Assembly (NCBI GenBank): GCA_964454445.1
Contig: CAYVTD010000001.1
Coordinates: forward strand, 62,121 to 126,120
Reading direction: 5' to 3'
Length of the DNA stretch: 64,000 nucleotides
Source: an uncultured Hyphomicrobiales bacterium
GTDB taxonomy: Bacteria > Bacteroidota > Ignavibacteria > Kapaibacteriales > UBA2268
In this document: in pieces, positions 1 through 64,000 of the stretch
How the letters are laid out: every line of letters begins with the position of its first letter
How positions within the stretch are numbered: the stretch's first letter is position 1
Made by a program: the position numbers and the translations under genes
Notes under the pieces: generated by a model
Databases searched by the model: none
Told to the model about the DNA's origin: nothing
What the model saw: the letters and a program-made list of their open reading frames with translations, nothing else

Positions 1-942
1 TACCAATTCAGCTATGGGCGCCATCTGCTGACCCCATCTCATTTTGCTTATGTAAAAATCTCTGACGGATGCAGCCATAAATGCTCTTTTTGTGCCATAC
101 CTTTGATAAAAGGCAAGCATCTTTCGCGCTCAGAAGAAGAAATCGTAGCAGAAGCAGAAACTCTGGTTTCCAATGGAGTAAGAGAAATTATCCTAATTGC
201 CCAAGATTCAACTTATTATGGAATGGATATATATCAGCAGCGACGCCTTCCACAATTAGTTGAAAGATTGAGCGATATTCCCAATTTAAAATGGCTCAGG
301 ATAATGTACCTTTTCCCTTTGAATTTCCCTTGGCATCTCATCGAAATTATGTCAGAAAGAAAGAATATATGCAATTATATAGACATACCTTTACAACATG
401 TTTCAGAGCGGATTTTGTCTTCGATGCAAAGACCAATCCCGAAAATGGAACTTTTTAAAATGATTGCGCGTTTCAGAAAACTTATCCCTGATATTGCCCT
501 CAGAAGCACCTTTATAACAGGCTATCCAGGCGAAACTCAGGCTGAACACAAGGAATTAATGGATTTTCTTGCAGAAGCTCAATTAGACCGCGTAGGAGTT
601 TTCAAATATTCACAAGAAGAAAACACTAATGCTTTTTCGCTGAAAGATAATGTACCAGCAAAAACAAAGGAAAAACGACTCGAAGAATTGATGCTTTTGC
701 AGCAGGAAATATCGTTGAAAAAGAATAAACTGCTAATCGGCAGTACAAAGAAGGTCAAAATAGATTTTGAAGAAAAAGACCATTACTTGTGCCGTAGTCA
801 GCACGAAGCGCCTGATATTGATATTGGAATTATCTTAAAAAAAACCGAAAAAGCAAAGCCCGGCGATTTCCTTGAAATAAAAGTTACAAATGCCGAAGCT
901 TATGATATTTATGGGGATATTATTTCAATTAATAAAGGATAA
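1..942 (+). CDS. MiaB/RimO-family radical-SAM methylthiotransferase, 3' portion; the gene starts upstream of the window
   Basis: Frame 1 is open from base 1 and encodes ISDGCSHKCSFCAIP, a CxxxCxxC radical-SAM cluster motif. The C-terminus looks like a TRAM domain. The listed ORF at 103..942 is only the first Met within a longer open frame. RimO and MiaB cannot be told apart without the N-terminus. Confidence 0.7.
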   Translation, partial: YQFSYGRHLLTPSHFAYVKISDGCSHKCSFCAIPLIKGKHLSRSEEEIVAEAETLVSNGVREIILIAQDSTYYGMDIYQQRRLPQLVERLSDIPNLKWLRIMYLFPLNFPWHLIEIMSERKNICNYIDIPLQHVSERILSSMQRPIPKMELFKMIARFRKLIPDIALRSTFITGYPGETQAEHKELMDFLAEAQLDRVGVFKYSQEENTNAFSLKDNVPAKTKEKRLEELMLLQQEISLKKNKLLIGSTKKVKIDFEEKDHYLCRSQHEAPDIDIGIILKKTEKAKPGDFLEIKVTNAEAYDIYGDIISINKG

Positions 943-948
943 AAAAAT

Positions 949-1611
949 ATGAGAACGAAACTTGTAATTCTTAGCTTGTTGATTTTTTCCTATACATCAT
1001 TATGTGCTGAAGATACTCAACCAGAAGATAATAATCAGCGTACGACATTGATACCACTTGCAGTCGGTAACGAATGGCATTATAAAAGAAACTATGATTT
1101 CGATAAAGATGCTGACGGTCAGAAAATACCATTAATACCAAAAAATTCTTTTATCAATGAAAAAATAATTCGAATGGAAAAACTGGAAGATATTGTGAAA
1201 GGTGAAGACTCAACTGAGTTTTATGTTACTATTGATTCATTGATACCCGATTCAAAAAGAAATATTCTTTTTGGATATGCAAAAGCAAAAAGTAATGTAA
1301 TTTATATGAAAATTTATTGGAAACATAGCAACAGCTATAAATCTGAACCGCTACGTTTTTTCCCTGACATTCCATCAAGCAAAAATTATGATAAAAATGA
1401 CCCGGAAAAATTTCGTTGGCTCGATGATATGAAACAAATAACCATTCCTTCGGGTACTTATAATTGCTATCAATTAATTAATAATGAAGCAGCAGAATAT
1501 TACGCTCCCGGCATCGGATTTATTGCACGTGAAGATGTATTCATCTTAGGAACGCGAAAACAAACTATTGTTCTAATAGATTACAAACTAGCTCAGACTG
1601 AAGAGAAATAG
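949..1611 (+). CDS. hypothetical secreted protein
   Basis: N-terminal signal peptide MRTKLVILSLLIFSYTSLCA. Starts 7 bp after the upstream stop, so probably co-transcribed. No recognisable motif. Confidence 0.4.
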   Translation: MRTKLVILSLLIFSYTSLCAEDTQPEDNNQRTTLIPLAVGNEWHYKRNYDFDKDADGQKIPLIPKNSFINEKIIRMEKLEDIVKGEDSTEFYVTIDSLIPDSKRNILFGYAKAKSNVIYMKIYWKHSNSYKSEPLRFFPDIPSSKNYDKNDPEKFRWLDDMKQITIPSGTYNCYQLINNEAAEYYAPGIGFIAREDVFILGTRKQTIVLIDYKLAQTEEK

Positions 1612-1717
1612 TTTTCTCTATAAAAATTATTTCATTCATTTAAGAAACATTTTTATAATTTCACTATATTTGCTTAATAATATTATAACATTTTGTATTA
1701 CATAACCAAAGGTTAAC

Positions 1718-2704
1718 ATGATCGATTTATCAACAAAATACGCAGGATTAGAGCTACAAAGCCCAATTATCGCTTCGAGCTCAGGTCTAACCGATAGTAT
1801 AGATTCAATAAAAAAAATCGAAAAATACGGAGGAGGCGCTGTAGTCGTAAAATCGATTTTCGAAGAGGAAATCTTGATGGAGGCAGACAAAGCAATCGCC
1901 GAGAAAATGAATAATCACTATTTGAAAGAAACTTTTGACTACATCGACAGTCACTTGAAAGGTATGAGAATCGACGAGTATATAAGATTGATTTCTGGTG
2001 CAAAAAAAGCAGTCCGAATTCCAATAATTGCTTCTATTAACTGCACATCTAAATATGAATGGCCCTATTTTGTACATAGAATCCAAGAAGCCGGCGCCGA
2101 TGCTCTCGAATTGAATATGTTCCTGCTTCCCTCCGACGAAGATAAATCGAGCGCAGACAACGAAAATCAGTATTTTGAAATCATCGAAAGTGTTCGCAAT
2201 GTTTCAAAAATTCCATTAACATTGAAAATCAGTTTCTACTTCTCGAGCCTTGCCCAAATGATAAAGCGACTTTCAGAAACGGAAATTTCTGCTATTGTTT
2301 TGTTCAACCGTTTTTACAGTCCCGATTTTGACCTCGATAGCTTCAAAGTAATGTCAACAAATGTGCTTAGCTCGCCCGATGAAATTTCTATTTCATTACG
2401 CTGGATTTCCATAATGTCCGGCAGAATTAAATGCGATTTAGCCGCCTCGACTGGAGTGAATAATGGCTTGGCTGCAATAAAACAAATTGCAGCAGGAGCA
2501 AAGGCAGTGCAAGTAGCATCAGCACTCTATAAAAACGGAATTCCATATATTGCCGATATGCTCGATGAGATGCGCACTTGGATGACTCAAAAAGGATTCG
2601 AGAAACTTGATGATTTCCGTGGCAAAATGAGTCAAAAGCAAAGTGGTAATCCGGCAGCTTATGAAAGAATTCAGTTTATGAAATATTTCGGCGGCATACA
2701 GTAA
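1718..2704 (+). CDS. dihydroorotate dehydrogenase (DHO_dh) family TIM-barrel flavoprotein
   Basis: Glycine-rich FMN-binding C-terminal pattern (AASTGVNNGLAAIKQIAAGAKAVQVASALY) and class-1 DHOD/PreA-like overall layout, ~328 aa. Confidence 0.5.
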   Translation: MIDLSTKYAGLELQSPIIASSSGLTDSIDSIKKIEKYGGGAVVVKSIFEEEILMEADKAIAEKMNNHYLKETFDYIDSHLKGMRIDEYIRLISGAKKAVRIPIIASINCTSKYEWPYFVHRIQEAGADALELNMFLLPSDEDKSSADNENQYFEIIESVRNVSKIPLTLKISFYFSSLAQMIKRLSETEISAIVLFNRFYSPDFDLDSFKVMSTNVLSSPDEISISLRWISIMSGRIKCDLAASTGVNNGLAAIKQIAAGAKAVQVASALYKNGIPYIADMLDEMRTWMTQKGFEKLDDFRGKMSQKQSGNPAAYERIQFMKYFGGIQ

Positions 2705-2990
2705 GAAAGTGTTTCATTATATAATTACTGATATTTACACCGGTTTACGCGACAAGCCACATTTTACCTTTAAAATCCAATTGTAATGATTAGTATTATT
2801 ATTGTAATGATTGGATTATTGATTGTAAGAAATAATATTTTAATTTCAATACTTTATATTATATTCTCATTATTTTATTTTTTTATGGTATGTATTAATT
2901 TATTATTTGTAATATAATATATATTATATTTTTTCATAATTATATTCTTTGTATATTATAATATATTTTTTACAATAATTATTATATTAT

Positions 2991-3791
2991 TTATTCGTTT
3001 TTATTAAATAATAAACAGACTAAGAATATGAATGCCTGAATTAAGATTATTGTTGCGCCACTTGGGATATCAATAAGATAAGAGAATATTAATCCAAGTA
3101 AGGAGCTAATTGTTCCAAACAATATTGCAATGATGGTCATACTGCGAAATGTGCTTACGATAAGGCGTGCAGAGGCGGCTGGAATGATTAGATATGCGGC
3201 AATTAATACTATTCCGACTAATTTAATTGATACAACGATAGTTATTGATATTAATATTCCTAATAAATAATTATCAAATATAATATTTTGTTTGCAAGTG
3301 CGGGCTAATTCTTCATCAAATGAGGCATAAGACCAGCGACCCCAGAATTTAATATTTACAATGATTGTAATCATCGTTAATATTGATGCTATAATTATAT
3401 CAAACCACGAAACAGCCAGAATACTTCCAAATAAATATGTAAAAGCATCGCTCGAATAGTCTTCTTTTAATGATAAAAATATTACGCCAAGAGCCATCGA
3501 AACTGAAAAGATTATTCCAATTAGTGTATCTGCGGCTAATTTTGTGTTTTCTTTTAAATAAGTTATTATAATCGATGCTAAAATCGTAAAAGGGATGGCT
3601 ATATACATTGGTTCTGTTTTTAAAAGCAGTCCCAAAGCAACCCCACCGAATGCAGCGTGTGCCAAACCGCTTCCAAGAAAGCTCATCTTTCGTTGAACTA
3701 TAAATATTCCGTAATAGCTTCCTAAAAAACCGACTAAAATACCGGCTAAAATCGCTCGCTGCATAAATTGCATTGTTAAAATATCTATCAT
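2991..3791 (-). CDS. ABC-3 family metal (Zn/Mn) ABC transporter permease
   Basis: 266 aa, 8-9 hydrophobic helices, ZnuB/MntB/TroCD-like pattern. No ATPase or substrate-binding partner is adjacent. Confidence 0.6.
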   Translation of the reverse strand: MIDILTMQFMQRAILAGILVGFLGSYYGIFIVQRKMSFLGSGLAHAAFGGVALGLLLKTEPMYIAIPFTILASIIITYLKENTKLAADTLIGIIFSVSMALGVIFLSLKEDYSSDAFTYLFGSILAVSWFDIIIASILTMITIIVNIKFWGRWSYASFDEELARTCKQNIIFDNYLLGILISITIVVSIKLVGIVLIAAYLIIPAASARLIVSTFRSMTIIAILFGTISSLLGLIFSYLIDIPSGATIILIQAFIFLVCLLFNKNE

Positions 3792-3809
3792 TTTCTTTGA
3801 TTAATTAAT

Positions 3810-5444
3810 TTATTTATTGCGCTTTATTTTTCTCTTCAATGTTTCTTCGAAATAACTATGTAGAGGGAATATTAAAAGTGCTAAAATGAAATTTATAACA
3901 AGTTTATATAATGGTGTTTGCATTGATATTCTATCAGTAAATGGATCAATTATAACTAAAATAAATTCGAATAATAAAATGAATGTTATAAATATAATTC
4001 CTTCGGCAACACGTATTTTTAATCTGAATTTACCTGTTAGAAATGTAATTACAATCATAAATATAATGAAAATAAATATGCCGCTATATTGTAAAAGGTT
4101 GCGTCTATTTGTTTGTTCTTTGATTTGAGCTTGCATTATTTCATTATGGCGTTTTTCATCGGCAATTTTCTTCTCAAATTTGAATTTAGCCTCTAATGAT
4201 GTTATATCTCTTTCCTTTTCAAGATTAAAAACACTATCTTTAAATTGAACATAAAGTCGAAAATACTTAAGTGCATTTCGGTAATTATTCATTTTAGAAT
4301 TGTATTTATATAATCCCTTATAAATATCTGTCATAAAAGTGATGTTATTGCAATTTTTAGCGAGTGCATTTGCATTTTGGTAAATTGATAATGATTTTTT
4401 ATATTTTCCAATATTGAAATAAAGATCAGCAATATTAATTAATGAAAGAACAATTCCATCGATACGATTTGAGTTGATGAATAATTGTTTCGCTTTATTA
4501 TAATATATAATTGCATCGTTAAATTTGTGTTGTACACTCAAGCAATTACCAATGTTAATCATAATATCAGCGATATTGCTGTTAGAGCCATATTTTTCAA
4601 TAATATTTAATGCCATTGCAAAATACTTAAAAGCTGTATCAGGCATATTTAAACGGTATGAGATATTTCCGAGATTATTATAGGATGAAGCCATGCCCCA
4701 TTCATCATTAATTTTTTTTGTATAGTAGTTAGCCATAATCGAATAGTTAAATGATTCATTCAGTTTTCCAATATTTTTGTAGCTTATTGCTAGATTATTA
4801 AGCAGTGTTCCATAATAATAAATCTGAATTTTACTAATATTTTTATTTACAATCTTTTTAAAATATTCAAGGGATTTAAGATAATAGTATAGAGAGGTAT
4901 TTTGCATTCCTCGATATTCAAATATTTCCCCTATTGATAAGTATGAAATTGCTGTAAGATTAATATTATTTGTTTCTTTAGCTATCGATAAACTTTTGTT
5001 AAAATATTTATTTGCTTCACTTATATTATTATTTAATTCAATAACCCCTCTATAATAATCAGAGATGCCTTCTTCTACTTTCAATGAATTCTTAATACTT
5101 ACTTTTTTTGCCAAATTTATATACTTTATTGCTAATTTATTATCATAATAAGAATAAATCATTGCATAAAGATTATAGGCATCAACAATAATATTAATAT
5201 CATTTTCAGATTTCCCTATTTCAAGTAATTTGCTAGTATAATTAACAGCAGAAGCGGAATCATTTTGTATATACGATATTTCAGCAAGTTCTTTATATTT
5301 ATAAATTTTTGTATTTATTTTAATATCATTTTCATAAGATTTACTAAATATGTGATAAGGAAAAATAATTGTTATCAATGAAGAAAATAAAATAAAAAAA
5401 TATATTTTATTTGTAAATAATCTCATAAAAAAAGGCTTCAACAT
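3810..5444 (-). CDS. TPR-repeat protein with C-terminal transmembrane helices
   Basis: N-terminal hydrophobic segment, repeated TPR-like 34-aa units (AxxYxxLG pattern), and three predicted TM helices in the last ~90 aa. Confidence 0.55.
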   Translation of the reverse strand: MLKPFFMRLFTNKIYFFILFSSLITIIFPYHIFSKSYENDIKINTKIYKYKELAEISYIQNDSASAVNYTSKLLEIGKSENDINIIVDAYNLYAMIYSYYDNKLAIKYINLAKKVSIKNSLKVEEGISDYYRGVIELNNNISEANKYFNKSLSIAKETNNINLTAISYLSIGEIFEYRGMQNTSLYYYLKSLEYFKKIVNKNISKIQIYYYGTLLNNLAISYKNIGKLNESFNYSIMANYYTKKINDEWGMASSYNNLGNISYRLNMPDTAFKYFAMALNIIEKYGSNSNIADIMINIGNCLSVQHKFNDAIIYYNKAKQLFINSNRIDGIVLSLINIADLYFNIGKYKKSLSIYQNANALAKNCNNITFMTDIYKGLYKYNSKMNNYRNALKYFRLYVQFKDSVFNLEKERDITSLEAKFKFEKKIADEKRHNEIMQAQIKEQTNRRNLLQYSGIFIFIIFMIVITFLTGKFRLKIRVAEGIIFITFILLFEFILVIIDPFTDRISMQTPLYKLVINFILALLIFPLHSYFEETLKRKIKRNK

Positions 5445-5447
5445 AAC

Positions 5448-8400
5448 TTATCTTCCCACCAAAACAAAGGCAGCCCAATAATATACATCTTTATATATAT
5501 TCTTCATAGTTTTTACAGCTTTATTAAATGCTTCACGGCTTTCCATTCCATTTAATAAGTTCTGATAAAATAAGGTCATAAGTTTCATTGTTGCTTCATC
5601 GCTGACCGTCCAAAGAGACATAATAACCGATTTGGCTCCAGCAGCCATAAAAGCGCGCTGCATTCCATACACACCCTCTCCATTTTGTGTTTCTCCAAGT
5701 CCTGTTTCGCACGCCGATAATACTACGAGATTCGTTTTATCAAGATTTAGGTTCATAGCTTCATAAGCTGTTAAAATACCATCTTCTTCATTAAGTTCTC
5801 GATAATTATCGGTTAATAACGAGTTTTCTGCACCTGTAAATAAAAGTAATGAGCGCAGTAAAGGATTATCTTCTTTATTATATGCATTACCAAACTGTTT
5901 ACTTGATGAATTTTTATTGAGAAATAATCCGTGCGTGGCAATATGTAATATTTCTGGCGAATTAGTTGCTTTTATTACGCTTTCCAAAGCATCTTTTCCG
6001 ATGTATTTATCAACTTTCCATTTCTTAGATAAAAGCATATTATCAATGGAAATAACTTCTTCTTCTGTTCCTTTTAGTTCTGGTATATTAGAAACCATAT
6101 TTGAATCAGTGTTAAACAGCGGCGAACCGAATAAAACAGCATATTTATCATTGTTTATATGATTATTATATTTACTTTTATGTTTAATTATCTTAGTAAT
6201 ATAAATATTTTCTTTGATTTCTAATAAATCCTTTAAGCTTGTCAATAGTCGGAGATCTCTTTCATCACATAAATATTTAGAATTAACAGGGTTACGGAGC
6301 GAAGCGATATTTATTTGATTGTAACAACCATCGGTAGAAAAATAAATGGTTTTTATTCCTTTGAACTTATCGTTAATAGGTTTCCAAAAGGCATTATAGG
6401 AGTAGTTATCATCAATTTTAAAACGGATAGAACGGGCATAATTCTTCAAATATATATTTTCCATGTCATTACCATTTTTCAATATGACGATATCAAGCGG
6501 TTTACCATTCTTATTTTTATTATTTTTAATGATTATTGCTGCATAAACCACCGAATCAGTTAAATCATTAATGTAAACATTATTTTTGAACTTATTCTTG
6601 ATTTTCCCAAACTTACGGAAACGAATAATCTCGACAGCGGCTTCATTATTGCCGAGACAAGCTGAAATATTTTGCCATTTTATAGTATCTTTATCATGAT
6701 ATTTTGCAAATATTTCTGAGGAAAGAGAAATTTCTTTTTCCAAAGCATTTGCAAGGTTTTCCAATGAATCCAAATTGATTTTCTGCTTGTGAATTTCATC
6801 ATTCGATAAACCATAAAGTTTTGCCAAATAATCTCTTTGAGATTGCCATAACTTAAAAATATCTATCAAATTACTATCACCGCTTGCAAAAATCCTATCT
6901 CGAACTTTCCTCGATGCCGAAAACAGTAAAGCTTTGGTTTTTAACCTGTAATTAATAATATTTTCGATGAAATCATCACTATCTTTGTATTTCGTAGCAA
7001 AATTATTGAATAACTCAAAGCGATTTTTGATTGTTTCATAATATTGAGATTTTTCCTTTTCGCTCATTGAAGGGAAATTTCGTTTTATATTTTCAAGCGT
7101 AATATCCAAAGATTTAAGAAAAAATGATTTTGCCTTTTTCGGATTATTATTTAGGTTGTAGAGGGTTGCCAAATTGAATTTCACAAGAGCATTTAAAGGG
7201 TGAATATCACTGTATGAGGTTTCAATAAGCTTTTCGGCTTGCAAATAATATTGTTCGGCAGCGTGAAAATCTTCTTCTTTTAACTTCAAATCGGCTAAAG
7301 CAGTTAGAAACTCAGAAAAAATTGGGTGATTGCTTCCCAGAGAGCTTTTCGCCGAATCTGCAGCCTCTTTCAGGAGTGTATCAGCAGTGTTATAATTGCC
7401 GGCAAGGATTTCATTTGAAGCTTTATTTCTGAGAAAAGAAGCATATCGATAGTTCGATTTTCCCAAACTTGCGACGAGAGATTGAATTGATATGTCAAAA
7501 TAAGTTCGAGCATCGTCCAATTTACTCATTGCGCTATACAAATTTGCAAGATTGTTTGCCGCACTTGCATATCTGTAATGCGATTTGCCCAAAGTGTTTT
7601 CAATAATATCGATAACAGTTTTGTATAAATCTTCTGCCTTGTCCAAACGCCCCATTTTTTTGTACAAACCAGCCAAATTGCTTATATAAATAGCATAGTA
7701 GAGGTGCTTTACACCAAGTTTTTCCTTAATAATGTCAATAGCTTGTAAATAAAGCTTTTCGGCGGCGGAATACTTGCCTGTAGTTTCGTAAATATCTGCT
7801 AAATTATTTAGTCTGACGGCAGTAGTGGGGTGTCTTTCACCTACTTTTTGTTTCGTTAATTCAATCGATTGCAGCATTAATGCCTCAGCATCAGAATACC
7901 TGCCCATTTGTGCGAACATTTGACTATAATTGTTTAGATAAATGTCCTTATCTGGGTGGACGCCGCCCATTTCGTTATCAATAATTGAAATTAATTCCTT
8001 ATAGACCGGCTCAGAGCGGGAAAGGAGTCCAATCTCATCATAAAGGCGGGCTAAATTGTTCATTGTAGCAATATAATCAGGGTGAATTCTCCCAAAAATC
8101 TCTTTTAAGATTTCAAGTGCCTCAAGATAAAGAGGTTCGACCTGCTCATAACTTCCGATCTTTTTATATAAAATAGCTAAATTGTTTAAAACTTCAGCAA
8201 ACTTGGCGCTTTTTCTATAATATATCCGCTCGCACAAGGCGCTATCTTCCTTTGCCCATTCAAGTGATTTATGGTAATCTGTAATAAAATAAAACAAATC
8301 GGAATAAACTCTTACAGTTTTTTGATAATTCGAATCGAGCTTTCCAAATTCCCGTTCTGCTGCTTGCAATGCTTTCTCGCATATTGGCAAAGCATCTTTA

Positions 8401-8519
8401 TATGACCCATTTTTAAAAAGGACATCAACGCTGTCAGATAATTGCTCCCACTCTTGAGCATAAGTTTTTATGCAGGAAAGAAACAATATGAACAGCATTA
8501 TATATAACAATTTTTGCAT
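5448..8519 (-). CDS. secreted TPR + CHAT-domain (caspase-like) protease
   Basis: Signal peptide, ~10 TPR units, and a C-terminal CHAT domain with His (ILHIATHGLF) and Cys (LVVLSACETGLGE) dyad motifs intact. Confidence 0.7.
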   Translation of the reverse strand: MQKLLYIMLFILFLSCIKTYAQEWEQLSDSVDVLFKNGSYKDALPICEKALQAAEREFGKLDSNYQKTVRVYSDLFYFITDYHKSLEWAKEDSALCERIYYRKSAKFAEVLNNLAILYKKIGSYEQVEPLYLEALEILKEIFGRIHPDYIATMNNLARLYDEIGLLSRSEPVYKELISIIDNEMGGVHPDKDIYLNNYSQMFAQMGRYSDAEALMLQSIELTKQKVGERHPTTAVRLNNLADIYETTGKYSAAEKLYLQAIDIIKEKLGVKHLYYAIYISNLAGLYKKMGRLDKAEDLYKTVIDIIENTLGKSHYRYASAANNLANLYSAMSKLDDARTYFDISIQSLVASLGKSNYRYASFLRNKASNEILAGNYNTADTLLKEAADSAKSSLGSNHPIFSEFLTALADLKLKEEDFHAAEQYYLQAEKLIETSYSDIHPLNALVKFNLATLYNLNNNPKKAKSFFLKSLDITLENIKRNFPSMSEKEKSQYYETIKNRFELFNNFATKYKDSDDFIENIINYRLKTKALLFSASRKVRDRIFASGDSNLIDIFKLWQSQRDYLAKLYGLSNDEIHKQKINLDSLENLANALEKEISLSSEIFAKYHDKDTIKWQNISACLGNNEAAVEIIRFRKFGKIKNKFKNNVYINDLTDSVVYAAIIIKNNKNKNGKPLDIVILKNGNDMENIYLKNYARSIRFKIDDNYSYNAFWKPINDKFKGIKTIYFSTDGCYNQINIASLRNPVNSKYLCDERDLRLLTSLKDLLEIKENIYITKIIKHKSKYNNHINNDKYAVLFGSPLFNTDSNMVSNIPELKGTEEEVISIDNMLLSKKWKVDKYIGKDALESVIKATNSPEILHIATHGLFLNKNSSSKQFGNAYNKEDNPLLRSLLLFTGAENSLLTDNYRELNEEDGILTAYEAMNLNLDKTNLVVLSACETGLGETQNGEGVYGMQRAFMAAGAKSVIMSLWTVSDEATMKLMTLFYQNLLNGMESREAFNKAVKTMKNIYKDVYYWAAFVLVGR

Positions 8520-9644
8520 CTATAACCACTTGTCTCCATTGTTTTTTTGGAGATTTGATACGCATTTTTTCACATCTTGAACCTTGTTTTTCGGGCAAAT
8601 CATTATCGCATCTTCAGAAGCAACAATAACCATATCTTCGAGCCCGGCACCAGCCACCACTATTTTTTTATCAGTATTATTAATTATTATGGAATTTTTA
8701 CAGTCAATCAGGGATGTTGGACCTTCTATGATATTTCCATTATTATCTTTTGTCTTTACCCGTTCTAATGAATCCCAGGAACCAACATCATCCCATTTGA
8801 AAAGTGCTTTAGAAACAACAACCCTTTCCGCTTTTTCCATCAAGGCATAATCGATAGATTCGTTAGGAAACGATTCAAAAATGGGTGCTATTTTCTCATA
8901 AGCATCAGGATAGGCAATATCTGTCCGATTCCTGTATAAATCCGTCATAATATCAATTTGCTCGCCAACCTCAGGGAAATGATTTTTCATAGCTTCTGTA
9001 AATACATCAGACCTCCAAAAAAACATTCCACTATTCCATAAAAAATTACCACTGTTAATAAAAATCTCTGCTGTCTTTGCATCAGGCTTCTCTCGAAAAC
9101 TGATAACAGGTTTTATAAGTTCCGTGTCTGGCTTATCATCGAACGGTTCGGCAACCTCAATATATCCATAGCCTGTTTCGACACGCCAAGGAGTTATTCC
9201 AATCGTTGCAAGCACTGGACGCTTTTCCACATATTCAAAAGTTGCTTTCACTGTCTTAATAAAGCCATCATTAGGATAAATTATCTGGTCGGCAGTTAAA
9301 ACCGCTATTGAGATCTCCTCTGCACTATATTTTTCAGCATAACGACACATAATAAATGCCGCTCCAAGCGCCAAACATGGAGCAGTATTGCGTTTATATG
9401 GTTCTGCTACTATGTTTTCAGGTGGCAACATCGGCAGAGTTCTACGTATTTGTTCGAGCAACTGCCTGCCTGTAATAATAAAAATGTCTTCAGGCGCTAT
9501 CAAGGGACTAATACGCTCAATGCTATCTTCGAGCATTGTTTTATCAGATGCAAGTTTCAATAATTGTTTTGGTTTATTGCGTCTGCTAATGGGCCAGAAA
9601 CGCTCGCCCGAGCCGCCTGCCATAATAATTGCTGTTCTTTTCAT
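8520..9644 (-). CDS. manC: mannose-1-phosphate guanylyltransferase (GDP-mannose pyrophosphorylase)
   Basis: N-terminal IMAGGSGERFWPISR nucleotidyl-transferase motif. ~374 aa without a PMI domain. The stop codon abuts the CHAT gene start. Confidence 0.7.
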   Translation of the reverse strand: MKRTAIIMAGGSGERFWPISRRNKPKQLLKLASDKTMLEDSIERISPLIAPEDIFIITGRQLLEQIRRTLPMLPPENIVAEPYKRNTAPCLALGAAFIMCRYAEKYSAEEISIAVLTADQIIYPNDGFIKTVKATFEYVEKRPVLATIGITPWRVETGYGYIEVAEPFDDKPDTELIKPVISFREKPDAKTAEIFINSGNFLWNSGMFFWRSDVFTEAMKNHFPEVGEQIDIMTDLYRNRTDIAYPDAYEKIAPIFESFPNESIDYALMEKAERVVVSKALFKWDDVGSWDSLERVKTKDNNGNIIEGPTSLIDCKNSIIINNTDKKIVVAGAGLEDMVIVASEDAIMICPKNKVQDVKKCVSNLQKNNGDKWL

Positions 9645-9743
9645 AATTCAATTCAAAAAATTATTATTTGTTTGCAAAAAATTTTATATATCTCATATAA
9701 TTGACATAACAAATTATTATAAGATTTATTTTTAATATACTAT

Positions 9744-11183
9744 CTAACTTCCCGTTTTTTTAAGGAAAGACATTACAGTAGCCAGCTGCAATCGAAGCGG
9801 AGTTTTGAAAATCGAAATAGTTAAAAACTGCCCGCCTTCATCGATGGAAGCTTTATTTATTATTGCTAGAACTATTGCCATAGGTGCCCATAATCCAGTA
9901 TTTACAAGATTGTTGCCAGAAATAAAATTGACAACAAATTGCAAGAGCATAACGTAAAACAGAATACCAGTCATTCGTCGCTGTTCAATTGGATAATTCT
10001 TATAATTTGAATGGTTTATGATATAACGGATAGTGATGGCAAACAGCGAGATAAAAAATCCAATAAAAGCAAGAAAACCAAGCAAACCCATTTCGGATAA
10101 AGCCGCCAGGCTGGAGTACATTGGAAAGCCAATTTTACTGTATTTTTCGTAAGAAGTTAGCCCTATCCCAGTGCCAAGCACAGGATGGTTCATCCAGATT
10201 TTCATCGATTCGCCAATATAATCACGCCGCATACCATAAGATTCACCTACGGTAACCGACTTTTTCCCTGTGCTGAAATATAGAATTCCTTCTAAGCGGT
10301 CGCCAAAAAGCTCGAGCACACTCTGACTGGAATACGCCTTGACAAAGATATCTGCACCTATTATTAAAATTGCTCCTGATGCCAACATTATCAACATAGT
10401 CCTTAGTTTATTCTTCACACGCTCAAATAAAAAAATAGCTGATATTACAAGAGCTATCCCGACCATACCTGTCAATGAAAAAGCAAGAAAAAGACCTAAC
10501 AAACCCCATATAAAAGCAAAAATAGTTAGAAACCTTGATTTTATAAATCTACCCGTTTTTTGCACAAAGGGTACAATAATAAAAATCATAATATAAACAT
10601 TAAAAGAAGCAAGGGCTGATGGTTCAGGAAAAAATGAAGTTGCACGGAAAAAATTCTCATAACGCAAACTTAATTGCTTAAACTCGCTTTCTTCGAGAAA
10701 GCCACGGCTAAGCAAAGATACATTTGAAGATTCAAGCCAGGCAAATGGCAAATCCAAAGCCCGTGCTATTATCTGATATATTCCAAAGATGTTTATAAAA
10801 ATTGATACTATTATCCATATTTTTATACCGCTTTCCCATATTTTCGTTTTCATCGGAAAAACACCTGCCGAAAAGGCAAAAGTGGTCAGAAATAAAAAAT
10901 GTAGCAAAGTTTTAAAATATTGCACTATCATCTCAGAATTTCCAACAAACAAAGGTCTCAAGCCCGACAAGAAACTGCTGAAAACAAGCAAAAGAAAAAA
11001 AAGCCATACTGGATTGAGCGACAAACGCAACTTAACTCCATCCCAAGCTACTTGCTTTATAACCAACAAAATAAAGGCTATCATACACAACTCGAAATAA
11101 GTTACACCGTAGTTTCCCACAGCGAACGCTTGAAATGACTCTGAGAACAGAGCCGCTACGAGTATGGGTACGAGTATCGGCAT
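9744..11183 (-). CDS. O-antigen ligase (Wzy_C)-like polytopic membrane protein
   Basis: ~12 TM helices with a large loop containing NHPVLGTGIG, reminiscent of the WaaL/Wzy_C H-x-x-x-G-x-G region. Confidence 0.4.
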   Translation of the reverse strand: MPILVPILVAALFSESFQAFAVGNYGVTYFELCMIAFILLVIKQVAWDGVKLRLSLNPVWLFFLLLVFSSFLSGLRPLFVGNSEMIVQYFKTLLHFLFLTTFAFSAGVFPMKTKIWESGIKIWIIVSIFINIFGIYQIIARALDLPFAWLESSNVSLLSRGFLEESEFKQLSLRYENFFRATSFFPEPSALASFNVYIMIFIIVPFVQKTGRFIKSRFLTIFAFIWGLLGLFLAFSLTGMVGIALVISAIFLFERVKNKLRTMLIMLASGAILIIGADIFVKAYSSQSVLELFGDRLEGILYFSTGKKSVTVGESYGMRRDYIGESMKIWMNHPVLGTGIGLTSYEKYSKIGFPMYSSLAALSEMGLLGFLAFIGFFISLFAITIRYIINHSNYKNYPIEQRRMTGILFYVMLLQFVVNFISGNNLVNTGLWAPMAIVLAIINKASIDEGGQFLTISIFKTPLRLQLATVMSFLKKTGS

Positions 11184-11414
11184 TTATTTTTTTTAACCAT
11201 GGTCTGACTAATCATTTTAATTATCGAAAGATGTAGCTTTAGCTAATTCAAATTTAAAAAAAATATGTTAAAGCAAGAAAACTTGTGGATTATTTAAAAA
11301 TATTTGCTATATTTATTAATATTATTTTAATCAGATAATAAATTCTGATTATAATCGTAATATTTTAAATATCTATTATTCTAACTAATGTAACACTAAT
11401 AACAGGATTGCTTT

Positions 11415-13637
11415 ATGGAGACTTTTTTCGACAAATTAATGAGCAGGAAAAAACTATTTACTGCTTTCTGGCTAAGCGCCATTGTAATGACTGCGGCATT
11501 AGTGTATTATTCAGCAACACTAATCAAAGAGGTGCCGCCTATTCCAAAAGAAGTGAAGTCGGCAGACGGTGAAGTTCTTTATAATTATAACGATATTGTC
11601 ACCGGAAAATCCTACTTCCAACAGTTCGATTTGCAGGATTACGGCACTTTGCTCGGCATGGGTGCATATCTTGGACCTGATTATCCTACCCTGTTTTTGC
11701 ACAAAAGAGCCGAGTTTCTCTATAAATTTTATGCAACTGAACTTTTCGGCAAACAATGTAAACAATTGACAGCAACCGAAAAAGGTGCCGTAAAGGCAAA
11801 AACTATCGAAGATTTCCGTAAAAAGACAATCCTTTCTGAGGGTACTGTCAATTACACTCAGGCATCAACAGAAGCTTATCATAAAAACAAAGAATATATT
11901 GTTGATTTTCTAGTTAACGGCAACAAAAGTCTGGGCTATCCCGGCGGCGTAATCCATCTCGAAGAAGCAGAAAAGATAGCTGATTTCTTTGACTGGTCGC
12001 AATTAGTAGCAACAACAATTAGGCCCGGAACTGACAGAACCTGGTCTAACAACTGGCCCAACGAACCAATGATTGACCAAAACTCTCTCTGGAGCAATGT
12101 TATTTGGTCATTATTCCAATTGCTAGCCCTATGGACATTAACTATTTTTGTTTTTTATTTGCTATATGAATATATAATTAAAAAAGAAAATGATTACGAG
12201 CTTGAAAAACCATTTGTTATAACATCGCTTTTCCCTTCCCAGTTGAAATTACTAAAATATATACCAATAGTTACCCTGTTTTTCGTATTGCAAACTATTA
12301 TTGGTGGTTATATCTCCCATATTTACACGGTACCTTCAGAAGATTTCATCATACCACAGTCAATTTTGCCATTTAACATTTTCCGGGCATTGCACATAAA
12401 TATTGCAATAATATGGGTAGCTATCGGCTGGTTGGTTGGAGGTCTGTTCATAGCACCTCTGGCAGGCGGCAAGGACTTGAAATTCCCTTGGCTTGTTGAT
12501 ATACTTTGGATAGCTCTACTTGTTGTTGGCGCAGGTGGGTTGGTAGGTATTTATATGGGTGGAACAGGTCAATTAAGAGATGTTTGGTTTTGGCTCGGAA
12601 ATGAAGGTCGCGAATATCTGAACTTGGGCAGAGTCTGGGATATCGGGCTTGTCGTCGGACTTGTGCTTTGGTTCTTAATGGTTTTTTCAACAATACGAAA
12701 AGCAAAGGGCAACAATATTCTTATCGGCACTATCATCTGGTCTGCCTTTGGCGTTGCAACCCTTTACATCGCAGGAATGATGCCAATACACAAAATTTTC
12801 CCGAACTATACCATTGATGACTATTACCGCTGGTGGGTAGTCCATCTTTGGGTAGAATTGACCTTTGAACTTTTTGCAGCAGGAACGCTTGCTTATCTTG
12901 CCGTATCATTGGGCTTGGTGGCAAGGAGAATCGCCGAAAAAGTCATGCTTTTCGAATTGGTATTAATAGCTTTCTCAGGCATACTCGGTATTGGTCATCA
13001 CGTATGGTGGCAAGGCACAGACGAGTATTGGGTAGCGCTAGGCAGTATTTTCTCTTCTTTAGAGCCTCTTCCGCTGGTTTTGCTAATGATTCACGCTTGG
13101 AAGGAATACAAACACACTGTTTCCATGGGAAAGGACTTTGCATTTACGGTACCATTCTTCTGGCTGACTGGCTCGGCGTTTTTAAATTGGCTCGGTGCCG
13201 GTTTCTTCGGAATGGTTATCAACTTGCCTATTGTTAATTATTATGCACACGGCACATATTTGCTTATTCCCCATGGTCATGTCGCCTTGTTGGGTGCTTT
13301 TGGATACATCTCTATTGCATTCGTTTATATTACATCAAGGGCAAATGCACTTGCTAAGGGATTACGTTGGAGCGACAAGCCGGGCAAATGGGGCTTTTGG
13401 CTAGTAACTATCGGCGTTGTCTTATTTGCAATTCCCAATTTGATCGTGGGCTTGGCGCAAGCAGAGGTTTCTCACGATCTTGGATATTATTTTGCACGCT
13501 CACGCGAAGTTATTGAAGCTCATAGTTTCTGGCTTTGGTCTCGCTTGCTTCCCGATTCTATGATTATCATCGGCGCTGGAATTGTATTTCTTGATTTGTT
13601 TTACAAAACATTTCTTGCTAAAAAAGCTTCCGACTAA
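11415..13637 (+). CDS. norB: quinol-type nitric oxide reductase large subunit (qNOR, NorB/NorZ family)
   Basis: 740 aa. N-terminal TM plus periplasmic extension, then a heme-copper oxidase subunit-I core with His ligands (HHVWWQG, HGHVALLGAFG). Confidence 0.7.
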   Translation: METFFDKLMSRKKLFTAFWLSAIVMTAALVYYSATLIKEVPPIPKEVKSADGEVLYNYNDIVTGKSYFQQFDLQDYGTLLGMGAYLGPDYPTLFLHKRAEFLYKFYATELFGKQCKQLTATEKGAVKAKTIEDFRKKTILSEGTVNYTQASTEAYHKNKEYIVDFLVNGNKSLGYPGGVIHLEEAEKIADFFDWSQLVATTIRPGTDRTWSNNWPNEPMIDQNSLWSNVIWSLFQLLALWTLTIFVFYLLYEYIIKKENDYELEKPFVITSLFPSQLKLLKYIPIVTLFFVLQTIIGGYISHIYTVPSEDFIIPQSILPFNIFRALHINIAIIWVAIGWLVGGLFIAPLAGGKDLKFPWLVDILWIALLVVGAGGLVGIYMGGTGQLRDVWFWLGNEGREYLNLGRVWDIGLVVGLVLWFLMVFSTIRKAKGNNILIGTIIWSAFGVATLYIAGMMPIHKIFPNYTIDDYYRWWVVHLWVELTFELFAAGTLAYLAVSLGLVARRIAEKVMLFELVLIAFSGILGIGHHVWWQGTDEYWVALGSIFSSLEPLPLVLLMIHAWKEYKHTVSMGKDFAFTVPFFWLTGSAFLNWLGAGFFGMVINLPIVNYYAHGTYLLIPHGHVALLGAFGYISIAFVYITSRANALAKGLRWSDKPGKWGFWLVTIGVVLFAIPNLIVGLAQAEVSHDLGYYFARSREVIEAHSFWLWSRLLPDSMIIIGAGIVFLDLFYKTFLAKKASD

Positions 13638-13699
13638 GCTGTAGAATCTGACTAAGTTTATTTTTAATCAGTTTTTATCCCAAACAGGATAAAGCTTAC

Positions 13700-13747
13700 A
13701 AAAAAACCTTATTGTTCGCATCAATCGCGGATAATAAGGTTTTTTTA
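13700..13747. terminator. bidirectional rho-independent terminator between convergent norB and spoVR
   Basis: A7-CCTTATT-(19 nt)-AATAAGG-T7, with the stem at 13707-13713 and 13733-13739. Confidence 0.55.
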
Positions 13748-13906
13748 TTATTTATCATTGTTTATAAAGGAACAAATAAATGCAAACTCAAAAATATGAA
13801 GGGTATATCTGGATAGCTGATGATTTCAATTAACCGCTCTATGAGTTCAAAGAGTATATGCCTTAAAATATTTAATAGATACCCAGATTCTACAAAAAAT
13901 CTTTTT

Positions 13907-15520
13907 CTATAAAGCTTTTTTCGTTGTCTTCCTGTCTTTGATATGGTAAATCACTTCTCGAAGTTCATATTTTGGTTTTTCTTCTGGTTTGGGAGGTCGC
14001 GAAACAACTATTTCGGTGGTCTCGAGTTTCACTTCACTGCCCCATAAATACTCCAGTCCGATAAGAACTTCAGGAACATATTGCTTAACTAATTGCTTAC
14101 CTTCGAACTTATGCTTGAGATAGAGTGTTTTTTCGTTTGTTTTTTCCAGATTGACTTCGATGACAGGAGGATGGTAGAGCGAATCGAGAAGCATTTGCTT
14201 GTAGTCCTCAGCTTTTCGACTTTTAATGTAATATTCAATAGTGCCTCTTTGTTCATTTAAACGCTGCCCGACAGTGAAAAGGTCGTGCATATCGACAAAA
14301 TCCTGATCGACGAATGTATTGATTAGCATAAAATCAGAGAAATTTGAGCGAAGTGCGAAAATGGCTTCCCTTCCTTTTCCTGTGTTCTGATCAAACTCGT
14401 CGCGATATTCAATGCCATAATGCTTTTGAAAATAATATTGCAACTTCCCTTTGTTTGCAAGCTCTTCGACATATTGTATCAATCGAAGTCCGATAGCATA
14501 AGGATTAAGCCCAATTCTTGTCAATGAAGTAACGCCGGCATTGGTTTTCGAATAGGCAATCTCGTGACCCTTGATTTGCTCGTCGCTTCTGAAAAGCATA
14601 TCATGCCAATAGCTTGCCCAGCCCTCGTTTATTATTTTCGAGCGTATTTGCGGTGCAAAATACATCGAAGTATTGTGGACGATGGTCATCACCGACTTCA
14701 TCCACGAATTCTTTTCTATGGCTAGCAAAGGCGAATTATCGCGAATAAATTCAAGAATGTCGCTATAATGCTCCACATTTACTCTGCTGCTTTCTTTTTC
14801 GAAAAGTGCATCAAACTCCGGGTACTTCCCTCTAACTTCAGAGAAAAACAATGATTCGGCGATAACAGGATCGGCATCAACCAAGGCATTATAGCGAGCC
14901 ACCTCGTTGTATATCTCGTGCGAACGTACTTGCTTGATTTCCTGTAAAAAAACATCAAAATAAAAACTTAGCCGAGCCGAAGCATCTTTTTCTGTTGGAA
15001 ATTGCATTTTGGAGACCTTTTGGAAATATCCACTGATATTGTCAATGCTCCGGCTAAATTCCAAACTATAATCTGTCCATCTGCCATATTCGCTTCGCAG
15101 ATTGGCAATTAGACGTTTGTCTGCAAGTGCCTGCCCAACAAAATCGTCGTTCCAGGTATGCTCGAAAAGCAAATTATTTTGGAAAAAGTCGATATGTCCT
15201 AAAACATGATAAAAAATCATTGTGTTGAGCCAATCGGGATTGTTGTCGTTATAAAATGAAATCGCTGGACGCGAATTAATGACTGTTTCATAAGGGTTGG
15301 AAGGATATAGCTTGTATTTCCCATATTCTTTCAGAACCTCGACATCGTGTACCCAATAATCGTAAAGTGTTGGTATCATTACCTTTGGCGAAAGCTCGAG
15401 CATATCCCTGTTGGTAACAATGTATTCCAAACTTTCGTCGTCGAAATGCAAACCGGCTTGTCGGGCAATTGCCTTGCAATTCTCCATTATTTGCTTAGTT
15501 CTTTGATTGATAAGCTCCAT
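13907..15520 (-). CDS. spoVR: SpoVR/YcgB family protein
   Basis: 537 aa. The conserved YHVLGHIDFFQNN motif resembles the SpoVR H-x-x-GHN-FF-NN block. Confidence 0.6.
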   Translation of the reverse strand: MELINQRTKQIMENCKAIARQAGLHFDDESLEYIVTNRDMLELSPKVMIPTLYDYWVHDVEVLKEYGKYKLYPSNPYETVINSRPAISFYNDNNPDWLNTMIFYHVLGHIDFFQNNLLFEHTWNDDFVGQALADKRLIANLRSEYGRWTDYSLEFSRSIDNISGYFQKVSKMQFPTEKDASARLSFYFDVFLQEIKQVRSHEIYNEVARYNALVDADPVIAESLFFSEVRGKYPEFDALFEKESSRVNVEHYSDILEFIRDNSPLLAIEKNSWMKSVMTIVHNTSMYFAPQIRSKIINEGWASYWHDMLFRSDEQIKGHEIAYSKTNAGVTSLTRIGLNPYAIGLRLIQYVEELANKGKLQYYFQKHYGIEYRDEFDQNTGKGREAIFALRSNFSDFMLINTFVDQDFVDMHDLFTVGQRLNEQRGTIEYYIKSRKAEDYKQMLLDSLYHPPVIEVNLEKTNEKTLYLKHKFEGKQLVKQYVPEVLIGLEYLWGSEVKLETTEIVVSRPPKPEEKPKYELREVIYHIKDRKTTKKAL

Positions 15521-15558
15521 CTTCTAACCCTTATTTGATAATAATAAAAAAAACAGCT

Positions 15559-16341
15559 TTATCTGCCTTTAAATTCAGCTTTTCTCTTCTCAAGAAATGC
15601 TTTAGTTCCTTCTTTGAAATCTTCAGTGCCGCAAGTTCTGCCAAATACTTTCGATTCGTAATGCAAACCATCGAGTTCAGAAAGATATTCCGATGCATTG
15701 ACACATTCCACAGCAGCAGAAAGAGCAAGCGTGCCTTTCGATAGAAGTAGATAAACAAATTCCTCGACTTTTGCCATCAATTCTTCTGGCTTATAGACAG
15801 CATTTACCAGACCAATACGAAGAGCCTCGTTGGCATCGACCATATTAGCAGAAAGAATAAGCTCCATTGCCTTTGCCTTGCCAACTATCCGTGGAAGTCG
15901 CTGAGTGCCGCCATAACCAGGAATTATGCCAAGATTGACCTCTGGCTGTCCCATTTTTGCATTCTCAGAGGCAAAACGCATTTGGCAGGCAAGAGTCAAT
16001 TCACAACCACCACCAAGAGCAAACCCATTAACAGCTGCAATTGTTGGTATATTCATCTGAGCAAGCCGTTTCATTACATTAGAGCCATAAGCGGAGAAAA
16101 AACTACCGGTGATGCCATCTGATTCGTGCAATTCCTTGATGTCTGCACCTGCTGCAAACGCTTTAGCTCCTGATCCGGTAAGCACAAGAGCTTTTATTTC
16201 AGGGTCGTGCTGCACAAGCTTGAAGCAATCGTCAAGATCGTCGAACATTTGTTTGTTCAGTGCATTCAACTTGTCGGGACGATTAAGTGTGATTAAAGCC
16301 CAGCCGGCTTTTTTCTCGAAGATAATGGTTTCGTAGTTCAT
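15559..16341 (-). CDS. enoyl-CoA hydratase/isomerase (crotonase) family
   Basis: 260 aa. ALVLTGSGAKAFAAGADIKE oxyanion-hole region and GGGCELTLACQMRFAS motif. Confidence 0.75.
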   Translation of the reverse strand: MNYETIIFEKKAGWALITLNRPDKLNALNKQMFDDLDDCFKLVQHDPEIKALVLTGSGAKAFAAGADIKELHESDGITGSFFSAYGSNVMKRLAQMNIPTIAAVNGFALGGGCELTLACQMRFASENAKMGQPEVNLGIIPGYGGTQRLPRIVGKAKAMELILSANMVDANEALRIGLVNAVYKPEELMAKVEEFVYLLLSKGTLALSAAVECVNASEYLSELDGLHYESKVFGRTCGTEDFKEGTKAFLEKRKAEFKGR

Positions 16342-16480
16342 CTTTCCTCCTAAAGTTTAAAAAATTAATCTTAAAATCAATAATCAAAATTTTGTAATTT
16401 GCATTACAAACAACTAAATTAATAAAAAAACTTATATTTTATATGATCGAACTTGTTTTTTTTTATCATAAACAACGAAA

Positions 16481-17851
16481 ATGACATTTAAGTTATTGAA
16501 ATATAATAGACTCCTTTTCTTGAAGCCAGCATTGCTTCCAATCCTATTTGTTCTTTTGTTTTTTTCTTACTTTTCAACATCAAAATCGAAATCTGAGTTA
16601 ATTACCGAGCAGGAGCTTGCCAAAGGAGCTATTTATAAGAATTATTATGTAACAACACATGGAAAAACTCATAGTGTGCATGTTGTCGAATTGGATTTAA
16701 AGGCAAAAAACGTCCAACTCAAAGTATTGAAAGCAAAGGACTTGACCGACGAATTGATGAAAATCCACGATATTGCCAACTGGCACGATTCGCTTAATAT
16801 TGGCACTGTTATCGCCGCTATCAATGCTAATTTCTGGCGTGCCTATACCAATTATCCTATCGGTCCAACAGTTATCGATGGAGAGCCTGTAACAATGAGC
16901 AGCTACAAGCAATGGTCATCAGGTTTTTTCGACATAGATGGCAGGCTCTATATTGACGCTTTTCGACTAAATGCCGAGCTAATCCTGCCTAATGGTCAAT
17001 CATTACCGATAAATAGCGCCAACCATCGTCGCGATTCTACTGAAAATGTATTATATAATCGTTTTGCAGGTCATTTTGTGCCTCGCATTCATACCCGCGA
17101 TATGAAATCAGCTGTTTCGGAATCGCTCGAAGATTCTTTATTCAATGATTCCACCGAAATAGAATATCAAATGGAAGAATTAATGGCAACAATAGCCGAA
17201 GAGAAACGATTGTCGAATGCCGAGCATTCCTATACAAAAATTGCTTTAAAGTATCTCGACAAACCGGTGATTAACAAGGAAATTGAATGTCAGGTGGTAA
17301 GCATTGGCTCTGGCTCTGTCGAAATACCTGAAAATGGCTGTGTTATTTCTCTAAGCCCTGACTCAAAATTCTTTATTGGTAATAGACCTGGTATTTTCAA
17401 GCTAAGAATTCTTACAAACCAATATCAGAATATCCTTTTCAAAAATGCAGTTTGCGGTACTCCCCGACTTGTCAGACAAGGTATAGCCAAACACGAGGCT
17501 TATGAAGAAGGCTCGAAAGGCAGGCGCTTTATTCACAAGATGCTCCCACGAACTGCTATTGGCACCAATAAAGACAAATCCAAGGTTTTCCTCGTCGCTA
17601 TTGAAATTGGAAGCAGAAGCGAATCTACTTCTGGAGCCAATTTAGAGCAGCTCGCAGACATTATGAAGCAAATCGGTTGCCATGAGGCAATGAATCTCGA
17701 TGGGGGCGGTTCGACAACAATGATTGTCGATGGTTATAATGTAATTTATAAATCCAATCCTTTTCACTCCAGAAGAATTGCTGTCGCTATTGCAATCGTA
17801 GAAACAAATTTCGAGAATAATCTATTGAAGGATTGGTTTAAAGACAAATAA
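16481..17851 (+). CDS. phosphodiester glycosidase family protein (DUF2233/NAGPA-like)
   Basis: N-terminal TM or signal segment. C-terminal AMNLDGGGSTTMIV motif typical of the family. Confidence 0.5.
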   Translation: MTFKLLKYNRLLFLKPALLPILFVLLFFSYFSTSKSKSELITEQELAKGAIYKNYYVTTHGKTHSVHVVELDLKAKNVQLKVLKAKDLTDELMKIHDIANWHDSLNIGTVIAAINANFWRAYTNYPIGPTVIDGEPVTMSSYKQWSSGFFDIDGRLYIDAFRLNAELILPNGQSLPINSANHRRDSTENVLYNRFAGHFVPRIHTRDMKSAVSESLEDSLFNDSTEIEYQMEELMATIAEEKRLSNAEHSYTKIALKYLDKPVINKEIECQVVSIGSGSVEIPENGCVISLSPDSKFFIGNRPGIFKLRILTNQYQNILFKNAVCGTPRLVRQGIAKHEAYEEGSKGRRFIHKMLPRTAIGTNKDKSKVFLVAIEIGSRSESTSGANLEQLADIMKQIGCHEAMNLDGGGSTTMIVDGYNVIYKSNPFHSRRIAVAIAIVETNFENNLLKDWFKDK

Positions 17852-18119
17852 TTTTCTCAGGCTATTTAATATAGCTTGTTGTTCAATTAACAAATGTAAC
17901 TTTTCTTCGCTTCAAAACGTCTTTATATTTATAATTATTACAAGAAAAAAAGTTTTGTAAGAATAATAGAATTTGTTTATTTATTTATTTAAATTATTCA
18001 ATACACAAATTTTGTTTGGCAAAGATATAATTTGATAGTATTTTTGTATTTTAAGTTCTCTCTAATAAATAGTAACTGACAAAGTTCATTAAATTTTGTA
18101 TAACCAAACGGAGACCCGT

Positions 18120-20198
18120 ATGAAAAAATTTAGTATCCTCATCATTGCCTTATTAATTGCGCCGATGATGCTTAGCGCATTTAACAAAGAGCTTGCCAAG
18201 AGCTTAAATCCAAATACAGCACCTAACGTTCCGCAGCTAATCCAATTTGGAAATCAGGACAGAATAGTTAGTAGTTCTGCTTTAGAAAAAATCTCGAATC
18301 CTGGCATACTTGCCAACTATAAACCCATCGACACTATCCTTGATGCTTCTCTTAGCATTTTTGACATGGTTAAGCCTGTTGTCTATGAACCAAAATCTAA
18401 TTCATTAATTATTGCAAGTACTTGGCGTGCCCGCATGCAGCAAAGTGATCAGATCTTGACCGGACAAACTTATTGTTACATTTCCACGAATATGGGCACA
18501 AGCTGGGGAACAAAAATGTTGCACGAAGAACTCGGTGTATTGCCTGTTTGGCAAAATATTGCTGTTGTCAATACCGATGGCTCTACAAATCCAGACGATT
18601 TACATTATTTTCTTACTGGTCCATATTACAAATATTCACAAGCCACGAGCAATTATCAGATGAATTATGGGCATTATATCGTTTCTAGCCCTGTCGTTAA
18701 TATGAACTTCACAATGGCTGGACCAGAGGCAAACAATCCGGGCTACACTTGGTGGACTTCATATATCGCAAGCACTGATGGCTTAGGTTTTCCAATGTAC
18801 TTCCACGGTAATATCCTTAACAGCGGAGAAAGCCTTCAATATGGTCCTTATGGTATAACGAGCTTCTTCATTGACCTCGATACTAAAGATGCCAACTATC
18901 AATATTCTGGCATACCAAGCAACTTGGGAACTTCTAATTTCAGACCCTCTCCAGCAATTAATTCTTCATATAATGACAAAGGTTACCCCGGCGCAGACAA
19001 AAATGGAAACCTTTATTTCTGTGTCGATAACATGTTTGCGGACAACCCAGACAGAAGAGTTCCTGCCGTTATGAAATCCAACGATATGGGCACCACCTGG
19101 TCTGCTTGGAATAGAATGCCTGCCTCACTTCTCGAAAATTATGTTGCCGACAACGGTGGCTCGACTGTTTTACCCTTCTATATCGCTTCTTACAATGTTC
19201 AAGACTTTATTGTTATCGATGAAGACAATTATAGCTTCTTTGCCCGGGTCGTTTTCCAAAAAAATGAAGACGAAATCACTTCTCATTTGGTAGAAATCAA
19301 CTATAACGGCTCGCAATGGAAAATCTATGCTATTGCTGAAATCGTTGGAAGCAATTTCTGGGGCAGCAACCATTGGTTTATTATACACAAAGCTTCTGCT
19401 TACGACAATGCTGAAAAAGAATTTATCATCCAATCTCCTTACGAAAACGAAATTAATGCTGCCATTACTGCCGACGGAAAAAGCCTGCTTGTTAAATGGC
19501 TCGATTACAATGGAAATAGAATACCTGTAACTCCAACTGCCACTTTATATCAAGATATGAAAGATGCAAACAACGTCCCCCAGCCAGATAGAGAATGGAA
19601 TTTCGATTCCTTGGATGTTAATGACATTTATTTTGCTTATAGAAATATCAATGGCACCTGGTCTGAAAGAAAGAACCTGACAAACGACAATATGGTCAAT
19701 AACTTGACCTTTATTCCCCATGTAATACCAAGCTTGAACGAAGTGCCACTCATTTCTTACAACACTGTAAAAGCTAACGATCCTTCGTCAATCAGATATA
19801 ACTATCCTTACGAAACAATTACTCAGATGTGTATCGATATGCACGAGACTTCGCAAGGGTTTATGGCATCTCTTGGCGTTACATATATGCTCTTTGACGC
19901 TGTGAACTTCAACAGTGTAGAAGAAAACACCAATACATCTCTGTCTATTGACCAAATGTATCCAAACCCAGCTATGGAAACAATTAATCTGCCTTTAAAC
20001 CTTAATAACAGCGGGTCAGTAAGAGTGGAAGTCTTTACTACACTTGGCGTTAAAGTTGCCAATGTTTTAAACAGCACCCTATCTGCAGGAAGTCACGTCA
20101 TTCCTTTCTCGACTGCTAATCTTAGCTCGGGCATTTATCTCTGCAAAGTTACTGTGGATGGCAACGTAACATCACAGACATTCGTAGTTCAAAGATAA
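18120..20198 (+). CDS. T9SS-secreted BNR/Asp-box repeat protein
   Basis: The likely start is MKKFSIL, a signal peptide, rather than the upstream Met at 18096. Asp-box-like S/T-x-D/N-x-G-x-T/S-W repeats (STNMGTSWG, SNDMGTTWS). C-terminal ~80 aa with YPNP...GIYLCKV matches the T9SS type-A sorting domain. Confidence 0.6.
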   Translation: MKKFSILIIALLIAPMMLSAFNKELAKSLNPNTAPNVPQLIQFGNQDRIVSSSALEKISNPGILANYKPIDTILDASLSIFDMVKPVVYEPKSNSLIIASTWRARMQQSDQILTGQTYCYISTNMGTSWGTKMLHEELGVLPVWQNIAVVNTDGSTNPDDLHYFLTGPYYKYSQATSNYQMNYGHYIVSSPVVNMNFTMAGPEANNPGYTWWTSYIASTDGLGFPMYFHGNILNSGESLQYGPYGITSFFIDLDTKDANYQYSGIPSNLGTSNFRPSPAINSSYNDKGYPGADKNGNLYFCVDNMFADNPDRRVPAVMKSNDMGTTWSAWNRMPASLLENYVADNGGSTVLPFYIASYNVQDFIVIDEDNYSFFARVVFQKNEDEITSHLVEINYNGSQWKIYAIAEIVGSNFWGSNHWFIIHKASAYDNAEKEFIIQSPYENEINAAITADGKSLLVKWLDYNGNRIPVTPTATLYQDMKDANNVPQPDREWNFDSLDVNDIYFAYRNINGTWSERKNLTNDNMVNNLTFIPHVIPSLNEVPLISYNTVKANDPSSIRYNYPYETITQMCIDMHETSQGFMASLGVTYMLFDAVNFNSVEENTNTSLSIDQMYPNPAMETINLPLNLNNSGSVRVEVFTTLGVKVANVLNSTLSAGSHVIPFSTANLSSGIYLCKVTVDGNVTSQTFVVQR

Positions 20199-20232
20199 TA
20201 AATCAGTTTATTATTTTTACATCATAAAAAAA

Positions 20233-20268
20233 GCCCCCTGATTGCAAAGTCAAGGGACTTTTTTTTTA
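20233..20268. terminator. bidirectional intrinsic terminator between convergent genes
   Basis: A-tract, GCCCCCTGA ... TCAAGGGAC imperfect stem, T9 tract. Confidence 0.45.
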
Positions 20269-20279
20269 ATACTATTATA

Positions 20280-22094
20280 CTAAATCCTTGTTTTTAACTT
20301 ACGATTATTAGGATCAAGCTCCTTTTTTCTTAATCGAATAGCCTTGGGAGTAGCTTCGATAAGTTCATCTTCAGCAATAAACTCAATAGCTTGATCAAGA
20401 GACAAAATCCTTGGGGGGCGGAGAGTAACAGTTGCATCTGAATTAGAGGCACGCATATTTGTTAACTTCTTCGGCTTAGTTATGTTCACATTTAGATCCA
20501 TTGCCTTGTTTCTTTCTCCTATTATCATTCCACAATATACTTGCGTTCCGGTTTCAATAAACAATTCGCCTCTGTCTTCCATTCCAAAGGCAGCATAAGC
20601 AGTTGCCCTGCCTGTTCTGTCTGCGACCATAGCGCCTGTATTTCTTTGCGGGATAGGTCCGAACCAGGGTTCGTAACCCTCAAACAGTGTGTTCATAACG
20701 CCTGCACCCCTAGTTTCTGTTAAGAACTGGCTTCTAAAACCGATTAAGCCACGAGAGGGAATAACAAACTCGATTTGCACGCGTCTCGAATTATTGTTTA
20801 GCATCTTCATCATCCTTCCTTTCCGCGTTAATAGCTTTTCGGTGATGATACCGGCGTATTCTTCGGGCAAATCAATGTAAACGTGTTCAGTCGGTTCGTT
20901 TATAACACCATCGATTTCTTTCGTGATGACTTGCGGCTTGGAAGCCATAAGCTCGTATCCTTCCCGACGCATCATTTCGATTAAAATAGCCATTTGCAAT
21001 TCGCCTCTGCCCGCTACCTCGAATGCGTCGGTTCGGTCTGGCAGTGGAGTAACCCTCAATGATACGTTTGTAAGTGTTTCTTTCATCAATCTGGCACGTA
21101 AATGCCGGGATGTTAAAAACTTGCCTTCAAGACCAGCAAAAGGCGACGTATTAACGTAAAAGACCATCGAGACTGTTGGCTCGTCAACTTCAATTCTTGG
21201 AAGTGGTTTTGGTTCCTCTAAATCGGAGATAGTATCTCCGATTTGTGCATTATCGAGTCCGGCAATACAAATAATATCTCCGGAGACTACTCTCTCGACA
21301 GATTTTTTCTTCAAACCATGGAAAGTGTATAAAGCTGAAAATTTTACACCTTTTTGATAGCTTTCCTTGCCGCAAAGTGTGTATTGTTTATTCATTTCCA
21401 AGATTCCGTTTTCGAGACGTCCTATCAATAGCTGTCCAACATAAGGATCATAATCAAGTGAGGTTACAAGAAACTGAGGTTTTTCTTCGTCGCTTGCTAT
21501 GGGTCCTTTAATAAAATTGATAATTTCTTCAAATAAAGGTTGTAAAGTAGTCGAGCCGTCGTTAAGTTCCTTGTGAGCGATACCTGCTTTTGCTATAGTA
21601 TATAATATTGGGAATTCGATTTGTTCATCATCGGCGCCAAGGTCGATAAAAAGGTCGTAAACTTCTTCTAAGACTTCTTCGATGCGAGCGTCTTGGCGGT
21701 CAATTTTATTTATTACAAGAATAATTGGAAGCTTTTTGGCTAGAGCTTTCATCACAACAAATCTGGTCTGTGGCAAAGGACCTTCGCTAGCATCAACGAG
21801 TAAGATAGCACCATCAACAAGAGACAAACTCCGCTCTACCTCACCACCGAAATCAGCGTGCCCAGGTGTATCCATTATGTTTATCTTTACATCTTTATAC
21901 CAAATAGAAGTATTTTTTGCCATTATGGTAATACCTCGTTCCCTTTCGAGGTCCATCGAGTCCATTACGCGTTCGTTAACTTCTTCATTATCTCGAAATG
22001 CCCCGCTTTGCCCTAATAGTCCATCAACAAGTGTAGTTTTTCCGTGATCTACATGTGCAATAATTGCAATATTTCTGAAATCTTCTTTCTGCAT
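20280..22094 (-). CDS. typA: translational GTPase TypA/BipA
   Basis: NIAIIAHVDHGKTTLVD G1 motif, DTPGHADF, NKIDR. 604 aa with the EF-G-like domain order. Confidence 0.9.
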   Translation of the reverse strand: MQKEDFRNIAIIAHVDHGKTTLVDGLLGQSGAFRDNEEVNERVMDSMDLERERGITIMAKNTSIWYKDVKINIMDTPGHADFGGEVERSLSLVDGAILLVDASEGPLPQTRFVVMKALAKKLPIILVINKIDRQDARIEEVLEEVYDLFIDLGADDEQIEFPILYTIAKAGIAHKELNDGSTTLQPLFEEIINFIKGPIASDEEKPQFLVTSLDYDPYVGQLLIGRLENGILEMNKQYTLCGKESYQKGVKFSALYTFHGLKKKSVERVVSGDIICIAGLDNAQIGDTISDLEEPKPLPRIEVDEPTVSMVFYVNTSPFAGLEGKFLTSRHLRARLMKETLTNVSLRVTPLPDRTDAFEVAGRGELQMAILIEMMRREGYELMASKPQVITKEIDGVINEPTEHVYIDLPEEYAGIITEKLLTRKGRMMKMLNNNSRRVQIEFVIPSRGLIGFRSQFLTETRGAGVMNTLFEGYEPWFGPIPQRNTGAMVADRTGRATAYAAFGMEDRGELFIETGTQVYCGMIIGERNKAMDLNVNITKPKKLTNMRASNSDATVTLRPPRILSLDQAIEFIAEDELIEATPKAIRLRKKELDPNNRKLKTRI

Positions 22095-22162
22095 AATAGT
22101 TTTGCTTTCTGGTAATTTTTTAAAAATGCAAAATTACAAATAAGCAGTGAGTGAGCAAAACC

Positions 22163-23857
22163 TTAGATTTTTTTTATTGCAACTAAAGTAAGATCATCAT
22201 ATTGCATTGCGGAACCGGCAAAAGCATTAACTTCGTTAACAATGGTTTCGCATATTTGTTTTGCGTTTTTAAAACGGTTGGTTTTAAGAACATTGATTAA
22301 CGAATCATCTCCAAATTCTTCGTTTTTTGGATTGCGGGCTTCATTAATTCCGTCGGTATAGAGCAATATAATATCGTTATGAGTCAATTCGACTCTACCG
22401 ATTTCATAAGGAATTTCTGCATCAGTAAATCCAAGGATCAATCCGCCCTGATTCAGTTCTGTGATATTATTTTTTACGTCGAGAAGGTACGGTGGGTTAT
22501 GTCCGGCATTAATATAAGTGAAAGAATTGTCGCTAGTGTCGATATATCCGCAAAAAAAGGTAACAAATTTGTCAGAAGCGGTGTTTTCGTAAAGAATCTT
22601 GTTTATCCCATAAATTAATCGTGGTAAAGTGTCTGCAAATGGAGTCAATGCACGTAGAGCCGCTTGCACATTTGCCATTAAAAGCGATGCTGGCAATCCC
22701 TTTCCAGACACATCGGCAATGGCAACAAGCAAGCGATTTTTATCCAAGTGAATAAAATCGAAATAGTCGCCTCCGACCTGTCTCGATGGGATAGATAGCC
22801 CAAAAATATCCCATCCGGCAATGTCGGGCTTTGTCTTAGGGAGAAGATTTTTCTGAATTTCGAGAGCGGTATTCATTTCAGTTTCAAGCCGTTTCTTTTC
22901 GAGCTCTTGACGGAAAAGACGTTCGTTTTCGAGTGCAGATATGGCACTATTGCCCAAAGCACTAAGAAATTGTAAATCTTCTTCGCTGTAATCTTCTTTA
23001 TTTAATTTTTTACCGACAATTAAAACACCTTTCGCAAGCCCTTGCACATACATTGGAGAAATCGCTGCAATACCGTTTTTTCTGAATAAATTGGCGTATT
23101 CAGGATTTAATATGGCAGAGGAAAGAGTTGTTGTTTCCACATTTTTAAGCAATTCGATAATTTCAGGATTCAATTCTCCTTCAAACCTGTTAATGATTGG
23201 TTCATTAAAACTATTTTCGTTGGCAAGAAGCAAGGCAAATTTCGTTAGCATAAGATGACCCATCAGCCGATAGGAAAGCATCTTGAGGATTTCATTTTTT
23301 GATAGAAGCGAACTGAAGTCATTGCTTATCTCGAAAAGAGTATTTAGCATTAAATTACGCTTTTCGATATTATTTTTAGCATTTTCGAGCGAAGAATAAT
23401 TACGTGCATTCTGCAAGGAAATGGCGGCAATAGTTGTTACGAGTCTGGCATAAAGCGCTTCTTCAGGCGAAATCTCGTCGCTTACTATTCGTTTGCCGAG
23501 GCAAACAAGAGCGAGGAGTTCGCCACGATAAACAACAGGCGCGGCGCTCTCGAAGCCGGCTATTTTCAATATTTGTTCGCATTCGCTTGCATTGCCAAGT
23601 ATTTTTAGGCAGTGCCCACACAAAATTTCAGATTTCAAAGTGGGGATAACCTTGCTTGTGCTACTGCCTTTACTTATAAACAAATTCAGTTCACTATTGT
23701 TAGCGCTTCGCACATAGACACTCCCGCTGAAAACTCGAAGCTTGCCCATTAAGCTGAGAAGCACGGAATTTAAAATGAATTGTGTATCGTAAGTCTCATT
23801 CAAGCGGGCGCTTAGCTCGAAGAGTGAATCCAAGTTTATCGGGATTTTATTTTCCAA
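22163..23857 (-). CDS. GAF-domain PP2C-type (SpoIIE/RsbU-like) serine phosphatase
   Basis: N-terminal GAF-like regions and a C-terminal PP2C core (GGDYFDF, AIADVSGKGLPASLLM, TDGINEA). Confidence 0.7.
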   Translation of the reverse strand: MENKIPINLDSLFELSARLNETYDTQFILNSVLLSLMGKLRVFSGSVYVRSANNSELNLFISKGSSTSKVIPTLKSEILCGHCLKILGNASECEQILKIAGFESAAPVVYRGELLALVCLGKRIVSDEISPEEALYARLVTTIAAISLQNARNYSSLENAKNNIEKRNLMLNTLFEISNDFSSLLSKNEILKMLSYRLMGHLMLTKFALLLANENSFNEPIINRFEGELNPEIIELLKNVETTTLSSAILNPEYANLFRKNGIAAISPMYVQGLAKGVLIVGKKLNKEDYSEEDLQFLSALGNSAISALENERLFRQELEKKRLETEMNTALEIQKNLLPKTKPDIAGWDIFGLSIPSRQVGGDYFDFIHLDKNRLLVAIADVSGKGLPASLLMANVQAALRALTPFADTLPRLIYGINKILYENTASDKFVTFFCGYIDTSDNSFTYINAGHNPPYLLDVKNNITELNQGGLILGFTDAEIPYEIGRVELTHNDIILLYTDGINEARNPKNEEFGDDSLINVLKTNRFKNAKQICETIVNEVNAFAGSAMQYDDLTLVAIKKI

Positions 23858-23919
23858 ATTTACAACCTTTTTTTATCAAATTTCTCTATTTAGTAACAAT
23901 AATATTTTGAGGAGTATCC

Positions 23920-24219
23920 TCAGTTAAAATCCCATTGGAGAAGTTGTGCATCCCAACTAATCCAATGCTTAAAATCAGCAATTTTATTAAGATGATTAGC
24001 AAAAAAAGTCAGCCTTTTTGGGATATTATGGACAAAAATAGAACCTGTCGGCTTGGCAACCCTTACCATTTCACTTATCCAACTTTCGCACCAGATAATA
24101 TATTCCTGAATCTTCAGGCTATCTTTATAAGTTTTGTACTCCTTTTTTAAATTAAACGATGTATCAGCAAAAGTTACATCAACAGAATCGTCGGGTATAT
24201 CTTTAAAAATTCTAAACAA
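23920..24219 (-). pseudogene. truncated beta-class N6/N4 DNA methyltransferase remnant (N-terminal ~99 aa only)
   Basis: IPDDSVDVTFADTSFN aligns to the MTase motif IV region (..DSVDLI..DPPYN), with DPPY replaced by DTSF. Downstream, KPTGSIFVHN matches the LSPTGSI.. block of M.RsrI-like enzymes. The ORF stops after 99 aa and lacks the FxGxG SAM-binding motif and the TRD. Confidence 0.45.
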
Positions 24220-24598
24220 TCCCCTTGAATTATTGTATTCAAATATTTGTCTATCATTTAAAATTTTTCCTGATTACTTTTTTAAGTCTTTCTATCTCAT
24301 CTTCTTGAAACTCGGCATTATAGAAATAAAATGTATTCTTTTCGATTACTGTCTTGAATTTTGTGTTATTATTTTTATTTTTTGTTTTCAAGATTATTAG
24401 TTTTATTTATTCTTAAAATGAATTTTACCAATTTAATAATAATTACCATTTTTTTAGACAATTTTTTAGTTAAAACATTTTAATCCTTCGAAAAAAGAAA
24501 AACAAAAGAAAATTACTCAACGACCTGCACATAAAATCTCTCTTCGTCTTTGGCACAAGATTTGTTTAATTCTTTAATATTCTAAGTAAGAAAAAAAT

Positions 24599-27500
24599 AT
24601 GAAAACAAAGAAAAATAAATATTCATATATTCTCCTTATTCTCTTTTTATCCATAACCGGCATAAATCAGAAGAGTTATGCCCAGGATATCACTCAAAAC
24701 CTGGTTGTTTACCTACCTTTCGAATGTAGCCCGAAAGACAATAGCGGAAATGGGTACGATGGCATTATTAGAGGCGATCCTCAATGTGTAACCGGTAAAA
24801 TAGGAATGGCATATAAATTCGATGGTATCGACGATTTCATCGAATTGCCAGCCGAACATACTTTGGAATACATTTCGGCAAATGGTTTTTCCTGGTCGAT
24901 GTGGTTTAATTGCTCGAAGATTCCGACAACAATGGCAGCTGGACCAAGCAGCATCTTGCTTTCAGTGGCAGATGACCGCTTGAATGAGGACATTCATCTC
25001 GGCTTTGGCTCGCTGCTATCAAGGGGTAACCAATTTGTTTTCCAAGTAGATGGTTTGGGAGGATTTGGCGGATCGATGTTCTCTCCGCTTACTTATCAGC
25101 CTCCGGGCAATTGGCAAGAAAATGTGTGGTACCATATTTTCGCTGTTCGTGATTACAATTCCAATCAGGTAATATTATATTTAAACGGAACAGAAGTTGC
25201 GAGAACCACATTTACAGGCGACCCAATCAACCGGCAGATGTTTGCAGCTGTCGCGGCTTTTTTTGATGGAAAACCAAGTGTGTTTTTTAATGGAATAATT
25301 GATGAGGTCCGTATTTATAACCGGGCAATAACTCCTGAAGAAGTAAAGCTGATATATGAAATAAGCCCTGATAATCTGACTGCCTACCCTAATCCTTTAG
25401 ATTTCGGCGCAGTTTTTTGCAGCAAAGATTCTTCACAGTTTATAACTTTAAAAAATAATTCTTCGGCATATATAAATATAACAGAAATCAAGTTATCTCG
25501 AGGCAAAGACTTTCAAATCGCAGGCTCAGTTCCTCTTGACATCGCCCCTAATGATTCGGTTAAGATTAATATATTGCTAACTACCCAAGCAGCAGGCATA
25601 TACTACGACACATTAATTGTTAAAAACAGAAATACCATACCTGAATTAAAGGTATTAATTTCAGCAGAAAAAGGCAATCTTAGCTATACCATTAATGGAG
25701 TTAACAATAATAAAATTGATTTTGGCGTTCTCTGCCCTGGCGAAAGCAAGGATACAAGTTTTAGCATAACAACAAATGCCTCTATAAAAACAAAATTTTT
25801 TGGCGAAATATCGCCACCTTTTTCCTTTCTCGATACTGCCATTGCTAATAATTCGACAGAGTTCGACACGGTTGAAACCCGCAATGTGCCTATTCATTTC
25901 GAAGGAAATGCCACCGAAGGAAAAATCTTGGGCATTATGACAATCACTGACCCTTGTGATGAAAAGATATATATCGAATTGACTGCCGATATCCATACCC
26001 CCGCTTTCCAAGTTGAAAGTCCACCAGAAATAGAAATTTGCCCGGGAATGCCCTTCGATAGGATTATTACAATCAAGAATAAGGACAACCAAGCTCTCGA
26101 TTTCTGGCTAAGCGGCACTAATCCTTTATTTTCATTTCAAGATACGGTATTTGTTGATATTGGCAAATCAAAAAATGTGATTGTCCGCTTTGCAGGAAGT
26201 GACTATGGCGGCACTTACACAACTGATATTACACTTGCAACACATTGTGGAATAGACACAACAATTACTCTAACCATTAAAACAAGTGAAATACTCATTG
26301 GATTGAAGCCCGATACGCTCGATTTTGGTGATGTGGTGCTTTGCAATCCCGATACAATCTTGACTCTGGGTATGAGCATTACCAACGAAAATATTGCTAT
26401 TAGACCTATAATGGTTACTAATATAACCATGCCCCGCGAATTCTTTACTTCTATGGACTTAGGCGAAAAATTCAATATCGGTGAGGAACAGACTTACGAG
26501 GTCTATTTCTTTCCAAGAGCGCCGGGTTTGTTCGAAGGCTATATGGAAATAACTTTTGACACTTGCGATGTCAAGAAACGTTTTTTTATTCGCGGACATG
26601 CGAAAAATGTTGAGATGCAAGTAAACAATGAACTCGATTTTGGCAGAGTCATTATAGGCAACACAAAGGATTCTGTTATTGTATTTAAAAATACAGAAAC
26701 AGCTGATTTAATGCTCGAAGAATTTTTTCCTCTTGTCGGTCCCCAATTTGAAATCACTGGATTGAGTAAAACCATTCCTTGCGTGCTTGCCGGAGGAGAT
26801 TCACTCGTTATTTATATAAGATTTAAAGCCGAAGAAGGTATTTTTAACGATACAATCAGAATAAAAGGCAGTTCGCCTTGTGATGTTTTCGATTTTACAA
26901 TACCAATCCAAGGAGAAGGTGTTTGGAAAGCTTATGTTAAAATCATAATTCCAGAGAACCTCAAAGCAGCACCAGGCAATATCCTCAATCTCCCCGTTCA
27001 ATTGGCTGAAGAAATCGACCTTGCTAAATCAAAAATCATGGGTTTCAAGGCTGTTTTAAGTGTAAATCCTACTTTGTTAATACCAAAATACCCAACCCCA
27101 GACGGTTTTTTGGAGAATAGACGCTTAAAAATTAATATCGAACTGCCACCTGAAACACTCGACGACAACATAACCCTTGCATTCTTTCCTTTCAAAGTGG
27201 CTCTTGGCAATAATGATAGAGATACAATCATTATTTCTGATATTTACCCCATAGCGGGCTATACAGATATCGATTCCTCTGCGGGAATTTTTACTCTTGA
27301 TAATGTCTGCTATGAAAATGGTCCTCGTCTTTTCGAATCGGTCGAGAGCTTGGAGCTAATGCCTGTCAAGCCAAACCCTGCCCAAGACATTGCTGAAATT
27401 GAGTTTGAAATAATTGAAGATGCAGTTACGGAAGTTTATATAATTGATATATTTGGCTTAAAAAGAGCAGAAATTTTAAACAAGTATATGAAAGCGGGTA

Positions 27501-27607
27501 GATATTCGCTTATTTTTGATATTTCTCAACTGCCAACAGGTTGCTATTTCTATATTTTAAAGACCTTAACCCAAATGAAATCGGGGAAGTTGCAAATTAG
27601 CAGATAA
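24599..27607 (+). CDS. T9SS-secreted surface protein with N-terminal LamG/concanavalin-A-like lectin domain
   Basis: Signal peptide. LamG-like region (GNGYDG...KFDGIDDFIELP...WSMWF...DEVRIYNRA). C-terminal PNPA...GCYFYILKT is a T9SS sorting domain. Confidence 0.6.
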   Translation: MKTKKNKYSYILLILFLSITGINQKSYAQDITQNLVVYLPFECSPKDNSGNGYDGIIRGDPQCVTGKIGMAYKFDGIDDFIELPAEHTLEYISANGFSWSMWFNCSKIPTTMAAGPSSILLSVADDRLNEDIHLGFGSLLSRGNQFVFQVDGLGGFGGSMFSPLTYQPPGNWQENVWYHIFAVRDYNSNQVILYLNGTEVARTTFTGDPINRQMFAAVAAFFDGKPSVFFNGIIDEVRIYNRAITPEEVKLIYEISPDNLTAYPNPLDFGAVFCSKDSSQFITLKNNSSAYINITEIKLSRGKDFQIAGSVPLDIAPNDSVKINILLTTQAAGIYYDTLIVKNRNTIPELKVLISAEKGNLSYTINGVNNNKIDFGVLCPGESKDTSFSITTNASIKTKFFGEISPPFSFLDTAIANNSTEFDTVETRNVPIHFEGNATEGKILGIMTITDPCDEKIYIELTADIHTPAFQVESPPEIEICPGMPFDRIITIKNKDNQALDFWLSGTNPLFSFQDTVFVDIGKSKNVIVRFAGSDYGGTYTTDITLATHCGIDTTITLTIKTSEILIGLKPDTLDFGDVVLCNPDTILTLGMSITNENIAIRPIMVTNITMPREFFTSMDLGEKFNIGEEQTYEVYFFPRAPGLFEGYMEITFDTCDVKKRFFIRGHAKNVEMQVNNELDFGRVIIGNTKDSVIVFKNTETADLMLEEFFPLVGPQFEITGLSKTIPCVLAGGDSLVIYIRFKAEEGIFNDTIRIKGSSPCDVFDFTIPIQGEGVWKAYVKIIIPENLKAAPGNILNLPVQLAEEIDLAKSKIMGFKAVLSVNPTLLIPKYPTPDGFLENRRLKINIELPPETLDDNITLAFFPFKVALGNNDRDTIIISDIYPIAGYTDIDSSAGIFTLDNVCYENGPRLFESVESLELMPVKPNPAQDIAEIEFEIIEDAVTEVYIIDIFGLKRAEILNKYMKAGRYSLIFDISQLPTGCYFYILKTLTQMKSGKLQISR

Positions 27608-27634
27608 AACATTAAGAATTTATTATATATATAA

Positions 27635-30112
27635 ATGAAAAACTCGACGCTAATAATCTTTCTTGTGTTTGCAAGCCTGCTCGCAATGCCGGCTATTGCA
27701 CAAGTAGATACATTGCGTCCCCGTTACGGTTTATCAGCAGGAGCGAATTCCAACTATCATTTCGCCGATTTTCGCGCCATACCCGGTGTGCCAAACTGCT
27801 GCCCTGTTTTTGAAAACGGATATGGCTTTGCCCCTTATGCTGTCGCCCTTATCGAATATCCAATCAACGATTTATTCTTGCTTGGCTTAAAAGCAGGTTA
27901 TTCCAACGAATCGGCTATATTGACAAAAGAAGAGCAAACCACAGTTATGGTCGCTCTAAAAGAGACAAATGGTGTTTTTGAACACGAAATTAATGCAAAA
28001 TTAGCTGGAATAGTCGTCGAGCCAACTCTTGCTTATCGATTAACTAGCGATTTTTATGCTTTTGCAGGCTTCCAGGCAGGATTTATTTTGCAAAAAGATT
28101 TCGAGCAAATCGAAAGAATCGTTAAACCTGAAAACACAGGTGTTTTCATCGATACAAGAACGCGCGAGCGAAATTACCAAACTGGTGAAATACCTAATAC
28201 TCAAATCTTTACTGGAGGGGTAAAACTTGGTTGTTTCTATGAGTTACCAATGAATAGCAAGAAAACTTTTTTAATTGTTCCCGAAATTTCAATAAACATT
28301 GGTCTCATCGACATTGTGAAAGAAGTAAGTTGGAAACCATCAGCTATTTCTGCAGGAATTTCACTAAAATATACTCCTTTTGAAACTGTTTATATGCACA
28401 AACAGTTGTTTTATATCGATACTGCAAGAATAAAAACAAATACCCACAGCCAACCTCAATTTGTTTATGGAAAACCAATAATCAACAATTCAGAAAAAGA
28501 AGTGAAAGACAGTGTCTTTTATATTCAAGAAGTTACAAGAACAGACACGCTTTTTCTGCCAAAAACAAGAAGCGAAAGAATAAGCGAGAGAATAGATACA
28601 ACAAGCGTATTTAGCAAAGATGTTGATACTCCAACTGTTGTAATTGGGAAATATTTCGAAAGAAGCAGGGAATTGCCCGGACCAGATACTATTCTAGTTT
28701 TAAAAGAGCAATTTCGCACAGACTCCTTGCTTAAACCAATGCGTAGAGTTAATGTCAGCGAATCAATTGCCGACACGATAAAAAAACTAAGTCCTGACAT
28801 TGACGATACGATGATTGTCAAAGGACAAGAAAAGGAAAGTTTAAGAGAAGTAGGCGAGGGAGAAACTCTTTTCGTTTATAAAACCATATCCAGAACTGAT
28901 ACTTTGTTGATACCTGATTATTCTGGTATCAAGCTGAAAGCCGGCATTGCTGTTTATGGCTTATTGCCTTCGCGAGATACAGTGCCTTTGCAAAATATCA
29001 CCTTGCGCATGCAATATACAACAGAGGTCTATCCTTTGTTGCCATACATATTTTTCGATGCCAATTCATCAATTATTCCAAAAAGGTACAAGCAATTAAC
29101 CCCTGATGCCCAATTTTATCAAGAGGATATCGAACCTAACCCAATGCGAATCCATTATAATTGCTTGAATATCATTGCAGACAGAATGAACAAACAATCA
29201 GTTTCAGCAATTACAATTCGCGGCTTTGCTGACCCTTACACAGAGCCAAATAATTGCGAACTTGCTCTCAAAAGAGCCAATGCAATCAAAGAGTATCTTG
29301 TTAGCCGCGGAGCTGCGCCTGAAAAAATCACAGTTGTTGCAAGCAAAACAAATTGCTATTCTCCAAAGCCAACAAGGAGCGACAATGAACTCGGTTATTC
29401 GGAAAACCGCCAAGCAGTTATCGAATCAGATGACCAGCAAATACTTTCACCCGTTTATGGCAGACGTTACCTTAACCCAATGAATATTATGCCCGATACG
29501 CTGCTATTTAATCCTGAAGGATCATCTAAACGAATAATCTCAAGATGGATGCTTTCTGTTACACAAACAGGACAAACCATACTTTACAAGCAAGGAGAAG
29601 GAAGACCTGTAATCGTTAAATATGGATTTAATGAAAAAGACGCTAAGAAATTAAAACCGGATTTGCCAATTAATATCGAATATAAGGTCTTTGATGACAA
29701 TGGAGAAGTGTCGATAGCAGTCGAACCTCTTGGCATAGTTAGAGAAACAGATAATTATGAGATTGAGAGGCTTTCGCTTACTTTGTTCCCGATTGGACAA
29801 AATACACTAACCGACGAAATGCGTCGCCAGACCTTAGAATTCCTCAAAGGACTCGATAGACAATCGACAATAGGAATTAAAGCATATTGCGATATGCTCG
29901 GAGGCGAAAAGACCAATAAATTCCTTGCTGAAACACGTGCCGAAGAAATCTATCGCTTCATTCGCCGCAGCGCTCCTTCGGCAAGGATAACAGATGTGAA
30001 AGCTTATGCAGAAAAATACTTTCCTCCGGGCATTTCTTCATATAATTTACCTGAAGAACGTTTTTTAAGCAGAACTGTCGCCATCGAAATCAGGAAGCGA
30101 AGATCCCCATAA
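27635..30112 (+). CDS. outer-membrane protein with two C-terminal OmpA-like peptidoglycan-binding domains
   Basis: Signal peptide plus beta-rich N-terminus. Two OmpA-like modules (RGFADPYTEPNNCELALKRANAIKEYL and AYCDMLGGEKTNKFLAETRAEEIYRFI). Confidence 0.5.
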   Translation: MKNSTLIIFLVFASLLAMPAIAQVDTLRPRYGLSAGANSNYHFADFRAIPGVPNCCPVFENGYGFAPYAVALIEYPINDLFLLGLKAGYSNESAILTKEEQTTVMVALKETNGVFEHEINAKLAGIVVEPTLAYRLTSDFYAFAGFQAGFILQKDFEQIERIVKPENTGVFIDTRTRERNYQTGEIPNTQIFTGGVKLGCFYELPMNSKKTFLIVPEISINIGLIDIVKEVSWKPSAISAGISLKYTPFETVYMHKQLFYIDTARIKTNTHSQPQFVYGKPIINNSEKEVKDSVFYIQEVTRTDTLFLPKTRSERISERIDTTSVFSKDVDTPTVVIGKYFERSRELPGPDTILVLKEQFRTDSLLKPMRRVNVSESIADTIKKLSPDIDDTMIVKGQEKESLREVGEGETLFVYKTISRTDTLLIPDYSGIKLKAGIAVYGLLPSRDTVPLQNITLRMQYTTEVYPLLPYIFFDANSSIIPKRYKQLTPDAQFYQEDIEPNPMRIHYNCLNIIADRMNKQSVSAITIRGFADPYTEPNNCELALKRANAIKEYLVSRGAAPEKITVVASKTNCYSPKPTRSDNELGYSENRQAVIESDDQQILSPVYGRRYLNPMNIMPDTLLFNPEGSSKRIISRWMLSVTQTGQTILYKQGEGRPVIVKYGFNEKDAKKLKPDLPINIEYKVFDDNGEVSIAVEPLGIVRETDNYEIERLSLTLFPIGQNTLTDEMRRQTLEFLKGLDRQSTIGIKAYCDMLGGEKTNKFLAETRAEEIYRFIRRSAPSARITDVKAYAEKYFPPGISSYNLPEERFLSRTVAIEIRKRRSP

Positions 30113-30514
30113 TAGCTTATCGACAGCTATTTTTTGATAGGAGAGCCCTTTCCGCAGGGCAATATCACCAAAAAATCCAAATTCTTTGATTATTGGCTTA
30201 CGAAAATCAGTTTCATCGAAATTAATTGTTTCTGTTGCCTTCTCCGCGATTATTCCTAATTTGATAAGTTTATCTATGTGATGTGTTTTTAGCACTATAA
30301 TTCTTGTACTTAACAGTTTCTGCGAGGCTTCTCCAGTTAAGCTTTTTTTTATGTCAATTACGGATATCAACTCCCCATGATAATTTAATTCACCGGCAAA
30401 AATTGTTGAACTCTTATGTTTGCTTGCAAGAGGCACAAGCGGTATTACTTCAATGATATTCATCGAGTGAATGATATAATAGTTATCATCAATTTGAAAT
30501 TGCAAGTAAAGCAT
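30065..30514 (-). CDS. cheW: chemotaxis coupling protein CheW
   Basis: 149 aa, CheW-like fold pattern (GELNYHGELISVIDIKK...RIIVLK). Its 3' end overlaps the convergent upstream gene by 48 bp. Confidence 0.6.
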   Translation of the reverse strand: MLYLQFQIDDNYYIIHSMNIIEVIPLVPLASKHKSSTIFAGELNYHGELISVIDIKKSLTGEASQKLLSTRIIVLKTHHIDKLIKLGIIAEKATETINFDETDFRKPIIKEFGFFGDIALRKGLSYQKIAVDKLLWGSSLPDFDGDSSA

Positions 30515-30525
30515 TCATTAATCTC

Positions 30526-32823
30526 CTATCTTACTTGTTCATTATTCTCTTTTTTTTCCTCGACAATAAAATGAGAAAGCTCCTCCTGCAGAGTCGCAGA
30601 AGCATTTTTAAGATTACCTGTGGCAAAATTAAAATCAACAAGCGAGTTTCTTGTTTGAATACTGACAGAATTAAGCTGTTCCATCGTTTCTTCGATTTGC
30701 TTTGTGCTGTCAGCCTGCATTTTCATTGCCTCATTTATCAAAGAAAACTGTGAAATCAAATCTTGCATTTTTTCAATGATGTCTTCCAATTCCAAGCTAA
30801 TAGCAGCAATCTTGGCAGAACCTTTTTGCATTTGTTCGGCAAAATCATCGACAGAGCGGGATCCCTGATCAACGGTTTCATGCATTTCGTTTAAAAGAGA
30901 TTCGATATTTAATGCTGCTACGGAAGTCTCGTCGGCAAGTTTTCTAATCTCAATTGCGACAACAGAAAAACCTGCACCGTAATTTTCAGTGCTTTCGCTT
31001 GAAGTTTCGGTGGTTCTGCTGCTTTCCCTGTTAAAAGTCGCATTGAGATTTTCTGCTTCAATAGCAGCATTGAGCGACAACAAGTTAGTCTGGTTAGCAA
31101 CTTTGGTGATTGTGTTGATTACTTTGCTTATATTTGCGCTTCGCTGGGTGATAAGTTCGAGTTTTTCGTGAATAATGGCAACAGAGTTTAGCAGAGTTGA
31201 AATAGCAACTCTAATTCCCTCGACACCTTCGAGTCCCTTATGAGCTGCGTCAGAGCTGTCTTGTGCTTTGTTTGAAACATCGTCCATTGTGCCAGAAAGC
31301 TCTTGAGAAACAGCCCGAATCTGCATGCTAATGGTTACTGTTTCGCTTGTCGAAGCAACCTGTTCGGCAACGCTTGCCTCAAGATTTTTTGCTAATTCGG
31401 TTATAACAGATGCAGAAATGGACACTTGTCGAGCTGTAATTGTAACGTTTATAAGTAATTTATTAAGTGAAGTCGTCATTTTGGCGGCAGAAAGAAACAG
31501 TTTGTATATCTCGTCTTTAAAATCGCTTAGATCCTTTACCGATTTCACCCCGGCAAACATCTTCGTCGCCTGCGCTGCCTCTATGAGTTTATATGCTGCC
31601 TGTATATTGCCCGATGCAATTTCAATGATAATTTTTGTAACAAGTAACAATGGTTTGGTAATTCTATTTAAAATGAGAATGGAAAAAACAAATGCCAGAA
31701 GCATTGCCCCGATGCTAATGCCAAGAGCGTAGTTCCTTGCTTCAATGTATTCTGCTTTTCTAAGAGCGAGGAGTTCTCCCAATTGACTAATAGTTGCCAA
31801 CCAAAATTTATTTTCTTTATCAATTGCATTCAATCCCTCATTTTCGTATCTCCTTAGTTTTTCGTTTGAATTCTGTATATTATTACTGCTATCATTGTGG
31901 ATTGTGCTATCGCTGGCTTCGCGGGCAATTAAATTGTTTTCAGTTAAACTGAAAAAGCCAATAAGTGAATTCTCATATTCCACAAAAACATTTTCAAGCT
32001 TTTCTTGCAAAGGTAAATAAATACCATAAAAATTCTTATCCTCGTTCTTTGCTGTTTTGAGGAGATTATTAATATTGTCTAATGCTTCATTTTTTATTTC
32101 AGAAATGTGAAAACTTATGAGTTGCAACTCTTTAGAGCTTTGTTTATATTGCGATTGTGATTGAAAAGAAGAAAGCTCTGAAAGCGGTTCTTGCAGCAAA
32201 CTACTCATTCCAGCAGAAAAAACACTGTTTGTATGTTTGCACAGTTCAGGCATTTGCAACAAGGCAATATCCATAAGGCAATATGAATCAAGGTCGGGAT
32301 CAAGCAAAAGATTTGATTCTTCAGCAATTAATCGTATTAATTTATTAACTCTCTCAATAATTTCTTGATTATTACGAAAAAAAACGTTTAGATCTTTTGA
32401 ATAGTCCTTTGATTTAATGATTTCCCAATCAGCTTTTATGGCTTCTGGAAAGATTTCTTTATGAGAAAGAGAATTTGAATAGGACAGTTGGAAATCATCT
32501 TGACCAGACTTCAAATTTTCATAAAAGCTGGACAAAGCAGAATCAGCATCGTCCTGTGATGCTTTTATGTTATTCTCAATTTCAGAACTGCTATCAAATC
32601 GAATTTTGCTCATACAAAAAAACTGGTTTTCATTTATTGATCTGCTAAATTTGGCAAGCGGCTCGATGAGTTTTGTACCAGCAATTTCCTTTTTGGCAAA
32701 ATTGATATGCTGATTATAGCCCGAGATGACATAATACAACAACACTGCTATTGGCAATGCAAAGATAATACAGATAATTCCTAATTTTAATGTAATGCTT
32801 GTATTTCTCGAAAAAGATTTCAT
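30526..32823 (-). CDS. methyl-accepting chemotaxis protein with an atypical signalling tip
   Basis: N-terminal TM, periplasmic domain, second TM, HAMP. The MCP signalling domain contains LLSLNAAIEAE...GAGFSVVAIEIRKLADE, with a Ser/Thr-rich insertion at the hairpin tip. Confidence 0.75.
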   Translation of the reverse strand: MKSFSRNTSITLKLGIICIIFALPIAVLLYYVISGYNQHINFAKKEIAGTKLIEPLAKFSRSINENQFFCMSKIRFDSSSEIENNIKASQDDADSALSSFYENLKSGQDDFQLSYSNSLSHKEIFPEAIKADWEIIKSKDYSKDLNVFFRNNQEIIERVNKLIRLIAEESNLLLDPDLDSYCLMDIALLQMPELCKHTNSVFSAGMSSLLQEPLSELSSFQSQSQYKQSSKELQLISFHISEIKNEALDNINNLLKTAKNEDKNFYGIYLPLQEKLENVFVEYENSLIGFFSLTENNLIAREASDSTIHNDSSNNIQNSNEKLRRYENEGLNAIDKENKFWLATISQLGELLALRKAEYIEARNYALGISIGAMLLAFVFSILILNRITKPLLLVTKIIIEIASGNIQAAYKLIEAAQATKMFAGVKSVKDLSDFKDEIYKLFLSAAKMTTSLNKLLINVTITARQVSISASVITELAKNLEASVAEQVASTSETVTISMQIRAVSQELSGTMDDVSNKAQDSSDAAHKGLEGVEGIRVAISTLLNSVAIIHEKLELITQRSANISKVINTITKVANQTNLLSLNAAIEAENLNATFNRESSRTTETSSESTENYGAGFSVVAIEIRKLADETSVAALNIESLLNEMHETVDQGSRSVDDFAEQMQKGSAKIAAISLELEDIIEKMQDLISQFSLINEAMKMQADSTKQIEETMEQLNSVSIQTRNSLVDFNFATGNLKNASATLQEELSHFIVEEKKENNEQVR

Positions 32824-32835
32824 AACTTGCCTCGT

Positions 32836-35031
32836 TTACTTGCTTATTTTGAATTGGGAAACTTCTCTTTGCAATCCTTTTACTGCCTCATTTAATTGCA
32901 AAGTAACATTATGGAACTCCCCGAGGGACTCTTTCGTTTGCTCGGCGGCAGTTTTCAATTGATTCATTGCCTCATTAATCTCGAAAGCACCTTCTGATTG
33001 CGCACTAATGCTTGTGTCGATAGCTTCAAATTCAGGGGTTAGCCTCAATATATGTTCGATTATTAACTCAATATTGTGTGTGATAACCGATACCTTGTTA
33101 GCTCCGGATTTGACTTCAATACCAAATTTATCCATTTCCATAACGCCCGAGCTTACAGACCCTTGCATCTCCTTTACCATAAATTCGATGTCTTTTGTGG
33201 CAGTTGCAGTTTGAACGGCAAGACGGCTAATTTCGCGTGCAACAACAGAAAAGCCCTTGCCGAAATCGCCTGCCTTCTCGGCTTCGATAGCTGCATTGAG
33301 CGAAAGCAATTTGGTTTGTTCGGAAATCTTGTTGATAGCTGTAATTATGCCGTTAATCTTATCGGCTTTGTCACTAATTATAGAAAGTTTTGTTGAAATA
33401 GAGTTCGTGGCAGTTGTCAGCGATTTCATCGTATTTTCCAGTTCTATGAGCATCTTGCTGCCAGCTTCAGCTTCGCCAACCGTTGCATCGACGGTTTCGC
33501 CAGAGCGTCGAACAGTTGTCAACAGCTCTTCAGCCCTGTCGGAAATCTCTTTACTCGAGACGCTGACCTGTCTAGTCGAAGCGGCTTGCTCGGCTACAGT
33601 TGCCTCTAATTGCCGTGATGAGGCTGTTATCTCAGTAGCTGAAGTGGTTACTTGGATACCAGATTGCTGCACTTGACCAATGAGCGAGAAAAGATTGGAA
33701 GTCATTTTGGCAAAAGATCGCAAAAGTTCGCTTATCTCATCTTTATAATTTTTGCTTTGGATAGCTTTTATTTGGCTGTCAATATCGTTTTTCGCCTCAC
33801 GTAGTTTGCCTTCAGCTATTTTTTTGGCTAAATTGCTAATAAATCCAATTGGCTTGGAGATGGTGTTCGATAGAAAAATAGCAAGAAGTATGGCTAAGAC
33901 TAATATTGAAACACCATAAATTATTAAATTTTCTCTTAATGAAATAAATTTCCTTTCGAGATTAGAAATAGTATCGTAATATTCATCTTTGTAAACTCCT
34001 GTGCCGATAACCCAATCCCAAGGCTCGAAATAGGTGATTGCAACAACTTTTTCGCGTGCTGTTGCCTCACCGATATTTTTCCATTTATATTCTTTGAAAT
34101 AATTCTCCCCTTCTTTTAATGTAAGCGCCTTTTCGACTATTTCCTTAATAAAAAACTTACCTTCGCTATCGGTTGATTCCAGAATGTTTTCCCCGTCGCG
34201 TTCGCCATTTTTGGAAATGATGTAATGTCCTTTGTTGCTTTTACCACCTAGAACATAGACATAGCCAGTTTTCCCCGGTTTAATTCGCAATATTGCATTT
34301 CTAAGAGATTTTGCAGCAGCAAGCTTTTCTCCTGTATATATCATTCCGATCACTTCGCCTCTACTATCCAGAATTGGCTCATAAACGGTCAAGCACCATT
34401 CGTTAACAACATAAGCCCTGCCATGATAGGTTTTATGGTCAAGAATGGATTGCAGCACCGGATTGTCGCTTCCGTCGGGATTGATATGCGGTATGAATGA
34501 GCTAATGGCTCTTTCTTTTCCGGCTGTTTGCACATTGGTTGCCACCCTTAGCATATCACCTTCGCTGTTCATTCTTTGAAATATTGTGCAAGTAAGCCCA
34601 TAAGACTCACCAACATCATCAACAATAGGAATGTATTGCTCCAGATTGGTTGAAGCAGTAATTGGTCTGCCACCCAGCAAAATCGAAGGCAGTTCCACAG
34701 TCCTTGTTTCGCCGTTAAATTGATTGACGGCTTCCCATTTTTGCATTTTTCCAATGAAAGACAAACCACCTTTTTGTTTAATAGTCGTTTCTGCAAAATG
34801 AATGGCTCGAGAAAGACGTTCATGAAGTAACTCGTCGCTTGATAGACACAGATTGTAAACATCTTTAGAAATCTGCGATATATTCGCTTTTGCAAGGTTG
34901 TCAATTTCATGCTCTGCTTCGACAAGCATTATCTTTTCTTGAAATACTATTAAAACAACTATTACAATCACTGGTAGAAGAGCAGAAATAATGGCAATAG
35001 ATATTATTTTTCCTTTTAATGATAGTTTCAC
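32836..35031 (-). CDS. methyl-accepting chemotaxis protein with Cache-type periplasmic sensor
   Basis: TM, ~300-aa periplasmic Cache-like domain, TM, HAMP, and a canonical tip LLSLNAAIEAEKAGDFGKGFSVVAREISRLA. Confidence 0.8.
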   Translation of the reverse strand: MKLSLKGKIISIAIISALLPVIVIVVLIVFQEKIMLVEAEHEIDNLAKANISQISKDVYNLCLSSDELLHERLSRAIHFAETTIKQKGGLSFIGKMQKWEAVNQFNGETRTVELPSILLGGRPITASTNLEQYIPIVDDVGESYGLTCTIFQRMNSEGDMLRVATNVQTAGKERAISSFIPHINPDGSDNPVLQSILDHKTYHGRAYVVNEWCLTVYEPILDSRGEVIGMIYTGEKLAAAKSLRNAILRIKPGKTGYVYVLGGKSNKGHYIISKNGERDGENILESTDSEGKFFIKEIVEKALTLKEGENYFKEYKWKNIGEATAREKVVAITYFEPWDWVIGTGVYKDEYYDTISNLERKFISLRENLIIYGVSILVLAILLAIFLSNTISKPIGFISNLAKKIAEGKLREAKNDIDSQIKAIQSKNYKDEISELLRSFAKMTSNLFSLIGQVQQSGIQVTTSATEITASSRQLEATVAEQAASTRQVSVSSKEISDRAEELLTTVRRSGETVDATVGEAEAGSKMLIELENTMKSLTTATNSISTKLSIISDKADKINGIITAINKISEQTKLLSLNAAIEAEKAGDFGKGFSVVAREISRLAVQTATATKDIEFMVKEMQGSVSSGVMEMDKFGIEVKSGANKVSVITHNIELIIEHILRLTPEFEAIDTSISAQSEGAFEINEAMNQLKTAAEQTKESLGEFHNVTLQLNEAVKGLQREVSQFKISK

Positions 35032-35217
35032 GTTGCTTTCCCGAAATGTGTCGCATCAAGAACAGTTTTTTTATTTTTAATGCAGATAATTCTGGAATTT
35101 ATGAATATTTAAAGAAAAATAAAAGAGCGAAAACAAAAAAACGATTATCTTCCGTGATTTTTGCTTTTATATGTGCATTAATATTCTTAATTTAATCAAA
35201 AAAAACTGCAAAATGCT

Positions 35218-37233
35218 ATGAAAAATTGTAAATACTACCTGCTAATAATTTTGCTTCAATTCATCGTTGCACAGGCAAATGCAGAAAATGTCCAATGGGC
35301 ATCGGAGCTAATCGGCTTTTCTTCGCAAATGGATAGTGTTCGTGGCTCAGCAAGACAGGCATTGGGCAAGCCAAGCGTTATGTCTGAATTTGGAATGTCG
35401 CCTTGTGCTTGGGCATCAAAGGAGGTTGCCTCGCCAGAAGGCGAATGGATCAAAGTTGGCTTTGCCGAACCAATGAAAATAGCTCAAATAGCGATTAATC
35501 AGAATTTTAATCCCGGTGCAATATCAAAAGTTTGGATTTATGATGAAAATGACAACGAATACTTGGTCTATAATAACGCTAATCCGGAAGTTACAAGCGT
35601 CAACGGAAAGATGCTTCATGTCTTTATGCCATTGACAAAATACAATGTGCAAGCGGTTAAAATATTCCTAAAAACTGACGTTTTTGCCGATTGGAATCAA
35701 ATCGATGCCATAGCCATTAGCGATAGCAAAAAGCCTGTTTATCCTTCTGTTAATTTGCCACTGCAGACAAGGGAAAGGTATTTTGTTGAAAATCTTGGAG
35801 ATAATGTCAATTCGCCAGCTGCCGAGCTTGTTCCCGTCATCTCACCCGACGGGCAGACACTCTACTTCACCCGGAACAATCACCCTGGCAACACTGGTGA
35901 GGCAAAAAAACTCGATGTCTGGCAATCTAAAATGAACAAAGATGGCTCCTTTGCCCCCGCTGAAAATCTTGGTAAACCAATTAATAACGAATTTTCTAAT
36001 TTCCTTTTTTCGATAAGTCCCGACAACAACACTCTTTACCTCGGCAACCAATATATGCCTGACGGACAAATGGACAAGGGTATTTCTAAGAGTTCCTGGG
36101 ATGGTGAAAAATGGGACTTGCCTCAAAACATGGAAATCAAGGATTTCACCAATCTGCGCGGCTTTGCCAATTACTTTATGGCTCCAAGCGGACAAGAGCT
36201 TTATTTGTCTGTCGAAATGGAAGATTCTTATGGAGGAATGGATATTTATGTTAGTTTTTTACAAAGTGATGGCTCCTGGAGCAAACCAAAAAACCTTGGA
36301 CCAACAATCAATACAGCTTCCGATGATATTTCCCCGTTCATTGCCGCAGACGAAAAAACATTGTATTATTCAACAGACGGGCTACCTTCGCTTGGCTCAA
36401 ACGATATTTTCTACTCGCAACGGCTCGACACAACTTGGACTATTTGGTCTGAACCAGTAAATTTAGGACAGCCGGTAAATTCCTCAGGTTGGGAAGCATA
36501 TTGGTCGGTGCCCGCCCAGGGCGATTATGGATATTATGTTACGAATCACAATAGCAGTGGAAATGAGGATATTTATCGCATTCGCCTGGCAGCATCACAA
36601 CGACCAGGAACTGTCAAGTTGGTTTATGGAAGAGTAATCGACTCAAAAACAAGCAATCCCGTTCAGGCACAAATCATTTACGAAACTTTGCCCTCCGGAA
36701 TTGAAGCAGGCACAGCAAGCTCCAATCCAAAAACAGGTGAGTATAAAATAATACTGCCTGCAGGAGCCAAATATGGTTTCCTCGCACAAGCCGACAATTA
36801 TTTATCCATAAATGAATATCTCGATTTAAGGCAAGAAAGCGATTTTACGGAAATAAATCGTGATTTATATCTCGTTCCAATTGAAAAAGGTCAGGTTGTG
36901 CGTATCAACAATATATTTTTCGAATTTGCCAAATATGATATACTCGAAGATTCTTTTTCTGAGCTAAACCGTATTGTCAAGTTTTTGCAGGAAAACCCAA
37001 AAATCAGAATTAGAATAAACGGACATACCGATAATATCGGTTCTATGCAAGACAATCTCGAGCTTTCACGGCGTCGTGCTGGCGCTGTTGCCGATTATCT
37101 CAACATCAAAGGAATTGACAAAAAACGTGTTGAAACCAAGGGTTTTGGATTTTCCAAACCAATAGTCGACAACGATACAGAAGAAGGTAGGGCAAAAAAC
37201 CGAAGAGTCGAATTTGAAATAATTGGCAATTAA
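35218..37233 (+). CDS. PD40 (TolB-like beta-propeller) repeat protein with C-terminal OmpA domain
   Basis: Signal peptide. Repeated SPDGQTLYF-type PD40 units. C-terminal OmpA/MotB motif (NGHTDNIGS...NLELSRRRAGAVADYL...NRRVEF). Confidence 0.7.
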   Translation: MKNCKYYLLIILLQFIVAQANAENVQWASELIGFSSQMDSVRGSARQALGKPSVMSEFGMSPCAWASKEVASPEGEWIKVGFAEPMKIAQIAINQNFNPGAISKVWIYDENDNEYLVYNNANPEVTSVNGKMLHVFMPLTKYNVQAVKIFLKTDVFADWNQIDAIAISDSKKPVYPSVNLPLQTRERYFVENLGDNVNSPAAELVPVISPDGQTLYFTRNNHPGNTGEAKKLDVWQSKMNKDGSFAPAENLGKPINNEFSNFLFSISPDNNTLYLGNQYMPDGQMDKGISKSSWDGEKWDLPQNMEIKDFTNLRGFANYFMAPSGQELYLSVEMEDSYGGMDIYVSFLQSDGSWSKPKNLGPTINTASDDISPFIAADEKTLYYSTDGLPSLGSNDIFYSQRLDTTWTIWSEPVNLGQPVNSSGWEAYWSVPAQGDYGYYVTNHNSSGNEDIYRIRLAASQRPGTVKLVYGRVIDSKTSNPVQAQIIYETLPSGIEAGTASSNPKTGEYKIILPAGAKYGFLAQADNYLSINEYLDLRQESDFTEINRDLYLVPIEKGQVVRINNIFFEFAKYDILEDSFSELNRIVKFLQENPKIRIRINGHTDNIGSMQDNLELSRRRAGAVADYLNIKGIDKKRVETKGFGFSKPIVDNDTEEGRAKNRRVEFEIIGN

Positions 37234-37315
37234 CTGTCTGCTGTTATATATATCAATAATTTAATGTAATTAATATATAAAGATAAATTCTTTCAATGAA
37301 AAGGAATTAATGCAG

Positions 37316-39325
37316 CTATACATCAAGATTTCTAACATACTTAGCATTTTCTTCGATAAAAATGCGGCGTGGCTCGACTTTATCGCCCATAAGAGTTTCA
37401 AAAATATGCGATGCATCGGCGGCGCTATCGATGGTAACCTGCAAAAGTGTGCGACTCTCCGGGTTCATCGTTGTTTGCCAGAGCTGCTCGGGATTCATCT
37501 CGCCGAGACCTTTGAAACGTGAAATGACGATGCCCGTTTTCGAAGGATTTTCTGGATTATCCTCTACGATTTCTATCCCTTTTTTGTTTGCAAACTCTTT
37601 TTGTATCCTTTGAATTATCTCGCTGCGCTCGTCTTCGTTATAAGCATAATACTCCTGTTTGCCACGCTTGATTTTATATAATGGTGGCTGGGCAATAAAC
37701 AATTTGCCTTGAGTAATTAAATCCTTCATATAGATAAAGAAAAATGTGAGCAGCAAAGTTCTGATATGCGAACCGTCGATGTCAGCATCAGCCATGAGAA
37801 TGATTTTCCCATAGCGGGATTTGTCGGGGTCAAATTCTTCATCGAAACCTGCACCGATGGCAGTGAAAATGGCACGAATTTCCTCGTTTTCGAGGATTTT
37901 TGCCATCCTAGCCTTTTGCACGTTTAAAATCTTACCTTTCAATGGCAAAATCGCCTGAAAACGCCTGTCTCTTCCTTGTTTAGCCGAACCACCAGCAGAA
38001 TCACCTTCGACGATGTATATTTCGGTGTCCTCTGGTGTTTTTAGTGAACAATCGGCAAGTTTGCCAGGCAAAGTCGAAGATTCGAGCGCACTTTTTCGGC
38101 GAACCAACTCACGCGATTTTTTTGCAGCGAGCCTTGCTTCGTCGGCTGTTGTTGCTTTTTCAAGTATGCGTTTTGCTTCGGCGGGATTCTGCTCCAAATA
38201 AAACGCAAGCTTTTCGTTCATCACCGTTTTAACGATGCTTTCCACTTCGCTATTGCCAAGTTTCGTTTTTGTTTGTCCTTCGAATTGCGGTTCAGCCACT
38301 TTAACTGATATGACAGCGGTAAGCCCTTCGCGAAAATCTTCGCCTGTTAATTGTATTTTGCCATTTTTTCCAGAACTCATATTTGTGTAATATGCGTTGA
38401 ACGTTCTGGTAAGTGCCGAACGAAAGCCTGTTACGTGTGTGCCGCCTTCGATTGTATTAATATTATTAACATACGAAAGCAGGTTTTCGTTGAAACCATT
38501 GTTATACTCGAAGCATATTTCCACTTGCGTTTCCATTCCGCTTCCTCCATCACCAGAGCCAACAATAGTAATCGGTTTCATTATCGGCTGAACCATCCCA
38601 TCAATATATTTCACAAAATCTTCCAAACCACCCTTGTATTGGAAAGATTCTTGCCTGCCTTCTTCGCGATCATCGCTAAGGTTGATTTTCACTTGTGGGT
38701 TCAAAAAGGCAAGCTCTCGGAGGCGCTCCGCTATTTTTACATATCTGAATCGAGTAACTTTAAAGATGGAGGTATCTGCTTTAAAATGAGTAATAGTACC
38801 TGTTTTATCGGTTTTGCCTATGACCTCCACTGGTGTTTGAGGTATGCCGAGGGCGTATTCCTGCTTGAAAATCTTTCCATCTCGATAGACAGTAACAATC
38901 ATCTTTTCAGACAAGGCATTAACGCAGGACACACCGACACCATGCAATCCACCTGAGACTTTATAGCCACTTTTGTCGAACTTGCCACCAGCATGCAGAG
39001 TGCACATAACAAGCTCAAGTGTCGATATTTTTTTCTCGGGATGCGGACCGGTTGGAATGCCACGACCATTGTCCGTTACTGAAAGCGAGCCATCGTAATG
39101 GATTCTGACGCTAATTTCGCTACAATAGCCGGCAAGGGCTTCGTCGATGGAGTTATCGACTACTTCGTTTACAAGATGATGCAGTCCGCGATCACTAATA
39201 TCGCCAATGTACATTGCTGGACGCATGCGAACTGCCTCGAGACCTTCTAAAATTTTAATACTATCTTCACTGTAGTTAGCATCTAACTGAGCCAACGACA
39301 TCATATTTTCTAATTCTTCTGACAT
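37316..39325 (-). CDS. gyrB: DNA gyrase subunit B
   Basis: GHKL ATPase motifs (GLHGVG), Toprim EGDSAGGSAKQGRDR (the QGRDR variant is typical of GyrB rather than ParE), and PLKGKILNV. 669 aa. Confidence 0.85.
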   Translation of the reverse strand: MSEELENMMSLAQLDANYSEDSIKILEGLEAVRMRPAMYIGDISDRGLHHLVNEVVDNSIDEALAGYCSEISVRIHYDGSLSVTDNGRGIPTGPHPEKKISTLELVMCTLHAGGKFDKSGYKVSGGLHGVGVSCVNALSEKMIVTVYRDGKIFKQEYALGIPQTPVEVIGKTDKTGTITHFKADTSIFKVTRFRYVKIAERLRELAFLNPQVKINLSDDREEGRQESFQYKGGLEDFVKYIDGMVQPIMKPITIVGSGDGGSGMETQVEICFEYNNGFNENLLSYVNNINTIEGGTHVTGFRSALTRTFNAYYTNMSSGKNGKIQLTGEDFREGLTAVISVKVAEPQFEGQTKTKLGNSEVESIVKTVMNEKLAFYLEQNPAEAKRILEKATTADEARLAAKKSRELVRRKSALESSTLPGKLADCSLKTPEDTEIYIVEGDSAGGSAKQGRDRRFQAILPLKGKILNVQKARMAKILENEEIRAIFTAIGAGFDEEFDPDKSRYGKIILMADADIDGSHIRTLLLTFFFIYMKDLITQGKLFIAQPPLYKIKRGKQEYYAYNEDERSEIIQRIQKEFANKKGIEIVEDNPENPSKTGIVISRFKGLGEMNPEQLWQTTMNPESRTLLQVTIDSAADASHIFETLMGDKVEPRRIFIEENAKYVRNLDV

Positions 39326-39598
39326 AATTCCTTCAATAAAAAAAATTATTTAATTCGTTCAATCACAAAAAGACTTGTATTTAAATAGGTTATAATTTTA
39401 AAATTCGATTTAAAAAATATAGACAAAATCAATGTTGCAATATACGAAAAATTCTGCTTATTTCCTTGTATTAATATAGATTTGTTGAAAACTTTTTAGT
39501 CAATTCCCCTTAATGCAAATTTATAAAAAATTTCTTAATTTTGCTAAACTTTTATCGTGTTTTCTCTATTTAAAAACATCTTTTTTAATCTTTTGAAA

Positions 39599-40039
39599 AT
39601 GAGAGCAGTAATACAAAGAGTTAGCAAAGCAAGCGTTAATATAAACAATGAAATACGCGGAGCAATATCCATAGGTTTATTGGTTTTAATAGCCTTTTCA
39701 GCCGAAGACAACGAAGAAACGATAAAGTGGATGAGCAATAAACTCGTCAATTTGCGTATTTTCCTCGACGATGAAGGCAAAATGAATCGTTCTGGGCTTG
39801 ATGTCGGAGCTGAGATACTGTTTATATCCAATTTTACCGTCTATGGCAGCACAAAAAAGGGTTTTCGCCCCAGTTTTACAGATTCGGCACCATCAGAAAT
39901 AGCTGAGCCACTTTACAATAAGATGCTAAACTTCTTAAAAGACAATTATCCATTGAAAATCGAATCGGGCGAATTTGGAGCTATGATGAATGTCGAGTTA
40001 ATTAATGACGGACCTGTAACTGTTATTCTTGAAAAGTAG
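39599..40039 (+). CDS. dtd: D-aminoacyl-tRNA deacylase
   Basis: MRAVIQRVSKASV N-terminus and the SNFTVYG motif. The start is taken at MRAV rather than the upstream Met of the listed ORF. Confidence 0.8.
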   Translation: MRAVIQRVSKASVNINNEIRGAISIGLLVLIAFSAEDNEETIKWMSNKLVNLRIFLDDEGKMNRSGLDVGAEILFISNFTVYGSTKKGFRPSFTDSAPSEIAEPLYNKMLNFLKDNYPLKIESGEFGAMMNVELINDGPVTVILEK

Positions 40040-40976
40040 ATAAGATACGCTCTGCACCCATTTTTAACAACTTTTCTGCAAGAGTTTTTCCTGTTTCTTC
40101 TGGTTTTGTAATGTCTCCTGTAATATCCGTTTTAAAAACAGAATTACCATCAATCGAAGCAACCAAACCTTTAATATGAATTATGTTTCCCTCGACTTGA
40201 GCATAAGCTCCAATAGGTGTTTGGCAACCTCCACCCAAAGCTCGAAGAAAAGCCCGCTCGGCTTTTGTGGCTATCGCCGTTTCTATATGATTAACATAGT
40301 CAAGGATTTCTTTTATACCAATTTTTCTCTGGGAAATATTGTAAAATTGTTTGTTGTCCGATACCACTTCCACACAGATAGCGCCTTGACCAACAGCAGG
40401 CAACATAATATCTAAATCTATGTAACTCGATATGTAACTTTGCATTTCCATACGTTCAACGCCTGCCGCTGCAAGAACGATACCATCCCAATCGTTTTCT
40501 TCGAATTTTCTTATGCGTGTTTGCAGGTTGCCTCTCAGGTCTGGCATAACAAAATCTTTTCTTTGGCTCAACAGCTGCGCCCTTCGTCTTAGCGAACCAG
40601 TTGCTACAACAGCATTTTTTCTAAGAGTTTGAATGGTATCCCCCTTCTTCTTTGCTATTAAGACGTCTCTTGCGTCTTGCCTTTGAGTAATCGCCCCAAG
40701 CATCAAACCAGAAGGTAACTCCGTTGGCATATCCTTCAAACTATGCACCGCAAGGTCGATTGTGCCAGCAAGTAGCTCTGTTTCTAACTCTTTGGTAAAA
40801 AGACCTTTACTACCGATTTTCGACAAGGAAACATCAAGTATCTTATCGCCTTGTGTTTTTATATGGATTATCTCGGTTTCCAAATCGGGAAAATGTTTTT
40901 TTATAATTTTGGCAACAAAGTTGGTCTGCCACAATGCCAAAGGACTCAAGCGAGTGCCTATTTTGATTACTTTCAT
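40023..40976 (-). CDS. hemC: hydroxymethylbilane synthase (porphobilinogen deaminase)
   Basis: MKVIKIGTRLSPLALWQTNFV N-terminus, GSLRRRAQL, cofactor-binding Cys region (GGGCQTPIGAYA). Confidence 0.85.
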   Translation of the reverse strand: MKVIKIGTRLSPLALWQTNFVAKIIKKHFPDLETEIIHIKTQGDKILDVSLSKIGSKGLFTKELETELLAGTIDLAVHSLKDMPTELPSGLMLGAITQRQDARDVLIAKKKGDTIQTLRKNAVVATGSLRRRAQLLSQRKDFVMPDLRGNLQTRIRKFEENDWDGIVLAAAGVERMEMQSYISSYIDLDIMLPAVGQGAICVEVVSDNKQFYNISQRKIGIKEILDYVNHIETAIATKAERAFLRALGGGCQTPIGAYAQVEGNIIHIKGLVASIDGNSVFKTDITGDITKPEETGKTLAEKLLKMGAERILSTFQE

Positions 40977-41127
40977 ACTTTTCCGATATTTTTTTTTATA
41001 AAAATAAGAAATTATTACTAAAAAAATTAGTTAATCTTGCAATGTTTTCTTATTTTGTTTGTTATTGTTTTAATTAAAATAAAAAAAATTGAAAAAGAGA
41101 ACAGGAATTACACTCGGCAAAAAACTA

Positions 41128-42182
41128 TGGATAATATTCTAAAACGGATACTCGTAATCTTTTTTATAGTGCTGGTTTTCCATTTATTGAGCATTATGTC
41201 GGGAATATTACAGCCCCTGTTTTTTGCATTATTGATGTCGTTAATGTTCCAGCCTTTAGTCAGTTTTCTCAGATCAAAGAAAATTCCGAACTTCATTATC
41301 TTGCCTTTCATTTCTGTCTTTTCACTATTTGTTATTGTTATATTAGGTAATGTCGTTTTTCAAATCGGCTCTGAAATAGCCGGCGAGGGTGAATTTCTGC
41401 TTATGCGGCTTGAGTACCGCCTCAATAATCTGCTAATTTGGATAAATAGCATAACAAATTTGCGACTTGATTCGACAGTTTTAATTAAGGAGCTACAAAA
41501 GTATGCTACACCGGAATGGCTGTCAAATGTTGCAAGTGGAATTTTTGTAGGCATCGGTAGTGTTTCAGGTGCCTTTATTATTTTCGCCATTTATTATGTC
41601 ATTTTGCTTGCGGGTATGTCTAATTACAGCAGATATTTGAAATTTGTTGCCGGTGGAGAGGATGATGGTTTGGTAAACCATTTTGTCAAAGTTCAAAAGT
41701 CTGTTGTATCATATATTTTTATAAAAACATTAATCAATATTGCTGCTGCTGCGATAGTCTATGGAATTTGCCTGCTCTTCGAGGTCAAATTTCCTTTTTT
41801 CTGGGGCTTTCTTGCTTTTATTATGCACTTTATTCCGAATGTTGGCTCAATAACAACGACCTTATTACCGGGTTTGATGGCATTTATCCAATTCGACTCC
41901 TTGCGTAAAGTTATAATTCTTGTCGTAGTCCTTGGAACAGTTCAGTTTTTAATAGGTAATCTTATCGAACCGAAAATATTAGGCAACCGATTGCGACTCA
42001 ATACGCTTACAGTTATTTTCGGACTTGTTTTTTGGGGCTATATCTGGGGTATTGCAGGCATGATGCTTTCGGTTCCATTGCTTGTTATGATAAAATTAAT
42101 TTTCGAGAGAATACCTACACTCGAATTCATTGCAAGAATGATGAGTCCTACCCCGAAAATTAATAAAACAGCTGCCAATTAA
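41128..42182 (+). CDS. AI-2E family transporter (PerM/UPF0118)
   Basis: 8 TM helices with family-typical length and a C-terminal GxxGMMLSVPLL block. The start is taken at MDNILKRIL. Confidence 0.55.
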
Positions 42183-42391
42183 ATTATTTTAATATATTTA
42201 AGTTTTTATTTGAGGCATCAAGAAACAAATCTTTTTACTTTACGTAAAAATTATTAGTGTTTTATCAAGTTTAAGAAATCATTTTTCGATGAAGAATAGT
42301 TTTATTAAATTGTAGTTATTACGGTAATATTGCTATTTAGTCATTTATAAATTATATTTTTTTCAATAATAGTTTTCAAAGGAGTAGCACA

Positions 42392-45300
42392 ATGAAGTTA
42401 CGAATCTCAGTATTTTTGATAGCAGTATGTTTTGCGTTTTCTAATATGTTAGCCGAGGAAGCAAGGATACTTCGCTATCCTAATGCCTCGAAAACCCATA
42501 TTGCCTTCACACACGGTGGCGATGTTTACGTAGTACCGATTGAAGGCGGGCTTGCCCGCAAGGTAACCAATTCAGAAGGAATCGAGATGTTCCCGCGGTT
42601 TTCAGTCGATGGCACCAAGCTTGCCTTTACAGCCGAATATGATGGAAATCGCGAGATCTATGTAATGCCTGCTTTGGGAGGCAAGCCTGAAAGAATCACT
42701 TATTCGATGGATGTAGGCGAACTCCCCGACAGAATGGGACCCGATAAAATCATCATGCAATGGACCAAAGATGGCGACATTCTTTTTCGAAGCAGACAAA
42801 GCAGTTGGCATTCATGGGTAGGGCAACTATACCTTGCAAACGAAAAAGGTGGCTTGCCAAAAATGCTCGATCTGCCCAAATCTGGTTTTGCTTCGCTTTC
42901 GCCTGATGGCTCAAAACTTGCTTACAACCGTATTTTCAGAGAGTTTCGTACTTGGAAGCGCTATCGCGGCGGCCAAGCTGACGATATTTGGATTTACGAC
43001 TTTAAAACAAAAGAATTAAAAAACATAACCAATAACCCAGCCCAAGATATTATTCCAATGTGGAGTGGCAACAAGATTTATTACCTAAGCGACCGCAACT
43101 GGGTAATGAACTTATATGTATATGACACGCAAAGCGGCGAAACAAAGCAGCTAACAGATTATAAAAAATATGATGTCAAGTTTCCATCACTCGGCTCGGA
43201 TTACATCGCTTATGAAAATGGAGGTTATGTCTATCTGCTCGATTTGAAGAACGATGAAAGCCACAAAGTCAATATCGAAATAGACGAAGATTACGTCGGA
43301 GCGAGACCAAAACTCGTCGATGCAAGCAAGCGAATTACAAATGTCGATATTTCTCCCGATGGTTTGCAAGGACTATTCGTTGCAAGAGGTAATATTTTTA
43401 CTGTTCCTGCAAAAGATGGCAAAACAAAAGCACTTACCATCAGTTCTGGCGCTCACGACAGGGAAGCGACTTGGTCGCCTGATGGCAAATGGATTGCTTT
43501 CGTTAGCGATATGAGCGGCGAAGACGAGGTTTACATTATTAAACCCGATGGTTCAGAGCTGACACAACTGACCAAAGATGCAAAATCTTATCGCTTCGGT
43601 TTAATGTGGTCGCCTGACAGCAAAAAATTGCTCAATTCCGACAAGCTAATGCGATTGTATATGATTGATATAGATAGCAAAACGGTAAAAGATATCGCTA
43701 AATCGCCGGCTTGGGAAATCACTGATTTCTCTTGGTCGCCCGATAGCAAATGGGTTGCTTTTACTAATTTAGACGAAGGGTTCAGTTCATATATCTCACT
43801 TTATTCCCTGCAATCTGGAGAAACACGAACGGTTACTGACAGGTTTTTCAACTGCAACTCCCCAGTATTTTCCTCTGATGGTAAGTTCCTTTATTTCGTT
43901 TCCGATAGAACCTTCAATCCTCGCATCAATCAAGTGGAATGGAACTTCTATTATAGCAATATGAGCAAAATATACGGGATAACACTTGAGAAAACGACTG
44001 AATCGCCTTTTGCTTTCAAAGATATAAAACGCGAAGAAAAGAAAGATGAAAATGCAGAAAAAACAGATAAAAAAGATGAGAAAAAGGACTCGAAAAAGGA
44101 CAAAGACAAAAAAGATGAGAAGAAAGAAATTGATATAAAAATCGATTTCGATGATATTACTTCGAGAATTTTCGAACTCCCTGTGCCAACGGGATATTAT
44201 GCCGGATTGGTTTCTATTGGCGACAAGCTATATTACTCATTCAACTCAAACTTCTATGAATTTGACTTTGAAAAACGTGAAGCTAAAAAAGCAGGCGATT
44301 TCGGCTCTTACGCCATTTCTGCCGACAAGAAAAACATCATTTTCAAAGACAAAGGCGACTGGCAAATTGCAAAAATTTCTTCTGACATAAAACAAGGCGA
44401 TAAGCTCGACCTTTCCGATGTGAAATTCTGGCTCAATCCTCGTGAAGAATGGATGCAAGTTTTCAACGAAAGTTGGCGACAAATGAAGTATTTCTTCTAT
44501 GACCCAAACATGCACGGCTACGATTGGAATGAAATTGGCAATAAATACCGCGAAATGGTACCTTTTGTAACTCATCGCGCCGATTTGACATATTTAATTG
44601 GCGAGATGATAGCCGAATTGAACATCGGGCATGCTTACACTGGCGGTGGTGATATGCCCAAAGTAGAGAGCTTGCCAATAGGTTTGCTCGGCGCTGACAT
44701 ACAATATGACGAATCAGCAAAAAAGTATAAAATTACAAAAATATATGAGGGTAGAAACTGGGAAGATGATCGCCGTTCGCCTCTCACCGAGCCAGGTATC
44801 AACATTTCAGAAGGTGATTACATCATTGAAATAGATGGACAAGCAATCACCAAAGAAAACCATCCATATAAAGCATTAGTCGGCAAGGCAAACAAGTATG
44901 TTGCATTGAAAGTTAATAGTAAACCTGATGCAAAGGGTGCAAAGGAATTTGAGGTTAAAACCATCGCAAACGAAAGTGGTCTCCGTTATTTTAACTGGGT
45001 GGAAAACAACCGCAGAAAAGTCGATTCTGCAACCAATGGACGCGTAGCTTACGTACACGTTCCCGATATGATGCCCGACAATGGTTTGAACGAATTCGTT
45101 AAATATTTCTATCCACAATCACGCAAGGAAGCTTTGATTATCGACGACCGCTACAATGGCGGCGGCAATGTTTCTCCGATGATTATCGAGCGACTACGCA
45201 GGATTTTAACAGTTGCCAAACACGCAAGAAATCAGGAAATAGTTTCGACAAACCCCGATGCAGTCATTACCGGTCCAATGGTTTGTCTTATCAATGAGCT

Positions 45301-45661
45301 TTCTGCTTCCGATGGCGATTTGTTCCCCTATCAATTTCATCAAATGAATCTTGGTAAATTAATCGGGAAAAGATCTTGGGGCGGTGTTATTGGCATTCGC
45401 GGCTCGCTTCCATTTTTAGACGGTAGTTACCTTTATAAACCAGAATTTGCTAATTTCGGCGCCGATGGCACTTGGATTCTCGAAGGACACGGAATGGATC
45501 CTGATATCGAAGTGGACAACCTCCCTGCTCAAGAATTGAAAGGCATCGACCAACAACTCGATAAAGCAATCGAAGTGATTTTACAGGAATTGAAAACGAA
45601 CAAAAAGCCAACTGTGCCTAATATTCCTAAATTCCCCAACAAAAACCCATTTAAAAAGTAG
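42392..45661 (+). CDS. tricorn protease homologue (PD40 propellers + PDZ + S41-like peptidase core)
   Basis: 1089 aa. Signal peptide and AGGAG Shine-Dalgarno 8 nt upstream. TolB/PD40 repeats (SPDGKWIAF, SPDSKK, SPDSKWVAF). C-terminal tricorn/S41-like region with nucleophile context (LINELSASDGD). Confidence 0.65.
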   Translation: MKLRISVFLIAVCFAFSNMLAEEARILRYPNASKTHIAFTHGGDVYVVPIEGGLARKVTNSEGIEMFPRFSVDGTKLAFTAEYDGNREIYVMPALGGKPERITYSMDVGELPDRMGPDKIIMQWTKDGDILFRSRQSSWHSWVGQLYLANEKGGLPKMLDLPKSGFASLSPDGSKLAYNRIFREFRTWKRYRGGQADDIWIYDFKTKELKNITNNPAQDIIPMWSGNKIYYLSDRNWVMNLYVYDTQSGETKQLTDYKKYDVKFPSLGSDYIAYENGGYVYLLDLKNDESHKVNIEIDEDYVGARPKLVDASKRITNVDISPDGLQGLFVARGNIFTVPAKDGKTKALTISSGAHDREATWSPDGKWIAFVSDMSGEDEVYIIKPDGSELTQLTKDAKSYRFGLMWSPDSKKLLNSDKLMRLYMIDIDSKTVKDIAKSPAWEITDFSWSPDSKWVAFTNLDEGFSSYISLYSLQSGETRTVTDRFFNCNSPVFSSDGKFLYFVSDRTFNPRINQVEWNFYYSNMSKIYGITLEKTTESPFAFKDIKREEKKDENAEKTDKKDEKKDSKKDKDKKDEKKEIDIKIDFDDITSRIFELPVPTGYYAGLVSIGDKLYYSFNSNFYEFDFEKREAKKAGDFGSYAISADKKNIIFKDKGDWQIAKISSDIKQGDKLDLSDVKFWLNPREEWMQVFNESWRQMKYFFYDPNMHGYDWNEIGNKYREMVPFVTHRADLTYLIGEMIAELNIGHAYTGGGDMPKVESLPIGLLGADIQYDESAKKYKITKIYEGRNWEDDRRSPLTEPGINISEGDYIIEIDGQAITKENHPYKALVGKANKYVALKVNSKPDAKGAKEFEVKTIANESGLRYFNWVENNRRKVDSATNGRVAYVHVPDMMPDNGLNEFVKYFYPQSRKEALIIDDRYNGGGNVSPMIIERLRRILTVAKHARNQEIVSTNPDAVITGPMVCLINELSASDGDLFPYQFHQMNLGKLIGKRSWGGVIGIRGSLPFLDGSYLYKPEFANFGADGTWILEGHGMDPDIEVDNLPAQELKGIDQQLDKAIEVILQELKTNKKPTVPNIPKFPNKNPFKK

Positions 45662-45683
45662 TTTAAGCATTTTAGAATTTAGA

Positions 45684-45726
45684 TGAGGTTGTCTCATTAT
45701 CAACTAATGGTAATGGACAACCTCAA
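45684..45726. terminator. 10-bp inverted repeat hairpin downstream of the tricorn protease gene
   Basis: TGAGGTTGTC-(23 nt)-GACAACCTCA followed by AT-rich sequence. The long loop makes a terminator role uncertain. Confidence 0.3.
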
Positions 45727-45951
45727 TTATGAATTTCGATTATTATTTATTTTTCCACTATTTTTCAAAAGATTAATCTTTCTTAAAAAGAGGCTGACTT
45801 CTGAGATTGCCTCCTCACCGGATTTAAGATAAATTGAAAGGAATAATGATGAATAGAATCATACCAATATTTTAAAAAAGATTTTTACATTTCTTATGCC
45901 TTTTAAGCGAAAAAACCTTAAATTGCTGTTTTTTAACTTTAAGAAAAAAAA

Positions 45952-48285
45952 ATGAAAAAAAAAGAAGAAGATGTTAATGTAAATGATGACGATTTTCGCG
46001 GCAAAGCAGCTCGTCTCGAAGATTTATTAAAACTCAGCAAAAATTTTCAAGACGAAGAGCGGAGGACTCCAATACCTTTCAATGACTTTCTTTTTCTGGC
46101 ATCACAACAGCCCAGGCTCGTCTTTCGCGACATTTTTACACTTTTCAACGATATGGTCCATCATTATGTGCCAAACCTCGAAGAGGAAAGAAACGACCCG
46201 GAGTTTATTAACTTTATAGGTTACGACAGCACTAATTTATTTGTCAAAGACTGCGATAATCCATTTTTCGCCGACCGGTTGTTTATCAATCGTTTTATGA
46301 ATCTTGTAGAGGGAATGAAGCAGGTCTCGCTCCAGAATCATATTTATCTTTTCGAGGGACCTCCCGGAAGCGGCAAAAGCACTTTTTTAAACAATCTTCT
46401 ACAACGTCTAGAAGAATACACTCGTATCGATGACGGAGCTGTTTACAAAACTTATTGGCGACTTAATCTCGACAAACTTGGCGGACGTAACAACTTTCAA
46501 TCGCGATTACAGGAACAACTGCAGGAAAACGATGTAAACGAAAACGATTTTAGCATTCCTGCAATGAAGAATTATAATATGCCTAATTACGAAAGGATCA
46601 ACAAAAAATTTATCGAATTCTCCTGCCCTCGACACGATCATCCGATTCTGCAAATTCCGAAGAGTTTTCGTGCTAACTTCTTGAAAGAACTGTTGCCAGA
46701 TAGCGAGTTTAAAGAGCAATTATTCGAAAATACCGAATATAAATGGATATTTAAAGATATACCATGCAATATATGCAAATCATTGTTTTCAACCTTGCTC
46801 GATATCCTTGGCGATCCGCTGTTGTGCTATGATATGATCAGCGCCCGCAGGGCACGTTTCAACAGACAGTTCGGTGAAGGTTTGAGCATATTTAATCCCG
46901 GCGATCCCGTCTATCGCAAACCGATTCAAAATGTACAACTTGAGAATATGTTAAACAATCTGCTCAAAACAGACAATATCGATTTTGTTTATTCCTATCT
47001 CGCAAAGACAAACAATGGAGTGCTTGCCTTGATGGACATAAAAGAGGCAAACGTCGAGCGACTCAAGAGCTTACACGGCATCATCAGCGACGGCGTTCAA
47101 AAAGTTGAGCTAATCGAAGAGCAGATTAAAACACTTTTCATCGGTTTAGTCAATCCCGAAGACAGACACCATTTCGAAAATGTCAAATCATTTCAAGATA
47201 GAATAATTACTGTCAATATCCCTTATGTGCTCGACTATCAAACGGAGGTGCAAATTTATAAAAACAAATTTGGTGATGATATAAGCGAAGCGTTTTTGCC
47301 GAGAGTTCTCGATAATTTTGCTAAAATAATTATTTCCTCGCGAATGGAATCTGACTCACCTGCTTTTCGGAAATGGATAGCACAGCCACAAAAATACAGC
47401 AAATATCTCGACAAGAATATGTTGCTCTTGAAAATGCAAGTTTATAGCGGAAGAATTCCAACTTGGCTTTCAGAGGAAGACGAAAAACGCTTCGACAAGG
47501 CAACCCGCAAAGCTTGCATAGCCACCGCCGAATTAGAAGGCAAAAAAGGCATTTCCGGCAGAATGTCACTAAGTGTTTTCAATAGCTTTTTTACAAAGTA
47601 TGCTTCCAACGACAAAATGATAACAATGGAATGTGTAAAAGATTTCTTTATGAAAAAAATTGTTGCTCCTCCCTTCAACGAAATCCCTGACGGATTTATC
47701 GGCTCGCTCGAAGATATGTACGATTTTGACGTATTGCAGGAAGTTAAGGAGGCGATTTATTATTATAATGAGTTGCAAATTTCCAAAGACATTCAGAACT
47801 ATCTTTTTGCCTTAAATTACGACATTGGCGAGACAAAGCGCTGCGAATTCACCGGCGACAATATTGAAATCACTGAAGATTTTTTCAAAAATTTCGAAGC
47901 AATGTTTCTCGGCACCACAAGCACAACGACTTCACGCAAACTATTTCGCAAAGATGTGCATAATGAATACATTTCCAAGGGCCTTTCGTATGAAATTCGA
48001 CTGGAAGGCAAAAGCATAACCGAAACATCAATTTTCAAATCACTTTTCGATCGCTATACGCGCAATCTCAAGGAAAATGCTTTAGCACCATACAGTGAGA
48101 ACGAAAATTTCCGTCGAGCTATCATTGCTTTTGGCACCGATGAATTCAACACTTACGACTCACGTTTGCAGCGCGATATCGAACGTATGCTCGACAATCT
48201 CGTAAAGAAATTCAAATATTCGACAGAAGGCGCCCGCCAAGTAAGTTTGTATGTGCTTGATAAAAAACTAGTAAAAAAATATTGA
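45952..48285 (+). CDS. prkA: PrkA-family AAA+ protein (serine protein kinase PrkA/YeaG-like), long variant
   Basis: Walker A GPPGSGKST, then EEYTRIDDGAVYK and CPRHDHPILQIP. From memory these resemble the Bacillus PrkA blocks GPVSGGKST...EAYSKTDEGAIYA...CPMHEDPLHLIP. At 777 aa it is ~140 aa longer than typical PrkA. Confidence 0.55.
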   Translation: MKKKEEDVNVNDDDFRGKAARLEDLLKLSKNFQDEERRTPIPFNDFLFLASQQPRLVFRDIFTLFNDMVHHYVPNLEEERNDPEFINFIGYDSTNLFVKDCDNPFFADRLFINRFMNLVEGMKQVSLQNHIYLFEGPPGSGKSTFLNNLLQRLEEYTRIDDGAVYKTYWRLNLDKLGGRNNFQSRLQEQLQENDVNENDFSIPAMKNYNMPNYERINKKFIEFSCPRHDHPILQIPKSFRANFLKELLPDSEFKEQLFENTEYKWIFKDIPCNICKSLFSTLLDILGDPLLCYDMISARRARFNRQFGEGLSIFNPGDPVYRKPIQNVQLENMLNNLLKTDNIDFVYSYLAKTNNGVLALMDIKEANVERLKSLHGIISDGVQKVELIEEQIKTLFIGLVNPEDRHHFENVKSFQDRIITVNIPYVLDYQTEVQIYKNKFGDDISEAFLPRVLDNFAKIIISSRMESDSPAFRKWIAQPQKYSKYLDKNMLLLKMQVYSGRIPTWLSEEDEKRFDKATRKACIATAELEGKKGISGRMSLSVFNSFFTKYASNDKMITMECVKDFFMKKIVAPPFNEIPDGFIGSLEDMYDFDVLQEVKEAIYYYNELQISKDIQNYLFALNYDIGETKRCEFTGDNIEITEDFFKNFEAMFLGTTSTTTSRKLFRKDVHNEYISKGLSYEIRLEGKSITETSIFKSLFDRYTRNLKENALAPYSENENFRRAIIAFGTDEFNTYDSRLQRDIERMLDNLVKKFKYSTEGARQVSLYVLDKKLVKKY

Positions 48286-48330
48286 GAGTATATGTCTTTA
48301 TGAATTATTGGACAAAGTTACAATATATAA

Positions 48331-50403
48331 TTATTCCACCCGGAATTCCCAATCTTCGATGACCGGATTTAGTTCATAACTCAGCTTGTTTGTTACGGTA
48401 AACATCTGGGTAGTGGTCTGTCGCAAAGTAGGTAACAATAAATCGCCTACTTCGGTATAATCTGATATTTTTTCTGTTACAAGTATCTGATCCTCATCTA
48501 GATACTCGGCTTTTTCGAGAAAAAATGTTTTAGAGTTGAAATAATACGTAGTCTCTGTTCCATAAGGGGCGACTGCTTTCATTAGAATATAATCGCCCTG
48601 GCTACCGAGAACACTGCATTTATAGCCAAGCTGCAAGAGTTGGGTTTCTTTAAAAAGTGTGGCATCGAGCAAGGCTTTGGTGCTGTCGTTGCCACTGTAT
48701 TTATTGTATTTTTCCATATCTTTTGTCCAAACATTAACACCATCGCTGATGGTTTCCTGAGTTCTAAAAGGAAACTTGACAATACGGTACATCTTGTTTG
48801 GTTGTTTGTACTTTGAAGTGATTTCGCCAATGTTCGACTTGCCTTGACTAGCAAAATCGATTGTACCAGTAATTTTCAAAGTTTGCGTTGCCTCAATGGC
48901 AGCTTTCCCACCGATTGCCTGAGTATATTTTTCTATTAATTCTTTTGCATCAAGTTTCGATTTCTCGAGTTTGGCGCCAGCACCAGTCAAAGGCTCTAAA
49001 TCGAGATTATAATCGTAAACATTGCCGAAAACAGATAGTTTGTCTCTAACTTCAGGGGCACCAACGACAACAATAAAAGCAGAGAAAGGATTCATATACT
49101 TGTTAGCAACAGCTCTTATCTCGTAAGGAGTTGTTCCCATCACTAATTCAGGATAGCGCTTGAGTTCGTGCATCGGAACACCATAAAAATAAGCTCTCTG
49201 TATCAAACTGGCAATGAAGTCAGAATCCTCGAAGCGCATAAGATATGTGCCCACAACCGATTTCTTTACCCGCATCAATTCTTCGTTAGATGCTTCCTGA
49301 GTGGCAAGTAAATTAAGCTGTTCCTTGATTACTGTTATTGCCGAGTCGGCAACACTATTACGCACATCTGCAACACAGAAGAAATAATTGGAAAACTTAT
49401 TGGCTGTTTCCATCCCATAAGGCGAATATGTGTATGAATGTGTTTCCCGTAAAGTTCTGAACAAACGACCCGCAAATCCTGCCCCAATAACATCTGCGGC
49501 AAGAGCCAGTTTCTGATAATCCTTGTCTATATAAGCAAGACCGGGCGTGCAAAGAAAAATTGTCGATTGCACCGAGCCGGGTCTCGATACGAAATAAACA
49601 CCTGTTGGATGTGGTTTTGCTGGCGGTATCTGCACTTCAGGCGGTTTTTCCGATTTCCATTCACCCAAATACTTATTCATTTGCTCAACGATTTCTTCAG
49701 GATCTACATCACCAACAATGGCAAGAGTTGCGTTGCTTGGCTTGAAAAATGTGTTGTGATAATACTTCAGATCATCGACTTTGATTTTTTCTAAAGAGCT
49801 ATTTGTCATTCGGGAAGAATAAGGGTGGTTTTCGCCATAAAGCACAATTTTTGACAAATCAGCTGCAAGAGCACCAGGAGTGCCTTTTCTTTGCTGCAAA
49901 TTTGCTTGATATTGTGGGATTAGTTTCTCAAATTCACCTTTCGGAAATGATGGGTTTATAACCGCATTCTTTAATATATCCATCAGCAACGGGAAATGTT
50001 TTTTCAATGAGTGGCTGCTAATGGTAATGGCATCAATACCAGCATTTGCGGAAATACTTGCACCTACACCATCAAGTTTCGCCGCTATCTGTTGGGCGCT
50101 TGTCTTGCCATATCCTTTTAAAAGCATATCGGCAGTCATCTCGGCTACACCGGGATTGTCGCGATCCATCGACTTTCCACCAGCAATTTGCATTCGCAAA
50201 GAAATAATTGGTTGCTCGTGATCTTCGATTATAAACAGCTTTAGTCCATTCTTCAGGACATATTCTTTGTGCTCGGGAAAAGTAAAGTTTTTTGCAGGCA
50301 AAGATTCCGGCTTTATATTCACATCAATTTTATCTTGTGAATAAGAATTAGTAAGAAAAATTAAACTTAGAGCTATTATCAAAAATTTTTTCATTTTGTT
50401 CAC
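48331..50403 (-). CDS. M16-family peptidase, non-catalytic subunit
   Basis: Signal peptide and M16 fold pattern. The position of the HxxEH zinc motif reads GVAEMTADM, so the zinc site is degenerate. Confidence 0.6.
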   Translation of the reverse strand: MNKMKKFLIIALSLIFLTNSYSQDKIDVNIKPESLPAKNFTFPEHKEYVLKNGLKLFIIEDHEQPIISLRMQIAGGKSMDRDNPGVAEMTADMLLKGYGKTSAQQIAAKLDGVGASISANAGIDAITISSHSLKKHFPLLMDILKNAVINPSFPKGEFEKLIPQYQANLQQRKGTPGALAADLSKIVLYGENHPYSSRMTNSSLEKIKVDDLKYYHNTFFKPSNATLAIVGDVDPEEIVEQMNKYLGEWKSEKPPEVQIPPAKPHPTGVYFVSRPGSVQSTIFLCTPGLAYIDKDYQKLALAADVIGAGFAGRLFRTLRETHSYTYSPYGMETANKFSNYFFCVADVRNSVADSAITVIKEQLNLLATQEASNEELMRVKKSVVGTYLMRFEDSDFIASLIQRAYFYGVPMHELKRYPELVMGTTPYEIRAVANKYMNPFSAFIVVVGAPEVRDKLSVFGNVYDYNLDLEPLTGAGAKLEKSKLDAKELIEKYTQAIGGKAAIEATQTLKITGTIDFASQGKSNIGEITSKYKQPNKMYRIVKFPFRTQETISDGVNVWTKDMEKYNKYSGNDSTKALLDATLFKETQLLQLGYKCSVLGSQGDYILMKAVAPYGTETTYYFNSKTFFLEKAEYLDEDQILVTEKISDYTEVGDLLLPTLRQTTTQMFTVTNKLSYELNPVIEDWEFRVE

Positions 50404-50420
50404 CTTTGCTATAAATTATA

Positions 50421-51773
50421 TTAATTTGTTTTTGGTAGATAGTTTAAAACGACTCTTTTGTCGGTATCAAAGTATTTCTTAGCTACCCGCTTAATGTCTT
50501 CGACAGTAACGCTTAAGTATTTATCCAATTCGGAATTAATCAACGAAGGATCTCTGAAATAGCTGAAATACATGGCAAGGGATTCGGCTTTGCTAAGCAC
50601 ATTTTTTTTGTCAGAAACAAAGCTCATAGCGGTTATATTTTTTGCCTTGTCGAGTTCCTCGGTTGTAACGCCTTTTTGGATAACACTTTCGATTACTTTA
50701 GAAAACTCTTTGCTAATATCTTTCAATTCATTGCCCGGTGTTGGAATTCCGATAAACATGGCAGCACCGGAATATTCCAAAGGCATTGATTCAATCGAAG
50801 CATTAACGGCGATTTGTTTTTCATCGACAAGTTTGCTATAAAGCCGCGAGCTTTCGCCTGAAGATAAAATATCGACAAGCAATGCAAAAGCATAATAATC
50901 TTCCGAGCCAATCTTTGGCGCCCTATAACTAATAAATATCGCAGGTAATTGCGCCTTTTCATCTGTAATTGTTTCTGTGTATCCTTTTTCGAGAGGTGGG
51001 GGGGTAAACTTTGTTTCCGGTACAGGAACAAACTCTTTGTATTGACCAAAATATTCATTTACGTATTTTCTTGCTTCATTTAGCTCAAAATCTCCAGAAA
51101 TAACGAGAACAGCATTGCTGGGATGGTAAAATTTGTTGTAAAACGTTCTAAAATCGTCTATTGTTGCTTTTGCTAAATCCTCTTTTGAACCAATGACCGA
51201 CCATTGATAATTGGAGTTATTCCACAAGTTCGCACATAACTTATCAATCATATCTCCATACGGCTGGTTATCTACATGCATTTTCAACTCTTCTAACACC
51301 ACTCCCCGTTGTGTTTCAACTCCGATAGTATCTACGAGCAAATGCCTCATCCTCTGGGATTCTATCCAAAGGGCAAGTTTTAACTCATTTGATGGTAACT
51401 GAATATAATAAACTGTTTCATCGAAATAGGTATGTGCATTCAGAGTGCCTGATGCTTCCTGAACATTTTTGTCGATGCTCGCACGTGGGTAAGCCGATGT
51501 TGCTTCAAACATAAGATGCTCAAAAAAGTGGGCATAGCCGGTTTTGCCCGGTGTTTCGTTGTGCGAGCCAACCCGGTAGTGAACCACTGTTGCAATGATT
51601 GGAGCGGTTTTATCAATGTTATATATCACATGCAAACCATTAGGAAGACTGTCCATAACGTATTTAATCGGATAAAAACTATCATTGCTGGCTTTTAATG
51701 CCGGGAGATTTACCACTAGAGCAAAAAATAAAAGAGTTAAAAACACTCTTTTCAATAAACCTTTCGATTTCAT
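50421..51773 (-). CDS. M16-family (insulinase/pitrilysin) zinc peptidase, catalytic subunit
   Basis: Signal peptide. Inverted zinc-binding motif HFFEHLMFE (HxxEH) and a downstream Glu. Confidence 0.7.
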   Translation of the reverse strand: MKSKGLLKRVFLTLLFFALVVNLPALKASNDSFYPIKYVMDSLPNGLHVIYNIDKTAPIIATVVHYRVGSHNETPGKTGYAHFFEHLMFEATSAYPRASIDKNVQEASGTLNAHTYFDETVYYIQLPSNELKLALWIESQRMRHLLVDTIGVETQRGVVLEELKMHVDNQPYGDMIDKLCANLWNNSNYQWSVIGSKEDLAKATIDDFRTFYNKFYHPSNAVLVISGDFELNEARKYVNEYFGQYKEFVPVPETKFTPPPLEKGYTETITDEKAQLPAIFISYRAPKIGSEDYYAFALLVDILSSGESSRLYSKLVDEKQIAVNASIESMPLEYSGAAMFIGIPTPGNELKDISKEFSKVIESVIQKGVTTEELDKAKNITAMSFVSDKKNVLSKAESLAMYFSYFRDPSLINSELDKYLSVTVEDIKRVAKKYFDTDKRVVLNYLPKTN

Positions 51774-51824
51774 AATATACCTTCCATAAAAAGTAAGAAA
51801 ACAATGTATTCGATTTTAAAAACT

Positions 51825-53486
51825 CTATTTGGTTTTTCTAAATACTACATACAAGAGCAAAGCAGATATATAAATAGCGCACACGAAAGGCAGCCAATCT
51901 CCGAAAAGAGAATAGAACGTTGTTTCCTTAATAATAGGTACTCTTTCGGCAATAGATGTTGTTTTGTATTGTGGTGCACGTTTTATTGTTTCGCCACTTG
52001 CTGTGATAAAACCAGAAATTCCAGAATTTGCACAGCGGGCAATATATCGACGATTCTCAATAGCTCGCATTGTTGCAATTAAGTAATGCTGTTCAGGTCC
52101 AAAGGTATGGTCATACCAGGCGTCATTAGTTATTATAACAATTAAACTTGCACCTTTTGCTGCAAATTCGCTCACGTGGCGGGGAAAAACCGATTCGATA
52201 CAAATAACTGGTGCAATCATAAAATCTTCGCCGTTTCGCTTTACTTTCAAGTTTTTCAACTCATTACCTTTACCCCAACTCGAGATACCTACCTTCCACT
52301 CGAAAAGACCCTTGGCAAAAGGCAATAAATCGACATACGGCAGCCACTCGGAAAAAGGTGTCAGCTTCATTTTTCTGTAAATCTGTGGTGTCTTGCCCAA
52401 AGAATCTTCTGCATTAAACAGAATTGCTGAATTAAATGCTTGATAAAACGAACCACTACCGTCGCCAATTTCTTTTGCAGTAACTTCTGGTTTTTCGTTC
52501 TTGCCATAAATATATATCTCGGTAAAGCCTGTCAATAGAGAAACACCAAGGTTTTGAACTCTATTTTCAAAAAAAGTGAACTCTTTAAATGAATTGAAGC
52601 TTAAACTTAAATAAGGAATTGCCGTTTCGTTCCATACAACTAAATCGAGATTCTTTTCCGCTTGAATTAACGAATCAGTCATTATAAACTGGTGGAGCAT
52701 CTGGTCAAGGGCGCTCGATTGCCATTTCGTCCAAGGATTGATATTAGGTTGTATCAAGCCAATTTTCATAGTTTTCGATTTAGCTAGCAACTCAGTATGT
52801 TTATATTCTTTTACTCGAAAATAGCCATAGATATTAGGAATAATTAAAATAGCCAAACCTGCAGCAATATAGTAAACCAACGGTTTTTCAAACAAGATAC
52901 CGAAGCTTGTCTGTTTATGCTTAAGTTCGTTTTCGATTCTTGCTTTTCTCATAAAAAATACATATTTCAAGAAAAGAACGTTTACAATAGTAATGAAAAA
53001 GCTGATACCCCACACTCCGCTAATGTCAGCAAATTGAACCCAATAACTCCTGCCTGCTTGCGTGTAACCTACTGTAAGCCAAGGGTAGGCGAGGTCACCC
53101 ATTGTTTTCCACCACTCAAAAACGACCCAAACAAAAGGAAAAGTCCAAATGCCAGAGCTTCCAGGCAATTTGTTCCGCAGATATGAATAGAGCATCATCG
53201 GCAGAGTGAAGAAAAATGGATGGATGAAAATCAGTAAAATGCCAGCAACCATCAAATATGGGTCGGCATCCGGTTGCCAACTACCTATCCACCAATTAGT
53301 TATGCCATTATAGAAAAAAAAGGCAATATAATAATACCAGAAATTGCCCTGTGGGTGCTCTTCGCGAAGAAATAATAGAGGTGTAAAGCCAACAAAAGCG
53401 AGGAGTTCCATTCCTATTGGCGGGAAACTAAGCCCTAGCAAAATCCCAGCACTTGCAGACAACAAAAAAAGATGTGTTTTTTTCAT
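51825..53486 (-). CDS. lnt: apolipoprotein N-acyltransferase
   Basis: N-terminal 6-8 TM helices plus a C-terminal CN-hydrolase domain (Glu-Lys-Cys triad context: VVWNETA ... CIESVFP). 553 aa. Confidence 0.7.
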   Translation of the reverse strand: MKKTHLFLLSASAGILLGLSFPPIGMELLAFVGFTPLLFLREEHPQGNFWYYYIAFFFYNGITNWWIGSWQPDADPYLMVAGILLIFIHPFFFTLPMMLYSYLRNKLPGSSGIWTFPFVWVVFEWWKTMGDLAYPWLTVGYTQAGRSYWVQFADISGVWGISFFITIVNVLFLKYVFFMRKARIENELKHKQTSFGILFEKPLVYYIAAGLAILIIPNIYGYFRVKEYKHTELLAKSKTMKIGLIQPNINPWTKWQSSALDQMLHQFIMTDSLIQAEKNLDLVVWNETAIPYLSLSFNSFKEFTFFENRVQNLGVSLLTGFTEIYIYGKNEKPEVTAKEIGDGSGSFYQAFNSAILFNAEDSLGKTPQIYRKMKLTPFSEWLPYVDLLPFAKGLFEWKVGISSWGKGNELKNLKVKRNGEDFMIAPVICIESVFPRHVSEFAAKGASLIVIITNDAWYDHTFGPEQHYLIATMRAIENRRYIARCANSGISGFITASGETIKRAPQYKTTSIAERVPIIKETTFYSLFGDWLPFVCAIYISALLLYVVFRKTK

Positions 53487-53520
53487 AATTTCTTGAAAAA
53501 CAAATTGTTGGCAAGGGGCA

Positions 53521-54414
53521 TCACATTCTGTTCCGCTTTGTTAAATAGTCTCTAAGTGCCTTGTCGAAAGGAGTTTTAGTGCTTATTACATTAAAATCAA
53601 TATTATGCTCGCGACATTCTTTTTTGATATTTGCAGTAAAACTACTCATTTGTCGAGCATACGATTTTCTGATGTGATAGGGCTGAGTAACGAGTTCCTC
53701 GCCTGTTTCCAAATCTTTGAAGTTTGCCCCGTGTCCAAAATCAAAATCAATTTCCCGTGGATCAAGCACTTGAAATGCAATGACTTCGTGCTTGCGATGA
53801 CGGAAATGCTTAAGTGCATTTAAAACCGAATTTGGATCGTCTAAAAAATCGCTCATTATAACAACAAGCCCGCGTCGGCTAATGCGTTCAGCAAGTAAGT
53901 CAAGTGCGGTAGCTGTTCCTGTCTGGTTTTGAGGGCTCGTTGCATCGAGCGTTTTGAGGATTTCGTGAATATACGATTGTTTTGAACGCGGCGGCAGATA
54001 TTTATTTATTTTCGTATCATAAGTAGCCAAACCTACGGCATCTCTTTGTTTAATCAGCAAAAAAGCAATGGAAGCGGCTAAATAGGAGGCATATTCCAGT
54101 TTTGAAATATTGTCGCCTGAAGCAAACCCCATCGATGCACTCGAATCGATGGCTATTACTGAACGTAGGTTGGTTTCCTCTTCAAATTGCTTCACATAAA
54201 AACGTCCTGTGCGGGCAAAAACCTTCCAATCGAGATGTTTAATATGGTCGCCGGGACGATATTGACGATGCTCGGCAAATTCAACGCTGAAACCATGATA
54301 GGGAGAGCGGTGCAAACCGGTGATGAAACCCTCCACAACAAGCCGGGCCTTCATTTCGATATTTTCGAGCTGTGCTATTACCTGCGGCTGCAAATACTTG
54401 CGGTAATCTTCCAA
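53521..54414 (-). CDS. DUF58 (vWA-like) domain protein
   Basis: RSVIAIDSSASMGF MIDAS-like motif. The length and pattern fit MoxR-associated DUF58 proteins, but no MoxR gene is nearby. Confidence 0.55.
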   Translation of the reverse strand: MEDYRKYLQPQVIAQLENIEMKARLVVEGFITGLHRSPYHGFSVEFAEHRQYRPGDHIKHLDWKVFARTGRFYVKQFEEETNLRSVIAIDSSASMGFASGDNISKLEYASYLAASIAFLLIKQRDAVGLATYDTKINKYLPPRSKQSYIHEILKTLDATSPQNQTGTATALDLLAERISRRGLVVIMSDFLDDPNSVLNALKHFRHRKHEVIAFQVLDPREIDFDFGHGANFKDLETGEELVTQPYHIRKSYARQMSSFTANIKKECREHNIDFNVISTKTPFDKALRDYLTKRNRM

Positions 54415-54493
54415 TACTTTTATTCCATTGAATTAGATTAATTCATTATAATAAATAAAAGACGGTAAAAAGCGAAAGATAGTTTGTTTTGTT

Positions 54494-55234
54494 TTATCTA
54501 TACAATTTGCATTTTACAATGCCTGCCTTGTGGAAAAAGTGGCAAAACGAGGTACTAAGAACGCCAAAACCATAAGTAACACTGCGGTGAAAATTTATTG
54601 ATGATGCTTCTTTGAAATATTTTGTTGGGCATGTTATTTCAGCAATTTCAAAACCAGCCATAAATATTTGTGAGAGCATTTGGTTATCGAAAATAAAATC
54701 ATCAGAATTAATATTATAATTTATTGATCGCAACACTTCAGCCGAAAAGGCACGATAACCAGTATGATATTCCGAAAGTTTCTGACATATCATATAATTT
54801 TCGAAGAGCGTAAGAAATCTGTTAGCGACATACTTATATCTTGGCATGCCGCCACGAAGAGCTCCTCTGCCTAATATCCTTGAACCAAGCACTACCGGAT
54901 AAACTTCATTAGCAATAAGGTAAGACATTGAGTGGATAAGCTTTGGAGTATATTGATAATCTGGATGGAGCATAATAACGATGTCGGCACCGAGCACAAG
55001 GGCTGTATTGTAACAAGTCTTTTGATTGCCTCCGTAACCCTTGTTTTTCTCGTGCTTTATCACGTGTTTTATTCCTAATTTTTCTGCTTCTCCAATGGTA
55101 TTATCAGGGCTGGCATCGTCCACAAGCACAACATCATCGACAATTTCAAAAGGAATCTCCTCGTAAGTTTGTTTTAAAGTTTTTTCAGCTTTGTAAGCAG
55201 GCAAAACAACAACAATTTTTTTCCCGTTTATCAT
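54494..55234 (-). CDS. GT2 glycosyltransferase, polyprenol-phosphate mannose/glucose synthase (Dpm1/GtrB)-like
   Basis: IVVVLPAYKAEKTL, VDDASPDNT (DXD region), soluble at 246 aa. Confidence 0.65.
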   Translation of the reverse strand: MINGKKIVVVLPAYKAEKTLKQTYEEIPFEIVDDVVLVDDASPDNTIGEAEKLGIKHVIKHEKNKGYGGNQKTCYNTALVLGADIVIMLHPDYQYTPKLIHSMSYLIANEVYPVVLGSRILGRGALRGGMPRYKYVANRFLTLFENYMICQKLSEYHTGYRAFSAEVLRSINYNINSDDFIFDNQMLSQIFMAGFEIAEITCPTKYFKEASSINFHRSVTYGFGVLSTSFCHFFHKAGIVKCKLYR

Positions 55235-55310
55235 AATTTAATGTTCTTGGTAACCAAACATTTTTAAGTTTCATAAAATAATAATACAAAATTACTAAGG
55301 AATAAGGTAA

Positions 55311-56081
55311 TTAAAGAACAAAATCTTCAAAAACAGAATAAATACCTTTTAATACAATGTCTCTTGAGATGACAACCCTAAATTTCCAATTTTCCATTGC
55401 AGGATAGACGAGAAGGGCTGCTCCACCGGTCAGAAAAACAAGCGGAATGTCGGCTTTTAAATTCTGTTGATTAATCTCTTCGCAGATATACATAATACCG
55501 GCGGCACAACTTCTGATAATACCGCTATTCATTGCCTCTATTGTATTTTCACCAGCTGCTTTCTCACTATATTTCAAACTAATTGGGCTCAAAGCCTTTG
55601 TTAATCTGCCAAGAGCATAGTTTTGGCTTTCTGCCCCTGCAAAGATAGCTCCTCCAACACATTTATAATCCTTATCGACAGCATTTATTGTAATTGCAGT
55701 GCCACAATCCACCGTGAAAAAAGGCGGTTTACTTTGTTTCACTGCTCCGAGCATTCCAAAAATCCTATCGCTACCCATACCAGTTATATTTGAAAAATCG
55801 AGCTGTGAATTATTCTGTGCATAAACCATAGCATCAATAAATTCCACATCGAAATGCTCTCCAATGAATCTTTTAAAAATATCGAGTTTTTCACTATTTA
55901 CTGATGAATAGGCAATAACAAACGGACATCGGCCTTCCTTGTTCAATAACTCAATAATCTCTGTTTGCCACCCATTTATGTATTTGAAAGCATGTGAGAA
56001 ACTCTTTGAGAACAGCTTTATTCGGCTATTGCCGATATCTACAGCTATGGCGAATCGTTCTTGATTGGTAAATGAAGACAT
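55311..56081 (-). CDS. coaX: type III pantothenate kinase
   Basis: FAIAVDIGNSRIKLF N-terminal ASKHA phosphate-1 motif, GMGSDR, GGA motifs. 256 aa. Confidence 0.8.
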   Translation of the reverse strand: MSSFTNQERFAIAVDIGNSRIKLFSKSFSHAFKYINGWQTEIIELLNKEGRCPFVIAYSSVNSEKLDIFKRFIGEHFDVEFIDAMVYAQNNSQLDFSNITGMGSDRIFGMLGAVKQSKPPFFTVDCGTAITINAVDKDYKCVGGAIFAGAESQNYALGRLTKALSPISLKYSEKAAGENTIEAMNSGIIRSCAAGIMYICEEINQQNLKADIPLVFLTGGAALLVYPAMENWKFRVVISRDIVLKGIYSVFEDFVL

Positions 56082-56104
56082 AATATTTAAAGCAATCCCT
56101 ATAT

Positions 56105-56746
56105 TTATTGATTAATAGTTTCCGATATATCTGCAAGCATTCTATCAGCAATCGCCGCAACTGCCTTGCTAAAGGCGGGAGCAATGGTTTCGACTTTGTT
56201 ACCGATCCGTGATGCTCTTTCAGTATATGTCCTATTTAATATTACTTTGTTGTCCACAGAATTATCCTTTTTCTTCATCAAGTTTGCTTGGATTGTAACA
56301 ACAACATAATTTGAATCAGGTATGTTTTTATTATTATATGCAATAAATTCAAGTATTTGACCTTCGAGAACATAGTTGGGAGCTATATAAGAAGATTCTT
56401 TGATAGTGCCATCAGTAAAGGCGTCAAGCTTGTTGTAGCGCTCGATGAAATAATCAGTTATGAGAGAAGGACAATCAGTCGTCCAGCGATGGTAATAATA
56501 CTTTTGGAGGCGATTGTCGCTGTCGACTGCTATCAGATGCTCGGTTTCCAAGTCGATAGGGCTAGTGAAATATCTGAGCAAAAGGGCGCCGCTGCTTTTT
56601 TCAAGATTTTTTATTTGCAATGGCTCTTGCTGCAAGCGATAATAAATAATCTCGGGGTATTCTTCGCGCAAGTTAATACACCCCGAAAACATTATTAAAC
56701 TTAAAATGAACAGCTGGTATTTCTGGATTTTCATTTTGCTCCCCAA
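56105..56746 (-). CDS. lipoprotein, possibly ABC-transport auxiliary component (PqiC/YmbA, DUF330-like)
   Basis: Lipobox-like FSGC. The YYYHRWTTDCPSLITDYF block resembles the DUF330 Y..RW core. Weak. Confidence 0.3.
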   Translation of the reverse strand: MGSKMKIQKYQLFILSLIMFSGCINLREEYPEIIYYRLQQEPLQIKNLEKSSGALLLRYFTSPIDLETEHLIAVDSDNRLQKYYYHRWTTDCPSLITDYFIERYNKLDAFTDGTIKESSYIAPNYVLEGQILEFIAYNNKNIPDSNYVVVTIQANLMKKKDNSVDNKVILNRTYTERASRIGNKVETIAPAFSKAVAAIADRMLADISETINQ

Positions 56747-56869
56747 TAAATTTCGCTATTACAATATAGTAATATATAGACTATTTTTACAAAAAAAATT
56801 GTATAAAAATAATAATTTTTAAATTTATAAATCGTTTAAATTGATATTATTTTATTAATCGAAACGATA

Positions 56870-57598
56870 ATGGTTTATTTTATATCGGATTTGCATCTTG
56901 GCATTCAAGAGCGTAGTTTGGACAAGTTGAGAGAGGACTTGTTACTCGATTTCCTAAAGAAAATCGATGGCGATTGCGAGACCTTGTTTATCCTCGGCGA
57001 TTTATTCGACTTTTGGTTTGAATACAAGCAGGTAGTGCCAAAGTATTTTTACCGCACTTTGGCAGCATTAGCAGAATTGACGAAATCTGGAAAAAAAGTC
57101 GAATATTTAATGGGAAACCACGATTTCGGACATATCGACTTTTTTGAAAAAGAATTAAACATCACTGTTTACAAAGAAGATATTACACGTGAAATAAATG
57201 GGAAAAAGTTCTATCTATCGCACGGCGATGGCAAATCGTATAAAGACAGGCTTTACAAATTAATGAAAAAAATCTTGCGCAGTCCTATTAATCTCCGTTT
57301 ATACCTTGCTCTTCATCCGGATTTCGGCATTGCTCTCGCCTCTTCGTCCTCCAAATCGAGCCGGGCATATACTGATACTAAAGATTATGGCAATATCGAA
57401 GGAATGGAAGAGTTTGCAAAAACAATAATTAATGAAGGATTTGATTATGTGATAATGGGCCACAGGCACAAGATTATTGATATTGATTTCGGCAAAGGCA
57501 GATATATCAACATAGGTGAATGGATCGACAATCCAAGTTTTGCCCGCTTCGATGGCAATGATGTACAAGTGCTTTCAGTAAAAGATTTTTTATCCTAA
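56870..57598 (+). CDS. calcineurin-like metallophosphoesterase, UDP-2,3-diacylglucosamine hydrolase (LpxH)-like
   Basis: MVYFISDLHLG, GDLFDFW, GNHDF, GH metal-ligand motifs. 242 aa. Confidence 0.55.
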   Translation: MVYFISDLHLGIQERSLDKLREDLLLDFLKKIDGDCETLFILGDLFDFWFEYKQVVPKYFYRTLAALAELTKSGKKVEYLMGNHDFGHIDFFEKELNITVYKEDITREINGKKFYLSHGDGKSYKDRLYKLMKKILRSPINLRLYLALHPDFGIALASSSSKSSRAYTDTKDYGNIEGMEEFAKTIINEGFDYVIMGHRHKIIDIDFGKGRYINIGEWIDNPSFARFDGNDVQVLSVKDFLS

Positions 57599-57846
57599 AA
57601 AACAATAACAAATTATTATTTTCTCATATATTTACAAATATTTTTTGCCTTTTGTAGCTTCTATGCTGAGGCAGTAAATATGTTGATAAATCAAGCTGAA
57701 AATATTAAGCGGTAAATGTTTTTATATTTTATAGGTTACACAGATATGAAAACGACTTGTCCTCAAAATTCAAGTTTTCAACAAAAAGAAAAATTTGTTT
57801 TTTTATTAATATAATTCTTTTGTATATTGCAATATAATATATATGG

Positions 57847-57954
57847 TTCTTTACACTTAAAATTGAACTGTTTTCTGTTAAAAAAATGGGGAGACCCTTA
57901 TTCTTTACACCTTAAATTGAACTGTTTTTTGTTTAAAGAATGGGGAGACCTTAA
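57847..57954. repeat. 2 x 54-bp near-identical tandem direct repeat
   Basis: Unit 1 (57847-57900) is TTCTTTACAC-TTAAAATTGAACTGTTTTCTGTTAAAAAAATGGGGAGACCCTTA. Unit 2 (57901-57954) is TTCTTTACACCTTAAA-TTGAACTGTTTTTTGTTTAAAGAATGGGGAGACC-TTAA. Identity is ~88%. Confidence 0.8.
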
Positions 57955-58073
57955 CTAATCTCAAAGAAAGTAGGGTAACTTATGATTGTTTTATACTGAT
58001 TTCGAAAATAAATCACAGTCGATTACAAATAATTGTTATACAAAACTATTTAACAATTATATTAAGAGAGACA

Positions 58074-58397
58074 ATGAAAATATTTATTAGACTATTGGTT
58101 ATGATAGTGTTGATTTTATCAACATTCAACTCTAGATCATATTCTCAAATCTCATGCAGTGCACCATGGTTTGGAATAACAAAAAGTTATATTTTTTCAG
58201 CTCAATGTACAGTAAAAGTACATCTTTGTGTTTATTGTCATCCTGAAGCACCTATAGTAGATATTATTGCTATGGGATTATCTGATGTTTGCCCCGATGT
58301 ATCTGCTGCTACAATTTTTCAATTCGTGCAATGGCAAGTTTTAAATGATTATGCCAGTTTTTGTGGTTCAAAACCATGTTATCCGGTCCACCTTTAA
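58074..58397 (+). CDS. small secreted cysteine-rich protein; probably the N-terminal half of a frameshifted gene
   Basis: Signal peptide MKIFIRLLVMIVLILSTFNSRSYSQ and 8 Cys in an 82-aa mature part. Ends 36 bp after a T5 run. Confidence 0.45.
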   Translation: MKIFIRLLVMIVLILSTFNSRSYSQISCSAPWFGITKSYIFSAQCTVKVHLCVYCHPEAPIVDIIAMGLSDVCPDVSAATIFQFVQWQVLNDYASFCGSKPCYPVHL

Positions 58398-58690
58398 GAA
58401 TAAATTACTCTATTCCTATCTGCGTCAAAAAGAGTTACAATTATTTAAAAAATAGTTTGTCTATTTATTCTTGTTCAAATATAAGTGGTAATAATGCTTG
58501 TTATAAAGAATTTGATGTTTGTTGGAATGCTGTTCCTTTTCCAGGGCAAATATCAGTTACTCCAATCAGATGCTATACTTACGGACCATCAGATTGCCCT
58601 GGAGTTGAACCACCACCTGATCCTAAATTGCCATGGTTGAGTGATTGGGAAAGTCCAGAATGCTATGAAATTAAATGTGAAACATTTTGA
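58361..58690 (+). CDS. cysteine/proline-rich ORF in an overlapping frame (TTG start); probably the C-terminal half of the same gene
   Basis: 10 Cys and no signal peptide of its own. Its frame is reached from the upstream ORF by a +1 T at 58358-58362. Confidence 0.4.
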   Translation: MWFKTMLSGPPLRINYSIPICVKKSYNYLKNSLSIYSCSNISGNNACYKEFDVCWNAVPFPGQISVTPIRCYTYGPSDCPGVEPPPDPKLPWLSDWESPECYEIKCETF

Positions 58691-58750
58691 TATTGAGAGG
58701 AGTAAATTTCTTTACTCCTCATTTTTTTTCATGAATATAGGATCATAATT

Positions 58751-60946
58751 ATGAAATATTATACTATTTTAATCTTTTTTGTTTGTACACTTGCATATTC
58801 CAGTAATATTGAAATTATTCCATTAAACACTAATTTTAATGGGTTAATTAATACACCATACAACATATTAATCTATGGGGATAATGCAGTATATTTTTTG
58901 TCAACCGATAAAGGAGATACTTGGCAGCAGAAAACACTAAATGAATTTGGAAACATTGTTCAAATGACTTTCGAAAAAGATAAGATATATGGGGTTTTAG
59001 ATAATGGTGTAATTGTTCGGTCTGATGATTATGGGAAAACCTGGATTAAAAAGAAAATGACATTAAATAGTGGAGATAAATGCATATCATCATATTTAAG
59101 TAATAATAAGTTTTTTATAAGAACTCTCAACTCAATTAAATGCTTCTATGATGATTTGAATTTTGCTTATGAATCCATTGATCCGTTATTAAAACTCGAT
59201 CAATCATATTACATTTATTACAAATGCTTCTTTGTTCTTGACACATTACTATTTGCTACAATATATAAAGACAATCATAGTTCGGTTTTAATTATGAATG
59301 AGAATTTAGTTAGGATTAATGATGAGAATTTGAATCAGATAATTAATTGCAAATACTGCATTCTTGATGATGTATTTAATTATCAATCAAAAGTTGTTGT
59401 AAAAGTGGATGATAATTTATTTTTTACTAATGAAAACTTGACAGATTTACAACCAGTTCTCAAAGATACTAACATTTTAAATAATTTAATTAATTCTGGC
59501 CTAATGTCATATACATTAAATATAATCAATAACAAAATTTATATTGCAAGTAGTAAACAAAACAATGCGTTCAAAATTGGTAGATATTTTGGTTATCCAA
59601 CAACAAATCATAATATAGGGATAAATATAGTAGATAATATTGCTGATTCACTTAAACTTGTAGGAAATTATTTCGAAAATAAGTATTATACATATACATC
59701 AGATCCGAATTATTTTCTTTGGGATGGTATCTATAGTTCAGTATATTTTAATAAATTATCGGTTATTGAAGATTCAATATTTATTTTATATGGTCAGAAT
59801 AAAACAATTTTAATATCAAAAAATAATGGTATATCTTGGAAATTATTGTCTTACTTTCCATTTAGTGTACCAAAACTAATTTTAAATGATTCCACATTTT
59901 ATTTTGTGACTGAAGAAACAGATAATGTTGGGATTTACAGATCTGATGATAGTGGATTAACTTTCAAACCTGTTGAGTTAATGGATTCAGTTAGCCATTA
60001 TCAGCATTTTTCAAATGCACCTGTCTTTTATATGGATTCAACTGGTAATGGTTTTTTTACTGGTAATAAGGCAGTCGACAGTTATAAGAATAATTTTGCA
60101 TTTACAAAAGATTTTGGAAAAAGTTATAAATTTCTATCTTTTAATGATATATATATTTTTCCCAATGATATGTACTCATCAAACATTATTAAGGCAAAAG
60201 ATAAATATATATTTGCAACTAATTTAATACGCGGGAAAAATTATAGTTACTTACACTTTTTAGATACAAATTATAGTTCTATTAAGCGAATTAAAATAGA
60301 TAGCCTATATCAAATTCATCATATAGTATCTGAAGACCCAAAAGAATTAACTTGTTATACTTCTTATAATGATAGTATTTATTCTAAACCATATAAGTTC
60401 GAGATTAGTTATTCAATAGATAGTGGAAAAACCAAAAATCCTATAATAACATTCCCCATAAATGGCGAAATATCCCAAATATTCGAATATAATAAAGATT
60501 CTATTTTCATTAGTTCAACCGGAGTTAATAGAGTTTATCTTTTTGATAAAAAAAGACTCAAAATTGATACCGTTTTTATTAATGATGAAAGTGACTTATC
60601 ATTTTTAAAAGTAATATATCTTAAAAATAGATTCTATTTAATCGGAGATAATTTCTTTAAAGAAAGTATCCAAAAAAATGATTTTTCAAATTTTCGTGAT
60701 GTGCATTGGGATAATAGTCAACCATATTTCACTTCTGTGATTTCAGGCAATAACTCACTTGTTGCTTCTCTTAAAGATAGTTTAAGAGCTTTGAACTTTT
60801 ACAAATTAAATTTTAACGATACAATAGAAACAAATGTATCACAAACTGAAACAAGATATGCTACTCCCCAAGAATTGAACAGCTATTTCAAGCGAGACAA
60901 GAAAAGCAGGGTAATAAGCCAGAAAAAAGAACTATCAATTCTTTAA
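58751..60946 (+). CDS. secreted Asn/Ile/Tyr-rich BNR (Asp-box) repeat protein
   Basis: Signal peptide. Repeated Asp-box-like motifs (TDKGDTWQQ, SDDYGKTWIK, KNNGISWKL, SDDSGLTFKP, TKDFGKSYKF, SIDSGKTKNP). Very AT-rich codon usage. Confidence 0.55.
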   Translation: MKYYTILIFFVCTLAYSSNIEIIPLNTNFNGLINTPYNILIYGDNAVYFLSTDKGDTWQQKTLNEFGNIVQMTFEKDKIYGVLDNGVIVRSDDYGKTWIKKKMTLNSGDKCISSYLSNNKFFIRTLNSIKCFYDDLNFAYESIDPLLKLDQSYYIYYKCFFVLDTLLFATIYKDNHSSVLIMNENLVRINDENLNQIINCKYCILDDVFNYQSKVVVKVDDNLFFTNENLTDLQPVLKDTNILNNLINSGLMSYTLNIINNKIYIASSKQNNAFKIGRYFGYPTTNHNIGINIVDNIADSLKLVGNYFENKYYTYTSDPNYFLWDGIYSSVYFNKLSVIEDSIFILYGQNKTILISKNNGISWKLLSYFPFSVPKLILNDSTFYFVTEETDNVGIYRSDDSGLTFKPVELMDSVSHYQHFSNAPVFYMDSTGNGFFTGNKAVDSYKNNFAFTKDFGKSYKFLSFNDIYIFPNDMYSSNIIKAKDKYIFATNLIRGKNYSYLHFLDTNYSSIKRIKIDSLYQIHHIVSEDPKELTCYTSYNDSIYSKPYKFEISYSIDSGKTKNPIITFPINGEISQIFEYNKDSIFISSTGVNRVYLFDKKRLKIDTVFINDESDLSFLKVIYLKNRFYLIGDNFFKESIQKNDFSNFRDVHWDNSQPYFTSVISGNNSLVASLKDSLRALNFYKLNFNDTIETNVSQTETRYATPQELNSYFKRDKKSRVISQKKELSIL

Positions 60947-63900
60947 AAATCTCTTCACATAAGATTTTTTGCCAGTTCTAACTACAAGATAATAAACTCC
61001 TTTGCTGAGCGATGAAGTGCTTATTTCGAAAAATGAGCCAAGTGTATTAGCGTTATAATCTTTGTTGAAACAGACTTTGCCAAGGACATCAGTAATCTCA
61101 GCGCTGATGGCATTGTTTAATATTTCATTATCTTTAAAAGACACCATTAATTTGTCTGTAACGGGATTTGGCTTCAGGATAAGCTCAGTTCCGAAATCTT
61201 GTTCATCAGCAGAAGAAATCACTTTAAACGGGTCTGATATTGCCCAGCAACCGGCAGCGTTGAAAACACGGACAGTGTATAACCCGAGTTTATCAATAAC
61301 ATATTCCTGTTCAGTAGCATTTTCGATTAATTCGCCTTCGAAATACCATTGATAGGCAGATGCTTCCGAAGCAAGCAATTTAGGACCAACTTGCCATATT
61401 GTCGGTTTTTCGGGTGGAGCGATGAACTCTACATTAAAAGGATCACTAATGTTTTCGCATCCATCACCTGTTTTGCCCCAGACACTATAAGTGCCAGGCT
61501 CTTTTACCCAAATAATCCGCGACGATTCGCCATTGCTCCATTTCAATTCTTTGTAGCCAAATCCGACCATGATGCGAATACTATCGCCGAGACAAACAGG
61601 ATATTTTCCAATCGGTTGGATGATTAGATCGGGGACATCGAACACTTTTACCTGAACAGGTTGCGATTTGGCAACACAGCCATTTTCGTCGGTAATTGTC
61701 AGTTGATAAGTGCCAGATTTTTTGACTACAATAAAGTTTGTAATATCACCTGTCGACCATTCATATTTCACATTATCTTGGGCTTGAGGAGCAGTGATAA
61801 TCAACGAATCGCCCAAGCAAAACTCGGTTTCTCCCGTTAAGGTTAGATGCGGCTCAGGAATATTACAGTTTACAATTTTTGTTTCCCAAAGCCCCCTGCC
61901 GTAGGTTGCAGCTCGCAATTTTCCGCTTGGATAGTAAATTTCCAATTCCCTGACTATGATATTTGGCAATCCATCGTTGAAATCAGTCCAGGTTTTAATA
62001 TTATCGTCCCGGAAAAACACTCCTATATCAGTACCAATAAATATTCTATTTGGACTGTTCCTTTGTGAAATAATGCAATTAACAGGTACATTAGGCAAGT
62101 TTTCAGTAATATTTTTCCATTCTCCATTTACGTACTCATATACTTTCTTAGCAGGATCATAACCCGAAAGCGAGACCCATATATGCAATGGGTCGCTGTC
62201 GTCCACAGAAATGTAAGTTATTGTCGTTCCTGTGGTTAAGATTTTATCCCATTGATTGCCTCCGTTTGTTGTTCGCCATAGATTATAGTTATTCGCCGCA
62301 TAAATCACATCATGATTTGTTTTTGAGATTGCTAGTGAAAGCAAAGCCGAATTAGCTCCGAAATTTGAAATTCGCTCCTTGTTTTCTTTGCTTCCTGTAA
62401 CTTTCCAAACGTTTCTGTAGCCAATATAAATAGTGTTGGGATTAACTGGGTCGATGATATATGGGGTAACCCAGGCACCGGATTCGCCGGCATCTGCACT
62501 GCCGAAAAAGCTGTTGAAATCAGAACCTTTATTGCGTGATTTCATTATTTCGCCATTATAATACGAACCATAAACAATGTTTTTATTAGTATAATCAATA
62601 ATACACTCCATACCATCACCACCCATTACATGGCTCCAACCACTATTATCCTGAAGATTGGTACCATTATCCTGACTGCCTCCTATCACCATTTTCTCAT
62701 CAGTTTCCGAGCAAGAAATGCGATAAAATTGCATAATCCCAAGCCCTTCGGAAATGTCAACCCATTTGCTGCCTTGGTTTGTCGAATAATATATGCCTCC
62801 GTCGTTTGCGGAAAAGAGAATACCATTTAAAGGATTATAAACTAGATGGTGCTGGTCTGCGTGGATAAAATCAGCTCCAAAGGAACCTGTCCAATGACCA
62901 GACAGATCCCATCCAGACCCTGTACTTGTCGATTTCCAGAGGTTAATGCCTCCAGCAAAAACCAAATCTTTGTCGTAAGGATCAACTGCAAGCGCCAAGT
63001 CGTAATTACCCTGTCCGCCAACGTCAGTGCCATTTCCATCGCGTCCTAATATATTTGGTGAAGCGGTTAATTGCTCCCAATTTTCACCTTGATCTTCTGA
63101 AATGAACATTCCGCCAAAACCATTAGTGGAAGCCTGAGAGGCTAAAGCATATACATTATTTGGAGCGTTGGGGGTTACACTCAAAACCACTCTATTTACA
63201 TTTGAAAAGCTATATACCGGTTTCCACGAATCGCCCATATCTTGACTTTTATAGATAGCTACACTGCCGCCAGGCGAATATGTCGAAAGATAGATTACAT
63301 TAGGATTACCGGGCATCATTTCCATATTTCTTGCAAAAAATCCCGTACTTGTGGCATTCCACATTTCACCCCCATCAGTCGATTTTAAAACGCCACTGTT
63401 GGTAGCAGCTATTATAATGTTTGGATTGTCCGGATGGACAAGAATCTTACTAACTAGATATTGTTGTGAAAGATTTTTGTTCAGTGATGTAACTTTCCAA
63501 GTTTCACCATCATCAGTAGTTTTAATTATTCCAATACTATAACTGCCCGATCCATAGTAATAATTGACGTCGCCTGTTGCTGCATAGACAATATTTGGAT
63601 TTTTTTTAGATACAGCTATGTCGGAAATGCCAATAGACATAAATTGGGTGAAAGGATAGGTCCTCCACGTTCTCCCGAAATTTGTTGTTTTCCAAACTCC
63701 TCCGGTAGAGGCACCTATCCAAAAAGTATTCGGATCGCTAGGATGAAAGCATATACAACTAACCCTGCCGGCGCCCGAAGATTTATAATAAAGAGTATTT
63801 TTTGGCAACCCCTTCGGTCCTAACTCTACCCACTCGGCTATCATCATCGGTTTATCAGTGTTTTGGGCTTTTTCCTTAAATTTCTCATATTCCTGATAAA

Positions 63901-64000
63901 CTGCCATCGCATTTGGAAAAGCATCATTTTGCCCAAGTCGTTCCTCCCAAAAATATTCATAACGCTTGAACTGGTTGTAGCCGTTTCCTTTTGTAACTTT
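60935..64000 (-). CDS. T9SS-secreted BNR/sortilin-like beta-propeller protein with Ig-like repeats; 5' end beyond the window
   Basis: Many Asp-box motifs (TDDGETWKV, STDGGEMWN, SQDMGDSWKP, SEDQGENWEQ, TNQGSKWVD, TNGGNQWDK). Three ~65-aa Cys-containing Ig-like repeats. C-terminal KPNPV...GVYYLVVRT T9SS sorting domain. The reading frame stays open upstream of the Met at 63907 to the window edge. Confidence 0.65.
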   Translation of the reverse strand, partial: KVTKGNGYNQFKRYEYFWEERLGQNDAFPNAMAVYQEYEKFKEKAQNTDKPMMIAEWVELGPKGLPKNTLYYKSSGAGRVSCICFHPSDPNTFWIGASTGGVWKTTNFGRTWRTYPFTQFMSIGISDIAVSKKNPNIVYAATGDVNYYYGSGSYSIGIIKTTDDGETWKVTSLNKNLSQQYLVSKILVHPDNPNIIIAATNSGVLKSTDGGEMWNATSTGFFARNMEMMPGNPNVIYLSTYSPGGSVAIYKSQDMGDSWKPVYSFSNVNRVVLSVTPNAPNNVYALASQASTNGFGGMFISEDQGENWEQLTASPNILGRDGNGTDVGGQGNYDLALAVDPYDKDLVFAGGINLWKSTSTGSGWDLSGHWTGSFGADFIHADQHHLVYNPLNGILFSANDGGIYYSTNQGSKWVDISEGLGIMQFYRISCSETDEKMVIGGSQDNGTNLQDNSGWSHVMGGDGMECIIDYTNKNIVYGSYYNGEIMKSRNKGSDFNSFFGSADAGESGAWVTPYIIDPVNPNTIYIGYRNVWKVTGSKENKERISNFGANSALLSLAISKTNHDVIYAANNYNLWRTTNGGNQWDKILTTGTTITYISVDDSDPLHIWVSLSGYDPAKKVYEYVNGEWKNITENLPNVPVNCIISQRNSPNRIFIGTDIGVFFRDDNIKTWTDFNDGLPNIIVRELEIYYPSGKLRAATYGRGLWETKIVNCNIPEPHLTLTGETEFCLGDSLIITAPQAQDNVKYEWSTGDITNFIVVKKSGTYQLTITDENGCVAKSQPVQVKVFDVPDLIIQPIGKYPVCLGDSIRIMVGFGYKELKWSNGESSRIIWVKEPGTYSVWGKTGDGCENISDPFNVEFIAPPEKPTIWQVGPKLLASEASAYQWYFEGELIENATEQEYVIDKLGLYTVRVFNAAGCWAISDPFKVISSADEQDFGTELILKPNPVTDKLMVSFKDNEILNNAISAEITDVLGKVCFNKDYNANTLGSFFEISTSSLSKGVYYLVVRTGKKSYVKRFLKN

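Follow-up and report, generated by a model that had tools for sequence, protein, structure and literature searches.

Few bacterial protein segments are as conserved as the hairpin tip of chemoreceptors. Indels in the MCP signalling subdomain are reported to be essentially unknown (heptad-class analysis of Alexander and Zhulin 2007). In E. coli, the contact residues listed for the core unit are Q374, I377, L378, L380, N381, A383, V384, E385, R388 and R404 (PMC13098124). The turn residues R388, G390 and E391 are functionally important in this organism and E391C cross-links to CheW (PMC13098124), while replacements of R388 in Tsr keep trimers and complexes and shift or lock the kinase output (PMC6681711). 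Compared with the canonical tip (Tsr ~370-410; TM1143, PDB 2CH7), the receptor described here, P0001, has the familiar flanks NQTNLLSLNAAIEAE and GAGFSVVAxEIRKLA, keeps the equivalents of N381, E385, F396, E402 and R404, and is predicted to fold into an antiparallel helical hairpin, but it holds 27 residues between IEA and GF instead of 8, with N, L, N and N at the positions equivalent to R388, A389, G390 and E391 (Tsr numbering).

Among described systems, the closest is the ACF-class Wsp system of Pseudomonas with its receptor WspA, orthologues of which are of the 40H class (PMC11253619). Like WspA, P0001 is a membrane-spanning MCP whose gene immediately precedes that of CheW (the WspB position), and its length would suit the 40H class. 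More distant relatives of P0001 moreover lie in clusters that share the Wsp order MCP-CheW-CheR(TPR)-CheW-CheA~REC-CheB-response regulator. Yet these clusters have REC-PP2C together with STAS/anti-sigma-kinase genes as their output rather than the GGDEF protein WspR, and they hold two or three receptors each, whereas Wsp has one. The window (by which we mean the whole 64-kb stretch of DNA that was analysed) lacks the kinase half of the cluster, and P0001 differs from WspA by the 19 additional tip residues and by a large helical periplasmic domain without a Pfam match. A second point of comparison is the Che1 locus of Shewanella oneidensis, which includes the CrsR/CrsA partner-switch genes (PMC9855816) and, as in the clusters of the relatives, links a chemosensory cluster to an anti-sigma-type kinase and a STAS antagonist. 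It differs in being F7-type with CheY and CheD and in its receptors and gene order, and CrsR/CrsA-type genes are all absent from the window.

Position and predicted structure of the insertion

The gene for P0001 (30526-32823, minus strand) encodes a transmembrane MCP of 765 aa, as judged from the ORF list, translation, Pfam, AlphaFold and Foldseek/PDB matches. The protein comprises a first transmembrane segment (TM1, ~13-34), an all-helical periplasmic domain of ~330 aa, for which the Pfam scan returned no match, a second transmembrane segment (TM2, ~364-387), a HAMP-like linker and a long helical hairpin. Its best sequence and fold matches are MCP chains (phmmer against the PDB, Foldseek). 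An alignment to the MCPsignal profile, which an earlier note on this DNA had proposed as a check, gave 73.4 bits for PF00015 (cut-off 34.6), with the match broken into two stretches by the insertion.

In the translation of 30526-32823(-), the tip reads NQTNLLSLNAAIEAENLNATFNRESSRTTETSSESTENYGAGFSVVAIEIRKLADE and the signalling region, in order, NQTNLLSLNAAIEAE-NLNATFNRESSRTTETSSESTENYGA-GFSVVAIEIRKLADE. The entire U-turn segment, E591-A617 (ENLNATFNRESSRTTETSSESTENYGA; 30973-31053, minus strand), accounts for the 27 residues from IEA to GF, and a codon check against the DNA placed the adjoining G618 and F619 at 30970-30972 and 30967-30969, respectively. According to the family alignment, the 19 residues A595-E613 (30985-31041, minus strand) are unmatched in canonical members of the family, and phmmer against the Thermotoga receptor 2CH7 opened a 19-residue gap precisely at the AR-AGE-AG U-turn. 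The insertion of about 19 residues that the earlier note had reported within 30960-31090 is therefore real in both size and place. The 27-residue turn contains 5 S, 5 T, 5 E and 4 N. The eight-residue turn with its R/K-A-G-E motif, otherwise invariant in length, is not found in P0001; the K-A-G-E of the family becomes N-L-N...N in the insertion-bearing receptors, which are longer by 19 residues in one species and by 9 in the other. The reading frame is unbroken, and the family motif GAGFSVVA resumes exactly after the loop.

AlphaFold2, run as a single-chain monomer prediction on a 51-sequence alignment, gave a mean pLDDT of 77.6 for P0001 and placed the two hairpin helices at 493-603 and 615-723 (pLDDT ~80). 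Across residues 591-610 the pLDDT was 64 and then 43, falling below 50 at 603-614, with coil at 604-614, so that the 19 extra residues are predicted to form a low-confidence helix extension followed by a disordered loop. Since the loop carries no covariation signal, the model says only that no ordered structure is predicted for it. Three further lineage-specific loop insertions were apparent in the family alignment (211-224, 296-305 and 319-324), two of which are of low complexity and lie in the periplasmic domain.

The segments flanking the turn are well preserved. The block just before it (571-600) is 83% identical between the two species that carry the insertion, more than any other part of the protein. 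We built an HMM from 141 other family members, covering the 94 residues that flank the turn with the turn itself removed, against which P0001 and its closest orthologue, P0002, scored 130 and 132 bits (family mean 143.6 +/- 9.3, minimum 107). The equivalents of the E. coli contact residues in P0001 are Q578, L581, L582, L584, N585, A587, I588, E589 and R627, all identical or family-typical; the sole changed contact position is that of R388, which is K in the family and N592 here. As far as can be read from the sequence, the CheA, CheW and trimer contacts on both tip helices thus appear to be retained apart from R388.

The methylation consensus [ASTG][ASTG]xx[EQ][EQ]xx[ASTG][ASTG] is likewise present in heptad register, as ASVAEQVAST at 483-492; P0001 shares with every relative checked a distance of 102 residues from its start to the N381-equivalent. 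From the EQ pair to that residue the distance is 98 residues (14 heptads), and in canonical relatives 150-154 residues separate N381 from the C-terminus. For the 36H receptor Tsr, the distance from the methylation EQ pair to N381 is 84 residues. The heptad distance in P0001 would fit a 40H-type receptor (20 heptads per arm), a placement judged by residue spacing.

Authenticity, distribution and variation of the loop

The P0001 gene was nucleotide-identical in JGI 3300010357, the NCBI MAG GCA_029562445.1, ENA ERZ27257481 and JGI Ga0116178, and a strain variant in ERZ27250648 (99%) differed by 11 substitutions and 0 indels within the gene, with the loop unchanged. An assembly or frameshift artefact, or a pseudogene, is scarcely credible given these data. 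Nothing was found in its favour, the split Pfam match being what a real in-frame insertion would produce, and the identical DNA in the four independent assemblies, the indel-free strain variant, the continuous frame with its exact return to GAGFSVVA and an orthologous version that is itself in frame (+27 nt) rule it out. The assemblies come from different samples and not from one shared set of erroneous reads, and an artefact is excluded. The frameshift-pair error that the earlier note had named as a possible undoing of its claim did not materialize, as the assemblies support the insertion in frame.

To determine how widespread the expanded turn is, we searched 1.84 billion representatives exhaustively with HMMER and scored the spacing in the best 150 family representatives at 50% identity. 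The turn measured 8 residues in 149 of these 150, P0002 being the sole other departure from this length, and a word-indexed search agreed with the exhaustive one that P0002 has the only other non-canonical turn. The other MCP tips in the fetched loci all had a spacing of 8 (26/26). These numbers justify the view that an insertion at the tip is unusual, and the spacing of about 8 residues that the earlier note had given for canonical MCPs holds for the neighbouring receptor as well as for all canonical relatives. A scan of genome contigs for further insertion-bearing orthologues returned distant Clostridia MCPs only, and a metagenome scan for the same returned the same organism plus relatives of 22-28% identity with canonical tips only. 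No comparable natural tip insertion was found in the full-text literature searched for it, and a search for the assembly accession matched no paper. The insertion is a true, rare structural MCP variant, confined to two closely related uncultured species.

P0002 (locus L001) shares 53-55% identity with P0001 and has the turn ENLNAKLTGENSENFGA, with 9 additional residues at the same site. We assign it to a related species, since its run, SRR6924042, also yields a GyrB 89% identical to that of the window; the gene order of L001 (OmpA-like, Cache-MCP, MCP, CheW, OmpA-like) matches that of the window. Whether orthologues retain the insertion, a check suggested at the outset, therefore has a divided answer: this closest orthologue does, while the next relative, P0303 (40% identity), has a canonical 8-residue turn, as do the other 148 representatives.

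The two loops start alike, with NLNA, and end alike, with E-x-x-E-N-[FY]-GAGF. This conservation of the ends is inseparable from shared ancestry, as the insertion occurs in two lineages only. Identity within the aligned loop is 10/17, no higher than the protein average. In the DNA alignment, a 30-nt block of 10 codons (E600-S609; 30997-31026, minus strand) is present in the window and missing from the L001 orthologue. The heptamer GAAAGCA opens this block and recurs immediately after it, a 7-nt direct repeat such as would be expected for a slippage-type duplication or deletion. Tandem Repeats Finder reported no tandem-repeat array at the insert, and we dropped a tandem-repeat or mobile origin of the insert, the 7-nt direct repeat being all that marks the 30-nt indel.

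The receptor as a whole also evolves quickly. Between the two species, identity was 54.5% for the P0001 MCP and 53% for CheW, compared with 66% for the Cache-MCP and 61-68% for flanking genes. At the strain level, pN/pS was 0.72 for the MCP-MCP-CheW trio versus 0.30 for its neighbours (Fisher test on 29 and 64 differences, two-sided p = 0.07), a marginal non-synonymous excess on small counts, the 11 substitutions in the P0001 gene being too few to judge selection. Taken together, the divergence, the pN/pS and the three extra insertions point to a fast-evolving, indel-prone receptor rather than to a specifically engineered tip.

Gene neighbourhood and Wsp-like relatives

Upstream of the P0001 gene, at a distance of 12 nt, lies a gene for a Cache_3-Cache_2 MCP with a canonical 8-residue tip (32836-35031, minus strand; ORF list, translation and Pfam), whose translation reads LLSLNAAIEAEKAGDFGKGFSVVAREI at the tip and AIEAEKAGDFGKGF over the canonical stretch. 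The pairing of a Cache-MCP with a P0001-type MCP recurs in loci L001, L009, L010 and L034. Downstream, after 11 nt, follows the gene for a CheW of 149 aa (30065-30514, minus strand; Pfam CheW, 46.7 bits), which keeps all family-invariant residues and is identified by alignment as orthologous to the CheW that comes first (WspB position) in Wsp-like clusters. With spacings of 12 and 11 nt, the three genes form an apparent operon; the 3' end of cheW overlaps a convergent OmpA-like gene by 48 nt.

Beyond this trio, a Pfam scan of the window, covering ORFs of at least 120 aa not inside a longer ORF, detected no CheA, CheR, CheB or CheY/response regulator, and none was present beside the orthologue in L001. 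The local picture of CheW without CheA, CheY, CheB or CheR that had been drawn from the sequence alone therefore extends across the whole 64 kb. The annotation of the BipA, HemC, AI-2E transporter and Tricorn ORFs was taken from precomputed calls on identical contigs, and the ORF at 949-1611 had no Pfam match. A PP2C gene without a REC domain is located at 22163-23857, ~6.2 kb from cheW.

P0003-P0008, which are 30-37% identical to P0001 (E 1e-64 to 1e-90, coverage 96-99%), occupy the second MCP position of conserved Wsp-like clusters. Their order is Cache-MCP, P0001-family MCP, CheW, CheR-TPR, CheW, CheA-REC, CheB, REC-PP2C, in full in L009, L010 and L012 and in part in L008, often with STAS and anti-sigma-kinase genes added, and their CheA is named WspE by JGI and NCBI. 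Full-length similarity, together with the orthology of CheW, marks P0001 as orthologous to the receptors of these clusters. The Wsp gene order as such is missing from the window and from L001, where MCP-MCP-CheW only is followed by the convergent OmpA-like gene. Nor is there a diguanylate cyclase output (WspR, REC-GGDEF), as the relatives' clusters end in REC-SpoIIE (PP2C) and the window holds no such gene.

Since CheA is absent from both the window and the surroundings of the orthologue, a kinase partner is only assumed. In sister samples, a search with the WspE-like CheA of L012 as query retrieved P0127 as a candidate CheA of the same genome. We rejected this candidate, whose GC content of 31.5% versus 36.9% and own complete cluster indicate that it belongs to another organism. 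The idea that loss of the adjacent che core explains the insertion was also weakened, in this case by the locus of P0303, which consists of MCP-MCP-MCP with neither CheW nor CheA nearby. As the tip of P0303 is canonical all the same, receptors with and without the insertion can lack a neighbouring CheA.

Competing readings of the expanded turn

We lean, if only slightly, towards reading P0001 as a genuine, expressed-looking, assembly-competent receptor of the Wsp-type (non-motility, 'ACF') and 40H-like family, with a tolerated, lineage-specific and slippage-prone disordered loop at the solvent-exposed turn that may shift kinase control. One small lineage would have gained an in-frame low-complexity expansion at the U-turn of the signalling hairpin. 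The receptor would still dimerise and assemble into trimers of dimers, in which the co-transcribed Cache-MCP would probably also take part. It would still bind the co-transcribed CheW and, should the genome encode a WspE-like CheA at another locus, couple to that kinase. Each trimer would then carry six of the acidic, Ser/Thr-rich loops beneath the receptor tip, and these would at most bias kinase control through the loss of the R388-like basic residue and through steric or electrostatic effects in the vicinity of the kinase. The restriction to two species, the variable length and the conserved flanking surfaces together argue for such a tolerated or mildly modulatory loop and not for a new signalling device; the loop itself was probably produced by replication slippage, with a nearly neutral effect, in a receptor that evolves quickly, rather than being a new module. 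Against this reading stand the substitutions at all three turn positions equivalent to R388, G390 and E391, the faster divergence of the MCP and CheW and the higher strain-level pN/pS of the trio, and it takes the kinase partner for granted.

The replaced turn residues also speak for a receptor that has become uncoupled or a decoy, a reading which we regard as rather unlikely but as deserving some weight. In that case the Wsp-like kinase core would have been lost or dispersed, and the tip, freed from constraint, would be decaying without control over CheA, leaving P0001 either inert or acting only by entering trimers together with the Cache-MCP or by sequestering CheW. The CheR-CheW-CheA-CheB-RR part of the clusters in L008, L009, L010 and L012 is indeed missing beside CheW in the window and in L001, the P0001 MCP and CheW diverge faster than their neighbours, with a higher strain-level pN/pS for the trio, and the length of the loop is unstable between species. 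Nevertheless, all five assemblies and a species at 53-55% identity carry an unbroken ORF, no part of the protein is better conserved than the tip flanks, whose HMM scores lie in the family range, and the methylation motif and CheW are intact. MCP genes are also often encoded apart from their che core, and the canonical tip of P0303 shows that a truncated context is no predictor of tip decay. The non-canonical partner or decoy that the earlier note had envisaged is hence not favoured, considering the family-range flanks, the contacts kept but for one, the register of the methylation sites and the intact CheW. Improbable, too, is a loop with a function of its own, in which the acidic, flexible Ser/Thr-rich segment would be phosphorylated or dephosphorylated, or would offer a further partner a docking site at the receptor base; this could rewire a Wsp-type receptor, for example towards the PP2C/partner-switching output of its relatives. 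Consistent with it are the insertion ends common to both species (NLNA...E-x-x-E-N-[FY]-GAGF), the REC-PP2C and STAS/anti-sigma-kinase module, which uses Ser/Thr phosphorylation, at the end of the relatives' clusters, and the REC-less PP2C gene in the window. The middle of the loop, on the other hand, is not conserved and bears the 10-codon indel, the identity of the aligned loop does not exceed the protein average, similar low-complexity insertions occur in the periplasmic loops of P0001, beyond the reach of cytoplasmic kinases, and the proposal rests on two sequences and a hypothetical partner. Even less probable is that the loop is a functional and perhaps phospho-regulated tether through which the P0001-CheW module signals without the ancestral CheA, for instance by recruiting a PP2C phosphatase or another partner. 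If true, this would be the first natural chemoreceptor in which the invariant kinase-control turn has become a new interaction site.

Although the practical reach is limited, given that two uncultured species carry the insertion, the presence of 9 or 19 extra U-turn residues between conserved partner-binding helices indicates that the turn is expandable in nature. P0001 and P0002 thus provide a test case for how much the turn (R388, G390 and E391) serves assembly as opposed to kinase control, and they bear on whether a non-motility (Wsp-like) array tolerates more change than a flagellar one. As for the organism itself, GyrB and T9SS sorting domains place it near Ignavibacteria/Kapabacteria.

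Periplasmic sensor of the chemoreceptor and its insertions

The periplasmic sensor of the chemoreceptor (MCP) P0001 comprises residues about 35-365 (window 31729-32721, minus strand), an all-helical region of ~330 aa with high pLDDT in the predicted structure. This sensor had no match in Pfam, and a Foldseek search returned the NIT domain of NasR (4akk) as a weak match (E 0.017). Two motifs within it, LDPDLDSY and EDKNFYG, are found family-wide. Two low-complexity insertions, both in periplasmic loops, were also identified, namely QEPLSELSSFQSQS at residues 211-224 (window 32152-32193, minus strand) and NNLIAREASD at residues 296-305 (window 31909-31938, minus strand). These insertions are lineage-specific; the orthologue either lacks them or carries shorter ones, and the wider family is devoid of them.

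Downstream of the MCP gene, the 3' end of cheW overlaps that of a convergent gene for an 825-aa OmpA-like protein by 48 nt (window 30065-30112), and the same arrangement is present at L001, the locus of the closest orthologue (6782-7231 versus 7187-9691).

Wsp-like clusters of relatives and PP2C proteins

In more distant relatives, the MCPs reside in a conserved Wsp-like cluster (L009 6188-18484; L010 4337-19089; L012 5906-17614), whose output in all three loci is a REC-PP2C protein carrying a SpoIIE domain. In L009 and L010, the cluster includes STAS and anti-sigma-kinase genes along with the REC-PP2C gene. The cluster of these relatives looks like a chemosensory pathway that feeds into a partner-switching module, in uncultured bacteria of the FCB group and beyond it.

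A 564-aa protein with a C-terminal PP2C (SpoIIE) domain is encoded in the window at 22163-23857 (minus strand), about 6.2 kb from cheW; its N-terminal 370 aa contain neither a Pfam match nor a REC domain.

Taxonomic placement and other genes of the window

Three large secreted proteins (window 18096-20198, 24599-27607 and 60935-63907) carry T9SS C-terminal sorting domains, and the GyrB relatives at 72-74% are named Ignavibacteria, Kapabacteria or Bacteroidota. Because of these sorting domains and GyrB relatives, we placed the organism in the Ignavibacteria/Kapabacteria/Bacteroidota group. A scan of GTDB species representatives did not contain its genome.

Window 3810-8519 (minus strand) encodes two large proteins, first a TPR-CHAT protein of 1023 aa and then a TPR protein of 544 aa. 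The genes for PrkA-type Ser kinases and SpoVR-like proteins usually belong to the same operon; here they lie at 45952-48285 (plus strand) and 13907-15520 (minus strand), respectively, with 30 kb between them.

Follow-up and report, generated by a model that had tools for sequence, protein, structure and literature searches.

Two overlapping open reading frames on the plus strand (ORF1 and ORF2 in Table 1) lie at positions 58,074 to 58,690 of the window, by which we mean the whole 64,000-nucleotide stretch of DNA analyzed here. They raise a simple question: are these two genes, or one gene whose frame has been broken and, if so, where and by what? The initial annotation took them for a single secreted, cysteine-rich protein split by a one-nucleotide frameshift at a run of five thymines (T5), and offered three causes: a sequencing or assembly indel, a recent pseudogenization or slipped-strand phase variation. 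Both ORFs and the T5 run are present as annotated. A typical Sec signal peptide stands at the start of ORF1, and ORF2 has none of its own, also as annotated; an equivalent N-terminal basic and hydrophobic segment is found in 20 of 20 members of the family described below. The cysteines, which had been counted as 8 and 10 (18 in total), number 7 in ORF1, 8 in ORF2 and 15 in the intact protein. ORF2 is in the -1 frame relative to ORF1, its frame is open from position 58,349, and the two frames overlap by 49 nucleotides (58,349 to 58,397). Since one nucleotide inserted at any point of this overlap fuses the frames into a 205-residue product, the lesion cannot be placed by arithmetic alone. Public records give each half its own entry as a hypothetical protein (107/98 aa and 104 aa); on the reading argued for here, the two should be merged as one pseudogene.

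Table 1. Features of the split locus and of its downstream neighbor, in window coordinates
Feature	Position	Strand	Size or content	Source
ORF1	58074-58397	+	107 aa	
ORF2	58361-58690	+	109 aa from TTG, 104 aa from ATG 58376	
Signal peptide	58074-58148	+	Residues 1-25, MKIFIRLLVMIVLILSTFNSRSYS with Q next; putative SPI cleavage leaves Gln exposed	Read from sequence
N-terminal part of ancestral 205-aa gene	58074-58385	+	104 codons, ORF1 frame, through ...SKPCYP	
T5 run	58358-58362	+		Sequence
Lesion (1-nt deletion, frameshift)	58385-58386	+	GG run; GGG in intact allele	Allele comparison
Out-of-frame tail of ORF1	58386-58397	+	VHL and TAA stop; product of the deletion	
C-terminal part of ancestral gene	58387-58690	+	100 codons and stop, ORF2 frame, PPLRINY...EIKCETF	
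Terminator-like hairpin between small gene and partner	58697-58728	+	10-bp stem and T8	1 found versus 0.2 expected
Partner gene	58751-60946	+	BNR/Asp-box repeat protein with signal peptide, 731 aa (799 aa in intact lineage)	Pfam
Junction of 423-nt deletion versus intact lineage (L010 5787-6209)	60857-60858	+		BLASTN of L010-L012 against window

The relatives of the locus bear on the first part of the question. The first homologue found, P0001 (187 aa, 48% identity, E 5e-47), tracks ORF1 through ...ASFCG..C.P and then follows the ORF2 frame from GPPLRI. When 1.84 billion representative proteins were searched exhaustively with a profile, 19 matches came back, consisting of two repeat-protein false positives, P0001, ORF1 of the window (P0002) and about 15 further members. 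The full-length members are all single ORFs of 187 to 246 aa with N-terminal signal peptides, and a frameshift is present in none of them. Gln often stands directly after the predicted cleavage site, in line with the 'Q-rule' of Bacteroidetes for substrates of Sec/SPI (PMC5837995). The family is built on a scaffold of 14 cysteines (C28, 45, 52, 55, 73, 97, 102, 117, 134, 143, 150, 175, 197 and 202), every one of which is present in the window ORFs when these are joined at 58385/6; thus 14 of the 15 cysteines of the intact protein are at conserved positions. The Pro-rich tail that had been remarked on in ORF2 does exist, and it turns out to be the conserved C-terminal motif of the family (PPxG..W.E.WE..C[FY]...C), which the ORF2 segment carries as PPxPxLPWxxDWExxCYEIxC. 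The family HMM matches ORF1 over its positions 1-105 (E 2e-30 in the window) and ORF2 over 107-202 (E 6e-28), with the same division in every contig that has the broken allele; the intact allele, P0025, matches positions 1-202 (E 1e-61). The pair of ORFs does not occur by chance, since the family HMM splits across them. Judged by this profile, the window copy is a disrupted member of the cysteine-rich family: P0025 is a single uninterrupted ORF within about 190-250 aa with a signal peptide, whereas the window copy is not.

The named members come from Candidatus Kapabacteria/Kapaibacterium metagenome-assembled genomes (MAGs), where they are called 'hypothetical protein'; Kapaibacterium is placed by NCBI in Bacteroidota. 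The initial annotation had recognized no family, which holds for the curated libraries and fails beyond them, as an uncurated family of about 200 aa does exist. Pfam has no family for any of the 20 members, and Pfam and NCBIfam together have none for the window ORFs or P0025. A match to Pfam DUF6524 was rejected at 14.6-15.9 bits against a gathering threshold of 27; it covers the N-terminal 55 residues of ORF1, which is the signal-peptide region, and residues 1-90 of the fusion. A genome scan with the cysteine-rich alignment found nothing, and in the literature we found no published mention of the assembly or the family. Half-length natural variants that contain only the N-terminal half also occur (L025 2537-2923, 129 aa; P0013, 126 aa) and end just past C117, and the N-terminal half may, from its occurrence in this form, be an independent sub-domain. 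The window protein and P0001 share with mono-heme c-type cytochromes a CxxCH sequence, CVYCH, after the signal peptide. A heme c site was rejected because the His is variable in the family (CYYCN, CLLCS, CYKCD, CVKCN and others), and the CxxC is instead read as part of the disulfide scaffold.

Comparison with the intact allele shows where the base is missing. P0025 (205 aa) comes from seven ENA contigs and falls in a 90%-identity cluster with both window halves. It equals the repaired window protein apart from two substitutions, I26T within residues 1-104 (the ORF1 frame) and K201E within residues 105-205 (the ORF2-frame segment), and has SKPCYPGPPLRI at its junction. In the DNA, the window and contigs L002-L009 have TATCCGGTCCACC where contigs L010-L012 have TATCCGGGTCCACC, so that one G is missing from a run of three (G3); we refer to this deletion as ΔG. 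The true protein junction is ...ASFCGSKPCYPGPPLRI..., and Gly105 is now encoded, in the ORF2 frame, by 58,385-58,387. More distant homology agrees: the DNA of P0001 has TGT GAT CCA GGA CCA CCT against TGT TAT CCG G-T CCA CCT in the window, with CCA GGA CCA (L001) at the position of the lesion. Translated from its normal start, the ΔG allele yields 104 native residues followed by VHL and a stop, and this VHL tail was not found in any homologue in the family comparison.

The lesion is thus about 24 nucleotides downstream of the T5 run to which the frameshift had been assigned. Across the 11 related contigs this run never departs from its wild-type length, whether the allele is intact or broken. 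The proposed repair, one T added to T5, was translated and rejected: the resulting fusion (...ASFLWFKTMLSGPP...) has 13 cysteines and loses C97 and C102. Both of these sit downstream of the T5 run and upstream of the real lesion and, depending on the alignment, either every member has them or a single one does not. A search for intact orthologues, also proposed in the initial annotation, did find them, in the form of the unbroken P0025 of a sister lineage and of full-length homologues that are all single ORFs. The 205-aa allele bears out the view that the ORF pair is one secreted cysteine-rich protein split by a one-nucleotide frameshift.

The next question is whether the deletion is real. ΔG is found in at least seven separate assemblies (ERZ761564, GCA_029562445.1, ERZ27257461, ERZ27257495, ERZ27257494, ERZ795063 and ERZ27257488; contigs L002-L009); SPAdes and MEGAHIT were the assemblers, and an NCBI MAG is among the seven. 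The ORF half-proteins are on record from JGI contigs too, and ΔG is present on at least nine contigs in three repositories. The ΔG contigs are 99.95-100% identical to the window, except for L008 (99.16%), and the intact-allele contigs L010-L012 have 99.43% DNA identity to it. In a column-by-column comparison, ΔG is wholly linked to seven lineage SNPs (57,692, 57,822, 57,929, 57,974, 58,054, 58,150 and 58,673). Its recurrence in at least seven assemblies and its full linkage to a SNP haplotype show that ΔG is a real mutation fixed in one lineage, so that assembly error, phase variation and programmed frameshifting are all set aside. On the evidence of these contigs there are two sister lineages, of which one has kept the gene intact and the other carries it broken. 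As a separate observation, L008 has seven mismatches (six T to G and one T to C) within its positions 1-50 (window 57,613-57,659), at a contig end with 1.3x coverage; the likeliest source of these is noise from read ends or poly-G sequencing, as opposed to a difference between strains.

Each of the three readings set aside above has some evidence in its favor. If the indel were a sequencing or assembly artifact, the genome would really be intact and the base would have been lost as a homopolymer error. The lesion does lie within a short homopolymer (G3), and coverage of some supporting contigs is very low (2.7x for L002 and 1.3x for L008). However, the same ΔG recurs in at least seven assemblies of different samples by different assemblers, always on one SNP haplotype, and G3 was assembled for the sister haplotype in seven contigs. 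Contigs of the SPAdes and MEGAHIT kind are usually built from short reads, and a 3-nt run is not a typical site of short-read error. Nor were broken ORFs seen elsewhere in the window: 91% of it falls within ORFs of 150 aa or more, with lengths of up to 1089 aa, and the locus is the only ORF-poor gap of more than 1 kb. An artifact can therefore be set aside for practical purposes.

Slipped-strand phase variation, in which reversible mispairing at T5 or G3 would switch the protein on and off, is equally hard to credit. The locus does resemble the phase-variable poly-G genes of Neisseria, Haemophilus and Campylobacter in that a secreted or surface-related gene has its frame set by the length of a G run, and both G2 and G3 occur naturally in near-identical sequences. 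Tracts that slip at useful rates, as in contingency loci, are roughly 7 nt or longer, and G3 is far shorter. Unlike in those genes, moreover, the length of the tract is fixed per lineage: G2 and G3 are perfectly linked to the seven flanking SNPs and to a 423-nt deletion further downstream, which argues for two lineages with no switching within either, and T5 is invariant in 11 of 11 contigs.

A third reading is that the ΔG allele still yields the full-length protein, either through programmed -1 ribosomal frameshifting or through slippage during transcription. The shift needed is indeed -1 and the ORFs overlap by 49 nt, an arrangement of overlapping 0/-1 frames also seen in dnaX and in IS3-family transposases. 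Yet the overlap (58,349-58,397) has no slippery heptamer of the form X XXY YYZ, and its only homopolymers, T5 and A4, are too short for transcriptional slippage; a shift at either would destroy the conserved C97 and/or C102. In addition, the frameshift is conserved in no homologue, and the nearest relative is unbroken at the DNA level. Recoding is, in our judgment, the most improbable of the readings considered, and a real, lineage-fixed deletion remains the preferred one.

The broken gene does not stand alone. A large gene on the same strand, which we call the partner, starts 60 bases past the stop of the cysteine-rich gene (58,690 to 58,751) and has weak Pfam matches to BNR and PSII_BNR (Ycf48-like). 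Residues 1-705 of the window partner have 98.7% identity to the 799-aa protein of L010, and the partners of L013 (809 aa) and L016 show full-length homology to that of the window lineage (E 1e-63 to 1e-77). The small gene lies directly upstream of a gene for a BNR-repeat protein with a type IX secretion system (T9SS) tail in L001, L010, L013 (two copies), L016, L018, L019, L021, L023, L024, L025, L027, L029 and L030. The cassette is found in L014 and L015 (as in L013) and in L017 (as in L016) too, and the flanking genes are unrelated between loci. Across the cassettes the partners are homologous BNR-type proteins of about 720-816 aa. When GTDB genomes were searched with the partner protein, the small gene was present in 7 of 8 informative loci (L021, L023, L024, L025, L027, L029 and L030), the one exception being L026, where the partner occurs without it. 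Variations on the arrangement include L018 (560-4251), in which two small genes flank one large gene, and L025, in which the 129-aa N-terminal-half version is directly in front of the partner. Taken over these loci, gene order shows that the pair is a conserved two-gene cassette in Bacteroidota of the Kapaibacterium/Ignavibacteria type.

Several further features of the cassette can be added here. The partner gene occurs in two copies in several MAGs (L013 6001-9043 and 9793-12600; L018; L021/L024; L023/L029; L026/L027), and in most two-copy MAGs where the upstream sequence was checked it is the whole cassette that is duplicated; such copies within MAGs imply that the family expanded by intragenomic duplication. 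Most other cassette loci have only 6-13 nt between the genes, whereas the window has a 60-nt spacer with the hairpin and T8, which are the same in both lineages; this difference may mean a different expression coupling. L022 and L025 (CAZXYS010000042.1 and CAYVVD010000024.1) are TPA MAGs labelled 'uncultured Hyphomicrobiales' that contain a Bacteroidota-type partner gene, in L025 as part of a whole cassette, and probably either their taxonomic labels are wrong or the bins are contaminated. Between the two lineages, synonymous and nonsynonymous substitutions number 4 and 10 in the cassette and 8 and 5 in the flanking genes, counts that tend in the expected direction and are too sparse for an inference of relaxed selection. 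The type III pantothenate kinase gene coaX (window 55,311-56,081, minus strand) differs by five nonsynonymous and three synonymous substitutions, a small number of changes and yet a high nonsynonymous share for a housekeeping gene.

The partner, too, is damaged. Relative to the intact lineage, a 423-nt deletion removes its C-terminal 95 or so residues, its stop codon and about 130 nt of a roughly 210-nt intergenic spacer, and the same deletion is present in the independent ΔG contig L004. From residue 704 onwards the window partner runs into foreign sequence and on into the antisense strand of a convergent gene, and the truncated 731-aa ORF ends within the 3' end of that gene (overlap 60,935-60,946). 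The deleted tail (...SPYPIPASTFVKC...GIFDINGKIL...GSYFIVFNHNG...) aligns with the tails of the orthologues. It scores 26.4 bits (E 8.8e-6) against Pfam Por_Secre_tail, 0.6 bits under the cutoff of 27; against TIGR04183, the tail of the L013 orthologue scores 29.4 bits and passes the cutoff of 23, and that of L016 falls just under it at 21.4. The sorting domain of T9SS cargo (Por_Secre_tail, PF18962 / TIGR04183) is thus borne by the partner in intact loci, and it is absent from the 731-aa partner of the window. By comparison with these tails, the partner is a protein that has lost its predicted T9SS sorting domain in the lineage of the window through the 423-nt deletion. Both genes of the cassette are damaged in the same lineage, and the whole cassette appears, from these two lesions, to be decaying. 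The convergent neighbor, a Sortilin-Vps10 protein of at least 990 aa, also has a Por_Secre_tail. Its length of 990 versus 1081 aa was considered as a further lesion and rejected, as the ORF runs off the end of the window.

Taken together, positions 58,074 to 58,690 are a single ancestral gene, whose product is a disulfide-rich protein of 205 aa exported by Sec. ΔG (GGG to GG) ends this product early, leaving the second half as nothing but an out-of-frame ORF. The cassette would have been inactivated recently in the lineage of the window to give a pair of young pseudogenes. We regard this account, a single 205-aa gene broken by a genuine deletion and paired with a T9SS partner that is likewise damaged, as very probably correct. 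Of the three causes offered at the outset, it is recent pseudogenization that the fixed ΔG and the intact sister allele favor. The locus closely resembles lineage-specific frameshift pseudogenes, with which it shares a one-nucleotide deletion, an intact allele in a sister strain (99.4% identity) and a damaged linked neighbor; the only difference is that the gene belongs to an uncharacterized family. In this respect the frameshift is a case of routine strain-level gene inactivation, and we infer that the broken small gene has lost its function.

It could instead be argued that the gene withstands its split: the N-terminal fragment, once exported, would be functional alone, and the gene would be remodelled, not dead. 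Such fragments have natural counterparts in the N-terminal-half variants of L025 (in front of its partner) and P0013, ΔG is widespread, and the truncated ORF1 product, with about 82 mature residues and 7 cysteines, could still be exported. However, ORF1 ends before the invariant C117, which the short variants keep, and its seven cysteines are an odd number; the loss of the export signal by the partner in the same lineage argues for decay of the whole module. We consider a tolerated split unlikely and retain loss of function as the reading of the small gene.

What the intact protein does can be approached from its structure and from its neighbor. An AlphaFold2 model of the intact allele, built on a 20-sequence alignment, is one compact α/β unit (pLDDT 88.8, pTM 0.80) with a helix at residues 3-18 followed by a low-confidence linker at 19-24; an earlier type of input, a 3-row alignment, gave a model with a pLDDT of 38.5 that was discarded. 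Seven disulfides probably hold the intact protein in its fold. The fold search that the initial annotation had suggested, run as Foldseek against the PDB, yielded no convincing fold relative (best E 0.13, TM at most 0.25), a sequence profile search of the PDB returned nothing, and neither provided a functional lead. The suggestion that the protein is a candidate effector or toxin finds no support here: the small gene is the upstream partner of a T9SS-exported BNR-repeat protein, and in the window it is inactivated.

The small protein has a Sec signal peptide and, in Pfam and NCBIfam, no sorting domain or T9SS tail, and so is not itself T9SS cargo. A tentative proposal, drawn from the conserved adjacency of the two genes, is that the intact protein acts in the periplasm or at the surface as an accessory subunit and binds the T9SS-exported partner, for instance as a chaperone, an inhibitor or a co-exported subunit. 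Were this so, the loss of one gene of the cassette would remove selection on the other, and the paired lesions, a frameshift in one gene and the loss of an export signal in the next, would form a natural experiment on the mutual dependence of the two. In the same tentative way, the protein of about 200 aa and 14 conserved cysteines could be the founder of a new family with an unseen fold, serving as a dedicated partner for a clade of T9SS-exported BNR-repeat proteins in Kapaibacteria/Ignavibacteria. A compact disulfide-rich family with no curated entry or solved structural relative is here paired with T9SS cargo, within a part of Bacteroidota that has received little study, and the small protein is a candidate, open to testing, for an accessory factor that serves one particular cargo of type IX secretion.

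The surroundings of the cassette contain some minor features. Rfam returned nothing in the whole window or in the upstream region, the best match being RAGATH-7, whose 15.8 bits fall short of the cutoff of 111.8. A 741-nt segment at 23,858-24,598 is without an ORF of at least 150 aa and, likewise, without an Rfam match at the gathering threshold. Upstream of the cysteine-rich gene, at a distance of about 125 nt, is a tandem direct repeat (window 57,847-57,950) with two copies, 90% identical, of a unit of about 54 nt: TTCTTTACAC.TTAAATTGAACTGTTTT.TGTT.AA.AATGGGGAGACC. Neither an Rfam match nor a significant RNA fold (z -1.2) was obtained for the repeat. It occurs nowhere else in the window; both strain lineages have it, and it is absent upstream of the other family members. 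Contigs L004, L005, L007 and L009 begin or end within about 55 nt of it. The repeat could be a duplicated promoter or operator.
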